Positions 1 through 64,000 are shown, counted from the stretch's first letter. The stretch: DNA of 64,000 bases from an uncultured delta proteobacterium (GCA_963842085.1 CAWJET010000001.1:480001-544000); one strand, 5' to 3'. Translations and numbers: made by a program. Notes: generated by a model not told the origin, from the sequence alone.

Positions 1-861
1 TGCTGAATATCGCCGAGCCCGTACACCATCGCGGTCTTGGTGGCGCCAAGCTTGATCCATTCCGCGCAATCGAGCTGTACTCTTTTGTAGAACTGTTCGG
101 AGAGCTCAAGGGACTCCTTGCTCACCTCGTCGATCCGATCGAACTTGCACTGAAAGGCAAACTCGCCCGACAGTGACTTTTCCAGCGCCCGGCTCCGCCA
201 TATCGCGATGGTGGTCTTACCCTTGAAGTGGTGCCCGAAGTGGATCACGCCCATGGTATTTTGCACCTCCTCGACCGCTACGTTGTTGACCAGCGCCATT
301 TTGGTTCTGGGCCGTATGTCTATCTGCTTCAGGGTCGGGAACGCGCGGGCGATGTCCTCGATACCGCGGTCGAGTTCAATGTTCGGCGATGTAAGCACGC
401 AACCGTGAGAGTAGACGCTGCGCATTCCGCCGGTCGCGCTCGAGCAACAACTCCTCTTTGAACTTTATCTCATCGTGACCACCCAATTGCGGACGCACGT
501 CAACGGCTGCGGCGTTCTTGAGCTCCGGGGTCCGGTATTTGAAGGCCAGCTCGTGGCCCGGACGAGGCCATCCCTGGTCGTAAAAAGTCCGCTTTCGCAG
601 AATGAAGTGGTTGTTGTAGAGGTCAAACTCCGGGGTGTCATAGAAGAGCACCTCCCGAACCTGACTGTCGAATGCGTGCTCGTCGACGTCTACTTCAAGG
701 CCGAGTTTCCTGAGAGTCTTGGACGCCGTCTCCCAAAATTCGAGAAAACCATTCTTGCTCGTAAATCGATCGGGCTGCAGCAGAATCTTGTATTCGCGGT
801 AATGAACCACGTCGGCGGCGAGATGCTTGGTTTCGGGATGCTTGCTTATGTGCTTTTCCAT
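1..861 (-). pseudogene. CYTH/VTC-like conserved protein, frameshifted near 435, runs off the window start
   Basis: ORF 376..861 has REYKILL and FYDTPEFDLYNNHFILRKR motifs. A second frame continues GMRSVYSHGCVLTSPNIELDRG...LGATKTAMVYG to position 1. Confidence 0.6.
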
Positions 862-1047
862 GGGTCAAATTGCACCACATTTCGAAGAACTTGGCAAAAA
901 GCGAGGCAAGTATGTCTGCCGCTCATAAGTGACCTCGATGCGGAGAGCATTACGCTGTCATAGGTAAGGTCATTCTCCCTGAGCGTCACTCCGGCTGCCT
1001 CAATTTGCGGTGAGTGATGCGAACGTTCAGAATCGTTCCTCTCGTAA

Positions 1048-2404
<1,357 letters not shown>

Positions 2405-2857
2405 GGCAGTCAGAGCAAAACGCGTTATCTCCGAAGGCGGACGTTGATTGCGGCGGACGGTCGCACAATATCGTTGACAGCCGAACGGCGTGGGGCTAAT
2501 CGTAAGCCGCTTAAGATAAACTAGGCCGGCGGCCGGGCGAGTATCCGACTCAGACGCGCGGTGGAGATGGAAGCGCGTTGATGAGGTCCTCGAACAGGTC
2601 GGCCTCGGGATGCCCCACGAGCGATAAACCCGGAGATCTGGCGGAGCAGTATTCCCGGTCCATCAGGTGAGAATTAATCGCGTCCGTGACAGGCGGCTGA
2701 GCAAGCACTTAAGTTGACCCAGAGCTATTCGAGCTTGAACCCGAAGATATTCACCTGGAATGTAATGCGTGACGTGCGTTTTCCAAATTAGGACACTACC
2801 CTACGCCTTTGCCGAGCTTGCGACAACGGCATCCGGCCAGTTAGGGAGGATGAATGC

Positions 2858-2953
2858 GCGACGCTCGCCGAAATCTACAACTGGGTCACCGAGGGCTTCG
2901 ACACCGCCGACCTGAAGGACGCCAAGGCGCTGCTCGACGAACTGAGCGGGTAG
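2858..2953 (+). pseudogene. C-terminal fragment of an adenylate cyclase/AAA-TPR protein
   Basis: Translates LAEIYNWVTEGFDTADLKDAKALLDELSG*, the typical C-terminus of this family; no start codon. Confidence 0.75.
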
Positions 2954-2993
2954 CATCGCCGCTGCTGGAAGGACGACTCGTGGCAGTGAAAGA

Positions 2994-3566
2994 GTGAAGA
3001 AAGTGAAAATCGAAATCGTTCCTTACAATCCGGCATGGCCGGCGGAGTTCCACGAAATCGGAAAACAGATCAGAGGGGCGGTAGGAGACGCTGCATTGAC
3101 GATTCATCATATCGGCTCTACTGCGGTGCCGGGATTGATCGCTAAAGACGTCATCGATGTGCAGATGGGGGTCGCCGATTTTTCACCGCCATGGAAGACC
3201 CGTCTCGAGGCCATCGGATTTGAGGATGGTCAAGGCTTTCGGGATCACTGCCCGCCCGGAACGGAGCTTTCAGCGGAACAGTTGGAGAAGCGCTTCTTTA
3301 AAGTGAAGCGCCGTGCGGCCCACCTGCACATCCGCGTGCAGGGACGCTTCAACTATCGATACGCAATACTGTTCCGCGACTACTTGCGCGCACATTCGAT
3401 GGCCGCGAATGCCTATGGCGAAGTGAAGAAAAATCTGGCGCGCTACTTCGCTGGCGATATGGACGCTTACTACGCGATCAAAGATCCAGTCTGCGATTGC
3501 ATCATGTGCGGTGCGTTCGATTGGGCTCGCTCCACCGATTGGAAGCCTGGACCGTCCGATGCTTAG
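2994..3566 (+). CDS. GrpB family nucleotidyltransferase-like protein
   Basis: IVPYNPAWPAEF, HHIGSTAVPGLIAKDVIDVQ and LFRDYLR motifs. Confidence 0.9.
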   Translation: MKKVKIEIVPYNPAWPAEFHEIGKQIRGAVGDAALTIHHIGSTAVPGLIAKDVIDVQMGVADFSPPWKTRLEAIGFEDGQGFRDHCPPGTELSAEQLEKRFFKVKRRAAHLHIRVQGRFNYRYAILFRDYLRAHSMAANAYGEVKKNLARYFAGDMDAYYAIKDPVCDCIMCGAFDWARSTDWKPGPSDA

Positions 3567-3699
3567 CGATCATACCTTATCGCCGCTGAGCCATAGAATG
3601 AACTCTTCCACGTAGGAGGCCGATGCCATGAATGTGCAGGACGTTTTTCGGAGGTTATGCGAGGTCATTTCGGACTCAATGCGAAAGTTGGGGATTCCT

Positions 3700-4459
3700 G
3701 GTGTGTGGGGCGGCCAAGCCACAAGCCGGTGTTTCGATTCAAAAGCTTTCTCTATCAGGCCGCAAGTTGGACGATAGCCCGGCGGGTGGTGGCGAAAGTC
3801 GAGTTCTTTTGGGGGGAGTTATTTCCCCGCGTCGGCTTCATCGTGACCAATCTGGGGACTTCAAGCCGGGCGGTGGTGCGCTTCTACAACAAGCGCGGGA
3901 CCGCGGAACAATGGATAAAGGAAAGCAAGCAGGCGGTCGCGCTGACGCGGCTTAGCTGCCACCGCTTTCGCGCCAACGAGGTGCGACTCTGGTTGAGCGT
4001 CATCGCCTATAACCTGGGAAACTTGTGGCGGCGGCTGGCGCTGCCAACGCGGGTGGCCACCTGGTCGCTGACCAGCTTGCAGCAGCGGTTGGTCAAGACC
4101 GGCGGCCGATTGATCAAACATGCCCGCTACTACTGGTTGCTGCTGGCGGAGAGTCATCTCACGCGGAGGCTGTTCGCGGGCATGCTGGCGAAGATCGCGA
4201 TGCTGCCATCGCCGGCGGGATAAAGTGAGCGCGAAGCGGAGCAAATTTCGATGACGACGCCGGGGATGCAGGGAGAAGTGTTACCAGAATCGATGGGGAA
4301 AACGGCGTCTTCAGCCGTCGAAAGCCCGCCCGACGCGAAACCGGTCACTTCTGCAATTACTAGGAACACTGAGGACCAAAATCGGCTAAAACCTTGCAGC
4401 GGAAAGCCCTTTGATCTATGGAACGAGTTGGAATTGGAAAGTCAAAAAGGAAATTCCCG
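3700..4459 (+). mobile_element. IS1380-family transposase, 3' remnant (stop at 4223) with probable right end
   Basis: YQAASW..RRVVAKVE..GELFPRVGFIVTNL..FYNKRGTAEQWIKE..LSCHRFRANEVRL; 5' part missing; GGAAATTCCCG at 4449-4459 resembles an IS1380 end. Confidence 0.85.
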
Positions 4460-4546
4460 TGCAAAGAACCAGATTGGCCGATATCCTGCCCGTCGCTGGC
4501 CGATTGGCGGTCCTCTGGGAAATCCAGCACAAGGAGACTGAGCAGG

Positions 4547-5422
4547 ATGTCCGACGCGGCGACGATCAACGCCGACATGCTTTCCTTCTGGAACGGGCAA
4601 GGTGGCCGCATCTGGGTGACGCGGCAGGCGCATACCGATTCCACCCTGGCGCCGGTGACGGATGCGCTGGTCAATTTCGCCGCGCCACGCGCCGGCGAGA
4701 TTGTGCTGGACGTCGGCTGTGGTTGCGGTGCGCCGACCTTGGAATTCGCGCGCAAGGTCGGCCCCTCGGGCCACGTGGTTGGGATGGATATTTCCGGGCC
4801 GATGCTGGCCGAAGGCGCGGCGCGTGCCAAGGCCGCCGGCATTGGCAATATCGATTGGCGGCAGGATGACCCCGCCACGGCGAAGCTCGAGGGGTTTGAC
4901 CTGCTCGTCTCGGCCTTTGGCGTGATGTTCTTTGGCGACATGGTGGGAGCCTTCACGAACATGCGGCGCGCCGCCAAGCCGGGCGCCCGCATAGCGTTGG
5001 TGTGCTGGCGGGGTCTGGCTGAGAACCCTTGGATGGAGGTGCCGATGAACGCGGTGGCGCAGCATTTGCCGCCGCGGCCGAAAGGGACTTCGAATACGCC
5101 TGGCATGTTTGCCTTTGCCAATCCCGAGTACGTATCCCAAGTTCTCACCGCTGCCGGTTGGGCGGCGCCGCGGTTCGAGACTCTCGACTTGCATTTGGAT
5201 ATCGCCGCCGGCCGTGGGCTGGAGGAGGCCGTGGTGCAGTCGACGCAGATAGGCGCGGTCAACAGCTGGCTGCGCAATCAGCCGGCCGAGATCCTCTCCG
5301 CTTCCACCCAATCCCTGCGCGAGGCTCTGGCGCCATACGCGGACGGCGCAAACGTTCGCCTGCCCGGCGCAATGTGGTTAATCGGCTCTAAACTCCATTT
5401 TCCGTTGCGTGAAATCGGATGA
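4547..5422 (+). CDS. Class I SAM-dependent methyltransferase
   Basis: VLDVGCGCG and GMDISGPML motifs; ATG at 4547 follows an AAGGAG RBS. Confidence 0.9.
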   Translation: MSDAATINADMLSFWNGQGGRIWVTRQAHTDSTLAPVTDALVNFAAPRAGEIVLDVGCGCGAPTLEFARKVGPSGHVVGMDISGPMLAEGAARAKAAGIGNIDWRQDDPATAKLEGFDLLVSAFGVMFFGDMVGAFTNMRRAAKPGARIALVCWRGLAENPWMEVPMNAVAQHLPPRPKGTSNTPGMFAFANPEYVSQVLTAAGWAAPRFETLDLHLDIAAGRGLEEAVVQSTQIGAVNSWLRNQPAEILSASTQSLREALAPYADGANVRLPGAMWLIGSKLHFPLREIG

Positions 5423-5451
5423 TTTTCATTCATACCTCCGCCGACACGTTC

Positions 5452-5787
5452 TTACCTGAGCATCGGCCATAAGGTGAGCGCGGTTTCACTAAAAAGCCAA
5501 CGGCGGTCCTCTTCCGACACGAACGACAGTTCGTTCAACGCCAGTTCGAGCTGCTCCTTTAGTCCGCGATCGAAGGTGGCGGGAAAGTTGGACCCCCACA
5601 TCATTCGCTTGGCGCCGAATCTGTCCAGCAAGCAGCGGAAGAAATCCTTCGCGGTGCTTTTTCCTTTGACGGCGGCGCAAAGGTTTTCAGTCGAGAACTT
5701 AAGATAAAAGTTTGGGAAGCGGGCGAGTTGCAGTGTAGGCTCGGCGGCTTTATAAGGCGCGCCGTCGGCGGTGGGTGGAAATCCAAC
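5452..5787 (-). pseudogene. Amidohydrolase_2-family C-terminal fragment
   Basis: Startless frame LARFPNFYLKFS...FGAKRMMWGSNFP...WLFSETALTLW*, not in the ORF track. Confidence 0.75.
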
Positions 5788-5953
5788 GTAATACGCCTGG
5801 TAGGCTTCCAGCTTGAGCTCGAGATCGCCCTGGCCCCAAAACAGTGTCCGGTCGAGAAACTCTCGCCGTATTGTCCCGATCAGTCGCTCAACGAAAGCAT
5901 GCGAGCGGGGCGTGCCGGGAACGGTCTTGATCTCGTCGACCTCGAGTACCCGA
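5788..5953 (-). pseudogene. rve/integrase-core transposase fragment
   Basis: TVPGTPRSHAFVERLIGTIRREFLDRTLFWG..LEAYQAYY. Confidence 0.75.
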
Positions 5954-6211
5954 AGGCAGTAAGAAAGCGGCCTTCGAGAGCGGACGGCCCCCGAGGTCCG
6001 AAAATTAACCTCATCACACTTCGCCTGCCGTCACGTGACGATGCCACCGGATCACGGTCTCAGACTAGACCACGGTGATCGCATCCAGAATCGAGGCGAA
6101 CGGTCGGTACAGCCAAACGAAGCTCCTCAGGGTTGATGGATTTTTCAGTCGGCTGTGTTAAGGCTGATCGCGTAAGGTCAAACTTCTCTTCATGAAAAGG
6201 AGCGCACTGTT

Positions 6212-6652
6212 ATGGCGATCACGCTGAAAAAGATCACGCTTTGGCGCAAAGAGGTCGACGACAAGCCAGGAGCGCTCGCCGAAACGCTGGCGCTACTTGC
6301 ACAGGCCCGCACTGACCTGCAGACAGTGATGGGCTACGGATATCCGGGGGACCAGGGCAAAGCGGCCATCGAGCTGCATCCGGTGTCGGGCAAGAACGCT
6401 ATCGAGGCTGCCCGATCGGCGGGATTGGCGGCTTCGTCGATCCCGACCGTGCTCGTGCAGGGCGACAACAGACCCGGCCTAGGCCACACTATCGCCAAGG
6501 CGCTGGGAGACGCCGGTATCAACGTGGGCTTCGTGCTGGCTCAGGTGGTCGGCCGCAAGTATGCCGCCGTGTTTGGATTCGAGAACGATTCCGATGCGGC
6601 GAAGGCGATCACCCTCATCAGAAAGGCTACAGCCCCAGCCCGAAAGCGTTAA
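6212..6652 (+). CDS. Tandem ACT-domain protein
   Basis: DDKPGALAETL and DNRPGLGHTIAKALGDAGINV ACT signatures; AAGGAG RBS. Confidence 0.85.
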   Translation: MAITLKKITLWRKEVDDKPGALAETLALLAQARTDLQTVMGYGYPGDQGKAAIELHPVSGKNAIEAARSAGLAASSIPTVLVQGDNRPGLGHTIAKALGDAGINVGFVLAQVVGRKYAAVFGFENDSDAAKAITLIRKATAPARKR

Positions 6653-6881
6653 CCCGGCTCCGGTACGAGCGGCATGCCGCCCCAGCTGGGCGCTAGGTTC
6701 GGCGCTACACTTGGACTTTGTCGGTGGTCGCCCAATCTGAAGAAGGCCGTCGATTACACTGCCGAAGCTTGAACTAATCGCCCGTGGGCGGCGCGAAGGC
6801 TGGAGTGCTTGGGGCAATCAGGCCGCCGCATAGTCGGGCTGGTCAGCAAAGGGCCCCGCCAAGTCTATGTCGAGGGACGAC

Positions 6882-6955
6882 TCCCATCGGCGGCACGCCT
6901 CCCATCCACACATTCCCTTGCGCTTGGAAGGCGCTATTTTGTCCCGAATACGATT
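6882..6955 (-). pseudogene. Short relic of a large serine recombinase
   Basis: RIRDKIAPSKRKGM, then frameshift, then WMGGVPPMG; matches the two intact LSRs in the window. Confidence 0.7.
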
Positions 6956-7398
6956 CTTCCGAATCTGGTTGTGCCGGTTGACCGGATGTACGTGGGCATG
7001 TTTCTGTTTGCCTACCGGCCGGATGATTTCGAGCACGAGCCGAATAAGGCCGGTGAGTGCGAGCGAAAAACGTTTCGGGTCGCGTTTCAGTGCTTCTCGC
7101 GGATCGCGACTGGGATAAGACCAAACGCGGCTGACTATCAAAGGAGAAATGAGGTCCATACGAGCGTCACAAAGCTGATCGACAATGCGATTTTTGGGTT
7201 TGTCGAGCGCGCACGACTATCCACGGGCGGCGGGGCTTGGATAAACACGCAGTTAACGAACCCTGTCATTCCACGGATAGTAAATAACCACATAGCTGGA
7301 ACCTCCGGTGCCGCCGTTGCGGCACGCAGCATAGCCTGCGACGCCACCGCCGCCGCTGTAGTTCGGACCGCCGTCTGCGTCCTGTTCGGAGAGGAAGA

Positions 7399-7749
7399 TC
7401 AGCACGTCACGTGGAGAATGGCATTTGTTCCTCGGGGCTGGTCGGAGAGCGCCTCGATGGCTTCGTCGGTCGGCAAAATCAGCAGTTCGATTCCTCGGCG
7501 GCGGGCCTCGTGCTTGACCTCGCTCATCACCGGAAGCGACCCGTACTTTCCCGTGCCGACGACGAGCCGATGGCACTTCCACGGTACCGCTTCCTCGACC
7601 GAAACCGGGGTATGTCCGAATGCCCCTCGGAATTTTTTCGAGGGCTTCTTCCTGCGCTTGCGAATCCTGCCGCCGTCAATGACGACGTCATGTTCATAAG
7701 TGAGGCCATCGATCTCAATTCCACCGAACCGAAATTTGCCAAATTTCAA
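7399..7749 (-). CDS. Mth938/NDUFAF3-like (DUF498) protein
   Basis: FGGIEIDGLTYEHDVVI, LVVGTGKYG and TDEAI..NAILHVTC motifs. Confidence 0.85.
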   Translation of the reverse strand: MKFGKFRFGGIEIDGLTYEHDVVIDGGRIRKRRKKPSKKFRGAFGHTPVSVEEAVPWKCHRLVVGTGKYGSLPVMSEVKHEARRRGIELLILPTDEAIEALSDQPRGTNAILHVTC

Positions 7750-7979
7750 GGGCGGCGTTCTCCGTTCAGGTGGCTCCTATCCGCAAGGCGACAGTAGCGC
7801 TTCGCGAGGGACGCTGCCAGCATCCAAAGGCTGGGCGGGCTTGGCCCGCCTGCCCGAGGGCCGCCGAGGTTCGTGCGGAAAAGCGCAACCGGGTCTTACG
7901 GTCTTGATGGCCCGCGAAGCGTGGGGCGGTAAAATGGACCCGGCGGCGCAAGACGCTGACTGGGCATGAAACTGGATGC

Positions 7980-8993
7980 TTGAAGCACGGATTATGCGAG
8001 TCGCCAACATGCCATATTTTGATTCCAATAACGCATAGCGTGGCGGTGTTCCGTTACATTCGCGACGGTACGTATTTCCGGGCTTGGCCACAGGGATTCT
8101 CCTTCACGATCGGGGGCGTGACGTTCGAGCTGCAGGAGCCGGAGGTGAACCGCCAGTTGATTCAAGCGTGGCCCTTCGTTGCGTGGTGCGATGTCGAGGC
8201 GGCGGATATCGAACGCGCGCTGGTCATCGGGCATGAGCGCTGTGCGGTGGCCGCGGATGTCGCCGTGCTTATCTCCGGATACCGGATTGACCTTGGGATT
8301 GAGGGTGTGCGTCCTCAGGTGGGCGGCGCTGATTTGCCCGGAATCGTGCAGATTCCGGCCGCATTCCGCTTCCGGAGCGATCCGGCCACGGAAGGTGAAC
8401 AGCAAGCGATGCTTCGCCAGGCCGTGCTGCCGCACTTTCCGCTTGCTCAGGCGCCGCAGCCGACATCGGTACTTCATGCCATGCGGTGGTACGCTGAATC
8501 GGTGCGGGAGACAGACTCCATAGACAGATACGTGAAACTGTTCGTTACGTTAGATATGTTCGTTCCTCGGAGTCGGCGAGGATTCGCGGACCGTGGCGCG
8601 GACGTTCTCAGCCCGCAATTTCAATCAGTCAGACGGCGATACATCCGCAAATGCCTTTCCGACCTGGCGGATGTTCGTAATGATCTTTTTCACGAAGGAC
8701 TGGCGGACAGTCGATTGGCAGCAGCGACGCAAATTCTAGAGCGGATAGTTCGAGCGATGTTGCGTCGGCACATCGCTCTTGCAGACGAGTTCCCGGAGGT
8801 GGAGCTTTTCAGGCGCGTCGGAGGCTATGAAGTGAGGCGAGAGGGCGGCGTCTTCGGCTGGCTCAATCCATCTGGCGAGGTCAGCGTTGCGGGCGCTCAA
8901 AATCAACTGCGAGTAGGCGACCCTGACCGCAAAGACGGCAAGCACTATCTGTACGCTCGCGAAGTCGGCGCGGTCATTCGTATGGTGCCGTAA
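7980..8993 (+). CDS. Hypothetical protein with a HEPN-like (ApeA/MauJ-type) motif
   Basis: AMRWYAESV..DRYVKLFVTLD and RNDLFH (Rx4H); start uncertain. Confidence 0.55.
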   Translation: MKHGLCESPTCHILIPITHSVAVFRYIRDGTYFRAWPQGFSFTIGGVTFELQEPEVNRQLIQAWPFVAWCDVEAADIERALVIGHERCAVAADVAVLISGYRIDLGIEGVRPQVGGADLPGIVQIPAAFRFRSDPATEGEQQAMLRQAVLPHFPLAQAPQPTSVLHAMRWYAESVRETDSIDRYVKLFVTLDMFVPRSRRGFADRGADVLSPQFQSVRRRYIRKCLSDLADVRNDLFHEGLADSRLAAATQILERIVRAMLRRHIALADEFPEVELFRRVGGYEVRREGGVFGWLNPSGEVSVAGAQNQLRVGDPDRKDGKHYLYAREVGAVIRMVP

Positions 8994-9014
8994 CCGCAAA
9001 GGCTGGCCGGCTCC

Positions 9015-9443
9015 GTGAAGCTGTCGGAAGTTCTCAGTGACCGTTACACGATCTGGTGGATGGTCGAAGGGCCACTGTTGCTGTTGGTCATCTACGCGGC
9101 TTTGCCTTCAGGCTTCCTGCGAAAGCTTTTCGATAGCGCGATAAGTTCTGTGCAAAGGCTTTTCGGTGGGCAGGAGGTGGCCGGCATCAGGTCTGTCTCA
9201 TCCCTCTCAGCGACTCTCTCAGTCACCCGAGGGGAAGTGTCCTGGGGCTATGTCGGGGCGTTCTACGGCGGGTTTTCGGCGGCCGTGTTTTCGATTCCGC
9301 TGTTCGTCGAGCCGGCAAAGCCCTATCGGATAATTTTGAGCGTCCTCAATCTGGCGGCCGCGCTTTATCTGTGTTTTTTCAACGGGTGGTTCAGAAATAA
9401 GGTCATCGGCCTGATCGGAGGGACGAGGAACAGGCCGGATTGA
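9015..9443 (+). CDS. Small multi-pass membrane protein
   Basis: About three hydrophobic segments; starts 21 bp after the HEPN-like gene. Confidence 0.55.
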   Translation: MKLSEVLSDRYTIWWMVEGPLLLLVIYAALPSGFLRKLFDSAISSVQRLFGGQEVAGIRSVSSLSATLSVTRGEVSWGYVGAFYGGFSAAVFSIPLFVEPAKPYRIILSVLNLAAALYLCFFNGWFRNKVIGLIGGTRNRPD

Positions 9444-9620
9444 AGCGGGCCTCACTGCTCGAAGCAGTAGAGGCGGTCGGATACGTTGCATTTATCGCTG
9501 CTCGATGCGGTCCATGTGGAGGTGGTCGAGCTGGTCAGGCCATAATCGCCCTTGTCTCCGTTGCCGGAGTTTGTCCAGGCGGCGCAGTTGGCGGTGGTCG
9601 AAGAGCCGCTTTTGCAGCGC

Positions 9621-10007
9621 CTGGCTGCTGGAGCAAGATGAATTCGAACTGACGGTTCCGATTCTCGACAACCTGACGACAGCTGGTTGTTTGGTTCGGC
9701 AACACTTTGACGAGCCGGCGATGCTAGGCGTGACGAAAGGGCCCGCCGGCCGCTTGTCGAGCTGTTCCGAAACCATCACCGAGAGCTGTCGTCTGGAAGT
9801 TCCAGAACCGGTACCGGCAGTTCGAATTCACTCTGCTCAGCAAGCAGGCTGCAAACCCGCGGTCCCGTTCGAGGCAAATGCGTCGTGATGATGAGGTGCC
9901 CTGTCTCGCCGCCAAATGGGGGTCTGTGTCGACTCGAACAACCAGCTGTCGTCAAGTTGTCGAGAATCGGAACCGTCAGTTCGAATTCATCTTGCTCCAG
10001 CAGCCAG
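9621..10007. repeat. 71-bp inverted repeats (9621-9691 / 9937-10007) ending in tRNA-3'-like motifs; third degenerate copy at 9784-9847
   Basis: 70/71 identity on reverse-complement comparison. Confidence 0.93.
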
Positions 10008-10816
10008 TCACCGCGAAAAGGAATATCCTTCCGTCCGCTGAAGGCTCAGACTGGTCGAAGCACGTCCCATAGCGGGCAGACGCGCTCTCTCTTTTGGCGA
10101 GTATCTGATGGTGCTGCCGATCATTGCGACCCGTATGCTGAGAGTTTCTTGGATAGATGACGCATGAACGCCATCACCGCGTTCCAAACTTCTTTCGCAT
10201 CCTCCGCGTGCAGCCTCCACCACACGTAGCCGGCTGCAAGAAGCGCCAGGCATAGATAGATGAGGCCGCGAGCGGCGCGGTGATACCAGTAGTCCAATCC
10301 GTGTACCTTTCCCGAACTCCCGACCGCAGGTCGTGCAGACTTTGCCCCAGGTCACGCGGAGCGGAGACTTGCAGTGTGAGCAGCGAGGGACAAAGGCTGC
10401 GCGAGTGAACGAGACTATTGTGCGGCGACGCCCGAACTTGCTCTTGTTCTGGAATTTATGTTCCACCGTGCGATGCTGCCTTGTCAGATGTTAGTGATGG
10501 TAGGCTGGGCGCGGGCCCAGCGAAAGTCGCCGGCCTCGTATAAGCGCTTGTGAGGTTTGGCTGATGCTCGACGACTCGAAGGTGCCAACTCCTGATGATC
10601 TCAGGCGTGCCCATGAGGTTTACGTCACGGAAGAACCACGTGATCTCTTCTATCGTTTATCGAGAGAGTTGAAGCGGCATTTGCAGGAGCGGGAAGATAT
10701 TCTCTCGCAGAATCTGCGAACATCTTCAGCTTGTCCGGCATCTTCGAGGCCAAGTCGTTGTATTGCGAGTAATCGTCGGCACCAGGCACAGGTCATCCCC
10801 TCTTCGAACGCCAACC

Positions 10817-11491
10817 TCAGTTGTGATTGTAGCCGCCCGCCTCGGTTTCGGTGAGTGGCCGTGAGAGCGGATGCTTTTCGAGAAGCGCAAGCGAACGGCG
10901 AATGTCTTCCAGTAGAAGGTCGCCGAGGTCACGGCTCACACCGTGGCGAACTAGGATCCGCTGGACTACGAGATCCTCGCGGTTCGGCGGCATCGAGTAG
11001 GCCGGAACCTGCCATCCGCGCGCTCGGAGCCGATCAGAAAGATCGTAAAGAGTGAAGCTGTACTCGATGCCCTCTTTGAGTTTCCAGCAAACCGCGGGAA
11101 GTCCGCCGTGCCCGTCGTGGATGACGCGGAATGGCCCCATCTTGTCGATCTCAGCCGCGATGCGTTGAGCGGTGTGGTAGCAGGCGTTCTGAACTTTCCG
11201 GTAGCCTTCGAACCCCAGCCGCAAAAAATTGTAGTACTGGCAGACGATTTGACCGGCCGGGCGCGAAAAGTTCAACGCGAAGGTCGGCATTTCGCCGCCC
11301 AGGTAGTTGACGTGGAAAATCAGATCTTCCGGCAGGTCCACGTGATCGCGCCACACCACCCATCCCACCCCAAGCGGAGCCAGGCCAAACTTGTGCCCCG
11401 AAGTATTGATTGATTTAACTCTCGGCAGGCGAAAATCCCACGCGAGGTCGGGCTCGCAAGGCGGAGCGAGAAACCCGCCACTGGCGGCATC
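10817..11491 (-). pseudogene. gadB: Glutamate decarboxylase, C-terminal half only
   Basis: [26 protein letters not shown] (PLP lysine)..[16 protein letters not shown]; N-terminus absent. Confidence 0.88.
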
Positions 11492-11601
11492 GCCGCCCCG
11501 ATTGCGCTTGTCCCTGCGTAGTAGTAGCAGGATAATGATACCGCTAGGGAAAGACGTTTTCCTCCGCCTATGACTGAGCGATTGCCGGAGGCTGAGCGAC
11601 G

Positions 11602-13470
11602 ACGGACGCTCAAACCAAATACGCCAGAAGCGGCGATGTCCACATAGCTTACCGCGTCTTCGGCGACGGCCCGCGCGATATAATCCTTGTCCCGGGAACC
11701 GTCTCGCACGTCGAGCTGTACTGGGAGCTGCCTACAAACGAATACCTACTCAAGAGGCTGTGCGCGTTCGCTCGCGTGATCGTCTTCGACAAGCGCGGCC
11801 AGGGCCTGTCCGATCGGGTGGCCGAACAAACGATGGAAGAGCGAGTGGACGACGTGCGCGCGGTGATGGATGCGGCCGGGTCGAAGCGCGCGACGATCTA
11901 TGGATGGTCCGAAGGCGGGCAATTGTCGATTACGTTCGCCGCTCGACATCCTGAACGGACGGCCGCCCTCATCCTGTACGGCAGCTACGCTTCGATGAGA
12001 TCGGAGCCGTGGATCGTCAGCCCCGAGCGCTTCGAATGGTTCTTATCGGTAATCACAAAGCACTGGGGCGAGGGGATTTTGGTCAAAGTGAATGCGCCCA
12101 GCCGAAGTAAGGACGAGGCATTCCTCAAGTGGTTCGGACGCCTCGAGCGCGCTGTCGCCAGTCCGGGCGCGATCGTGGCGTTGTTGCGCGCCAACTACGA
12201 GCTTGACGTAAGCGGGCTGTTACCTTCGATCCGGGTCCCGACCCTGATCCTGCATCGCGAGGGCGATGCGCTGGCTCCAGTGCAAGCCGGGCGTTACCTG
12301 GCTTGGAACATTCCCGGAGCAAAATATTTCGAGCTGCCGGGCGACGATCACCTGCTGCAGGCTTTCGACCTCGACGTCCTCGACATGCTGATCGATCGGA
12401 TAGAGGAATTCGTGACCGGCTCGCGCCCAGAGAGGCGGCCTCGCGAAATCCTCGCGGAACAGATGCAGCCCAAATCGCCGAGCGTTCAAGACATTGCACG
12501 CGGCGATGCGGCCGACTCCGAGAACGACTCACTGAGTGAAGCGATCGCGGAACTCGAGCGATGCCGCGAAACGATAGCGGCGGGCGGAGACGTGAGCGAT
12601 GTCGAAGGTCCACTGGCGCGAGTGCAGGCGCTGGTCGCCTCGGCTTCGGGATCGTGGCAGGACTCTGAATCGCAATTCGTGCGGGCCATCTCAAACTTCC
12701 GACGCCACAAGATGGCCTGGCAGGAAGCGCGCACGTTTGAGATCTGGGGCCGCAGCCTGATGGCCGGTCTCGATCGAAGAGGTCTGATCGAGCGGCTCGA
12801 TTCGACCATCGAAACCTACCGACGACGGAGCCTCGCCAACGGCAACAGTGCGGCTCAGAACGCTACGAAAATCACCGTGCAGGAAGAGTCCTCGCCTGCG
12901 GTGTTTCAGCCCGAGGGCGATTACTGGACGGTTTCGTGGCAGGGAAAAATTGTCCGGCTCAAGGACGCCAAGGGCTTTCATTACATCGCGTACCTGTTGG
13001 CAAATGCCGGGCGTCAGGTGCCGGCGTACGAGCTGGCGGCGCTGGGCAAATGTGCACAAGACGAGCGGTCGGCTAATGCTAATGGGCGCACCGTCGGGAG
13101 CCTTGGCGACGCGGGACCGGTGATAGATTGCACCGCGCGCGAACGCTACAAACGGCGCATCGACGAACTGCGCTCAGAACTCGCGGACGCCGAGCGGCTC
13201 AACGACACTGGACGCGCAGGGCGTCTGCGCTGGGAGCTTGAGTCGCTTTGCGATCAGATCGCTTCATCTGTCGGATTGCGCGGGCGCGTTCGTACTGACG
13301 GATCGCATCGTGAACGCGCACGCCAAATGGTTACCAAGTCGGTCAAGGCAGCGATTGCGAAGGTCCGCGCCGGCAACGCCGCGCTGGGGCACTACTTTGC
13401 TACGTCGATCAAGACCGGCAACTTCTGCGCCTATGATCCCGGCCCCCAGAACATTTCCTGGCGGCTATAG
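11602..13470 (+). CDS. Alpha/beta hydrolase fused to a TPR-like region and a C-terminal regulator-type domain; apparent ACG start
   Basis: Frame open from ACG 11602 (GGAGG 10 nt upstream): [17 protein letters not shown] nucleophile; C-terminal [32 protein letters not shown]. Confidence 0.8.
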
Positions 13471-13599
13471 GCGCGCATCCGGAATCACAGAGTAGTTTCA
13501 TTTGTCCTCTCCGTTGGCACATCGTGCCAGGAGTTTTCACGCTTTCATGGTTGAGGGCCGCTATCACTCACGGAGCGGTGCCAAGGGAGGAACCATCAA

Positions 13600-14163
13600 A
13601 TGCGTACGATTTCGACCACAATAGTTTTGGCGATAGCTGCGACGCTGGCCTTCGCGACACATGCCATGGCGCAGGGAAACTCGCAACCGCTTGCGCAGGT
13701 CATAGCGCTGGACGAATGCGATCCGGAATCGTTTAACGCCGCGCTTAGCGAAAGCGGAGGCGGCTTTTGTCATAACGTTTCGCTCGCCGCCTTTGGTTAT
13801 GCGACCACCCTGAGTGATCTTCTCACGGGCGCCGAGAGCGGGACCCCCGATCCGGGCTGGGACTTCGAGCCCGACCAGCTCACAATCAAACAGGGAACAA
13901 TCCTCTCAGTCGTCGATCAGGGCGGCGAGCCGCACACCTTCACCGAGGTGAAAGCGTTCGGAAACGGATTCCTGCCGCCGCTCAACCCCGGCAGCTCGAC
14001 CACCGTTATCCCCGAGTGCAGCGGCGGCTTTAAGAACATAGCTGTAGCCCGCACGCGAGTTGTTCAAGGCAGTCATCTCGATATCACGGGACTGTCCAAG
14101 GGCAAGCACCTGTTCCAATGCTGCATCCATCCCTGGATGCGCATGGAAGTCGACGTGAAGTAA
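13600..14163 (+). CDS. Secreted cupredoxin-like copper protein
   Basis: Signal peptide; HTFT and CCIHPWM type-1 copper ligand pattern; GGAGG RBS. Confidence 0.75.
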   Translation: MRTISTTIVLAIAATLAFATHAMAQGNSQPLAQVIALDECDPESFNAALSESGGGFCHNVSLAAFGYATTLSDLLTGAESGTPDPGWDFEPDQLTIKQGTILSVVDQGGEPHTFTEVKAFGNGFLPPLNPGSSTTVIPECSGGFKNIAVARTRVVQGSHLDITGLSKGKHLFQCCIHPWMRMEVDVK

Positions 14164-14214
14164 TTCGCGCCGCGCGTGCCGAAACGCGTGGCCAATCCGC
14201 AGTAGCGCGAGACG

Positions 14215-15534
14215 ATGGATAGTCCGGTCCAATACGCGAGGAGCGGCGATGTTCACATCGCTTACCGCGTTTTCGGCGACGGCCCGCGCGACATCGTGCT
14301 GATGCCGGGAACGCTGTCGCACGTCGAACTCTACTGGGAACTGCCCGCCAACGAGTACATGCTCAAGCGACTCACTTCTTTCGCGCGGGTAATCGTCTTC
14401 GACAAGCGTGGCCAGGGGCTCTCGGATCGGGTCGCCGAGCAGACCCTCGAAGAACGAATTGGTGATGTGCGCGCAGCACTGGATGCGGCCGGCTCCAAGC
14501 GCACGGCCGTCTTTGGCTGGTCGGAAGGCGGCCCGATGTCATTGATGTTCGCCGCCACCTATCCCGAGCGAACCTCGGCTCTCGTGACGTTCGGCGCCTT
14601 TGCTTCAATGAGGGCGCAACCATGGGCGCTCAGCCAGGAGCAATTCAATCGATTCCTTGCGGCACTGGACGCGCACTGGGGCGAAGGCGTCCTCGTCGGC
14701 ATTAATGCTCCGAGTCTGCGCAATGATGAGGTCTTCGTCCAGGCATTCGGCCGGCTGGAGCGCAACGCGGCGAGTCCGGGAGCTATCCTCGCGCTGTTTC
14801 GAGGCGACTACGAAACCGATACCCGCCACCTGCTGCCCTCGATCCGGGTGCCCGCCCTGATCCTTCATCGCAAGGGTGATTCGCTGGTCCCGGTCGCATG
14901 CGGGCGTGACATGGCCTCGAAGATTCCGGGGGCTAAGTATGTCGAACTCCCCGGTGAGGACCATCTGCTCCAGGCCCTCCCTCCGGATTTGCTGGACCGT
15001 CTTCTCGATGAAATCGAGGAATTCATCACCGGCGTGCGCCATCGTCCGGACCCGGACCGGGTGCTTGCCACCGTGATGTTCACAGATATAGTGCGCTCCA
15101 CCGAGCGCGCCGCCGAGATGGGCGACTTCAGATGGCGCGAGCTGCTCAACGACTACTACGCCGCGGTGCGAAAGGAGCTGGCCGTTTTCCGCGGGCGCGA
15201 GGTCAACACTGCCGGCGACGGGCTGCTCGCCACCTTCGATGGGCCGAACCGGGCGATACGGTGCGCCTGTTCGGTGCGCGAAAGGCTTCGTCCGCTGGGA
15301 CTTGAGGTCCGGACCGGGCTCCACACCGGCGAGTGCGAGTTGATCGGCGACGACGTAGGCGGCATCGCGGTGCATATTGCGGCGCGCGTCGCAGCCACTG
15401 CCGAACCGGACGAAGTGCTGGTTTCCAGCACCGTTCGAGACTTGGTCGCCGGTTCCGGCCTGCGCTTCGCGGACCGGGGCATGCATGGCCTCAAGGGCGT
15501 GCCCGAGGAATGGCGTCTTTTCCTCGTTCAGTAA
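14215..15534 (+). CDS. Alpha/beta hydrolase-class III nucleotide cyclase (LipJ/Rv1900c-like)
   Basis: GWSEGG, then LATVMFTDIVRST, AGDGLLATF, RTGLHTGE and LKGVP cyclase motifs. Confidence 0.92.
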   Translation: MDSPVQYARSGDVHIAYRVFGDGPRDIVLMPGTLSHVELYWELPANEYMLKRLTSFARVIVFDKRGQGLSDRVAEQTLEERIGDVRAALDAAGSKRTAVFGWSEGGPMSLMFAATYPERTSALVTFGAFASMRAQPWALSQEQFNRFLAALDAHWGEGVLVGINAPSLRNDEVFVQAFGRLERNAASPGAILALFRGDYETDTRHLLPSIRVPALILHRKGDSLVPVACGRDMASKIPGAKYVELPGEDHLLQALPPDLLDRLLDEIEEFITGVRHRPDPDRVLATVMFTDIVRSTERAAEMGDFRWRELLNDYYAAVRKELAVFRGREVNTAGDGLLATFDGPNRAIRCACSVRERLRPLGLEVRTGLHTGECELIGDDVGGIAVHIAARVAATAEPDEVLVSSTVRDLVAGSGLRFADRGMHGLKGVPEEWRLFLVQ

Positions 15535-15622
15535 CCGATCGCCAAAGCCCACCCTCCACCACGGGGCCGCTTCGCTGTGAAGCCCCATGGTGGAGGCCGA
15601 ACAAACTGGAAAGGAAAATCAG

Positions 15623-16374
15623 ATGACAGTCACCAATCGCGACCGCGCCGAATGGGCTCGCAACGCCCTGGGGGGCTTTCGCCGCGAAACAAAATGCGAC
15701 TACGAGGGTAGCACCGCCTTCTGCGTACATTGCAAATACACAGGCCCTGTCTCCGGGTTCGACGCCCCTTCTACCGACGGAACTACTGGCAACGAGAAAG
15801 GCGGTGCGGCATGAGCAACAAGCCAGCGACCGTTATCGACGCGGCGATCGCCGCAAACCTTGCGGCGCTCGCCCAGCGCCTCGAAGAAGCCACCGCCGTC
15901 GCGCGCGAAGCATCGAGCGCGATGGAGAACCGTCACCGCAATCTCGCCATCGGTACGCTGCTCGTGATCGAAGAGATGCTGCCTGAAGCACAGGCGCTTT
16001 GGGGACGATTACTTCTTCCGGAGTATGACGGAGCCGGAGGCTGCCGAGGTTTCCGGACGCGAGGCGATCATGGTCAGACAATCCGCTCATTGAGCATTAG
16101 GGGAGGCCACAGTCCCGAAAGCATCCTGAGCGAAGGCGAACAGAGAGCCGTCGCCCTCGCGGACTTCCTGACAGAAATTGCGCTCAATCCCGCCAATGCG
16201 GGTATCGTTCTCGATGACCCGGTCACCTCCCAGGATCACCAGAGAAAAGAGCTCATCGCACGCCGCGCTGCTTCTCGTCCCGATTACCTTGTTTGCGTTC
16301 GCACGACATACGTTCGCGCAGCAAAAGCCTACACCGCTCCGCCAAGAATCAGGATGCCGTACAGCATCGTGTGA
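15623..16374 (+). pseudogene. Chimera: two small mobile-element hypotheticals (15623..15814, 15811..) fused to an AAA/SMC-like ATPase fragment
   Basis: Overlapping ATGA junction; ILSEGEQRAVALADFL..IVLDDPVTS signature and Walker B at about 16120-16230, with no Walker A. Confidence 0.55.
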
Positions 16375-16391
16375 CTGGGCACGCGTACTTA

Positions 16392-17309
16392 TCAGGCTGG
16401 ACGAGAACCTGCTTGTGCAAGGCGCCGCTTCGCCTCCTGTAGCACGTCCTCGGGAAGCGGCCCCTTAAGAGCGGCAGCAATATTATCTCGCAAATGCCCA
16501 ACGTCCCTCGTTCCTACAATCGTCGTGTCCAGGTCTGGATTGGAAAGGGTGAAACGCAACGTGAACTCCATGCGGCTCACGCCATTGAGCAATTCGTCCA
16601 GATGCGCCTCTTGCCAACGATCGCGCATCGTATTCCGCGGCATCATCCGGGATGCCCGCCCTTCCCAGTCGGTAGGCGCGCCCCGCGCTACTCCGCCGCG
16701 GATGACGATTCCGGCGCCGGCCGCCGCGGCCCGAGAGATCGCCTGCTCATGCTCGCGCTGAAGCGCTGAATACGGAATCTGGAACTCGTCAAACACACCC
16801 ATATCGACCTGCTCGAGCAGGTTGGGTAGGGTGGCGGACACCCCGATGAAGCGCACCTTGCCTTCTTTCTTGAGCGCCAAGACCGTCTCCAGCGCACCCG
16901 TTTCCTCAAACTCCTTGCGAGTGAGGCTCCGATGAAACTGCACCAGGTCCAGATGGTCCGTCTTCATCTTGCGCAAGCTCTGCTCGATGCCGATTCGAAT
17001 ATTTTCCGGCGTGTGAACGTGGTCGGAACCTCCCGGCATCCCGGGCACGCAACCGCATTTGGACGCAAGGAAGTATTCCGAGCGCCGATGCGCGATGAAA
17101 CGTCCGATCAACTCTTCGCTGCGTCCATAGTCGATGGACGTATCAATAAAGTTGATGCCGGCGTCCAAAACCGCGTTCAGTACTCTCTCTGCTGTTTCGT
17201 CGGAGACTTCCGGACCCCGTGGTGCCCCTCGCAGCTCCATCGCGCCGTAGCCCAGTGTCGTAATTTCAAGGCCCGTGCGGCCCAGCCTTCGTTTTGCCAA
17301 TTCGCTCAT
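16392..17309 (-). CDS. Aldo/keto reductase
   Basis: LGYGAM, GINFIDTSIDYGRSE, ASKCG and GKVRFIGVS motifs; GAGGAGG RBS. Confidence 0.93.
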   Translation of the reverse strand: MSELAKRRLGRTGLEITTLGYGAMELRGAPRGPEVSDETAERVLNAVLDAGINFIDTSIDYGRSEELIGRFIAHRRSEYFLASKCGCVPGMPGGSDHVHTPENIRIGIEQSLRKMKTDHLDLVQFHRSLTRKEFEETGALETVLALKKEGKVRFIGVSATLPNLLEQVDMGVFDEFQIPYSALQREHEQAISRAAAAGAGIVIRGGVARGAPTDWEGRASRMMPRNTMRDRWQEAHLDELLNGVSRMEFTLRFTLSNPDLDTTIVGTRDVGHLRDNIAAALKGPLPEDVLQEAKRRLAQAGSRPA

Positions 17310-17345
17310 AGTAAACCCTCCTCGATAATCAGGATCCAGCCTCAC

Positions 17346-17424
17346 CGGCGTTGTGCGGCTTGAACGTGGTCGTGAACGCTATCACGATATTGCCGCAGTG
17401 GCATTGCGCGTGAAGAGTGTGCAT
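17346..17424 (-). pseudogene. GFA/CENP-V family N-terminal fragment
   Basis: MHTLHAQCHCGNIVI after a GGAGG RBS, then truncated. Confidence 0.6.
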
Positions 17425-17589
17425 TGTCGCCCTCCACGACGATCTCTTCGGACCGAAGCCTAGAGCGAACGTTTTAACTTTTCTATCGCGCCTCGACCCT
17501 TGCCGCCGGCGCTCCGGCCACGCGGGGCACCCTGTTTTGACAGCGGCGCGGAGCAGAACGCATACCAGAATCACCAGAAGCGATCCTCT

Positions 17590-17791
17590 TCGTCGTTTGG
17601 CTTTCCTGCATCACCGGCTGATCTTCGTGTGGATGTACCGACTGTTCCCATCGATTCTGGATGCAATCACCGTGGTCAAACCCGAGACGGTGATCCGTTG
17701 GCATCGGCGCGGCTTTCGGGCTTACTGGCGCTGGAAATCCCGCCGACGTCGTGGCCGCCCCAGAATCGACCGCGAGATCCGCGATCTCATC
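17590..17791 (+). pseudogene. rve-type transposase N-terminal fragment
   Basis: LIFVWMYRLFP..VKPETVIRWHRRGFRAYWRWKS..GRPRIDREIRDLI. Confidence 0.8.
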
Positions 17792-17816
17792 GATGCGGGC
17801 CAGAGAGAACCTCGCA

Positions 17817-17952
17817 ATGAAAACCATCTACCGCGCCGAAGCAATCGGATCGTTGCTGCGTCCACGCCTGTCTTCGGAGTGCTCGGCGGTCGCTGCGGTG
17901 GAGAGAGATAACAACCGCTGAGTTCAAGAAAATCGAAGATCGCGCAGTCGAC
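17817..17952 (+). pseudogene. Cobalamin-independent methionine synthase-like N-terminal fragment
   Basis: MKTIYRAEAIGSLLRP..ITTAEFKKIEDRAV, with a frameshift. Confidence 0.55.
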
Positions 17953-17998
17953 CCCCTCTAGCCTGTTCCGTGATTCCCGCCATGAGTCAAACACTCAC

Positions 17999-18424
17999 TC
18001 ACGGCCGGCGGCGTATGTGTTCCTTCTCGCTTTCGGTTAGGTCCGACAGGTCGAGTTCGGGCTGCGGGTCGGGTTCGGGATCGCCAATACTGCGCGCCGC
18101 GTCTGTGGCTTGTTTTGCATGTCTCTTTTCCCCGCGAAAGATATCGCGGAGAGTGTTCAACTGCCGATGGCAATTCACTAGGGCTTCATAAACGATCGAC
18201 TCAAGGTAATCGCCGCCCCTGCTCCGCTGGTCTCTTCTGAGTATTTGAAAGACTGCGACAACCGGGTCATGCGGCTCCCATCTAGGAAAGTTTGCAGGTT
18301 TGACACGGACCCAATCGGCCACAATTGCTTTGTATTCATCGGTGCTGCCCTCGGCTGCGAAGTCGAGCAGTTCTTTTCTCGAAAGAATGAGTTGCGCCTT
18401 GGACAGGTCGCCCGTAGATGACAC
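17999..18424 (-). CDS. 141-aa unknown protein, paralog of 58366..58791
   Basis: Same length as, and highly similar to, the second copy. Confidence 0.6.
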   Translation of the reverse strand: MSSTGDLSKAQLILSRKELLDFAAEGSTDEYKAIVADWVRVKPANFPRWEPHDPVVAVFQILRRDQRSRGGDYLESIVYEALVNCHRQLNTLRDIFRGEKRHAKQATDAARSIGDPEPDPQPELDLSDLTESEKEHIRRRP

Positions 18425-18658
18425 TGTTCCGCAATACAGCGCGGCCGCGCATAAAGATAGAGACTCGCGAGCGATCAATGAGTCGCTGCCGGAGTCCGGC
18501 TTGATGTGCTCGTCGGGCTTGCGAAAACCGTCAGATCTGTACTGATACCCCAGTCCCGCGCCAGTTCGAGTACGCCGTCGTAGAGGTCGCTTTCCTCGGC
18601 TCTCTCGTCCCGAAATCAATGGTCTCGTCAACTTGCTGCCACCCTCAAAGCCTTGTCG

Positions 18659-19528
18659 ATGACGAGTAACCGTAACCGTGCGGTCGCCGCGGCGATGGGC
18701 GCTGCTGCAGCGCTTGGCCTGACAGTCGATGATGCGATCGTGCTCCAGGAGTCGAACAAGCTCGCTGTGCGCCTGCTGCCGTGCGACGTTCTTGCTCGGG
18801 TCGCGGAGGAGCGCATCAAGCGCTGGGCGGAGTTCGAAGTCGAGCTTGCTTTACGGCTCGCGGAAACCGGGAGCCCCGTAGCAGCGCTTGAGCCTCGGGT
18901 CGCGCCGGGCGTCTACGTGCGTGACGGCTTTGTGGTCACGCTGTGGACCTACTACGAACCTGTGCCGTCCCGAGAGTTCGCGCCAGCCGACTACGCGCGC
19001 GCGCTCGAACGGCTGCATGACTGCATGCGGCAGATCGACTTCCCTACACCGCACTTTACGGATCGAATCACCGACGCCCAGCGGCTTATCGGAAGCCGTG
19101 ACCAGACTCCAGAGCTCGTTGACGCGGACCGTGAGCTTCTCAGCAACACGTTACGAAGTCTGCGGCAGGCGATCAGCGCTCGCGGGCGCCCCGAACAACT
19201 CCTGCACGGCGAGCCACACCCGGGCAACGTGCTCAGGACGAAGAAGGGCCTGCTGTTCATTGACCTCGAGACCTGTTGCCGCGGGCCCGTCGAGTTCGAT
19301 CTCGCCTACGTGCCCGAAGAGGTGAGCGTGCTCTACCGAAGCACCGATCAACAGCTGCTCCGCGAATGCCGGGTCCTGATGCTTGCGATGGTGGCAGCAT
19401 GGCGCTGGGATCGAAACGACCAATTCCCCAACGGGCGACAAGCAGCGCGAGAATTCGTCAGCGAGCTCCGGGCGGCACTGTCGGGCGCACCTTTCTCGAC
19501 GCACTTGCCGCGCTGGACTGACATCTGA
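18659..19528 (+). CDS. Aminoglycoside phosphotransferase-family kinase
   Basis: LLHGEPHPGNVL and FIDLE motifs. Confidence 0.85.
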   Translation: MTSNRNRAVAAAMGAAAALGLTVDDAIVLQESNKLAVRLLPCDVLARVAEERIKRWAEFEVELALRLAETGSPVAALEPRVAPGVYVRDGFVVTLWTYYEPVPSREFAPADYARALERLHDCMRQIDFPTPHFTDRITDAQRLIGSRDQTPELVDADRELLSNTLRSLRQAISARGRPEQLLHGEPHPGNVLRTKKGLLFIDLETCCRGPVEFDLAYVPEEVSVLYRSTDQQLLRECRVLMLAMVAAWRWDRNDQFPNGRQAAREFVSELRAALSGAPFSTHLPRWTDI

Positions 19529-20173
19529 ATCGCTGGTGGACGATAAAAATTGGAGCTAGTTCGTTGAGCTCTTTGCCCCACTAAGTAATGACGTCCATCT
19601 TTTCCGCCATCTCGCGCTTGGACTCCGCCATTAGGTGAGTGTAAGTGTCGGCAGTTAGCTGGATTGTCGAGTGCCCAAGCACCTCCGAAATCATTCGCAT
19701 TGAATAAGATAGCGCGCGGCGCTACGACAACAAGGACGATCGTGAATCGAGCGTTACTCAAACCGTACTTCACCGGGCTTTATGAATATGTCGCTAATGC
19801 GACTTGACTGTCGGTAAGCGCCGAATGCTCGGCGAAGGCGACGATCCTGTTTGACAACTTCTTCACTGGTGCCGCACGACCGCGTCGATCTCGCGGCCGC
19901 TCAAACCCCCCTGCTCCAGCAACGCGAACGCGACGACCTCGACCCAGCGCCAGCGCATCGCGATAAGGTCGTCGACCTCGGGCCGAAGCTGCGCGAACCT
20001 TCGTTGTCCAGATCGATCTGGTCCTAACAGGGCGCCTGTGCGGCGGGTCTGCGCGACACCTCGTGCGTGAGCTTCCTCTTCGGCGGGGTCATCACGCCGA
20101 TCGTGCCCGGCGGCGAGGTGCCGCGCGATCGGTAGCATAGGCGCGACCATCTCGATCAAAAAAAGAACGAAAC

Positions 20174-20650
20174 TTACTCGTCGCTCGCTGGGCGGCGACG
20201 CTCGCGATAATTCGCGATCGCCTTGGGCAGGTTGTATAAGTACTGAAGAAGATAGTCGAGAAACTCGACCACATCGCGGCTGTCCGCTGCGCCGGCGCCC
20301 CGACTTTCGTCATCTGGGTGCGTGGCGTCGTTGCCCAGCAACCGTACTTCATCAGACCACTCACGCATCAGCGGGAGGACGCCCTGATCCGATAGACTCT
20401 TGTTGATCTCTTCTTTGAGGTTGTTTCCCTCAGCCCCCTGATCGCGAAGCGCAGCTTGCAGGGCGGTGCGGGCCATAATAGCTGCAGCATCCCAACTCTC
20501 GCTCTGAAGGCTTCGGTGCGCCTGTTGCCAGCAGCGCCTTACTTCGGGAGGCCAATATTCGGGCGGATCAGGCACATGCAGCGGCCACGGTAGAACGCGA
20601 AAATCGTGCAGTGTCTTCGACCCGCTGTACTCACTCGCTGACCACAACAC
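20174..20650 (-). CDS. DUF4145-domain protein, probably 5'-truncated
   Basis: AAAIMARTALQ..NLKEEIN..VRLLGNDATH..LQYLYNLP. Confidence 0.75.
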   Translation of the reverse strand: MLWSASEYSGSKTLHDFRVLPWPLHVPDPPEYWPPEVRRCWQQAHRSLQSESWDAAAIMARTALQAALRDQGAEGNNLKEEINKSLSDQGVLPLMREWSDEVRLLGNDATHPDDESRGAGAADSRDVVEFLDYLLQYLYNLPKAIANYRERRRPASDE

Positions 20651-21038
20651 CTGAACATATCCAGCGCAGTATCTCCGGTTTGTCGCGAATGCCCAGCCCG
20701 GACCTCGGGTGTCGTGTTCAGCGCGGCGATCGCCTGCTTCAAATGAAGCTCGGCTTCCTGGGCGGCGCCGCGCATCATTCCCTGCCGGCCTGCGCGGTCC
20801 ATGTACTGGACCGCTTTCTAGGCGTTCGAGCTGCGGCCGTACTGGTAAGCGAGTTGGCTCAGATGGTCATCGATCGATTGAGCGCACGCGATCCTGACGA
20901 CCGATCAGTTGATGGCGCCGCTGCCCGCGCCTGCACTTGGCAAGAAACAGTCGGAGCTGGCTGCTTAGCTCTTTGGCGTTCAGCCAGTACCTAAATGAGT
21001 AGCGGCTATGCTAAGAAAGCGGCGGGGAGGGCCTTCAC

Positions 21039-21980
21039 ATGCTAAGCCGTGCAGCTAGTCGAATAGTGAAGAACGAGGCGATGGACAGTGGCAGGTGGTC
21101 GGCCTACAAACCGCGCTCCGGCGATATCATCATCGGCACCGCGCCAAAGGTGGGTACCCATTGGACGTTGCAAATAGTCAGCCTGCTCGTATTTCAATCA
21201 CCTGAGCCGAGAGACTTAGGGTTTGCGCCGTGGCTCGATGCGCAATTCCTGGCGCCGCTCGACGAGGTGCTCAAAAAGATCGAGTCTCAAGCTCATCGCA
21301 GGATTCTCTTCTCGCATCTGCCGTTTGACGCCATGCCGATTTACGACGAGGTTCAGTACATCCACGTAGCACGCGATGGCCGCGACGCCTGCATGTCACT
21401 GCTAAACCACGTTAGCAACATGACTACCGACCATTTCAATCGGATCGCTGAGAACCGTCGCGACGGCGACACTATCGAGCGTGCGATGAGGGAATCGCCC
21501 AGGGAGCCGCGCGAGTTTTTTCTTCATTGGATCGAGGCGGGCACCAGCCGTGATATAGATCGTGCCGACTGGTTCTTCGAAATCGAGCGCTCCTACTGGT
21601 CGGAGCGTCATCGCCCAAATCTGTTGCTGGTACACTTCAACGATTTGAAGGCCAACCTGTCAGATGAGATGCGACATATCTCCGCGTTTCTTGACATTCC
21701 GGTGAATGAGGCGATTTGGCCGAAGCTCGTCGAGGCAGCGACGTTCGACTCGATGAAGCAAAATGGTGCGCAGATTCTTGCGAAACTCGAACACCTATTC
21801 CGAGGCGGCCACGAGACATTTCTCCATCAGGGCACGAACGAGCGATGGCGCGATGTGCTGACCGAAGCCGATCTGGCGCTTTACGAAAAGCACGCGCATA
21901 CCGCACTTTCGCTGGGACTTTTCAACTGGCTGCGCAACGGCCGGCGCGTCGCAGGCGACCCGGTCTCGATGCCGGATTGA
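21039..21980 (+). CDS. PAPS-dependent aryl sulfotransferase
   Basis: DIIIGTAPKVGTHW and YIHVARDGRDACMS PAPS-binding motifs. Confidence 0.9.
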   Translation: MLSRAASRIVKNEAMDSGRWSAYKPRSGDIIIGTAPKVGTHWTLQIVSLLVFQSPEPRDLGFAPWLDAQFLAPLDEVLKKIESQAHRRILFSHLPFDAMPIYDEVQYIHVARDGRDACMSLLNHVSNMTTDHFNRIAENRRDGDTIERAMRESPREPREFFLHWIEAGTSRDIDRADWFFEIERSYWSERHRPNLLLVHFNDLKANLSDEMRHISAFLDIPVNEAIWPKLVEAATFDSMKQNGAQILAKLEHLFRGGHETFLHQGTNERWRDVLTEADLALYEKHAHTALSLGLFNWLRNGRRVAGDPVSMPD

Positions 21981-22007
21981 GAAGCGCGCTTGTTGCCTCT
22001 CAAGTGA

Positions 22008-22100
22008 TGGCAGCGTGGTGTCTTCTATCAGATCTATCCACGATCTTTTTCGATTCGAACCGCGACGGGATCGGCGATCCCGACGGCATCACTGCCAAGC

Positions 22101-22102
<2 letters not shown>
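22008..22102 (+). pseudogene. GH13 alpha-glucosidase N-terminal fragment
   Basis: WQRGVFYQIYPRSF, frameshift, DSNRDGIGDPDGITAKL. Confidence 0.7.
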
Positions 22103-22887
<785 letters not shown>

Positions 22888-23231
22888 AAGAACGACCTCC
22901 TTCAAGAAAATGCGAGCGCCTGGACCGCTTTCGAGTGATGACGATTAGAACGAGGTAGCCTCGCCTCGCTCCAGGCTTTCGCTGCGTCAGCCGGGTCCCA
23001 GAACGGACCAAATGCGCCTATCTTTTTGCACACCTCTTGAGCCTCGAGCAAACAGTTGGGAAATGTGGAAGAGTTCATCCCACGTTTCCAGACTCAGTTC
23101 AACCGCTGTGGCTATCTTTCGACGGTCTTCGCGGCAGACGACTGTCCTGAAAACGACCGTTTCCCGGACAAAAACAAAACGCAACAGAATTCGTGTCTTG
23201 TAAGTCCGGAAAATCTGTCCGTCAATTCTAA

Positions 23232-23352
23232 CTCCCATCTCCGCTATCAATTCCTCTTTCGAGTGCGTCGCAGAGGCGAAGGCTGCGGCCTCTGTGATTC
23301 TCTCGCGAGCGAGCCGCTTTTCGTGACCGGTGCTGTGGGTCAGTTCATGTAG
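23232..23352 (-). pseudogene. ArdC-type zincin metallopeptidase fragment
   Basis: LHELTHSTGHEKRLAR..SKEELIAEMG. Confidence 0.7.
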
Positions 23353-24268
23353 ATCCGGATTGCCGAGCGCTCTCGCCCGCGACTTTCTCGCTGTAGAAGC
23401 GGTGAATATTGCTGGAGATGTATTCCAGGCAATCTTCGACAGCAAAATGACCTGAATCCAGGCGGTGCATCTCAGCCTTGGGCAGATCTTTCAAGTAGGC
23501 TTCTCCGCCCTCACGCGTAAAGAAGATGTCATCTTGCCCCCAGAAAATAATCGTCTTGGGTTGACGATCACGCAGCAACGATTGCCATTTCGGATACAGA
23601 GTTACGTTAGTACGGTAGTCATAGAACAAATCCAGTTGGACACGGCGTGCGTTGGGGCGCTCCATGAAGCGGAAGTCCATATTCCAGTTGTCTGGGCTGA
23701 TAAGCTCTGCCCTTTTGTGGCCATGAAGATAGACACCCTTGATCGCGTCGACTTCGAGGAACCCGGCGAGGGGCTTCTCGGTCTCGGGCGTCCGATTCTT
23801 CCAGAGGGCGCCGCGGAACCGGTCCCATGCGCTCGTAAAGCCGACTTCGTAGGCGTTGGTGTTCTGGATAATCAACCATTCAAGCCAATCGGGGTGGCGG
23901 GTCAGCACCCTGAAGCCAACCGGCCCGCCGTAATCCTGAGCGAACAAACCAAAATAATCGAAACCCTTCTGCTCTAAGAAGTTCTCTACGACCTCAGAGA
24001 TTTTATCAAAGGTGTAGGAAAATTTGGCCGGATCCGGCATGTCGCTGTTGCCGAAGCCGGGATAGTCCGGAGCAATGACATGAAACCGATCGGCGAGAGC
24101 GAGGATCAAGTTGCGGTACTGATGCGAGGATGCCGGAAACCCATGAAGCAGTACTAGCTTTGGACTGGCGGGATTGCCGGCCTCTCGGTAGGCAATACCG
24201 AGGCCGTCAACGTTGAGAGCCTTGTATGTAACCTCAGTGGAGGGGTCGGCTGGAGAAATGAGACTCAT
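23345..24268 (-). CDS. Alpha/beta hydrolase (epoxide hydrolase-like)
   Basis: LLHGFP, APDYPGFG, QDYGGP and SGHFA motifs. Confidence 0.92.
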   Translation of the reverse strand: MSLISPADPSTEVTYKALNVDGLGIAYREAGNPASPKLVLLHGFPASSHQYRNLILALADRFHVIAPDYPGFGNSDMPDPAKFSYTFDKISEVVENFLEQKGFDYFGLFAQDYGGPVGFRVLTRHPDWLEWLIIQNTNAYEVGFTSAWDRFRGALWKNRTPETEKPLAGFLEVDAIKGVYLHGHKRAELISPDNWNMDFRFMERPNARRVQLDLFYDYRTNVTLYPKWQSLLRDRQPKTIIFWGQDDIFFTREGGEAYLKDLPKAEMHRLDSGHFAVEDCLEYISSNIHRFYSEKVAGESARQSGST

Positions 24269-24546
24269 AACCTTTCTCCTTATGTTCAGCCGGGAAATAA
24301 TTCCGGGGGTTTTCTCAAATTTACCACTGCGCGGTGCCGTTTTCCAGCCAATGGCGGCACGCGGCCGTCAGTTCTCGGTTGGCGGCTGAGTCCTAAATCT
24401 AAATGATCGGATATGCGAGAGTCTGCACCATCTGCCAAACAATCCAGTCGCGGCATCTACGCTGTGAGCCGCCCCGCGACCGCTCCGTAAACTCCGCGCG
24501 CTGTCTACCCTCTAGTTTTGTCCAGGAACACGGTCCGGAACCTAAT

Positions 24547-24800
24547 CCGGAGACAACGGTTTCGCTAGGACTGCTTGCTGGAGCGGGGCGGATTCGAACC
24601 GCCGGTGTCGCGAGAAGTCTTTGCCAAGGAAAACCTCGGCGATTGCTTGAGAATTTCCTGTCGAGCTCAGCTAACATCGTCCGGAGAATGAACTCGCCTT
24701 CAGTTCGGCACCCTGCCCGCCATGAACCTCGAATTCCGGTGTCGCGAGAATGCGGCTGGGTTGCGAGACTTCCTTCCGACGAAACTCAAGTCGTCCAAGG
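24547..24800 (-). repeat. Full conserved arm + tRNA-3'-like motif + arm A, about 60 bp downstream of LSR1
   Basis: 14-mers at 24737-24750 and 24603-24616; GGCGGTTCGAATCCGCCCCGCTCCAGCAAGCAGTC on the minus strand. Confidence 0.9.
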
Positions 24801-24862
24801 CCGCTGGTCGAAGGGCCAATCGGGTGAGCACGAGCCGAAAACGGCCGCTGGTCAGTTGCCGA

Positions 24863-26551
24863 TCATCGGCAGCGTAGGATCTGGCGCTGTTTGGTCCATT
24901 CCAGCGGGAGCGGCGCGGTGTGTTTCAGCGCTTCGGCGGTGAGCGTTGCAGGCTGCGATCCATCACATATGCTTTGGACAATGTCGGGCGCGAGCAGCGC
25001 CAGCGGGATCAGGCGTTTTACGTAACTGTCATAGACGCCTTCCCGGTTGGCGATCTCTCTGATGGAAGCGGTTCTTCCCGAGGCTAATTCATGAAACCAT
25101 CGATGGCCGCGCGCGATCGCCTTGAGCAGGGCGGGGTCGGAGCGCGCGGCACGCGCCGATTCGCCCTCGATGACCAGCCTGATTTCCAACCCGCGTCGCT
25201 TCATCTCGAGCGGTATGAACCGTGTCATCGTCAAGCTGGAAGCGTCGGGGGTCTCGATCGGACCCGTGATCAGTCTCTTCAGATTCAGCGACACCCGGAT
25301 GCCGCCGCGCCCCAGCTGAACTCGATCGATCAGGTTGCTGAGATGGTCGGCGACCTCGGCGTCATCCGCGAGTTGTTTGCTTTTCGTCTCTGCTGTGTCG
25401 AGCGCCGACTGCAACTCGCCGATCGGCACGCCAGCGTCCTGCAGGGTTGCGGCGATCGTGGGCCGGTCTCCGAGCATCTGCCGACTCGCGCTTGCGACTG
25501 CGCACTCGATCTCGGGTGCTGGCAGACGCCACCCATTCTTCGCGTTCTCCGACGACCCCTGGATCACTTTGCGCGAGACGTAGTACCGGTAGCGGCGCGC
25601 GCCCTTGTTGGTGCCGCACGCGTAGAGCGGCTCACCACCTTCGTCGAACAGCTTTCCCGCCAGCGGACTCGACACCGCTCCTCGGTCGATGGTTCGATGA
25701 TGCGCCGCTTGCTCTCGCAGTTGGTGTTGCACGCGTTCCCAGAGCTCTCGATCCACGATTGCCCGATGCTGGCCGGGATGCCGGACCTTGCGGTGCCGGA
25801 TCTCGCCCAAGTAAATCGGGTTGGCGAGCAGTTCATAGAGCGCACCGCGACTGAACGGCTGTCCTCCAGATTTGATCCCTTTGCGGGAGAGCCGGTTTTT
25901 CGACAGGATCCCGTCGCGACTCAGTTCTTCTTGGAGCAGCCGAACCGAGCGAAGTTCGAGATACCGTTCGAAGATGTGGCGGACTGTCGCGGCTTCCGCC
26001 TGATTGACGACCAGACGCCGCTCGCACCAGTCATAACCCAGCGGCACCCTGCCGCCCATCCAGATGCCCTTCTTCTTGGAGGCGGCAATCTTGTCGCGGA
26101 TGCGCTCGCCGGTCACCTCGCGTTCGAACTGGGCGAAGGAGAGCAGCACGTTCAGTGTGAGCCGCCCCATCGAGGTAGTGGTATTGAACTGTTGGGTGAC
26201 GGCCACGAATGAGACGCCGTGGCCGTCGAAGACCTCGACCATTTTCGCGAAGTCCGCCAGCGAACGGGTCAGGCGGTCCACTTTATAGACCACGACTACG
26301 TCGATGAGCTTGTCGCGGATGTCGGATAGCAAGCGCTGCAATCCGGGTCGTTCCATGGTGCCACCGGAGAGCCCGCCGTCGTTATAAGCGGTCTTGACGA
26401 GCTGCCAGCCCTCGCCCGTCTGACTTTTGACAAAGGACTCGCATGCGTCGCGCTGCGCATGGAGCGAGTTGAAGTCCTGCTCCAGTCCTTCTTCCGACGA
26501 CTTTCGAGTGTAGATCGCACAACGTAGCGGCGAGGAGTTAGGCAGCTCCAT
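24863..26551 (-). CDS. Large serine recombinase (LSR1)
   Basis: CAIYTRKS catalytic Ser, VYKVDRLTRS, FAQFERE, recombinase domain and YRYY. Confidence 0.95.
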   Translation of the reverse strand: MELPNSSPLRCAIYTRKSSEEGLEQDFNSLHAQRDACESFVKSQTGEGWQLVKTAYNDGGLSGGTMERPGLQRLLSDIRDKLIDVVVVYKVDRLTRSLADFAKMVEVFDGHGVSFVAVTQQFNTTTSMGRLTLNVLLSFAQFEREVTGERIRDKIAASKKKGIWMGGRVPLGYDWCERRLVVNQAEAATVRHIFERYLELRSVRLLQEELSRDGILSKNRLSRKGIKSGGQPFSRGALYELLANPIYLGEIRHRKVRHPGQHRAIVDRELWERVQHQLREQAAHHRTIDRGAVSSPLAGKLFDEGGEPLYACGTNKGARRYRYYVSRKVIQGSSENAKNGWRLPAPEIECAVASASRQMLGDRPTIAATLQDAGVPIGELQSALDTAETKSKQLADDAEVADHLSNLIDRVQLGRGGIRVSLNLKRLITGPIETPDASSLTMTRFIPLEMKRRGLEIRLVIEGESARAARSDPALLKAIARGHRWFHELASGRTASIREIANREGVYDSYVKRLIPLALLAPDIVQSICDGSQPATLTAEALKHTAPLPLEWTKQRQILRCR

Positions 26552-27017
26552 CGCGAGCCTCCTCAGCGGGCTTCCGCAGACCAAAGAACAAGGGACCTGA
26601 CCAGCGTGTTCCAGTGATCAGACGGGCGACCTCGGAGAGCGAACCGTAGCGTTTGCCGCGATAGACGACCCCATCATCGTGCACCGTGACCCGATGCGCG
26701 TTGCCCCGCCACTCGCGAATGAGCAAAGTACCGGGAGCTGCTTTGCGAGCCAGATTTGGTCTCGCGCGGTGAGATGCCAGGTCGTCGGCGACGCGTTCGA
26801 GGAGCCGGCGCGTCGCCGGCGCCAGGCCACCGAACTCTCTCTCCTGCAAGCGGTAAGCGATCGCCCGAGTGAGCAACTCGCGGCTGATCCGTGGAGGCGG
26901 TTCGGTGTCGTACAATTCGCGCCAGCGCGATTTCAAGTTCCTGAGGTCCAAGCTGGCCAAGGCCGCGATTTCGGCGGAGATCCGGTCGGCCTGACCGAAG
27001 GAAGATTGCTCTCTCAT
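26538..27017 (-). CDS. DUF2924 protein
   Basis: AIAYRLQE..GGL, GTLLIREW and SLSEVARLITGTRWSGPLFFGL; AGGAGG RBS. Confidence 0.92.
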   Translation of the reverse strand: MREQSSFGQADRISAEIAALASLDLRNLKSRWRELYDTEPPPRISRELLTRAIAYRLQEREFGGLAPATRRLLERVADDLASHRARPNLARKAAPGTLLIREWRGNAHRVTVHDDGVVYRGKRYGSLSEVARLITGTRWSGPLFFGLRKPAEEARDGAA

Positions 27018-27334
27018 CTGCTTCCTCCTGATTCTCCGGGCCGACATACACATGGCTCGTTGTCCGCCACGCAGCCAGTCCTGCGCGGCTATCGTAGAGG
27101 CGATGCAGCGGCGAAAACCGGTATCCGAGAGGCCGAGCGCTCTCGGGCAAAGAAACCCAGTGCGGCCCCGATTCAGTGGATGCGTTACGCCGACTTGAGC
27201 TATCTGTCACCGCCGCTATGGCTGCAGATCAAAGACGCGCTCGAGCAGTTCGCCAGGTCTCCGAAGGCGAGCCGAACTGCCGTCCGCGGAAGATCGTACA
27301 CAAGACCAAACGGCCGGAGCGAGTTGAGCGCGTG

Positions 27335-27646
27335 ATGGAGGTCCGCGCCTTCGTGCTTAAGCTGCTCGCTGAGCAAGGTCGCTGGACGACGCTGTTCCAC
27401 GGTCCGCAGGTGCTGCGCTTCGAAAATTCGCGCTTCTTAATCATGTTCTACATCAAGCCACCCGTGCCGTTGGAACTGCGTGAGCGGTTCCGCATCGGTC
27501 CGCTCGGGTGCGGCCTCTATGGCTTGGAACTCTGGGACAAGCAGATCGGAAAAGTCCTGAATATAGACTGGCAGACCGCGGGGGCGGTGGCGCGGATCGT
27601 CACCTTTAAGCGCGGTGACTGGGAAGAACGCCTGCTGATGGGCTGA
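27335..27646 (+). CDS. Small hypothetical protein
   Basis: Protein-like composition ending VTFKRGDWEERLL; start uncertain. Confidence 0.45.
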   Translation: MEVRAFVLKLLAEQGRWTTLFHGPQVLRFENSRFLIMFYIKPPVPLELRERFRIGPLGCGLYGLELWDKQIGKVLNIDWQTAGAVARIVTFKRGDWEERLLMG

Positions 27647-27843
27647 GTCTCCCGTTCCATCGCGTCCGCTGCAGGCAGTCTGCACTCGTCGCTTCAGATT
27701 CCTCTGAACAGCTTTGACATCGAGATCTTGAGCGCGACTCCGATCACCTCGATTTCCGGAGCGCGACATTGCACTGTTGATCGGACGATCACGATAGAGT
27801 CGAGACCACACTTTGCGGCTACCGCGATGCAAAATCACGACGT

Positions 27844-27890
27844 ACTAATTTGGCGAAGCAGGAGGGATTCGAACCGCGGTGTCACGAGAA
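27844..27890 (-). repeat. tRNA-3'-like motif with one 14-mer
   Basis: TTCTCGTGACACCGCGGTTCGAATCCCTCCTGCTTCGCCA on the minus strand. Confidence 0.8.
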
Positions 27891-27957
27891 ATCTGCTATC
27901 GAAGAAAGAGGCGCGGGCACTTCCCGATGCGCTCGCACGCGGCTTCCCAGTCGCTGC

Positions 27958-29712
27958 TCATTTGTTTTGCTCCCACTTCACGAAGCACCCAGGATGCCAA
28001 TGCTTCCCGTTCCTTTCCATCGCAGCACCAAAGATCTGCTGCTTGCAACCGCCGCAAAAACGCACGGCGACCAGCGGCGCCGCTGGCGGTTCGGGTTCGT
28101 CCGGGCCCCAGGGGTCGCCGCCCTTCTGCAAGACGCGTTGTACCCGCTCGTACTCATCCTGCATCGTCGTGTCAGGCACCGGCGGTGGTAGGGATGGATC
28201 CTTTTCCCGGGCCCGCGCTTGTTCCGCCAGTTCTTCCGTAAACACGCTGATCCCGGGACGACGATCAGCGAATGCGAGCATTAGCGCCTCTGCGCGGTCG
28301 GGCGATTTGATGCCGCGCTTCTCCATCGTCGACTTCTTCTCCATCTCGATGAGGCCGCGCAGATTGATCTCGAACCTAAGCGACGCCAACTGCGTGATCA
28401 TGAGGTCGTCCTCGAGTCCCGACACTTTCCCCTGCTCGAAGCGCTCCCGCAGCGACCAGTACAGCTCGTCCTTGAGCCTGGCGAATCGATCAGGGAACCG
28501 GGTCGCTTCACCTACATTTACCGGAGTCACGCTGTGGAAACCGGCCACCTCGAGCGCCTGTCCGAAGTACTCGCCGGGGCCGGCCGAATCATAGTTGATC
28601 TGCGCGACGTAACGCTTGTAGGGCCCGAGGAAGTTGATGACCTGCCCGGTCGAGTGACCGTACCAAGAGCGCCAATTGACGATGCGCCCAGCCTTGGTGC
28701 GAATTACGCAGACCGTCTCGTCACCACCGCCAGCCGCGACGTCAATGCCAACAAACAATCCTTTCTCGTCGCCCTCGACGACGATTGGTTCGCGCGCGGC
28801 CTCGAGCCACTTGAGCGCGATCAGCGCATCCTCGGCCTGCAGCGGGAACTGGCCACGGACTTTCCAAGCCCAGAGCGGGCCGTCTTCGCCCCACTTGACT
28901 AGGTTTTCTTGTGCCCACAGCGGAGTCGCAAGATATGGCCGCGGCGCATACGCGATCGCGGGGTGATCTACCGGCAAGGTCCGCAGAAGGTCGACGATGT
29001 GCTCCTTTCCTTTCCGTTGTCTGACCGGCAAGCTGACATCCATTTGCTCGGCTATCTCACGGAGCTTCTCGAAGTTAGGCGTATCGAACGCGTCGATCGT
29101 AAACGTCTGCCAGTTCGCGCGATTCGTGGTGAATGCATCGTAGAAAGGGCCGCCTGGCGACGACGGATTCCCGAGCAGCAGGATCCGCACGTCGCCGCCA
29201 GCCGCCGCGCCGGAGATAGCGTCATACACTTCGGCTGGTATGCCCGGGGCCTCATCCAGGATGAACAACAGATGGGGAGCCTTGAAGCCGTGAAACTTAA
29301 TGCCCATATCCGACTTGTCCGTGCTGAAGCCCAGCCCGTAGTTGTTGGACCCAATTCTCAGTGATGCCACTCCTGGCTGCGGATATTTCATTCCGCTGCC
29401 GAGGGCGACTGGATTTCGCAACGCCTTCCGAATCTCGCCCCACATAATTTCTTCGACTTGTCGCTGTCCCGGAGCGGTATTAATTGCGATGCCATCTGGG
29501 AAGTAGGTAATGAACCAAAGAATAAGTTGAGCGGCCGTATAGGTCTTTGACGATGAATGGCAGCCCTTGACGGCGACGCGCGCCCGCGGCTTTGCGATCG
29601 CATTAGCCATCGCGATCTGCGTAGACCACCACGGCTTATCGCCGAGCATGTGCTGTGCGAACCAGACGGGATCCTGAATGGACGCGAGCAGTCGCTCCTC
29701 AGCCCCTGTCAT
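27958..29712 (-). CDS. Terminase large subunit-like ATPase-nuclease with a C-terminal LIM-type zinc finger
   Basis: KGCHSSSKT P-loop, LFILDEA Walker B, LGNP, GIDVA RNase H-like Asp and KSPDRAEAL. Confidence 0.85.
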   Translation of the reverse strand: MTGAEERLLASIQDPVWFAQHMLGDKPWWSTQIAMANAIAKPRARVAVKGCHSSSKTYTAAQLILWFITYFPDGIAINTAPGQRQVEEIMWGEIRKALRNPVALGSGMKYPQPGVASLRIGSNNYGLGFSTDKSDMGIKFHGFKAPHLLFILDEAPGIPAEVYDAISGAAAGGDVRILLLGNPSSPGGPFYDAFTTNRANWQTFTIDAFDTPNFEKLREIAEQMDVSLPVRQRKGKEHIVDLLRTLPVDHPAIAYAPRPYLATPLWAQENLVKWGEDGPLWAWKVRGQFPLQAEDALIALKWLEAAREPIVVEGDEKGLFVGIDVAAGGGDETVCVIRTKAGRIVNWRSWYGHSTGQVINFLGPYKRYVAQINYDSAGPGEYFGQALEVAGFHSVTPVNVGEATRFPDRFARLKDELYWSLRERFEQGKVSGLEDDLMITQLASLRFEINLRGLIEMEKKSTMEKRGIKSPDRAEALMLAFADRRPGISVFTEELAEQARAREKDPSLPPPVPDTTMQDEYERVQRVLQKGGDPWGPDEPEPPAAPLVAVRFCGGCKQQIFGAAMERNGKHWHPGCFVKWEQNK

Positions 29713-30251
29713 TTATTTCCCTTCTTCTCGGCAGCTCCTTGCAGCCGGCGCAACGCCTCGATCGGGATCAACGCCTCCCCGTCCTTGCCGGTCACCGCCA
29801 CCTTCGCCGGCGCCTTGTAGCCATTGATTTCAGCCTTATGCGCCAGCACCTTGACGCCGACCTCGACGCTGCGCGGATCTCCTTTGCGGATTCCTGACTG
29901 CAGCGACAGGAACATGTCTTCACAGCGTTCGGTGTCGAGCTTGCGAAGCTCAACCGCCTCGGCGTTGGGAAGACGAAGGATTCCGCGCCGAAACGCCCGG
30001 TGAACGGCCTGAGCAGAAATCCTGTACTCTTCTGTAAACCGCGCGGGTTCCGGAATGGGCACCATCGCTTGCTGCTGCCCATGTGCGACACCAACGATGT
30101 GATCTGCAATCATTTGGTAGCTCATGCCGAGCCGCTTCAGGTGTAGCGTCTCGGCCTCGACCCAGCGCGCGATGATACTTCGGTTGGTCAGTTGTCTCGG
30201 CTTGTTGGTCTGGCGAATGGTTCCGTCGGAGTTGCGTGGCTTGTTACGCAT
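29709..30251 (-). CDS. HTH protein, probable terminase small subunit
   Basis: GMSYQMIAD HTH; VTGKDGEAL tail typical of TerS; ATGA overlap with terL. Confidence 0.6.
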   Translation of the reverse strand: MRNKPRNSDGTIRQTNKPRQLTNRSIIARWVEAETLHLKRLGMSYQMIADHIVGVAHGQQQAMVPIPEPARFTEEYRISAQAVHRAFRRGILRLPNAEAVELRKLDTERCEDMFLSLQSGIRKGDPRSVEVGVKVLAHKAEINGYKAPAKVAVTGKDGEALIPIEALRRLQGAAEKKGNK

Positions 30252-30252
30252 C

Positions 30253-31506
30253 TCACTTCACCAGCTCGGGCTTCAGCCCGAGAACCGAGAGACGCTCAAG
30301 CGTCACCGCCACGTATGCGGGGTCGACTTCAACACCGTAGCCGACGCGATCGAGCTGGTGCGCGGCGAGTAATGTAGAACCGGATCCGCAGAATGGATCG
30401 TACGCCAATTCACCGGCCCTGCTGCTGTTGGCGATCATCCGCGCGATCAGTGCGACCGGCTTGGTGGTGGGATGAAACTCACTGGTCGCTGGCTTGTCGA
30501 CCTGAAAGACCGTGTCCTGTGTCCTATCGTCGCAGAAATAGTGCGGCCCGTTTTCGAGCCATCCATACAAGATCGGCTCATGGCGATAGTGATAGTCGCA
30601 CCGGCCGATCACCATCTGCTGCTTGACCCAAACCAGGTGGTGCTTGAAGGCAAATCCAGCGCGTTCGAAAGCCTCGATGAATCCGCTCAGCAGAGGTCCG
30701 GCTGCGACAGTCGCGTAACATGTCGCTCCCCGTTGCGAGTGTTCTATCGCGAGCGAAAGCGCGTCTCTGAACATCGCGTGCGTCTCGCTCGGCGAGAGCG
30801 AATCGTTGGCAATGCTCTTCTTTACAGAAGTGCCCTTGTGCAGTTGTTGGAGAGCATTATTCTTGCTCTGGACGTAATCGATTCCGTATGGCGGATCAGT
30901 CCAGGTGGATCGAATCAAAGGACCGCCGTCGCGCCAGAGTTTCGCGACCTCTGCCTTGTTGGTGCTGTCGCCACACACGAGCCGGTGTGACCCGATTCGC
31001 CAGAGTTGGTTGCGCGCTGTGCACCACTTTTTCTGCAGTTCAGCCGCTCGTTCGATCTGCGGTTCCGGGTCCAGGATTTCGACCGGCGGCCGAAGCGCCA
31101 GCGCATCTTGTTCAGCTATGCGCGTGAACAACTGTTCGACCGCCTTGCTGTCAGTGCGAACATTGTTCAGAAGTGCCTGAAGCCGCTCCGAGTCGCTCTC
31201 GGCCATGCTGGCCAATGGATCTAGAGTCAGCAGAATCTTGTCGGCTTCCTCTTCAGAGACATCCAGTATCAGGACCGGAACTATCGCCGACGGTGTTGTC
31301 TCCGCACGGAGGTGACCGTCGATCAGTTGCAGCCGACCATCTGCTAATTCCCTTGCAATCAGCGCATCCGCATACCCAACCTCTGCAAGTAACCCGCGCA
31401 GCGCAGCAGCTTGGGCCTTCGGATGGACTCGCCAGTTTTTTGGATTTGCGAGTAAATCTCTCGCGCGTACTCGTCTCAGCTCTTTAATCCGATCTCGTAT
31501 CACCAT
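30253..31506 (-). CDS. ParB-like domain + N6A/N4C DNA methyltransferase
   Basis: NPKNWR, LIDGHLR (ParB), TDPPY, HPTTKP and DPFCGSGS; GGAGG RBS. Confidence 0.92.
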   Translation of the reverse strand: MVIRDRIKELRRVRARDLLANPKNWRVHPKAQAAALRGLLAEVGYADALIARELADGRLQLIDGHLRAETTPSAIVPVLILDVSEEEADKILLTLDPLASMAESDSERLQALLNNVRTDSKAVEQLFTRIAEQDALALRPPVEILDPEPQIERAAELQKKWCTARNQLWRIGSHRLVCGDSTNKAEVAKLWRDGGPLIRSTWTDPPYGIDYVQSKNNALQQLHKGTSVKKSIANDSLSPSETHAMFRDALSLAIEHSQRGATCYATVAAGPLLSGFIEAFERAGFAFKHHLVWVKQQMVIGRCDYHYRHEPILYGWLENGPHYFCDDRTQDTVFQVDKPATSEFHPTTKPVALIARMIANSSRAGELAYDPFCGSGSTLLAAHQLDRVGYGVEVDPAYVAVTLERLSVLGLKPELVK

Positions 31507-31542
31507 CTTCCGCCTCCTCCTGCATCCGCGTTTCCCACCTTC

Positions 31543-31598
31543 AAAAAAAACGAGCCCAGCTCGACAACCGCTTTTCTTGCGGCGTCGGACTGGGCTCG
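31543..31598 (-). terminator. Intrinsic terminator-like hairpin + U8 in the leader of the methylase-terminase operon
   Basis: CGAGCCCAG..CTGGGCTCG stem followed by T8 on the minus strand, 36 bp before the ATG. Confidence 0.7.
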
Positions 31599-32159
31599 AG
31601 TCTTTCGATACCCTTGTACTCTTAGATTTTCGTTAAGACGCTCACATGCTTAGTTCCCGCCCTGCAAACTCAGACTAGCAGGACTGGTTGACCGAGTCGA
31701 ATGCCGATCCTGTGAGTGTTGTCGGCAAATCGGCGATCGTAAGATTGACCAGAGCAATGGGATCGAACCCAATGGGTCTAGCTCATTTGTATCGCCAGAT
31801 GGCTTTCACGAGCGCCGATCCTCTTATTGCCTCGTCCAGCTGATCGTGAGTGTAAGCCGGCCATAGGCGACCACGGCTTCGAGCGTGGACTTCTTGGACA
31901 GGTCGTCGGTTAATCCCAGGAGCGACTTAGTTGAGGACGCACAAACCAGACGTATTCAGCTCGGCCGCTCGCAGCCTCTCCCAAGTACCCTATATTAATG
32001 ATACGCAGGGATCGGATTCGCAGGCAGCGGAGCTGGCCGTGTCTATAAGTTCAGCTAATATTAGAATCAGACCCATTTGGGCGTCCGGACGCCTTTGTCA
32101 ACCGCCCCATAGCGTCAACCAAATGGAGCGCAAAAGCATTAGCTCGGCTAAATCAATGG

Positions 32160-32225
32160 AGACGAGTTCGCGTCAGACTCGTGCATCCCTGCAGCCAGTC
32201 AGAGCAAAACGCGTTATCTCCGAAA
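32160..32225 (+). repeat. Degenerate core + arm A
   Basis: CAGTCAGAGCAAAACGCGTTATCTCCGAA identical to 2407-2435. Confidence 0.8.
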
Positions 32226-32469
32226 GGCCGCGAACACCGGTTCGGGATATCGGCATAATTCGGTTGTGCATTTCCTCGCATCTAACGTCCGACGCGCGAT
32301 GGCACGCCTGCCGGCAACCCTACCTTTTCGAGCGCTTCAATCGCCCGATCGATCCGTCCCCTCTCCTTCTTGAGATCCGCCACTATTCTTTCCAACTCCA
32401 ACATTTGCTCCTTTGGTCAGTCCCGCAGGCGCTCCGTTCCCACGACGACCAAGTGTGATGAGGCATATA

Positions 32470-32675
32470 CCTGATCGAGCTCATTGAACGCGCCGAGCTT
32501 AGCAGCGAGGGTGTCAAACTCTCGCTAAAGCTCCCCCTCCTTCGAGCAGAAACAGGTGACAGCGCTCCCCCGGATCATTTTTCTCTCGCAAAGTTCGTCC
32601 CGATCCAGATGAAGCGGCGCGGCGTTGAGATGCGAATGGTATTTGAGGGCGCCTCCACGCCAGCCCGGGTTGACG
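32470..32675 (+). pseudogene. LSR C-terminal-region relic
   Basis: LIERAELSSEGVKLSL..KFVPIQMKRRGVEMRMVFEG aligns with LSR1/LSR2. Confidence 0.75.
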
Positions 32676-32845
32676 TGCCACCCAAAAGCTTCAACCGATA
32701 GCTCAGTGAACGAACGACTGTGTCGCGATCGAAGCGGGCCAGGAAAACGGATGGCGCGTGGGACGAATCATTAATCCGTTTGGACAGAACTGGGAGATCG
32801 GCAAATTGCGGAGACAACCCGAAGTTAACACGCCACCTTGAAATT

Positions 32846-34543
32846 TCAGAAAGTGTTCCAGAACGAATCGCATATGTGGAAGCTGTTGAAGTTGGTCTCG
32901 GGCATCGGCGTCGGCGGGACCAACGACTGGAACTCGTCTGTTGATGCGCTGTACTTCGGCCACGCCGGCTGGCTGGACGAGTTAGGGTTAAGTGTCTTCG
33001 CGAATTGGGTCCAGTAGCTGATCATGCTGTTGGAAAGCATCTGCTGATCGGTAGTGAACGGGAAGATCCCGCCTGTTACGAGCATGATGTATTGAATCTC
33101 GGCGCCGTGAAACGCGCCCAGCGGAAAGCTCAGGCCCGGGATAGTGCCGGGAGGCGCGTTCTCGTCGTTGAACTCGTACGCATAGGCCGTTGTGAACTTC
33201 GACAATGACTTATCTGCATTGCGCGCCGGACAGCTAAAGACTCCGTCAGTACCCGAGGCGCTCAATGCCAGCCCGCCGACCGGGTAACTGCCATAGGGAT
33301 AGAGGTTCTCCACATAAGGCGCCAATGCCGAAGTCCACAGAGCGGTGACCGCGGCGTCGTATTCCGCCTGAGTATCGATAGGATTCCCTACTGCGTCGTA
33401 CTCCTCAGCTACGAAGCCTCTATATTCATCGTGATTGGTACCGGCCATGACAGGCACTCTATTGAATCCACCTTCGGCAAACGCGGCGCTGGGTGTCTGA
33501 GTAAGCAGTTTTCCGTCGACAAAGGGATACACCACAGATGCCTCTACTTCGACCAAGGCATCGGCAGACACGGCTCGCAGGCATTCGGCGGTCTGGCTGG
33601 AGCACCCGACAGCCGTCGCGACGGAGTTACCGGAAGGAGCGAGGCCGTTGGTAGTCTCGGCGGTCGCCAGCGTCTCGATAGCAGTAAAATAGTCCTGGAA
33701 TTCCAGGTAGGATCCGCTCTCCACTATCGCGCCGCGGAATAGTCCCTTCGCAAGTGGAGACGCTAGCTGGCAATACACGCTCTGCCCGCCAGCGGACTCG
33801 CCGAAGATAGTAACTTCCTTAGGATTTCCGCCAAAGGCCTTGATGTTGTCCTTGACCCATTTGAGCGCGAATTGCTGATCCATGAATCCATAGTTGCCGA
33901 GCAAATGCTTCTCGGCGTCGAGCCCGGACTCGGCCAGGAATCCCAGCACACCAAGGCGGTAGTTGATTGTGACAACGATGACACCTCCGCCGTTCACCAG
34001 CGGCGTAGGATCGTAAAGGTCGCCGCCTTGGGCGGTAAGCCCACCCCCGTGAATCCATACCATCACCGGCAGACCGCTCGATTTCTTCTTCTTTGCTTCG
34101 GGAGCCGTCGCTTCGTCGGCTTGTTCCGCCGCCCCTTCGCCAGATACGGCCTGGGAGGGCGCATAAACATTCAGGAACAGGCAATTCTCGCTGCCGGTCG
34201 GTGAAGGTGATCCAGGTTGCGTGCACTCACTGCCGAATGCGGTCGCCTCGAGAGGCGCCGTGAACTTACCGAAGGCCTTCGGTGGCATCCAGCGCAAAGG
34301 TCCCACCGGAGGCTTGGCGTAGGGGATGCCGAGAAATTCGTTCACCCCATCAACCGTCATGCCGAGCACGGCTCCGTCTTTGGTGATGGCAAACGGCGAT
34401 GGGTATGATGGCTTCTGCTTGTTGGCCGACGCGGTCGCTGCCGGTCCCAGCGTTAACGCGCAGATACCGGCCAATCCGAGGATAAGTCTGGAAGTAAGCG
34501 CATGATGCCAGCGCTGCTCGTTCGCTCTCGTGCAGTCGTTCAT
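32846..34543 (-). CDS. Secreted type-B carboxylesterase
   Basis: FLGIPYA, ENCLFLNVY, WIHGGG and FGESAG; signal peptide. Confidence 0.93.
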   Translation of the reverse strand: MNDCTRANEQRWHHALTSRLILGLAGICALTLGPAATASANKQKPSYPSPFAITKDGAVLGMTVDGVNEFLGIPYAKPPVGPLRWMPPKAFGKFTAPLEATAFGSECTQPGSPSPTGSENCLFLNVYAPSQAVSGEGAAEQADEATAPEAKKKKSSGLPVMVWIHGGGLTAQGGDLYDPTPLVNGGGVIVVTINYRLGVLGFLAESGLDAEKHLLGNYGFMDQQFALKWVKDNIKAFGGNPKEVTIFGESAGGQSVYCQLASPLAKGLFRGAIVESGSYLEFQDYFTAIETLATAETTNGLAPSGNSVATAVGCSSQTAECLRAVSADALVEVEASVVYPFVDGKLLTQTPSAAFAEGGFNRVPVMAGTNHDEYRGFVAEEYDAVGNPIDTQAEYDAAVTALWTSALAPYVENLYPYGSYPVGGLALSASGTDGVFSCPARNADKSLSKFTTAYAYEFNDENAPPGTIPGLSFPLGAFHGAEIQYIMLVTGGIFPFTTDQQMLSNSMISYWTQFAKTLNPNSSSQPAWPKYSASTDEFQSLVPPTPMPETNFNSFHICDSFWNTF

Positions 34544-34814
34544 CGATTTTGAGTCCCTCCGATCGAGTCTTTAAAACACGCCGCGACGCGTCTTCTTGCA
34601 TGAACAATTTTACTGTAGATGCCGCAACTCATCTGGATGACTGGGAGCAGAACATACGAGGTCGCGATCAGGAATATTGAAAAGTCGAATCTCTGCAGCG
34701 CGCGAAAAAGGTCTGCCCACCCTCCCACAATCGCCTCTCTCCTCTCGCACCACTCGGTTGGCTTCATAAGACCGGGCCGATTATTCGCTCTTCGCCGGAG
34801 AGGCTCGAATTGGT

Positions 34815-35118
34815 AAACGGTCGCCTCGACATATTCGCGGTAGTCAGACCTGCTTTCGAGCAATTTCTGATGGGTACCTTGCGCGGCGATTCTGCCGCGG
34901 CTGAGAAAACAGACACTATCGCACTCCATCAGCGTGGTTGCGCGATGCGCTAGAACTATTATGATGCGATTGCGAGCGAGCTGCTCGCCCTCGGCGCCGC
35001 ATTTTTCACAGCCATAATCCTGGGGCGGAAAGAAAGTGTAGCCGCGTCCTTTGAGCGCGGGAATCGCGTCGGTGCTGCTCTCAGAAAGAGTTGGCTGAGC
35101 GAGAATCAGCTCGATCAT
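34815..35118 (-). pseudogene. Chimera: DUF35 zinc-ribbon fragment fused to an ABC ATPase C-terminal fragment
   Basis: TFFPPQDYGCEKCG then IIVLAHR..GRIAAQGTHQKLL in one frame. Confidence 0.6.
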
Positions 35119-35211
35119 GGTACCTCCCAGTTGTCATACACGAGTACGCTTAACAAAATTATCTGTCAACACATACTTGATTGTTAGCAACTAAAGTATT
35201 AAAAGTAGCCT

Positions 35212-35862
35212 ATGGATGCGGAAACCCAAATCGGAACAATTCGCAAGCGCCGCCGCCACACCCAGAATGAGCGCCGCGCTCTTTCCGACCAGAGAATGCT
35301 CGAAGCGGCGCTGAAATTAATCGCCCGTCAAGGCAGTGGACGCACGACGCTAGCCGAGATCGGTGAAGTCGCCGGCTACACCTACGGCTTGGTCTCCAAT
35401 CGTTTCGGATCGAAGGCGGCGCTGATTCGCGCCGTCACGCGCATGCTGCAGTCGCATTTCGCGCGCCGGACCTTCGCAGAAATCGAAAACCTCACTGGGC
35501 TAGCTGCCCTGAAGGTTCTGGTCGAAAAGTATTTGACCACAATGGATTCGTCTGGTCGGCGCGCTCTTTACGTATTGATCGGCGAAGCCCTGGCGCCAGT
35601 GCCCGAGATCAGGCCTGAGATGGCGGAAGCCGATGAAGGCTTTCGCCGACATCTTGAGACCCATATCCAGCGCGGGATCACCTCCGGGGAAATCCGTTCC
35701 GACGTCAATCCTGCCGCACAGTCTGCGCTGCTGGTGGCTACGCTACGGGGCATCTCCTTTCAGGGTCTGATCAATCCCCAAGCGTTCGATCGCAAAACCA
35801 TCGCGAGTGAATTGCAGTTGAATATCGAAAGAACTCTCCGGCGCCCCGGCGTGCAATCTTAA
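35212..35862 (+). CDS. TetR/AcrR family regulator
   Basis: MLEAALKLIARQG..TTLAEIGEVAG..RFGSKAAL HTH. Confidence 0.92.
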   Translation: MDAETQIGTIRKRRRHTQNERRALSDQRMLEAALKLIARQGSGRTTLAEIGEVAGYTYGLVSNRFGSKAALIRAVTRMLQSHFARRTFAEIENLTGLAALKVLVEKYLTTMDSSGRRALYVLIGEALAPVPEIRPEMAEADEGFRRHLETHIQRGITSGEIRSDVNPAAQSALLVATLRGISFQGLINPQAFDRKTIASELQLNIERTLRRPGVQS

Positions 35863-36058
35863 TCATCGGGACGGAAGTAACCGGGAGCCCTCGATTTGAG
35901 ACCTAGCAGGTTGCGGAAAAACTCAATGAAAGACGATTTCGGCGAAGAGTAAGCATTACTACGATCACGAGAATGCGTCTTGGATCAATGTCATCAGGAG
36001 TCAAAAACCCTTTTTCCGCAACCTGCTAGAGCCGAATCTCCTGCGCACAAAGATCGAG

Positions 36059-37381
36059 ATGAACATGATGACCGGCATGTCTATCGCACTGGTCGGCGCG
36101 ATAGCCGCCATCGCAACCGGTGTCGCCGCTGCTTACGCGCAATCGCATTCCGCGCCGGCCACCGCGCCGAGCCCACTCCCTTCCACGGCTCACACCGCCG
36201 GCGCTGGAGTGTCCTCCGTGTCCGCGCCCGGAACCATCATAACCTCCGGCAACGCGTCCGCGTACGCGAACAATCTCCCCGCTGCCGCGGCGCTCGCCCT
36301 ACAGCACGGTTTCAAAATCCAGGTAGTGCCGACCGACACGCTTCAATGGTCGGCCGGCTTCCAGAGCGCGACGGAAAAATATTCGTCGCAGGTGGGCCTC
36401 GACAAAGACGATTACATGATCAATTACGTCGCCGGCATGCCTTTTCCACTGATCGACGCTAACGATCCGAAAGCGGCGGTCAAGATCGCATACAACTGGC
36501 ACATGGGGCCCGTGCTGCCCGACGATTTCTCGCTGTCGCCATGGAGCAGTAACGGCTACCTCGCGGATCAGAACAACCCGGCGCGGTTTCGGCAGTCCGA
36601 CGATTTCGACAGTCTGTGCGACAAGTTCGACTTTCTTCGCTACGCACATCGCACGGAAGTCGATCCACGCCCGACGCTGGGTTCCAACTCGAGCGGTGTG
36701 GAATGGAAAGCCAAGTGCAATCAGTGGTCAGCCATTGGCTTCGGCGCGTCTGCAGGCGAAGGCGCAGGCATCTGGATCCGCTATCTCGATCCCAAGGCTC
36801 ATGACGGATTCTACAGTATCAGCCAGCAGTCCCGTCGCGTCCGCCAGGCGGAAATCGCGCTTCAATATCCCAATCACGTCTGCCGCCAATGCCATCAGCC
36901 CTACTGGGCGTATGCGCTGCCGAAGACGGAAATCTACACCTATCGCCTGCTAGGCACAGCCCCGATTCTCGGGTGCATGAACGCTAATGACGAGCCCGCG
37001 GGAATCACGCCGTCGGAATCCGGGTACCGGCTCACGGAGGAGCCGTTCCAGTTGCGCCACGCCTACATCCTCGAGATGACGCCGACTCAGAACAACCTTT
37101 CGGAGCGTACCCTGATATTTATCGATAGCGAAATCTACGTTTGGCTCGCCGCTGAGTTCTACGAAGGCGGGGAGCGCGTTGCGACGGCGATCCCGCTATG
37201 GCATCAGCATCCGTCGCCCGAAGGTGGCAACTTGTTCGACCTGGCGGGCAGCTTCTACTTTTCCAGCGAGCATCCGGACTTCTTGCGATCGGTCGTGCCG
37301 GCGCATACTTCGTTCACACAGAAGATCAATGCCGGCGAGGCCTCCGAGAGCGATTTCCTGCCGCAGATGATGATCCGATAG
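36059..37381 (+). CDS. Exported DUF1329-like protein
   Basis: Signal peptide; NYVAGMPFP.ID.NDPKAAVKIAYN motif. Confidence 0.7.
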   Translation: MNMMTGMSIALVGAIAAIATGVAAAYAQSHSAPATAPSPLPSTAHTAGAGVSSVSAPGTIITSGNASAYANNLPAAAALALQHGFKIQVVPTDTLQWSAGFQSATEKYSSQVGLDKDDYMINYVAGMPFPLIDANDPKAAVKIAYNWHMGPVLPDDFSLSPWSSNGYLADQNNPARFRQSDDFDSLCDKFDFLRYAHRTEVDPRPTLGSNSSGVEWKAKCNQWSAIGFGASAGEGAGIWIRYLDPKAHDGFYSISQQSRRVRQAEIALQYPNHVCRQCHQPYWAYALPKTEIYTYRLLGTAPILGCMNANDEPAGITPSESGYRLTEEPFQLRHAYILEMTPTQNNLSERTLIFIDSEIYVWLAAEFYEGGERVATAIPLWHQHPSPEGGNLFDLAGSFYFSSEHPDFLRSVVPAHTSFTQKINAGEASESDFLPQMMIR

Positions 37382-37481
37382 CGGAAAAGGAGGCCCCGTA
37401 ATTGAACGGTGACATTCTGGATCTTGATGGTCGCGTTGGTCTGATAACAGTTTTAGTTACCAGTCATCCGCCATTTTAAAC

Positions 37482-39131
37482 CTACTCGCGTTCCATGAAG
37501 CCCTCGAGGTTGCGCGAGCGCCCAGTCTGGCGCAGCTTGCGCAGCGCCTTCGCCTCGATTTGGCGAATACGTTCGCGGGTGACGGCAAACAGCTTACCGA
37601 CCTCTTCGAGGGTGCAGTCGGCCTTCCGGCCGATTCCGAAGCGCATCCGCAGGATCTGCTCTTCGCGTGGCGTCAGCGTCGCCAATACCTTGCGCGTCAG
37701 CTCGCCGAGATTGCCCCGGATCGCTGCCTCGACCGGTGATGGCACCAATTGGTCCTCGACGAAGTCCCCGAGCGATCTTTGCTCATCGTCGCCGAGCGGG
37801 GTTTCGAGCGAGATCGGCTCCCTGACGAGCTTGAGCGCCTTCTGGACCTTGTCAAGCGGCATCTCCATCTGCTCGGCAACCTCCTCCGGGCTCGGCTCGC
37901 GGCCCAGCCGCTGCACCAACAGGCGCGTCACGCGCAGCAGCTTGCTGACCGTCTCAACCATGTGGACCGGGATACGGATCGTCCGGCTCTGGTCGGCGAT
38001 TGCACGCGCCATCGACTGCCGAATCCACCACGTCGCGTAAGTCGAGAACTTGAAGCCGCGCTGGTACTCGAACTTCACCACCGCCCGCATCAGGCCAATA
38101 TTGCCTTCCTGGATAAGGTCGAGGAGCCCTAGCCCGCGGTTCGCGTTACGCTTGGCAAGGCTCACCACCAGCCGCAAGTTGCCTTCGGTCAGCTCCTGCT
38201 TGGCGCGCCGGCTCTGGGCCTGGCCCGACGCGATCGTTTCGAGCGAGCGCGCAAATTCGTCGGTCCCAACCTTGACCCGGCGCTCGACCTCCTTGACGGT
38301 CTTCTGCGCCTGTTTGATTCGCGCGGCGATATTGAGCAGGTTCTCGCGGTTGCCGTTGATCTTCAGCAAATGGCGGCGGTCTTCGGCCTTGGCCGCGTCG
38401 CACAGAAGCTGCGACTTACTGCGGCCGGTCGCCTCCTCGTAACGCTGGATCAGCGTCTGCGAATCGCGCGCTTCCTGGAGCAGGCGGCGCAGCTCGCCGA
38501 TGACGGCCTCCTGCAGGTGGCGCGAAAGCTCAAGATGATGCAATTCGCGCCTGACGCTCTCCTTGAAACGCACCTGCGACTTCTCGAGTTTCGCCTTCAG
38601 GATCGGCTTGGGCCGCTGCTTGAGCTTCTCCTCGAGATCCTCGATCCGGTGCTGCAGCGACTTGAGCTTGGTGGTCGCGGTGAACAGCTGTTTGAGTCGC
38701 TTTTCGTTGGCCTCGCGCCCACGCTCCTCATCGGCGTCGGTAGGCTCTTCGTTTTCATCGAAGAGGTCGCGCAGTTCAGCCTCGCCCGCCTCGACTCGCG
38801 TGCCCATCTCGATTACCAAATCGAGCGTCACCGGAGAACGCAGAACCTCCTCCTCGACTGCGTTCTCGCCCGCTTCGATGCGCTTTGCGATTTCGACTTC
38901 CTGCTCCCGCGAGAGGAGCTGGAAGTTACCCATCTCCTTGAGGTAGAGGCGGACGGGATCCGACGACTCGCCGATCGATTCAGCGGCCGGCGCGGGCTCG
39001 GCGGTATCGTCGGGCCCTTCAGCCTCGAGTTCGCCTTCCCTTCCGTCCGCCGGGACGTCGGCGAGGACCTTGATGTCCAACCGCTGTGCCCGCCCAGGCG
39101 TTCGGCGATCACTCTTTGATTTCAAGAGCAA
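37482..39131 (-). CDS. rpoD: RpoD-like sigma-70 paralog lacking most of region 1.1
   Basis: [43 protein letters not shown] and TRERIRQIE; start doubtful. Confidence 0.85.
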
Positions 39132-39339
39132 CCTTGCGGTTGTTCCGCGCTGCGACCGCGTTGAGGATTGTGCGAATCGAATACGCGGTACGGCCCTGCC
39201 TGCCTATTACTCTGCCCAAGTCTTCCTTCGCCACGCGCAATTCAAGCAGCGTGGCTACCTCGCCCCGAGTCTCCGTGACCTCGACCGCGTCAGGGTTGTT
39301 AACCAACTGCTGCGCCAAAAATCGGACTAGCTCCTTCAT
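39109..39339 (-). CDS. khpA: KH-domain RNA-binding protein KhpA
   Basis: [13 protein letters not shown]; 76 aa. Confidence 0.88.
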
Positions 39340-39454
39340 GGCTGGCTCCGTTGAAGAAGTCGAAGGGGAAGTTTTTACAAGCCGCCCTGACTAAGCCTAG
39401 GCTAACCATGTCTTATAGATACCTGCCAAAACTAGGATAGTTCAGCTTGAACTT

Positions 39455-39505
39455 ATCTCAATGTCGCGCTTGAGGAGCTCGCCGTGGATCCGCGGGGCAC
39501 CGCGC
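39455..39505 (-). pseudogene. rve-type transposase fragment
   Basis: GAPRIHGELLK. Confidence 0.6.
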
Positions 39506-39674
39506 GTGATTTCATTTAGGGAGCGATGACGAGCCCCCGGAAACTGGACAACCCGATCATTCGCCTGACGACTCGTTTCAAGACCGAACGAAATGGGCGC
39601 GATCGCTACCGCTGTCCGTTTCCTACTCGCTGATCTCGTTGGCGATGTATTCGCAAAACCGCTTGAGCCGGAGG

Positions 39675-39840
39675 ACAAATTGAGTTTCGTCGGACGAAAG
39701 TTTCACAACCCAGCCAGGTTCTCGCGACACCAGAATTCAAGGTTAACGACGCGCCTGCAGGTTCATTTGCATGCTGCGCGGCACCGGAGAAGACCACTTT
39801 CTGCCGGTCCGTGCGCGAGATGCGGCCAAAGTCTCTGTTG
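39675..39840 (+). repeat. 5' part of the conserved arm (one 14-mer) joined to an arm-B segment
   Basis: TTGAGTTTCGTCGGA..TTCTCGCGACACCAGAATTC, then CGCGGCACCGGAGA shared with 42956-42969. Confidence 0.75.
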
Positions 39841-39938
39841 GCAAGTGAGGCGGTTTCCATCCATGCGCGACGCACGACAGGAATCGATTCGCCGACGGAC
39901 TTGGCCAGAGTGTGCGGAAGTGCTCGAAGGTAAACGGG

Positions 39939-40190
39939 CTAGGCGATTCCCACGGCCTGTTCTTGCGCGGTCCAGAGCAGAGGGAGATCGATCCGTTCGG
40001 CCAAAGCCTCCGCGGCGAGCTCGGTTGGCTGGTTACCTGCGACTATCGCCTCGACAATCTCCGGGGCTAGGAACGCCAGCCGCGTCAATCGTCTGACGCA
40101 GCGGTCACCGACCGCCTCGCGTTCAGCGATCTCAGCAACTGACCACGCTCTGCCCGTCAGTAGGTCCTCAGACCATTGTCGCGCCCGGGC
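39939..40190 (-). pseudogene. LSR C-terminal relic
   Basis: ARARQW..IAEREAV..LAFLAPEIVEAIVAGNQP..LPLLWTAQ. Confidence 0.8.
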
Positions 40191-40349
40191 GGAAATTGGA
40201 TGTGGGATCGTCGAGTTTTGGATAAGCCCCTGATTTCGCATCTCTGAGCCGGTATCATAATCGGGCCGACCCCTGTCGGTGAAGGATTTTCATCAATAGC
40301 CAAGTGCGCGCGAGCGCCACAAGAACCAGCGGCGATTAGGAGCATCAAG

Positions 40350-41369
40350 ATGAAACTCAAGGAACTCGCATTGAAGCTGGGACTCGAATTGCGCGGTGAC
40401 GGCGCCGTGGAGATTTTCGCGCCGGCGCCGATCGAGGCGGCCGGTCCCGGCATGATCGTCTTCGTGGCGAGCGCGAAGTATTCATCCGCGCTGCAATCCA
40501 ACGTATCGGCGGCGATCACGACCGCCGAGCTTGGGGCGGGCGCGAAATGCGCGACGCTTATCAGCGCAAATCCGTACGCGGACTTCGCCCGCGTGCTCAA
40601 GATTTTCTTTCCGCCGCACCGGCCCGCGCTGGGTATCGATCCGCGGGCTTCGATCGCGCCCGACGCGAAGATCGGTGCGAACGCGTCGATCGGCGCGTCG
40701 GCGGTAATCGGCGCGGGCGTTACGATTGGGCGCGATGCGGTGATTCATCCGAACGTGACGATTTACCCGGGCGTGCGCATCGGCGATCGCTTTACCGCGC
40801 ACAGCGGCGTGTCCATTCGCGAGGGAACGGTGATCGGGGATCGCGTGACGATTTTGAACGGCGCAGTAATCGGCGCCGACGGCTTCGGTTTCGTCGAGGA
40901 AAAGGGCGACTTGATCAAAATTCCGCAAGTCGGCACCGTCATACTCGAGGACGATGTGGAGATCGGCGCGAATTCGACGGTCGATCGCGCGATGATGGGG
41001 GCGACGGTGCTGCATCGCGGCGTGAAGCTCGACGACCAGGTGCATATTGGGCACAACTGCGAAATCGGCGAGTACTCGAGCTTCTCGGGCCAGACGGGAA
41101 TCTCGGGCTCGACCCGAATCGGCAAATGGTGCCTGTTCGGCGGGCAGGTAGGATGCGCCGACCACGCGACGATCGGCGATCGCGTCATTGTCGCCGCGCA
41201 GGCCGGCATCCACAGCGGCTTGAAAGACCACGCGATCGTCGGGGGCAGCCCGGCGGTGAACGTACGCAAGTACCGGCGCAACTCAGCAGCGCTGTCGCGT
41301 CTGCCCGACCTGATTCGGCGAGTGCGCGCGCTGGAGAATCGAGCCGGCATCGGCGCCAACGGGGCGTAA
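40350..41369 (+). CDS. lpxD: UDP-3-O-acyl-glucosamine N-acyltransferase
   Basis: Hexapeptide repeats; IGADGFGF, KIPQVG, EIGANSTVDR and VHIGHN. Confidence 0.95.
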   Translation: MKLKELALKLGLELRGDGAVEIFAPAPIEAAGPGMIVFVASAKYSSALQSNVSAAITTAELGAGAKCATLISANPYADFARVLKIFFPPHRPALGIDPRASIAPDAKIGANASIGASAVIGAGVTIGRDAVIHPNVTIYPGVRIGDRFTAHSGVSIREGTVIGDRVTILNGAVIGADGFGFVEEKGDLIKIPQVGTVILEDDVEIGANSTVDRAMMGATVLHRGVKLDDQVHIGHNCEIGEYSSFSGQTGISGSTRIGKWCLFGGQVGCADHATIGDRVIVAAQAGIHSGLKDHAIVGGSPAVNVRKYRRNSAALSRLPDLIRRVRALENRAGIGANGA

Positions 41370-41501
41370 GGTTTGGGCGGCGGAGATGCGGAGGACCCGA
41401 CAATCAATTGGAACAATCTCGCGGGTCGCCCGCCTGATATCGCGCACCTTGCCGGGTACTCCATCGACCGCCCATTGTATCGCTTCTTCGGGAGGCCCTC
41501 G

Positions 41502-41580
41502 CAGGTCCTCCATCAAATCCATCGAGCCCTTGATGTCCGCGAACAGCGCCGTGACCGTCTTGCGCTCGCCCTCGAGCCGC
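41502..41580 (-). pseudogene. Class III adenylate cyclase fragment
   Basis: LEGERKTVTALFADIKGSMDLMEDL. Confidence 0.7.
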
Positions 41581-41959
41581 GCGCCGTCAGCAAAAGTTCA
41601 GCGCCCAGGCCTACGGCACGTCGATTGCCCAGGCGGTGTTCTAATTTGAATTGTCGGAGCGAAATCCGGCGACAACCCAACCGAGCACTAGAACGAGACC
41701 ACTTGTGCAGAAATCTGCACAAGTGATTGGCATTCGCCAGCCAGATGGCGCAATGAATCTCACATGCTTGTTCAGTGTTTTGATATCGACATCCGCGCGG
41801 GCGAGCGCTGCGCCGCGCCCAGCTGCCGCCAGCCTGCGGCTCATCGCGTCACGATCACGGACGACTATGGCGATCTGAGCGCAAAATTTTTCCTTTGCGA
41901 CGACTCTCTCGACGAGGTGATGGGCGCACTCGAACTGGTCGAGCACGTGCTGAACGCCT

Positions 41960-42075
41960 CTGTAGTACTTTCCTACAATCTAGAGTGAGCAGAAAATCCC
42001 CGCGTGACGGGGCGCTTGTGCGCTTGATGCGAACCGGAGAGCGCGAGTCCTGCACCTGATTCGGCGAATTTCTCG
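41960..42075 (+). repeat. Isolated arm-B copy
   Basis: TGTAG..TACAATC..AAAT..CGCGTG..ACCGGAGAG..CTGATTCG is colinear with 42889-43000. Confidence 0.6.
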
Positions 42076-42247
42076 GGTTTGTCTCCAGGCGCAGAAAAGC
42101 CGGTTCGCTTCACGGTTCCAAGATTCGCTCATCCATCGCCTTTCTGAGATGGGGCCGGTCGCGGCTCTAGTCGATTCCGATCGCCTTCAACTGCGCCGGC
42201 CATTCGAGCGGCAGATCAATTCGGTTGAGCAGCGTCTGGGCGTTGAG

Positions 42248-42881
42248 CGCTGAACTGATCAAGATCACGATCGGATCGGCGTACCCCGACAACGAAATTC
42301 AGACCATGGAGATCAAGGGACGCGACCTGGTCGGCGGAGTGCCGAAGACCATCGAGATCACCGACGAGGAAATTCGCGAGGCGCTGATGGAACCGGTGAG
42401 CCAGATAGTCGAATCGGTGCGAATCGCGCTTGAGCGCACTCCCCCGGAGCTTGCCTCCGACATCGTGGACAAGGGAATTGTGCTGGCCGGCGGCGGCGCG
42501 CTGCTGCGCAACCTCGACGTTTTGCTCCACGAAGAAACCAGGCTGCCGGTCAGGCTGGCGGACGATCCGCTGACGGCGGTCGTGATGGGCGTGGGGAAGG
42601 TGCTGGACGAACTGTCGCTGCTGCGCGACGTGACTGTTGACTGATTTTTCGGGCGGATACCCCTGACAATGCGCCCGCGCTTCGGGTGACCTGACTGTGA
42701 GAAGATTCTCGCGACACTGAAATTCGAGGTGCATGGCGGGCAGGGTACCGAACTGAAAGCGAATTTATTCTCTGGACGATGTTAGCTTATCTCGACAGGA
42801 AATTTCTCAAGCAATCGCGGAGGTTTTCCTTTGGACAGACTTCTCGCGACACCGGCGGTTCGAATCCACCCCGCTCCGCCA
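42248..42881 (+). repeat. mreB: Direct repeat copy 2: mreB 3' fragment (to 42644) + arm + tRNA-like end
   Basis: Matches 1770..2404. Confidence 0.95.
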
Positions 42882-43142
42882 CACAGTTTGTAGTGTTCAT
42901 ATACAATCCGGAGATGGCGGTAAATTCGCGCGTGGACGGGCCGATTCGCTCACCTCGCGGCACCGGAGAGAGCGAATAATCTTGCAAATCGCTGATTCGC
43001 TGCGATTCCTCTCTGTTTAGAAAAGATTCGGTGCCACGAGCCCAGCCCCGGTATTTGCGCCTTTGACGCTTGACCTCTCGCCCTGATCGTCGGCCCAAGG
43101 AGGTCAGAAGAGAGGAAGAGAGAATGAGAAGGGGCGGCCGTT

Positions 43143-44807
43143 CTAATCCGCCAGCAGCCGCTGTTGCGCGTCCCACTCGATCGGAACACTGGCTTGCGTC
43201 TTGAGACGCTCGGCCGAGAGGCAGACGCTTTGTCGCCCGGCGCAGATGGATTCCACGATCGATGGGGCGAGCAATGCGAGCGGCACCAGATGGCGCACAT
43301 AGCTGTCGCTCACACCTTCTCGGGCTGCGATCTGTGTGGTCGACACCGCAGTTCCAGCCGCCAGTTCACCGAACCACTGGTAGCCGCGGCACAACGCTCG
43401 CAACAGGGAGGGATCTGTCCGAGGTACTGCGACCTTTTCTCCCCGGATTACCAGCCGGGTCTCGATGCCACGCCGTCTCATCTGCAGTGGGACAAAACGG
43501 GTCATTCGGAGGTTGGCTCCGCTCGCGGGGAATCGATCGGATGGGAGAAGCGCTCGGAGATCGACTGTGATCTGCATCCCATCCCGCTTCAACTCCACTC
43601 GCTCGAGCGGCGTGCTGGTCTCCGATTCCGCTTCGGTCTGTTCAGATGATTTGATCCTCGACCCGATTACCTCGACCGCCTGCTTGAGTTCCGCGGCAGC
43701 AAAACCGCAGGCTCTAAGGGTTGATGCCAGCGCGCCGCGATCCGAGAGGATCTGTCGTATGCCGGCCATCACTGCCAGTTCAGTACGCTCAGCGGGCAGG
43801 CGCCACCCGCGGTCATCCGGCTTACCCCTGACCAGTCTCTTGGAGACCAAATAACGGTAGCGCCGCTGTCCTTTTTTCGCCCAGCAGGAATAGAGCGGCT
43901 CGCCGCTCTGATCGAATAGTTTGCCCATGAGGAGGCCAGGGCTTCTTCTGACCGTTCTTCCCCGCGGGTGAGCGGCTTTCTTGCTCAGCATCTCCTGAAC
44001 CCGCAGCCAGGTCGCTCTCTCGATTATCGCCTCATGCTGGCCCGGATAGGTGACGTCCTTATGCCGGATTTCGCCCAGGTAGATCGGGTTGGCCAGCTGG
44101 TGATAAAGCGCGCCGCGTCCGAAGGGGAAACCGCCGTGCCGCACATTTCCTCTCGACACCCATTGCTTCGAGATGATCGACCTGCGGTCCAGTTCCTCTC
44201 TCACCCGGCGCAGAGTCTTGAGCTCAATATAGAGCCGGAATATCAAACGCACCGTCTTAGCTTCGGCTTCGTTTACCACCAGACGACGATCGCGCAGGTC
44301 GTAGCCCAGCGGCGGCATGCCTCCCATCCACATCCCTTTCTGCTTGGAAGCAGCGATCTTGTCGCGGATGCGCTCGCCGGTTACTTCGCGTTCGAACTGG
44401 GCAAACGACAGCAGCACGTTTAAGGTCAATCGGCCCATCGACGTGGTGGTGTTGAATTGCTGCGTAACCGCAACAAACGACACTCCGTAGGCATCGAAGA
44501 TTTCCACGATCTTCGCGAAGTCGGCCAGAGAACGGGTGAGGCGGTCTACCTTATAGACCACGACCACGTCGATGCGCTTTTCCTTGACGTGGGCGAGCAG
44601 GGCTTTCAGGGCTGGTCGATCCATGGTCGCGCCGGAAAATCCGCCGTCGTCGTACCCCGTTTTAACCAGCCGCCAGCCCTCGCCGGCCTGACTCTTGACG
44701 AAGGCTTCGCAAGCCTGGCGCTGCGCATGGAGCGAATTGAAGTTCTGTTCCAGCCCTTCCTCGGAAGACTTTCGGGTGTAGATTGCACAGCGCTTGGGAG
44801 CCGTCAC
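43143..44807 (-). CDS. Large serine recombinase (LSR2)
   Basis: CAIYTRKS, VYKVDRLTRS and WMGGMPPLGY. Confidence 0.95.
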   Translation of the reverse strand: MTAPKRCAIYTRKSSEEGLEQNFNSLHAQRQACEAFVKSQAGEGWRLVKTGYDDGGFSGATMDRPALKALLAHVKEKRIDVVVVYKVDRLTRSLADFAKIVEIFDAYGVSFVAVTQQFNTTTSMGRLTLNVLLSFAQFEREVTGERIRDKIAASKQKGMWMGGMPPLGYDLRDRRLVVNEAEAKTVRLIFRLYIELKTLRRVREELDRRSIISKQWVSRGNVRHGGFPFGRGALYHQLANPIYLGEIRHKDVTYPGQHEAIIERATWLRVQEMLSKKAAHPRGRTVRRSPGLLMGKLFDQSGEPLYSCWAKKGQRRYRYLVSKRLVRGKPDDRGWRLPAERTELAVMAGIRQILSDRGALASTLRACGFAAAELKQAVEVIGSRIKSSEQTEAESETSTPLERVELKRDGMQITVDLRALLPSDRFPASGANLRMTRFVPLQMRRRGIETRLVIRGEKVAVPRTDPSLLRALCRGYQWFGELAAGTAVSTTQIAAREGVSDSYVRHLVPLALLAPSIVESICAGRQSVCLSAERLKTQASVPIEWDAQQRLLAD

Positions 44808-45286
44808 TTCGAGCCATGACTCGCCTCCCGTCCCTTGCCGCGCAGACCGAAGAACTGTGGCCCGTTCCAGTGTGCGCCGGTGATCAGCTGAGCGACCTCA
44901 GTGAGCGAGCGGTAGCGCTTTCGTTTGTACAGAACTCCCCGATCGAGCACCCTCACCTCGTGAGTGACGCCGTGCCACTCGCGTATCAAGACTGTTCCTG
45001 CCGGCGCTGAAGCGGCAGGTTCAAGTTTGAACGGCCGTCCCGACCGCGCCTCGTTGGCGAGGCGAATCAACAGTCTTCTGGTGGAGGGTTTGAGCCCTCC
45101 GTGGACTTGCTCCTGGATTCGATACGCTACGGCGCGGGTTAGCAGTTCGCGGCTGATGCGATGCGGCGGCTGGGAGCCGTAGAGCTCCCTCCACTGCTCC
45201 TTAAGCTCGGCGATCGAAGATGATCTCAAGGAAGCGAGTCGCTGCGGGATCGTCTCCGCCGATTTTGTAAACCTCTCATGCTGCAT
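44804..45286 (-). CDS. DUF2924 protein
   Basis: AVAYRIQE, GTVLIREWHG and ITGAHWNGPQFFGL. Confidence 0.92.
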   Translation of the reverse strand: MQHERFTKSAETIPQRLASLRSSSIAELKEQWRELYGSQPPHRISRELLTRAVAYRIQEQVHGGLKPSTRRLLIRLANEARSGRPFKLEPAASAPAGTVLIREWHGVTHEVRVLDRGVLYKRKRYRSLTEVAQLITGAHWNGPQFFGLRGKGREASHGSK

Positions 45287-45488
45287 GTGTGCCCTGCCTC
45301 CTCTCGGGCAGTCACACACATTGCTCTGGTGCGCTTCCGAAGCCAGTTAGGACGCACTCGTCGCATTCGCCTTCCCATCGCCTTCCATCGTTCAGCGGGT
45401 CTCACTAAATGAGCGCTCATCGCTCGCTTCGTACGCGCAACAGAGCAAGCATGCGTGGCCAGCCGATACGGCTGAAGGAGACCGAGAA

Positions 45489-45728
45489 ATGGAACACGCA
45501 AAATTGGCAAACGCCGAAAAGAATGAGCCGGTAAACATCAAGTCTGCACGAGCGCCACGGAAGAAGACCGAGCGTAAGCCCAAAGCGGAGAAGCTCGTGT
45601 GCCGCTACTGCGGCAGTAACGATCTGGCTCCGAGCTTCATCAAACGACGTGATCGCCGGTGTCGGAAGTGTTTCAGCAAGCGTTATGGTTCGGCGGCGCG
45701 GGCGAAGAAGACGAAGATCAAGAAGTAG
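45489..45728 (+). CDS. Small basic zinc-ribbon protein
   Basis: CRYC..CRKC, Lys-rich; AAGGAG RBS; followed by a terminator. Confidence 0.65.
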   Translation: MEHAKLANAEKNEPVNIKSARAPRKKTERKPKAEKLVCRYCGSNDLAPSFIKRRDRRCRKCFSKRYGSAARAKKTKIKK

Positions 45729-45744
45729 CGCCAAGAGCGGTAAC

Positions 45745-45782
45745 GAGGGATCGGGCGCTCATACGCTCGGTCCCTTTTCTTT
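45745..45782 (+). terminator. Intrinsic terminator
   Basis: AGGGATCGGGCG..CGCTCGGTCCCT hairpin followed by a T-rich tail. Confidence 0.7.
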
Positions 45783-45832
45783 CTCCGTTTACCCCCTCCG
45801 CTGGTGTCTGTTCCAATCCGCCAGAGAAAGTC

Positions 45833-45918
45833 GACTGAGGGTTCGAAATGACTGCGCTCCGCCGTCCAGTCTGGCATCTTTCCATAGATTTTGGAGAAGC
45901 GATGAAATCGGCGCGTGG
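45833..45918 (+). repeat. tRNA-3'-like motif + arm B
   Basis: GACTGAGGGTTCGAAATGACTGCGCTCCGCCGTCCAGTC, then sequence resembling 42884-42934. Confidence 0.7.
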
Positions 45919-45945
45919 GGTTGCAACGCGGTGTCCTCACACCCC

Positions 45946-48723
45946 TCAGCGGCACCTACCCGTATCGCGCTGCTTCGGTCGGTTGTTCGCGAAATCACTA
46001 ATGTCTCGTGAACCGGAGCGCAGGAAATCCAGGAAGTCGACGTTCTTATATTTGCAGGTCTCACACACGCTCAACAAGACTAGAAAATCGCCAAGGCCCT
46101 TCTCCGTGGTTGTTCCTTCGATCACGCGGCGGAGCGTTGCGAAGGCTTTGATGGCGTGCTCTGCATTGTTGTTGTTCCAAGGTACGTCGTCGAAACCCAG
46201 AAAGGTGAACATCGTGTTGCGGTTCTTCTGCAAGCGTTCGATGATTTTTCTCGCCGCTTCGCCAGCACCAAATTCGCTGGTGAGGCGCTTGTAAAAGCGA
46301 TCGACAAAGATTCGGTGCTTTCCCAGAAATCGCTTCTTCAGGCCATGCCGGTCCACCGTCTCTATCATCGGCTTGACCAAGCTGGCAAAAGCTCCGACGA
46401 GCCTTTTGAGCTGGTCGTCGTAAGGATGCTTCAGTAGCTCGTCGTTTACGTCACGGATGAAGTGAATCAGGCATTTCTGCTGGAAGCACCGAACGGCATT
46501 GTAAGCGGCATAGAAATCCGACACCAGGACCCCCGAAAAATCCTTGAGCATCTCCTGCATGGTGTCCCCAGCCCGGGTCGCGGTATAAAAATAAGCCACC
46601 TCCTCCAGGCTAGCGAGAACCCAGACATAGCCTTCCCTGCCTTTGACGCCAATACTTGTCTCATCGACATGCAGCAAGCGACCGCTGCACAGCCTTTTCA
46701 AGATCAGGCTGTAGGTGCCTTCGTAGGTTTGCGCAGCCGCAGCCTTGAATTGGTTTGTCGTGTTCCGTGAGATGTGCAAACCGAACAATTGTTTTACGCT
46801 GCGGGCAATACGAATCTGTGGAAGCTGCAGGTCGATATTTTGGTATATCGTGTACGCGACAAGATTAGGACCGTACTTGCGGATGGGCAGCTGCCGATCG
46901 GGCGAGTAGAAGGTGCTTCGGCAGGATGGACATCGGTAGCGTTTGACGATGTAACGAGTTACCCACCGCTTTACCCCGTGCTGCATAAATCGAAGGTCGA
47001 TGACAGTCTGGGTTCTCTTGCCATGCGCATAAACCAGCTTCGATTTGCAGGTCGGGCAAGACGAGGGTCGCGGGTATTCGACTGTGGTGTTAGGTACGAG
47101 CACGCGTCGGCGCGTAGCGCATGGTCCTCGTTTGTGTCTCGAGGCACGGTTCGACTTCACATAGACTCGTTCACGCTGGTAATCCCAATATGCGGCCTTA
47201 TTGATGGTTTCCATTTCCGGAAGGACAAATTCGTTTCTTCCGAACCCGTACAGGTTTTCGCCCTTCATATTGGATGTAAGAACCAATTCTCCCTGCGCCG
47301 ATTTGCCCTCACGGGCCGCGACGCGATGCAGGTCGACCAGTCTGTTCGCTAAGAGCTCGAGGGCTTCGCAGTCTTGCCGATTATAGTCGAGTAGGGTCTG
47401 CTTCACGGCGGGGTCCCCGGATACCTCCCATCGATGCCGCCAAACGATCGTTTCGGAGCCCGACCTTAGCGAGCCCGACCATCGGAATCCGAGGTGTCCA
47501 GCGATTTCCTTCAATCCATTGGAGTACGTCGGGAAATAGATCTGTGCGTAAATGAATGAGAGAAGGTTTGTTGAATGATCGACTGCCGCCGCTGCTGGCG
47601 AATCTGCTTGTGGACCGCCGTATCGTTCGCGCATCCGTTTCAGAAAAGTGGTCTCATAGCTGCCGTAGTGGATTAGATGTGGATTCGTGATGGCCGAAAG
47701 AACGGCGAGGAAATCGTTCCATATCAGCCTTTCCGTTTTTGTATTGTCGGCCCAGAAACTGTGTTGAACGCTTCCTTCGGGTGCTTGGACACGCATCCCG
47801 ATCAGGTAGTAGAAATCACGGTCGGGCAGCCCTTCGACATCCAGAAAGACGAGAGTGCCCTCGAAGTTTGGAGCCGGAATGTCGACCGCGTGGATCTTGT
47901 TCTCACGGATTGCCAGCGCCTGCAAGGAATAATGATGTTTCTCTTGCTTGCCCCTCGAGTTCCTGCGGCGTCGGCGCGGACGAAATGTGTGGGACAGTTG
48001 GGTGACCGTGAAGATGCCCTTGTCGTGGAGCCTCTTGCGATCCTTCGCCGACATGCCTGACAGGAGACTGAGTTCGTCCTTTTCTCTAGCCTGCACCCGG
48101 CACCGAGTTTGGAACTCGCACTGGCCGCAGTGTCGATTCAGCACAAGGTCCGGCGGTGAATTGCGGGCCAAGAGTGCGGTGATGTCTTCGATCCGCTTTC
48201 GCACTTCAGTGGCGAAGCCGAGTGTGTTCACCTTTAGCACGGCGTGTTTGTCGCCATGCACTATCTTGCCCAGTTTTACATCGCGTCCAACCACCTCCGA
48301 CAACAAGAGTGCATCGAACGTGACTAGCAGCTTATGTTCCTTGGTAAGTTTGTTGGCGAATTCGAACCGATGAGCGATGAACTGGGCACGTCCGCCGCGG
48401 TCCTTAGCGGGTAGTCTCTCAACAGCCTGTAAGGAAGATTCCAGATCTCTTGTTCTCCAGCGCACATCGACGGCGAGGCGCCAGGTCAGATCCTTGGCAT
48501 TTTCTGGAATCGGCGGCGCGGTCATGCGGTCACTCTCGGAAGGGGATTGGAGCAAACGTTTGAGGCTGTCTCGGAGATATGTCTCCTTTTGCGCGCGAAT
48601 CCACTCTGCATAAACATTCGCGGTGGCCGGTTCGCCGCGTGAGCGGAGCCAGCACTTGGTAGAACATTCGAGATAGCTCTCGAATAGCTGGGAGCTGATG
48701 AGCGAAGCCCCCGTGTTCACCAC
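45946..48723 (-). CDS. TM0106/Cas4-like nuclease + exonuclease fused to an IS66-family DDE transposase
   Basis: YLECSTKCW; HCGQCEFQTRC; FLDVEG..HYGSYE..YNRQDC; CPTC/CPSC; LHVDET, SDFYAAY, QKCLIH and NNNAEHAIK. Start near 48720. Confidence 0.85.
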   Translation of the reverse strand: MVNTGASLISSQLFESYLECSTKCWLRSRGEPATANVYAEWIRAQKETYLRDSLKRLLQSPSESDRMTAPPIPENAKDLTWRLAVDVRWRTRDLESSLQAVERLPAKDRGGRAQFIAHRFEFANKLTKEHKLLVTFDALLLSEVVGRDVKLGKIVHGDKHAVLKVNTLGFATEVRKRIEDITALLARNSPPDLVLNRHCGQCEFQTRCRVQAREKDELSLLSGMSAKDRKRLHDKGIFTVTQLSHTFRPRRRRRNSRGKQEKHHYSLQALAIRENKIHAVDIPAPNFEGTLVFLDVEGLPDRDFYYLIGMRVQAPEGSVQHSFWADNTKTERLIWNDFLAVLSAITNPHLIHYGSYETTFLKRMRERYGGPQADSPAAAAVDHSTNLLSFIYAQIYFPTYSNGLKEIAGHLGFRWSGSLRSGSETIVWRHRWEVSGDPAVKQTLLDYNRQDCEALELLANRLVDLHRVAAREGKSAQGELVLTSNMKGENLYGFGRNEFVLPEMETINKAAYWDYQRERVYVKSNRASRHKRGPCATRRRVLVPNTTVEYPRPSSCPTCKSKLVYAHGKRTQTVIDLRFMQHGVKRWVTRYIVKRYRCPSCRSTFYSPDRQLPIRKYGPNLVAYTIYQNIDLQLPQIRIARSVKQLFGLHISRNTTNQFKAAAAQTYEGTYSLILKRLCSGRLLHVDETSIGVKGREGYVWVLASLEEVAYFYTATRAGDTMQEMLKDFSGVLVSDFYAAYNAVRCFQQKCLIHFIRDVNDELLKHPYDDQLKRLVGAFASLVKPMIETVDRHGLKKRFLGKHRIFVDRFYKRLTSEFGAGEAARKIIERLQKNRNTMFTFLGFDDVPWNNNNAEHAIKAFATLRRVIEGTTTEKGLGDFLVLLSVCETCKYKNVDFLDFLRSGSRDISDFANNRPKQRDTGRCR

Positions 48724-48845
48724 ATCCCTAGCGGAGGCGTCCACGCCCTGACTCTCTAGACTTGGTGCGGACCAGTCAGGAGCGAACGGGAACTCTCCGG
48801 ATCGAACCAGGTGGGCGCGCCCAGCGATGCCCGGACCTCGGGCGC

Positions 48846-49787
48846 TCACTCTCCCTTGCTGCGGTGATCGTACGAGATGGAGTAAGCGGCCGATCGGGCC
48901 AGCAGAATCGGATCCGCCGAGAGATCGATGCCGTCGGTCAAGTTGGTGGGGTCGAACACCAGGCGGCGCTCGTCGGCGACGCTGATCGGAGAGAGGCCGG
49001 TCACCTCCAGCCGCCCCAGCTCGACCAGGGGCCGGTCTGTCGGCCACAAGGCGCTGACATCGTCCGTCGGATCGCCCTGCCCAGCCAATTGCAAGAGCAG
49101 GCGGAACACGACCGGACCGTTCCTCAGGCGGCTTTCCAGCTCCTCGCGCAGGAAATTCGTGCTGCGCGTGCTCGCATCATCAGGGGAGAGGTAGGCTTCA
49201 CCGGCCTCGGGTATCCAGCGATAGCGGCCGAATCGGCTGGTGCCATCCGCGGCAGTGAATTTAAAGGCGTGCTCCGCATAATAGCTGGCCCGCCCGTAGC
49301 TGGCCGGCACCGGTTTCCGCATCAGACACTCAATGAAGTCGCGCGTGGCGGGATGACTCTCGAGAAAGCGGGGGACCGCATCGGGTGCGGGCTTGCCGGT
49401 AGCCGGGTCGGGGAGTTGCGCGCGCAGGAACGCGAGAAACTCGTCAGGTGTCCGCGCGGGAAACCCTTCGATGTGGAGCGCCAGGATGTCTGCGTTCTTG
49501 CCATCGGGTAACTGAAATTTCACCGCCAGCGCGCGGGCGTTGGGGATGCCATCGTGTACGTCGGGATCCCCGCTCGAATTGGAGAAACGCACTACGGTTG
49601 GGACCGCTTGCCCTTGTAGATGAAGCGCGCGGCTCACAGCGCGCGCGCCTGCTGAAGCGCGAAACGTACCCGAGCAAACGATTCCCTTGGCGTGAACGGG
49701 ACGAAACCCCGGATGCGGGCCGGCTAGCGTCCGCATGGTCTCCACGAGTTGAGCAATAACGTTTGCTGATGCGGCAGATCCTGACAT
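48846..49787 (-). CDS. Catalase-related heme peroxidase (SrpA-like)
   Basis: RPVHAKG, VRFS and DPILLARSAAY. Confidence 0.9.
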   Translation of the reverse strand: MSGSAASANVIAQLVETMRTLAGPHPGFRPVHAKGIVCSGTFRASAGARAVSRALHLQGQAVPTVVRFSNSSGDPDVHDGIPNARALAVKFQLPDGKNADILALHIEGFPARTPDEFLAFLRAQLPDPATGKPAPDAVPRFLESHPATRDFIECLMRKPVPASYGRASYYAEHAFKFTAADGTSRFGRYRWIPEAGEAYLSPDDASTRSTNFLREELESRLRNGPVVFRLLLQLAGQGDPTDDVSALWPTDRPLVELGRLEVTGLSPISVADERRLVFDPTNLTDGIDLSADPILLARSAAYSISYDHRSKGE

Positions 49788-49837
49788 GGTGGGCCTCCTT
49801 CCTAGATGCGGCGATGTGCCTCAGTCGGTGGTCAGGC

Positions 49838-51364
49838 TTAACCAGCCTGGACAGCTCTCGCCATGGCGAGTTCGCTTTCCAGGCTCTCGCGGTCGCGTCC
49901 GATAGTGGCCACGGCGAGTGTCTTCCCGCCGCGCCGGAATGAGAGCTTACAGTCGTGCTCCTCGATGCTGCCGTCCAAATCCAGCCTGTCCCAAGTCTCG
50001 GCGTGACCAACGTAGTTGAGGGTAAAATCGTATTGAGTTGTCCAGAAGAACGGCACCGGATCGAACCGCTCGCGGCGGCCGAGTATGTTTCGCGCCGCCG
50101 TCTGTCCCTGGCGTTCAGCCACCACCCAGTGCTCGACGCGAATATGGTCCCCAGTCAGCGGATCGGGCCAGCGCGCGATATCTCCGGCTGCGTAAATCTG
50201 AGGAATGCTGGTCTCGAGGTACTCGTTCACCAACACGCCCTTGTCGGTCTTAATGCCAGCTCGCTCGGCAAGATCAATCAGCGGCCTGACGCCGATTCCG
50301 ATCACGACCAGGTCGGCCTCGATCGCGTTGCCGTCCTTGAGCACGACCCTTCGCTCGTCAATCGCGACAACACTCTGCTGCAGATGGAACACCACGCCGT
50401 TTCGTTCGTGCAGACGACGCAGATGTTCGCCCACCTGCGGTCCGAGAACTCTCTCCATCGGCACCCCCTCCGGCGCGACGATGTGGACCTGGAGCTTTCT
50501 GTGAATCAAAGAAGCCGCAACCTCCATCGCAATGAAGCTCGCGCCTACCAGCACGACGCGCCTGGCGTTGGCGGCCCTGCCAATAATCGCGCGGCAATCA
50601 CTCAGCGAGCGCAAGTAAGAAACCTGCGGCGAGTCCGCACCGGGAGTCTTCAGCTTCACTGGCTCAGCGCCTGTCGCCAGGAGCAACGCATCAAATTTGC
50701 GATTGCTGCCATCGGCGAGCTGGACTCCCTTCTTCCACGGATCGATCGCCGCAACCCGCGTATTCAGGAGCAGTTCGATCTGGTGCTCGCGATAGAAGTC
50801 CATCGAGCGAAGCGGGATCCATTCCTCGTTCGCAGTACCGGCTAGAAAATCTTTCGACAGATTCGGCCGGTCGTACGGAGTGGCGTCATCCGCGCTTATC
50901 ATAGTGACGCCGCCAGAATATCCGTCGCGCCGCAGCATCTCTGCCGCGGCGTTGGCTGCAGCGCCGCCGCCCACGATGATGACGTTTTCCGGCGCCTTCG
51001 CGGAAAGGGCCGGCCGTTTCTGCTCGGGCTGTTTTTCGCGGACGAAGAGCGTGCCGCCGCGCGTTTCAACCTTCCAGGAGCTGACCGGGTCAAGCGCCGG
51101 AGCGCGGAGCGCCTCGCCGGTGCGAAGACTGAAACAGGCGTGATGCCATGGGCATCGGACGATATCGCCGGCTATAAGGCCTTCGACCAATGGACCGCCA
51201 TAGTGGGTACAGGACGCGCCGATGGCGAGGTAGGCATCGCCGCGCCGAGCGACCAGGATCGCTTCGCCGTTGGCGTGGCCCTGCACCATGCCGCCGTCGG
51301 CGAACTCGCTGATGGAGACTCCCTCCGCAAAGTCGGGCCCGCTCAGTTTCTTTTCTTCGGCCAT
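49838..51364 (-). CDS. Rieske [2Fe-2S] + FAD/NAD ferredoxin reductase
   Basis: CTH..CPWH, IVGGGAA, PYDRPNLSK, LATG and AAGD. Confidence 0.93.
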   Translation of the reverse strand: MAEEKKLSGPDFAEGVSISEFADGGMVQGHANGEAILVARRGDAYLAIGASCTHYGGPLVEGLIAGDIVRCPWHHACFSLRTGEALRAPALDPVSSWKVETRGGTLFVREKQPEQKRPALSAKAPENVIIVGGGAAANAAAEMLRRDGYSGGVTMISADDATPYDRPNLSKDFLAGTANEEWIPLRSMDFYREHQIELLLNTRVAAIDPWKKGVQLADGSNRKFDALLLATGAEPVKLKTPGADSPQVSYLRSLSDCRAIIGRAANARRVVLVGASFIAMEVAASLIHRKLQVHIVAPEGVPMERVLGPQVGEHLRRLHERNGVVFHLQQSVVAIDERRVVLKDGNAIEADLVVIGIGVRPLIDLAERAGIKTDKGVLVNEYLETSIPQIYAAGDIARWPDPLTGDHIRVEHWVVAERQGQTAARNILGRRERFDPVPFFWTTQYDFTLNYVGHAETWDRLDLDGSIEEHDCKLSFRRGGKTLAVATIGRDRESLESELAMARAVQAG

Positions 51365-51626
51365 TGGTTCGCCGAATTTCTATTTTGACTCGTGATCAAT
51401 ACTCGCACCGGTACCGGCCGAACGCAACGAAGAAGTTTTGGCTCGGCCTCAGGGCGTAATGTGATTAGAATGGCGGTCGACGATCCTGACGGCGAACCTG
51501 AAGCGAGCTGAATGATTGGAGACCGTCCCGTTCAACTGCGACGATCTACCCGTCGATAACGATCTCGCCCTACAGCGCTTCGAGAGCGCGCGCAACATCA
51601 AGAAATCTACGCGAGAAGTCCGCTCA

Positions 51627-51666
51627 TTTCGCGGGGTTCAAATCCGCCCCTCTCCGCCACCGAGTC
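51627..51666 (+). repeat. tRNA-Ser-3'-like motif
   Basis: GGGGTTCAAATCCGCCCCTCTCCGCCACCGAGTC. Confidence 0.8.
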
Positions 51667-51860
51667 CCCCCCTTGCCGAACCAGAGGCGGCGGCGGACCT
51701 GAGAAGTTCTCGTCCGATTGATCGACCGAGGACCGGTTCCCTTGATTCGAAGCGTAGCGAATGGTTCGATTTGTCGCTCGCCGGCCGATTTGATAGTGCG
51801 TGATTTTGAAAATACGAAACTCGGCGGTAGGTTGCTGCAAACCACAGAAGAGGTAGCACA

Positions 51861-52343
51861 ATGATTCTCACGATAATCCCCAGCAAGGAACAGGATCTCC
51901 AACTCGCCGGGATTGCGGCCACCGCAATATGCGGCGCCGGCCTAACGCAGCCCTTTCCGGGGGGCCTACCATCGCGCGGCGACGTGGCGGACGGAGGTTC
52001 GCTGGAAGTCATGTGCGATCCGGCCAACGCTCCCCGGGTAAGGGCAGGATTCGTAGGTGCCGGATTCGATACGATCGAAAGAGTCGCCGATCCTGAAATT
52101 CCGCCGAAGACGAATGTCGTGACTATCGCAGTAGGGCCGGAAAATCAGGAGTATCTACAAATGGCGGATCCGGCCGCCGATGCGCTTTGCGGTGCAGGAC
52201 TCACGGTGGCTTACGCCGACGGCCGATCATACTCGGGAGATTTGTCCTCCGACGCGACGGTCAATGTGCAATGCGATCAAACCGACGCCCCAGTCGTCCA
52301 GCAGGCTTTCGCCGCAGTATGGCAAATGCTCCAGTCTGACTAG
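51861..52343 (+). CDS. Acidic hypothetical protein with an internal duplication
   Basis: Two units containing CGAGLT..GD..V.CD; GAGG RBS. Confidence 0.6.
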   Translation: MILTIIPSKEQDLQLAGIAATAICGAGLTQPFPGGLPSRGDVADGGSLEVMCDPANAPRVRAGFVGAGFDTIERVADPEIPPKTNVVTIAVGPENQEYLQMADPAADALCGAGLTVAYADGRSYSGDLSSDATVNVQCDQTDAPVVQQAFAAVWQMLQSD

Positions 52344-53007
52344 GATGATTCGGGCGCGCGGGCGGCTGTTGTATCTAACTTAGGATCGAATTCGTCGGTC
52401 CGATCGTGTGTGTGGGGCGAATTACTGATTTCCCCAGAATCAGCAATTCGCCACCCACAGGTGATTTGCAGCGCGATCCGATCACGCCTTCAGGCCCCAC
52501 GCAAAGTCTTTTTCTCGAATCCATACTGGCGTCCTCTGGCCGGTTGAAAGCGATCGCGAGCGAACATTCGTTGTTGCCGCCAGCTACGGCCGCCGATCCG
52601 GCGAGCGGCAAAGGAACCGGCCCGCTGGATTCGGCGGCCAAGGAAGAGCTCGAGCGCGAGGCCCTCGCGAAATTTCTCGGTCCGGTAGCGGAATCGATGC
52701 GGCGGCAAGAGGGCGCTACTCACGCCGCAGCCGCTCTAGCGCGGCCGGCCGGGTCTCGCGGCATCTTCCTGTTCTGGTTAGTGATCGCACTCTCGGCCGG
52801 TGCGATCATCGCGGCCCTCGCAACAAAGTAAGCGGCACGATTTCGATCGCCACTGCCAGTCCCTGAAATCCAAGACTTGGCTTGCCGGTAACTTGCGCCA
52901 GTGAAAGTCTGACGATCTAGCGGCGCATGGCCGGCCCGATCGCTTCCCCCAAAGAAGCGAAAGAAGCAAACGGAGAATGGACCCGTTCCGTCGGAGGAGG
53001 ACTACGG

Positions 53008-53340
53008 ATGTCAAACCGTTCCGAGGCTTTGCCGACCCAGCTGGAGAGCATCAAGTATCTGAGCGAACTAGCCTTGGAATTGCGTGTCTCGTGGGACCAT
53101 TCGACGGACGACATTTGGCGCAAACTCGATCCTGATCTGTGGAGTCTGACGCGAAATCCCACCCTGGTGCTGCACGCCACAGCGGAGACCAAGCTGAGAG
53201 AACTGGCTGGCGAAACGGAGTTCCGACATCGTATCGAGGATTTCGTGCTGGCGCGTCGGCAGTATTCGCATTCACCCGGATGGTATCAGTTTGCCCATCA
53301 AGGCGCGCCCCTTACGCACGTCGCGTACTTCAGTATGGAG
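53008..53340 (+). pseudogene. glgP: Alpha-glucan phosphorylase N-terminal fragment cut by the IS
   Basis: LSELALELRVSWDH..DPDLW..NP..VAYFSME, ending at the IS boundary. Confidence 0.85.
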
Positions 53341-54853
53341 TGTACGTCGTCAGAACCTATTGGACAAGTTGGCACAGGAATTAAGAGAGGATCTGGTCCA
53401 TCTGAGTTGAACCTTTGGCTGCGAACGAATGATGCAGCCGGCGTCTGGCTTCGATGGTTTTCAGTTTGGCATTTTTCCTCCGTGACAGAATCGCGGGACC
53501 TCGGCCGAAGTAGACGTCGGCCGGGGTCAGGTTGTTGAGACTTTCGTGGTAGCGGCGCGAGTTGTAGTAGTCGACGAACTCGGCCAGGCGCGCTTCGAGC
53601 TGACCGGGCAGGTAGTAGTTCTCGAGCAGGATCTGGTTCTTCATCGAACGATGGTAACGTTCGATCTTACCCTGGGTCATCGGGTGATAGGGCTTGCCGC
53701 GGGTATGCATCATGCCATGCTCCGCGAGCCAGGAGCCAAGCTGGGCCGACACGTACGACGGTCCGTTGTCGCTCAGCAGGCGCGGCCGGTGCCGGACGCG
53801 GACGCGCTCCAACCCGGAGTTGCGCAGCGCCATCGCGAGGGTGTCGGAGACATCGGTGGCAGTCATGGTGGTACACAGCTTCCAGGCCAGGATATAGCGC
53901 GAGAAGTCATCAAGGACAGTCGACAGATAGAACCAGCCCCAGCCGATCACCCGCAGGTAGGTAAAGTCGGTCTGCCAGAGTTGATTGGGTGCGGTGGTTG
54001 GATGGGCGAAGCTGTCGGCTGCCTTCATCAAGATGAAGGCCGGGCTGGTGATCAGGTCGTGCGCCTTCAGCAGCCGATAAACTGAGGCTTCCGAGACGAA
54101 GTACTGCTGCTGGTCGACGAACGAGACCGCCAACTCCCGCGGCGATAGCTGCGGTTCTTTGAGCGCAAGCTCGAGCACGGCCTGAGTAACTGCAGCTGGG
54201 AGCTTGTTCCACACCCGCCGCGGCGCCGGCGTGCGATCCTCCAGCCCTTCATCATCGCGAGTTCGATAGCGATCGTACCAGCAATAGAAGGTGGACCGTG
54301 GGATGCCGATCTGCTCCAGGGTGCGCCGCACCGGCAGCGACGACTGCTCGACCAGCCGGATGATCTCCAGCTTCTCGGCGGCCGCGTACCTCATATATCG
54401 GACTCCCCATCCGCCAGCACGCTTTTTTTGAGCAGGCGGTTCTCCATCATCAGTTCGGCCAGCAGTTCCTTGAGCTGATGGCTCTCCGCCCGCAGCTCCT
54501 TGACTTCATCGCTGGTCGCTTCACGCGCGGTATCGCCGGCCAGCCGCCTCTTGCCCGCCTCCAGGAAGTCCTTGGACCAGCGATAGTAGAGGTTCTGGTT
54601 GATCCCTTCCTTGCGGCACAACTCGGCCACGCTATCCTCGCCGCGCAGGCCGGCGATCACGATCCGGACCTTGTCCTCAGCCGAGAAGTGCCGGCGGGTC
54701 GCCCGCCTTATGTCGCGTACCGCCTTTTCCGCCCCATCCGACTGCGCATCGATTTTCGATCTCATCTACCGCTCCTTCCGCGGTTAAAGATGAGCCAAAA
54801 ACCCTCTCTTCCTCAATCGCCTCGAATTGTCCAACTTGTGCTGACGGGGAACA
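53341..54853 (-). mobile_element. Complete IS3-family element, 1513 bp (orfA 54391..54765, orfB 53381..54394)
   Basis: TIRs TGTACGTCGTCAGAACCTATTGGACAA / TGTTCCCCGTCAGCACAAGTTGGACAA; WQTDFTY, SDNG and KIERY DDE motifs; A7G slippery site near 54422-54429. Confidence 0.92.
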
Positions 54854-55117
54854 CTCGACCTATTCGGTGACTACAAGAGCAACGTCGCGCTCTATCCTCA
54901 ATTCCAGGCTTACTTCCGAAAGCACAAGCCGCCGCTGCTAGCGGTGTGGGGCAAGAACGACCCGTTCTTTCTCCCTGCCGGCGCCGAGGCATTCAAGCGC
55001 GACAACCCAAGCGCCGAAGTGCATCTTTATGATACGGGCCACTTCGCGCTCGAAACTCACGTGCAGCAGATCGCCGCGGTGATTCGCGACTTCCTCGGTC
55101 GTCATCCCTATGCGTGA
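54854..55117 (+). pseudogene. Alpha/beta hydrolase C-terminal fragment
   Basis: [30 protein letters not shown]; similar to 23345..24268. Confidence 0.85.
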
Positions 55118-55139
55118 CCGCGAGTATAGGGAGGTCTCC

Positions 55140-55820
55140 ATGTCGGCAACCGAACAAACCACAACCGTGTCCCGCCCCGGCTCGATTGTTTCCGTCCAGG
55201 TCGGCCATGTCGCTCCGCTCGGTCCTAGGCGAGTGCCAAGCGCCTTCGTTAAAAGACCGATCTCTGGTCGGGTGATGGTCCAACGGCTCGGGCTGGTCGG
55301 CGACCAACAGGCAGACCTGCGAGCTCACGGCGGTCCCGACAAAGCAGTCTACTGTTACCCAATCGAGCACTACGCCAAATGGTTAGCGGAGCGCCCATCG
55401 GCTGAGGCACTACTCGTGCCGGGCGGCTTTGGCGAAAACCTGACGACCCTCGGTTTCGACGAGGATGGCGTGTGCATCGGTGACATTCTGAGCATCGGCA
55501 GTGTCACGGCACAGGTGGCCCAGCCCCGAACGCCGTGCTTCAAACTAGGGCTCCGTTTCGCAAACATGCAGATGCTCCGCGCGATGACCCGCTCGGGGCG
55601 CAGTGGTTGGTATCTCCGCGTGCTCGAGCCCGGGCTGGTCGAAGCTGGAGCGTCGATTACGACAATAGATCGTCTCAACCCATCCTGGCCGGTCGTGCGG
55701 TTAAACCGTCTGATTCGTGGGGATGCCCGGCTGGACGAAATCGCCGAACTCGCCAGTCTTCGGGGGATCGCGAATGATTTACGCATTACCGCACGCGCCG
55801 GCATCAAAGGCTCGATCTGA
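55140..55820 (+). CDS. MOSC-domain protein (YiiM-like)
   Basis: HGGPDKAV, FGENLT, QPRTPCFKL and GWYLRVL. Confidence 0.9.
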   Translation: MSATEQTTTVSRPGSIVSVQVGHVAPLGPRRVPSAFVKRPISGRVMVQRLGLVGDQQADLRAHGGPDKAVYCYPIEHYAKWLAERPSAEALLVPGGFGENLTTLGFDEDGVCIGDILSIGSVTAQVAQPRTPCFKLGLRFANMQMLRAMTRSGRSGWYLRVLEPGLVEAGASITTIDRLNPSWPVVRLNRLIRGDARLDEIAELASLRGIANDLRITARAGIKGSI

Positions 55821-56033
55821 AGCGGACGCGACGGCGCAACCGCAAACTAATCCAAGTGATTCAACTTTAAGATCTTCTGGATAAAGGAGGCTGCGAAGTA
55901 AACAGCGAAGTTGTGTGACGAAATTTGCAGTCATTTGCGACTCCCCCGATCTAATGCTCAGTCCACGCTTCACTTCAGCCTAGTTAGTCCGTAATCCGCG
56001 CTCGCGATTTTAAATAAAAGATTGGAAGTTTTT

Positions 56034-56720
56034 ATGCGCGCGATCGTTATAGACGGATTTGGTGGCGTCGAACATCTGGTCATCAAAGAGATTCCAGACC
56101 CCGAGCCGAAGCCCGGCTACGCGGTGACCGAGGTTAAGGCCTTCGGCATCAACCACGCCGAGATGCATATGCGCAGAGGGGAATGGGCGGAAGCTGCGCC
56201 GGTAAGCGGCATAGAATGTGTCGGTGTCGTGAAATCCTGCCCGGGAGGTGAGTTCGCGGTTGGAACGAAGGTAGCCGCATTGATGGGTGGGCTGGGGCGA
56301 ACGATCAACGGCAGCTACGCCGAGTATTACACGAGCTCCGGTGACAAACGTTGCTTCTATCGAGTCAGACCTTCCTTGAGAGGAACTTGCAGCAATACCG
56401 GAGTCTTATGCCACAGCCTGGACTTTGTTCCGTAACCTCGAACTCGCCAAGGGTCAGAAACTGGTTATCCGTGGGGCGATGTCCTCGTTCGGGCAGGCAG
56501 CTCTGAATATGTCGGTAAATGCCGGCGCAGAGGTTATCGCCACAACCCGCAAAGAAGACTCCTTGCGGAAGTTGGGAATCGCTCGGTGCAAAACACATCG
56601 AGTTCGAAGGCCCCGATCTCTCGAGCCGCATTTCCGAACGGAAACGGATCGACGCGGTTCTTGATCTCGTCGGCAACAGCACCATCCTCGACTCCCTTGC
56701 CATGCTTCGCCGAGGCGGGC
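56034..56720 (+). pseudogene. Quinone oxidoreductase/MDR-family gene, frameshifted and truncated
   Basis: VKAFGINHAE..GIECVG..GSYAEY spread over three frames. Confidence 0.85.
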
Positions 56721-57324
56721 GGCAAGATGGTGGTGCGCCTCTGAGGAGTCTGTAGAAATTCGGAGGCCATCTAGCGGAATCAGGTTCTTGGGAAACTGTT
56801 GGCGGTTATCGAAACTGCGGTGACCGGCAACAGTCCTTTCGCGAGGCTCTAACTCGAAGCGGACCGGATGCGGATGCGGTTTCTTTCGCCGCGCAATGGA
56901 TGACTGGAGCTCAAATTTCGCCTCGGCGACGGTGAAGTGAAGTCGATTTAATTCTTATCCGGCTCTTCCGGGTCTCATTCGATCTGCGTAGCCACCTTTC
57001 GCCAATGGCCCGAAGTAATCTCAAGAGTGAAACAAATCCGGAGTGTAATCAGATGGCTGCTCGTCCGCGCGGATGGCGACCCTGCGGAAATCTGAAGATG
57101 GGCATGGCGATTGCGGGAGAACGTTGACTGTGAAGGGACTCGCGAATCCGTTTTCGACTGGATCAGGCGGGTCGAACTTTGAGGGCAAAGTCCAAGCGGC
57201 GTTCGTAGGGGCGATGCTTGTGGGCGCTCCCGCCCCCTGTTGATGAAAGGGTTGAATCACGAGTTGGCTTGGTCTGATGATGGTGGGAAGTGGGTATTTT
57301 CTTCGAGCCAGGGAGCATCGTCCC

Positions 57325-57846
57325 TTGAAGGTATTGATCCTCACCGGCCCCCCGGGTGCCGGGAAAAACACTATTGCATCGGTCTACGCGAACGCGCGCG
57401 AGCGATGTGCAGTGATCGACGTGGACGTAGTCAGATGGATGGTGCTGAAGCCACACGTGGCACCATGGGGCGGCGAAGCTGGGCGAAGGCAACATCGCCT
57501 CGGCGTCCGCAACGCCTGTATGCTTGCGCGCAACTTTATCGAAGAAGGATTTGAAGTCGTAATCCTGGATGTGCTCTCGGACGAGATCGCGCGACTATAT
57601 GAAGCCGCGCTGGAACCGGTGTCCGCCAATATCGTCCTCCTGATGCCGAGCTTCGAGGAGATTCAGAAGCGAAACCGGGACCGGTTGGGAACGAGCCTGA
57701 CAGACGAGGAAATCGCTAATTGCTACGAGTCGCAAACCCAACTGCGCACTTTCGACCGGAAAATCGATAACACTGGCCTCTCGCCAGCGGAAGTCGCGCA
57801 TATGCTCGTTCAAGTCCGCGATTCGGTATCGCTGCCTCGCGGATGA
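57325..57846 (+). CDS. Small P-loop kinase (AAA_33-like)
   Basis: LILTGPPGAGKN, IDVDVVR and IDNTGLS; start uncertain. Confidence 0.7.
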   Translation: MKVLILTGPPGAGKNTIASVYANARERCAVIDVDVVRWMVLKPHVAPWGGEAGRRQHRLGVRNACMLARNFIEEGFEVVILDVLSDEIARLYEAALEPVSANIVLLMPSFEEIQKRNRDRLGTSLTDEEIANCYESQTQLRTFDRKIDNTGLSPAEVAHMLVQVRDSVSLPRG

Positions 57847-58365
57847 TCTCTAGCCGGTCGGATTCGCTAAGTTTAAGAATGAGCTCTCGCAATACTTCAC
57901 TCGGCATGGTGACTCCTCCGGGGCATCTTGCACCGACCGGCTGAGTATCGAGCGTACATTCGCCCATAATTTATTCGGAAAAGCAAAAGGCGATATGAAG
58001 CACAAACGTCTCGGATTCCACAGACGGATCATCCAGCGCGTGGTGGATTTTCGGCCCTTTACTCATTGCGCTGGCCCTGGCGTCGGCTCCGCTCACTAGC
58101 TAATTAGCGCAGCTTATTTGACTTTCTCTATGCAATGGAAATAGACTTCGACTCGTCGGAATCGCAAGAAATGAATCGCGTCCGACTTTGATCCAGCCCG
58201 ACAGTGGCCCTTCCACTCGCCTTCTGACCACGTTCCGCTAGACCAACGCAAATCGTAAGACGGGAAGGCTTGAGAGAGGTCCTACGGGACGAGCTCGTCT
58301 CCAGGCGCCCATGCTGGGCCGTCCGCCCCTATCTTTTGCGCGCGGCCGCGCGGCATAGCGGAACA

Positions 58366-58791
58366 ATGTCATCTACGGGGAACCTGGCCAAGGCGCAACT
58401 CATTCTTTCGAGAAAAGAACTGCTCGACTTCGCAGCCGAGGGCAGCACCGATGACTACAAAGCGATTGTGGCCGATTGGGTCCGGGTCAAACCTGCAAAC
58501 TTCCCAGGATGGGAGCCGCAAGACCCGGTTGTCGCAGTCTTTCAAATACTCAGAAGAAACGAGCGGAGCAGGGGCGGTGATTACCTTGAGTCGATCGTTT
58601 ATGAAGCCCTAGTGAAGTGCCATCGGCAGTTGAACACTCTCCGCGGTATCTATCGCGGGGAAAAGAGACACGCAAAACAAGCCGCAGACGCGGCGCGTAG
58701 TATCGGCGATCCCGAAGTTGATCCCGATCCCGCCCTTGACTTGTCGAACCTAACCGAAAGCGAGAAGGAGCACATACGCCGCTGGCCGTGA
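58366..58791 (+). CDS. 141-aa unknown protein, paralog of 17999..18424
   Basis: Inverted copy with a conserved frame and length. Confidence 0.6.
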   Translation: MSSTGNLAKAQLILSRKELLDFAAEGSTDDYKAIVADWVRVKPANFPGWEPQDPVVAVFQILRRNERSRGGDYLESIVYEALVKCHRQLNTLRGIYRGEKRHAKQAADAARSIGDPEVDPDPALDLSNLTESEKEHIRRWP

Positions 58792-59401
58792 GCGCCGGGC
58801 CAGAATCGCTTCGTCCTATGTCGAACGGCATCCGGTGAAAAGCGGTGTGGTTCCTCAAAACTTCATCCGCGCGAATTCGTTGGTGGTTTCGATGGGCCGG
58901 CGATAGCCTGCTTTCATGGCGAAGCCGACAAGCGGAGCGCTCCCGGTCACCCGAAGCGGCAAACCCCGAGGCGGCTCGATGCCTCACGTCAGGTTCGAAT
59001 TAAGGCGTTGCAGCACATACCGGAACTACTCGAGGCGCTGAAGAGCAAGGCCGACGACTTTATCCGCCCGCATTCGTATCTTCAGCTCGTCATACCTCCG
59101 CCAACCGGTTCAAGAAGACGGACTTGAAGCGGTACGGACTGCCAGTCTAATGCTCCCGTTTTATTGAGGTCTCCGAGAAGAATTCCAATGCTGCCGCCAT
59201 TGTATGCACCTATGGTTGAAATCATCTTGTCAGATAGGGAACATTGAAAGTCATGATCGTCGCCGCCGTGGGGATCGAACCGATCTCTTTCTCTCAGAGC
59301 GTTATCTGCTCGAGCATCGCGAACGGTGCTCAGATTCCTCATTAGATCTGGGCGGTATCGATCCAAACCGCAGCCGTTATACTTCTGCGGAGGAGGGACC
59401 G

Positions 59402-59713
59402 ATGAGTAAACTTGCTGACCATCCCGCGATCCAAGAATCCTGGTCCAACTTGCTTTGGAGCCCGGGCGACATCTCCGATCCTGATCCAATCAATCCGCTC
59501 GACAGCGTCTTGAAAAACGTGACCTTCATCAAGGGCGCTGCGGGCAAACACCATCTCCAATTGACACGCGCTCAAGACGGCGCGATCGCGGCTCTCTGGT
59601 GCTGCGACAATTCGCTGGTTCGGAACCTTGAGGAGACCTTGCTCCAGTGCCTCGGCCAGACGATTCGCGAGATCGGCGAACGTACGATCCAGGACGACTT
59701 GACCCTTCCTTAG
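59402..59713 (+). CDS. Hypothetical protein
   Basis: ATG after GGAGGAGG; protein-like composition. Confidence 0.55.
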   Translation: MSKLADHPAIQESWSNLLWSPGDISDPDPINPLDSVLKNVTFIKGAAGKHHLQLTRAQDGAIAALWCCDNSLVRNLEETLLQCLGQTIREIGERTIQDDLTLP

Positions 59714-59730
59714 CTCGCTCATCGTCGTGC

Positions 59731-59983
59731 GAGATGAAACGCGTTTTGCTATGACTCTCTGCCGGAGAGGGGCGGATTCGAAACGGCGGTGTCGCGAGAG
59801 ACCTTTGCGTGGAAAAACCTGGGCAAGTATTGGGAAAATTTCGAGTTGAAGTCCGCTAGCATCCTACGGAGAGTAAGTTCGCCTTCAGTTCGGTACGATT
59901 TCCGCCGTCAACTTTAAATTCCGGTGTCGCGAGAATGCGGCTGGGTCGACGAATTCCGTCCGACGAACTCGAGTCTTCCAAGG
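59731..59983 (-). repeat. Diverged full arm + tRNA-3'-like motif + arm A
   Basis: 14-mers at 59922-59935 and 59787-59799; TTCGAATCCGCCCCTCTCCGGCAGAGAGTCATAGCAAAACGCG. Confidence 0.85.
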
Positions 59984-60034
59984 CGACGCCAAAGCTCGCT
60001 CGCCCTGACTTATTTCGGCCGAGCTCCGATCGCC

Positions 60035-60105
60035 GCTACGTTCCCAAAGGCGAAAGCACGGACGACGAGTTCCGCTGCGCTCGAGCACGGCGATTTGATG
60101 GCGCA
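60035..60105 (-). pseudogene. rve-type transposase N-terminal fragment
   Basis: LRHQIAVLERSGTRRPCFRLWER. Confidence 0.55.
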
Positions 60106-60285
60106 GCCGCGATCGATTCCAAAAGCAGCGAAGTCCGGGTTCGGGGTTCGCTTCGCGCGACGGGGGCTCTCCGCTTATCCGCTTCGCCATGACGGCAGGC
60201 TATCGCCACGCGTTTGAAACCGCCAATGAATTCGTGCGGATAAGGTTTTGAGGAGGCAAACCTCGAATTTGAAAACGCGAGCGGC

Positions 60286-60480
60286 TTAATTTGGTTTTGA
60301 CGTAAACTCAAGGGAAACCGATGGCTGTCCAAACACCCGCGCCAGCGCATCTTTTAGTTCCAGTTTCTGTTCTTGGTTGATGTTGGATTCCGCGTCATGG
60401 TCAGCGTTGTATTGGGCGATGTAGACCCCGATCATTTCGGACAATACAGTTGTCAATTCTTGGGGCCATTGTTTTTGCAT
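60286..60480 (-). CDS. Small hypothetical protein downstream of groEL
   Basis: MQKQWPQELTTVLSEMIG.. after a purine-rich RBS. Confidence 0.5.
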   Translation of the reverse strand: MQKQWPQELTTVLSEMIGVYIAQYNADHDAESNINQEQKLELKDALARVFGQPSVSLEFTSKPN

Positions 60481-60542
60481 AAGGTTCCTTCCTCGGCCTC
60501 GGGCGCCCGATCGGGCGCGCAATCGCGTATTCGCGTGCGCAA

Positions 60543-62201
<1,659 letters not shown>

Positions 62202-62245
62202 TCAACGGAATGGATCGGTATTCGCTTGTGAGCGGGCGGCAATGT

Positions 62246-62536
62246 CTACTCGATGATTCCCAGGATGTCGTCCTCGCGCAGGATCATGTGCTCTTCGCCG
62301 TCGAGCTTCACCTCACTGCCCGAGTACTTGCCGAACAGGATCTTGTCGCCGGACCTCACCTCGAGTGGGATAAGCTTGCCATCGTCTCCGTATTTGCCCT
62401 TGCCGACGGCGATTACCTTACCCTCCTGGGGTTTTTCCTTGGCCGTGTCCGGGATAACGATCCCGCCCTTGGTGCGTTCCTCCTCCTTGATGCGTTTGAC
62501 CAGAACCCGATCTCCCAGTGGTCGAAACTTCGTCAT
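62246..62536 (-). CDS. groS: Co-chaperonin GroES
   Basis: PLGDRVLV and [13 protein letters not shown]. Confidence 0.98.
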
Positions 62537-62588
62537 GGAACCAATTGCCTCCTTGGCTTTGCGATGTCGGTAAAAGCCGGAACCGCCT

Positions 62589-62843
62589 TCAGATTAAGTA
62601 ACTGCCCCGATGATTCTCTGAGTTTTTCAGACTTTTCCCGACGGTGTATCCAACGCCGATTCCGACAAGTCCGCCGATAACGGCTCCCGTGGCTGGCGCG
62701 CCCACAGTCGCACCTGCAATGGCTCCTGTGCCGAGTCCAACCGCACCACCGGCCCAAGCGCTCAGTGAAAACATATTTATTCCTGCTACCTCGGCCGCGA
62801 GGAGTCTATTCCGGATTGGACGAAGACTAGGTCGTTCCATCAC
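62589..62843 (-). CDS. Glycine-zipper small protein
   Basis: [26 protein letters not shown]. Confidence 0.6.
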
Positions 62844-63228
62844 GCCTCCCTCAAGCCTTACCGTTCTTACGATTTGTGTGGTCTAGCAGAACCGTGGTCA
62901 AAGGCCGCAGGAAGGGCCACTGTCGGGCTGGACGAATTCGGACTCGATTCCTATGTCGGTTCGAATTTGGTTAAACTGTAGATCAAGCCTACCAACAAAG
63001 TCAAATTAGCACTGCTACTAGCTAAGTTACGACTTCATCGATGCGAGGGCGGTGGACGGCAGTGCAATTCTGCAGTTCGTACCTATATTCCTAAAGGGCG
63101 TACAATTCGTACTCACCTTAGTTCTAGAAATACGCCTCCAACCGGTTGAGGTACCACGGCGCAAAGGCGGTGGGTGACCCCGAAACCCGAAGACAATGCC
63201 GAGCATCGTGCGCCGGCAGGGGGTTCTG

Positions 63229-63648
63229 ATGGAACTCGTGTTTGAAAACGGATGGAACGGCAACCGAGGGCTGATCGATAGGCCGGCCAGCTTTCAGCGA
63301 GATATGGAAGATGCCGCCTCTAGCCCTATGGAGCCCCGGGCGGACGTGATCGAGGACAAGGATGCGTACCATTTCTACTTCGAGATGCCGGGGCTCAAGG
63401 GTGAGTCCCTCGACGTGCAGGTGGAAAACGATCAGTTAAGTGTTGCAGCGGAGCGCAAGAGGCCCGAGTGGCCGCAGGAGACGGCGGTTCACATCGCAGA
63501 GCGCGGTTTCGGTCATATCAGACGCGCATTCAGGCTTCCGCTCAACGCGAGCCGCGACGGCATCCGCGCGTCCTACGTTGATGGTGTACTCGAATTGACG
63601 GTCGAAAAGCGCCCCGAGTCCAAGCCAGTCAAGGTCACAGTTAACTAG
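63229..63648 (+). CDS. Hsp20 small heat-shock protein
   Basis: PRADVIE, EMPGL, ERGFG and ASYVDGVLEL. Confidence 0.9.
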   Translation: MELVFENGWNGNRGLIDRPASFQRDMEDAASSPMEPRADVIEDKDAYHFYFEMPGLKGESLDVQVENDQLSVAAERKRPEWPQETAVHIAERGFGHIRRAFRLPLNASRDGIRASYVDGVLELTVEKRPESKPVKVTVN

Positions 63649-63662
63649 GTTAGTTTCCCAAA

Positions 63663-63705
63663 GGGCGCGCCGCACGCCTCAACGCAGCGGCGCGCCGTTT
63701 CGTTT
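63663..63705 (+). terminator. Intrinsic terminator after hsp20
   Basis: GGCGCGCCGC..GCGGCGCGCC followed by GTTTCGTTT. Confidence 0.7.
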
Positions 63706-64000
63706 GGAGACCCCAACCCGTGCTGGACTGGTTCCGGACGGTAGAGCTATCAAACTCTGCCACGCTTCCGCGCTCGCAGTTGTGGGCTGGTACCTGATGA
63801 TGCCGCCCGATTACCCTGTCCCTACTGGAAATTCTATCTGAACCGGAATTCGAGTGGCTGCAAGAATTGCTATCGAATTGATGCGCTCAAATGAGACGGG
63901 CTGCAATCTGAACCACAAGTGGCTCACCCTGATCGAGATCGAAAGGCCACCGCCCCGGGATACGAACCTTGCTCTGAATCCCGCCGATCTCAGGACGTCG

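Follow-up and report, generated by a model that had tools for sequence, protein, structure and literature searches.

In phage P1 the pacase acts at a pac site that is gated by methylation. The phage satellites surveyed in the available part of PMC10085698 either borrow the large terminase of a helper phage, as PICIs do, or bring their own terL along with capsid-side genes, as do the cf-PICIs, for which that source requires terL plus genes of the capsid, of a portal-side adaptor and of a connector. The same text gives PICIs a median size of 9.5 kb, and describes a regulator and a primase-replicase in PICIs and SaPIs (PMC10085698). A different layout is that of Wolbachia phage WO in which, according to the accessible text of PMC10299305, a ParB_N-methylase is placed just inside attL and is followed by terminase/gpW and the portal, the recombinase being found just downstream of DUF2924. 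The published work that we found on DUF2924 concerned Wolbachia only. Among the publications found, supplements aside, none describes a portal-less methylase-TerS-TerL element.

The window analysed here, a stretch of 64,000 nucleotides from an uncultured delta proteobacterium, contains at 24548-32228 a minus-strand block of ParB-methylase, TerS-like, terL, DUF2924 and LSR genes, all five of them intact (Table 1). That the methylase, TerS and TerL genes are co-oriented and intact and are followed by DUF2924 and the LSR had been proposed in an earlier note on this DNA, and was confirmed by ORF, Pfam and PHROG analysis; the TerS-like gene overlaps terL by 4 nt and is start-stop coupled to it. The absence of portal, capsid, tail and replication genes, also claimed there, is borne out by family searches and by the shortness of the gaps. 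Thus, Pfam and PHROGs revealed no capsid, head-tail adaptor, connector, portal or tail family within the block, and the non-coding remainder amounts to 316 + 904 + 719 nt, into which a portal or capsid gene cannot fit. Small ORFs in this remainder matched no family in Pfam, PHROGs or other profile searches, and no regulator (AlpA/MerR/Stl type) or primase-replicase family was present among the ORFs of 24.4-32.5 kb.

Table 1. Coordinates of the genes and att-like features of the block, counted from the first nucleotide of the window
Feature	Coordinates	Strand	Supporting match or remark
att-like repeat unit B, ~260 nt	24548..24808	+	nhmmer profile E 2.5e-25
LSR1, large serine recombinase	24863..26584	-	Pfam Resolvase PF00239 2.9e-39, Recombinase PF07508 7.4e-17
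DUF2924 protein	26538..27053	-	Pfam PF11149 1.1e-47; overlaps LSR1 start
orf133, no recognisable family	27437..27838	-	133 aa
Core fragment F1, att-like, tRNA-3'-end-like, 47 nt	27849..27895	+	nhmmer E 9e-7
Large terminase (TerL; ATPase + nuclease), 584 aa, intact	27958..29712	-	phrog_2 2.5e-31
TerS-like protein, 180 aa	29709..30251	-	phrog_645 1.2e-12 only
ParB-N-domain / N6-N4 DNA methyltransferase fusion, 417 aa	30253..31506	-	N6_N4_Mtase 7.1e-22, phrog_498 1.2e-85
attP-type inner arm, two GGTTGAC repeats	32092..32188	-	nhmmer E 2.1e-7; 7.6e-7 genome-wide
Outer arm fragment F2, 37 nt	32192..32228	-	94.6% identical to outer arm of mreB-adjacent repeat, 2403-2438

The remaining ORF, orf133, may not be a gene. 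It yielded no match in Pfam, PHROGs, NCBIfam or PADLOC, occurs as a single copy in the source genome and shows no similarity to the neighbour gene of locus L082, described below. As a whole the block is a small integrated island of ~7.7 kb in a soil bacterium. Around it lie pieces of LSRs and of other genes as well as truncated transposases, and the locus, at a hot spot downstream of mreB, is a rearranged accumulation of LSR remnants.

The large terminase gave no match in Pfam at 1e-3, and its profile matches solved terminase nuclease domains (8dkr_B, 1.8e-6; 5c10_A, 1.7e-4). In an alignment of 19 sequences including the window protein, the Walker A residues K56/T57, the Walker B residues D153/E154 and the acidic nuclease residues D324, D375 and D472 are all invariant. 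A tblastn search of phage records with TerL matched 377 of them, all below 60% identity and the best at 32.9%, and its plasmid and phage relatives carry the annotation 'terminase B'. The TerS-like protein has a homologous phrog_645-type domain directly upstream of terL in a portal-bearing prophage (L014). Its predicted structure (pLDDT 79) combines an N-terminal helix pair with a long helical hairpin; a Foldseek search with this model retrieved nothing at E <= 0.001, and with VIA the DeoR DNA-binding domain scored Z 7.2 and the G20C small terminase Z 6.8 with an rmsd of 9.7, values too low to carry much weight for helical proteins.

The methylase is matched by ParB-like PHROGs at 2.5e-7 to 2.9e-6 and by the PADLOC type II MTase model at 1e-66. 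It was alone in matching PADLOC-DB 2.0, and then generic type II models: at E <= 0.01 no family was obtained for TerL, TerS, DUF2924 or the LSR. LSR1, which matches phrog_95 at 1.1e-100 and whose true start is likely to be the ATG at residue 12, is 58-59% identical to a second LSR of the window (LSR2) and to that of a related element (G023), and their alignment shows the N-terminal catalytic Ser motif to be kept in all three. At least five intact LSR paralogues occur in the source genome, and a DUF2924 match lies directly upstream of each full-length one; by inference, DUF2924 would be an accessory or directionality factor.

The methylase-TerS-TerL trio proved to be a recurrent cassette, present at 20 distinct loci, the window included, in Binataceae and a few Acidobacteriota. 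A single-sequence TerL query found no relative, and the search was then repeated with an alignment. By tblastn all three genes were found in 12 of 20 fetched family loci of a first batch and, among species genomes, in 18 of 80 loci, 11 of which repeat places of the first batch and 7 of which are new, giving 19 loci plus the window. The search for the same trio without portal or capsid, suggested in the earlier note, did find such loci: of the 16 other trio loci with 2.5 kb or more of downstream sequence (10 scored by Pfam, 6 by PHROGs), not one has portal or head families behind the cassette. Portal or head genes do accompany 29 TerL relatives that do not belong to a trio (4 of 8 in the first batch and 25 in the second). 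ORF clustering across 21 loci showed nothing besides the trio itself to be conserved around it. Between portal-less loci, dN/dS (NG86) lay at 0.075-0.237 in 30 of 36 trio gene-pair comparisons, dS being saturated in the other six, although these low values could partly be a legacy of a phage past. The methylase or TerL is frame-broken in 5 of the 19 other trio loci (L047, L049, L050, L106 and L108). One genome has two copies, 86% identical, and the sequence that they share is sharply bounded, by the attP-type site on one side and ~26 nt beyond the stop codon of terL on the other.

Two other loci resemble the block in layout. In a complete chromosome (G023) the trio, 13.8 kb of cargo and a DUF2924-LSR pair are all co-oriented, the cargo encoding a 5-hmdU kinase, a MazG-like protein, an ImmA/HTH pair and a type I restriction-modification system; no replicase was seen in this element despite the ImmA/HTH pair. 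In L082 the trio is followed after 1.65 kb by DUF2924 and a truncated LSR. The common layout places an attP-type GGTTGAC site and the coupled ParB-methylase/TerS/TerL genes at one end and the DUF2924-LSR pair at the other, with cargo between the ends that varies from almost none in the block to ~14 kb of defence-type genes in G023, and with no head, tail or replication genes. The cassette itself originates from phage packaging modules. Our preferred, still tentative, reading is that the block represents a compact member of an LSR integrative element family of Binataceae, phage-derived, capsid-less and possibly a satellite.

A simpler history, in which an LSR prophage of phage WO layout lost everything from terL to DUF2924 and the two ends left behind are functionless, must be weighed against this. 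The order methylase inside attL, terminase, portal, DUF2924-recombinase reported in the available part of PMC10299305 is what such a loss would start from, and an att-like fragment lies exactly at the presumed joint between terL and DUF2924, in surroundings littered with the LSR, transposase and gene fragments mentioned above. The closest relatives also point this way. The nearest TerL (57-61% identity), a gene split over three frames, and the closest ParB domain (72%) both belong to L021, a prophage in decay that has genes for replication, small terminase, portal and head, and several TerLs at 43-48% identity to that of the window lie in prophages with a portal. In a quick, provisional tree the window TerL is not part of the main trio clade but stands next to portal-linked TerLs, its branch measuring 1.53 where the median is 0.25. 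The earlier note's own objection, that the closest homologues might lie in complete prophages, is therefore upheld in part, as regards the nearest TerL and those at 43-48%. Random decay would not yield the same trio with the same boundaries, portal-less, in 16 other loci with adequate sequence downstream, and the five genes of the window are all intact, the trio showing a dN/dS of 0.08-0.24. Moreover, G023 holds non-structural cargo where head genes would be expected, and family genomes with many copies do not have the PF04860 portal. On this evidence we consider a remnant unlikely.

Returning to an integrative element as the preferred reading, its ends may be sought in the att-like repeats of the window. 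In unit B an outer arm and a core similar to a tRNA-Ser 3' end are accompanied by a body of ~135 nt, with a copy of a 15-nt direct repeat on either side of it, and by an inner flank that adjoins the 3' end of the LSR gene; the nhmmer profile that detects the unit also matches four true tRNA-Ser genes of the source genome. The 13-nt core occurs five times in the window where 0.25 occurrences are expected. The core was rejected as a tRNA or tmRNA gene: ARAGORN predicted none in the window, Rfam none at gathering scores, the permuted-tmRNA match reached 20 bits against a cut-off of 47 (E <= 10), and the tmRNA of the genome lies elsewhere. From its sequence it was kept as a putative att core resembling the tRNA-Ser 3' end. 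F1 lies 63-109 nt past the terL stop and is inverted with respect to the site upstream of the methylase. Among the cassettes, a conserved att-like site after terL was found in the window and in L044 only, the latter having its equivalent of F1 ~100 nt after terL, and relaxed nhmmer and motif searches of the other cassettes were unconvincing. At the methylase end, F2 and the attP-type arm together look, to judge by sequence comparison, like a hybrid site of attL type.

The attP-type arm aligns with a homologous element of ~100 nt found upstream of the methylase in other cassettes. This element, with its GGTTGAC repeats, is present in 14 trio loci, the window and three further related loci (L033, L044 and L053), at a distance from the methylase of 0.4-6.6 kb (mostly 1.0-1.6 kb) in the other cassettes; it went undetected in four trio loci out of 18, including L082, whose contig starts within the methylase. 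In L056 and L044 an LSR comes first, then the attP-type site and then the cassette. The element was discarded as a tRNA, since no tRNA overlaps it in 20 loci and the only one found, a tRNA-Ser in L047, is ~4 kb away. In the complete genome G000 there are ~10 other copies not accompanied by a terminase, and the repeats are thus not necessarily a pac site.

The sites at 24.6 and 32.2 kb, and likewise those at 27.9 and 32.2 kb, are inverted, not direct as the attL and attR of an LSR would be. Because its end sites are inverted, the window copy may be immobile or may invert instead of excising. The 3' flank of LSR1 differs from the type found beside LSR2, beside another paralogue and in L056, and from the cassette-adjacent flank elsewhere, and the outer junction of the cassette is of a type whose partner is found next to LSR2, at 42.8 kb, and not next to LSR1. 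We could fit the sites of the window neither to one clean attL/attR set nor to a history of a single inversion by any simple scheme. Of the bracketing motifs described in the earlier note there remain, then, att-like repeats at the two ends and another in the gap from terL to DUF2924, but not a cleanly bounded excisable unit. Its proposal of a distinct satellite class has partial support: the conserved portal-less trio, its ties to DUF2924-LSR and attP-type sites and the G023 layout speak for it, the portal-linked nearest TerL and the inverted end sites and deviant LSR1 flank of the window copy against it.

These junctions could also mean that two modules, an att-bounded terminase cassette (32228-~27849) and a minimal DUF2924-LSR element (~27849-24548), accreted at the hot spot, in which case the LSR may or may not act in trans on a cassette that has no recombinase. 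F1 divides precisely these halves, the cassette's outer junction pairs with the LSR2 side while the LSR1 flank is of another type, and the genome supplies both the intact LSR paralogues and the terminase-less attP-type sites described above. In addition, an LSR is missing from the 10-kb flanks at 13 of the 19 other trio loci, and at the remainder it lies on either side or is inverted, although flanks of 10 kb overlook more distant LSRs such as that of G023, beyond its 13.8-kb gap. Accretion is nevertheless improbable in our estimation, since the order of a co-oriented trio and then DUF2924-LSR is common to G023, L082 and the window, and since metagenomic contigs of the block share one raised depth in two soil runs. 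In these runs (X4 and X5) the block contigs, from LSR1 to the methylase, have a k-mer depth of 10-12 and 14-15, respectively, unlike both flanks at 5.6-8.0 and 6.4-6.7; contig depth is not copy number, and a third soil run showed no excess depth of block contigs.

Independent contigs from soil metagenomes span 26662-32188, linking DUF2924 and terL to the methylase, and the arrangement of the block is thus no assembly artefact of the source genome; such contigs end exactly at 32188, where the F2 repeat begins. Contig joints at 20665/24596, 25572/32594 (opposite strands) and 21947/29849 were discarded, each being seen in a single contig, having short sides and lying in repeats or paralogues. In IMG/VR the trio was present in one of 80 kept loci, a contig of 4.3 kb. 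The TerS-like gene was detected in 43 of 165 family genomes and in 15 of 30 genera, the highest copy numbers per genome being 9 and 7, and in none of 396 sampled genomes from other families of the phylum. Just 18 of the 165 family genomes have the PF04860 portal, and the multi-copy genomes G088, G130 and G149 are not among them. The complete genome G000 has no match to PF04860, PF05065, phrog_12 or phrog_2662 and, without these portal and capsid families, no resident helper.

A repurposed terminase, carried as cargo of LSR islands and serving intracellularly for restriction-like defence or phage interference, in which the methylase would mark self, the TerS-like protein recognise DNA and TerL cut DNA or jam the packaging of invading phages, is evoked by the resemblance of a methylase, a DNA-binding subunit and an ATPase-nuclease to a three-part restriction system, by the type II methylase matches, by cassette neighbours that include Mrr, an REase-ARP nuclease, a type I restriction-modification system and DNA-hypermodification genes, and by the lack of a portal partner for TerL in the block or complete genome (PF04860, phrog_12 and phrog_2662), but it too is improbable given that PADLOC matched neither TerL nor TerS, that no conserved motif sets the TerLs of trio loci apart from packaging enzymes, that a place beside the attP-type site at the element end is where a phage packaging module stands in the available text on such phages, and that no publication on such a system was found.

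On the preferred reading of a capsid-less element, the LSR, perhaps with DUF2924, would integrate the element into tRNA-Ser-like sites and excise it from them. A helper phage would supply proheads, and the element's TerS would recognise a site on the element, for which the repeats are a candidate; TerL would then cut the element DNA and pump it into the helper capsids, with the methylase protecting the DNA or gating the cutting. A more far-reaching proposal, possible though on balance doubtful, is that soil Binataceae and some Acidobacteriota harbour an undescribed class of phage satellites that retain only a full set of packaging enzymes (ParB-methylase, TerS and TerL) and DUF2924-LSR, make no capsid, carry defence cargo, and spread via the proheads of infecting phages. 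If so, bringing a whole terminase and nothing else would constitute a third satellite strategy, the match between terminase and portal would be exploitable across phages, and an uncultured soil phylum would become accessible to work on phage parasitism and gene transfer, the latter being relevant because some relatives carry restriction and DNA-modification cargo. Were the cassette instead to act intracellularly, it would represent a packaging motor converted to defence.

Compared with known systems, the block shares with the P1 pacase a methylase beside short repeats, a putative two-subunit terminase and 'terminase B' relatives. Unlike the P1 pac site, however, the GGTTGAC repeats also occur at attP-type sites that have no terminase, making them a candidate only. 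With phage WO, as far as its available description extends, the likeness is one of gene order and concerns both ends; the modules for portal, head, baseplate, tail and lysis that separate these ends in phage WO are found neither in the block nor in the 16 related loci. Like the cf-PICIs, in the accessible account of them, the block is an island in the chromosome that brings terL and a putative terS of its own, but it has no capsid-side genes, its integrase is an LSR with DUF2924, and a regulator and primase were not found. Against classical PICIs and SaPIs as described in the same partial source, it differs in having terL and the ParB-methylase and in that a regulator and replicase were not found. 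Both, however, are small islands with a small terminase, putative in the block, which in PICIs redirects packaging, and relatives of the block (G023) carry defence cargo just as PICIs and SaPIs do.

The block at 24548-32228, described in the earlier note as a capsid-less methylase-TerS-TerL unit joined to a DUF2924 gene and a large serine recombinase (LSR), was confirmed as such: its five genes, all on the minus strand, are intact, and its genome (G000) is complete, in two contigs. Since the non-coding remainder consists of stretches of 316, 904 and 719 nt, there is no room for a portal or capsid gene, and family searches with the small ORFs of these stretches (Pfam and PHROGs among them) gave no match. 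The large terminase (TerL) had no match in the Pfam search, and the 377 phage records that it matches are without exception below 60% identity, the top one being at 32.9%. Its Walker A, Walker B and acidic nuclease residues are invariant in an alignment of 19 sequences, and its profile also matches solved terminase nuclease domains. The library label of phrog_645, 'Rnase E', was not adopted for the 180-aa TerS-like protein.

Features of the window and of related loci (window positions unless a genome and contig are given)
Feature	Position	Strand	Evidence or remark
LSR of the block (LSR1)	within 24863-31506	minus	Pfam Resolvase 2.9e-39, Recombinase 7.4e-17
DUF2924 protein	overlaps LSR start	minus	1.1e-47
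TerL, 584 aa		minus	PHROG phrog_2 2.5e-31
TerS-like protein, 180 aa	4-nt overlap with terL	minus	phrog_645 1.2e-12
ParB-N / N6-N4 methylase fusion	within 24863-31506	minus	
GGTTGAC element	32092-32188		
Repeat units, ~260 nt	2227-2433, 24548-24808, 42705-42881, 59738-59984		one more copy just beyond the window
Repeat-unit fragments	27849-27895, 32192-32228, 39673-39750		
mreB 3' end + repeat, duplicated	1770-2404, 42248-42881		635 nt, 98.6% identity
LSR gene fragment	32450-32671	plus	residues ~408-482, 2 TGA
LSR gene fragment	39954-40193	minus	residues ~490-569
Second intact DUF2924-LSR pair (LSR2)	43143-45319	minus	59% identical to first
LSR2 3' flank	42705-42990		repeat core + 397-nt copy of mreB 3' end
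1033-aa ORF	45946-49047	minus	Cas4-like nuclease, RNase_H_2, zinc ribbon, IS66-family DDE transposase
152-aa ORF	22987-23445	minus	zincin-like MPTase-PolyVal 5e-7; PHROG 'anti-restriction protein' 1.9e-9
Methylase / TerS-like remnant	G000:C1:572895-575636		degraded; attP-type site close by
Second terminase-like match	G000:C2:105387-106601	plus	phrog_2 1.3e-28; one in-frame TAG
Island (L028, L195)	G023:C1:571103-590450		~20 kb; end genes as in window

This packaging cassette, derived from phage and lacking structural genes, is a recurrent one. Among 165 family genomes, 36 have relatives of the TerL, and tblastn placed methylase, TerS and TerL (the trio) together in 12 of 20 fetched loci. A second scan, restricted to a single genome for each species and using a TerL alignment as query, kept 80 loci, among which 18 have the trio (11 already known places and 7 new); the total is 19 trio loci besides the window. 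For the trio, the gene order without portal or capsid that the earlier note had proposed to seek in other genomes was found: 16 trio loci have 2.5 kb or more of sequence downstream, and no portal or head family turned up there in any of them, ten being examined by Pfam (up to seven ORFs per locus) and six by PHROGs (co-oriented ORFs of at least 250 aa within 6 kb). ORF clustering around the trio in the fetched loci yielded no further conserved gene. Portal or head genes do accompany TerL relatives that lack the methylase-TerS pair, at four loci of the first batch (L014, L015, L021, L029) and 25 of the second. Viral contigs gave the trio once among 80 kept, on a contig of 4.3 kb. Of the 165 family genomes, 43 carry the TerS-like gene, in 15 of 30 genera and with up to nine copies per genome; none of 396 genomes sampled from other families of the phylum has it. 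PF04860 portals (18 of 165 genomes) are absent from every multi-copy genome, and searches of the complete G000 with PF04860, PF05065, phrog_12 and phrog_2662 found nothing. These counts include G157, a genome flagged as unpublished and probably also represented by locus L048; each falls by one without it, leaving the conclusions unchanged.

The cassette is conserved and tied to LSR sites as well as LSR genes. Of 36 dN/dS comparisons between portal-less loci, 30 gave values of 0.075-0.237, for all three trio genes, and six were saturated. In one genome with two copies at 86% identity, the stretch that they share runs from a defined upstream point to ~26 nt beyond the terL stop. At this upstream point lies a conserved ~100-nt element carrying GGTTGAC repeats. 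The element lies 0.4-6.6 kb upstream of the methylase, in most cases 1.0-1.6 kb, and was detected in the window, at 14 of 18 trio loci and at L033, L044 and L053. At loci L056 and L044 it directly follows an LSR gene, the arrangement expected for an attP site. Because G000 has roughly ten further attP-type sites with repeats but no terminase, the repeats may have their role with the recombinase and not in packaging. Conservation, boundaries, attP-type element and the spread of copies suggest that the element family is a living one.

Either a DUF2924-LSR pair or a fragment of an LSR is located no more than 10 kb from the cassette in the window and at L044, L047, L049, L050, L056 and L082, and likewise at L057, where the methylase belongs to a different type. 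Placement of the LSR varies, being upstream in some, downstream in others and inverted once; in L082 the order of trio then DUF2924-LSR is repeated with a truncated LSR. Six loci were extended to ~70 kb. The clearest case is a complete chromosome, G023, where trio, 13.8 kb of cargo, DUF2924 and LSR follow on one strand, so that its island is the window's layout plus cargo. This cargo comprises a 5-hmdU DNA kinase, a MazG-like (MazG-C) protein, an ImmA/HTH pair, a type I restriction-modification system and a weak dCTP-deaminase-like match (E 0.002). No attP-type element was detected at the G023 locus.

The 'core/arm' motifs noticed earlier proved real, repeat units and fragments being located across the window. 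Their core resembles a tRNA 3' end, its profile matching four true tRNA-Ser genes of G000; a search of the window for tRNA and tmRNA genes found none. Inside each unit a 15-nt direct repeat occurs twice, 135 nt apart, and units seem to have been joined to different elements at different points, either the core or the second 15-nt repeat. The duplicated mreB ends lie 40 kb apart in direct orientation. Five LSR paralogues of G000 (~60% identity) are full-length, with a DUF2924 match immediately upstream of every one, and several more are broken; the two fragments within the window, each adjoining a repeat fragment, are remains of further elements. The repeat copies, the duplication and the LSR paralogues and fragments therefore place the block in a hot spot of piled-up, recombined LSR elements, which reaches well past the window since the degraded methylase/TerS-like remnant lies ~29-32 kb to the right of the window's end. 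The 1033-aa ORF lies immediately upstream of LSR2 and its DUF2924 partner. The 152-aa ORF is probably a fragment of an ArdC-like gene from another mobile element.

The window holds a compact, intact cassette beside an intact DUF2924-LSR pair, but several findings tell against its being a clean and active element. The end sites of the block are mutually inverted, as are the two sites on either side of the trio in L044. At 32.2 kb, the outer junction is of the type that has its partner next to LSR2 at 42.8 kb, where the 3' flank looks like the matching junction; the LSR1 flank is of another type. In the TerL phylogeny suggested earlier, a quick tree, 14 trio TerLs form one fully supported clade together with three others; the window's TerL falls outside, its neighbours being L033 and portal-linked TerLs, and its branch length is 1.53 (median 0.25). 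As its methylase and TerS are 59-63% and ~50% identical to their main-clade counterparts, the cassette is mosaic. Its nearest TerL (57-61% identity, split over three frames) and nearest ParB domain (72%) are both in L021, which speaks in part for the possibility, raised earlier, of a prophage deletion remnant; L021, a prophage in decay, has a DnaD-like replication gene, portal and head genes and a small terminase of another kind. Of the 19 other trio loci, five have a methylase or TerL with a broken reading frame. As a member of the family, the copy in the window may be stranded or rearranged.

The block also appears in contigs of soil metagenome runs, which come from two studies and carry no mark as possible sources; one contig spans 26662-32188 with two differences, and contigs of two runs end exactly at 32188, the start of the repeated arm. 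The k-mer depth, which is not copy number, is 10-12 (run X4) and 14-15 (X5) for LSR1-to-methylase contigs and 5.6-8.0 and 6.4-6.7, respectively, for flank contigs; run X7 has no depth excess for block contigs. This is only a hint that the block exists, as a single piece, in extra copies or other strains.

The earlier interpretation of a distinct satellite class is supported in part, by the recurring, conserved, LSR-linked cassette. The interest lies in the family itself more than in that copy, and its function we can only infer: the element would be helper-dependent, its own terminase acting on foreign proheads. No description of a portal-less methylase-TerS-TerL element was found in the literature searched, and the available text of a satellite survey lists terL only together with capsid-side genes, in cf-PICIs (PMC10085698). 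Phage WO, in the available text of its description, has methylase and terminase inside one att site and a DUF2924-recombinase at the other (PMC10299305); an element like the present one could have originated from a layout of this kind. The family is a variant related to LSR temperate phages and phage satellites.
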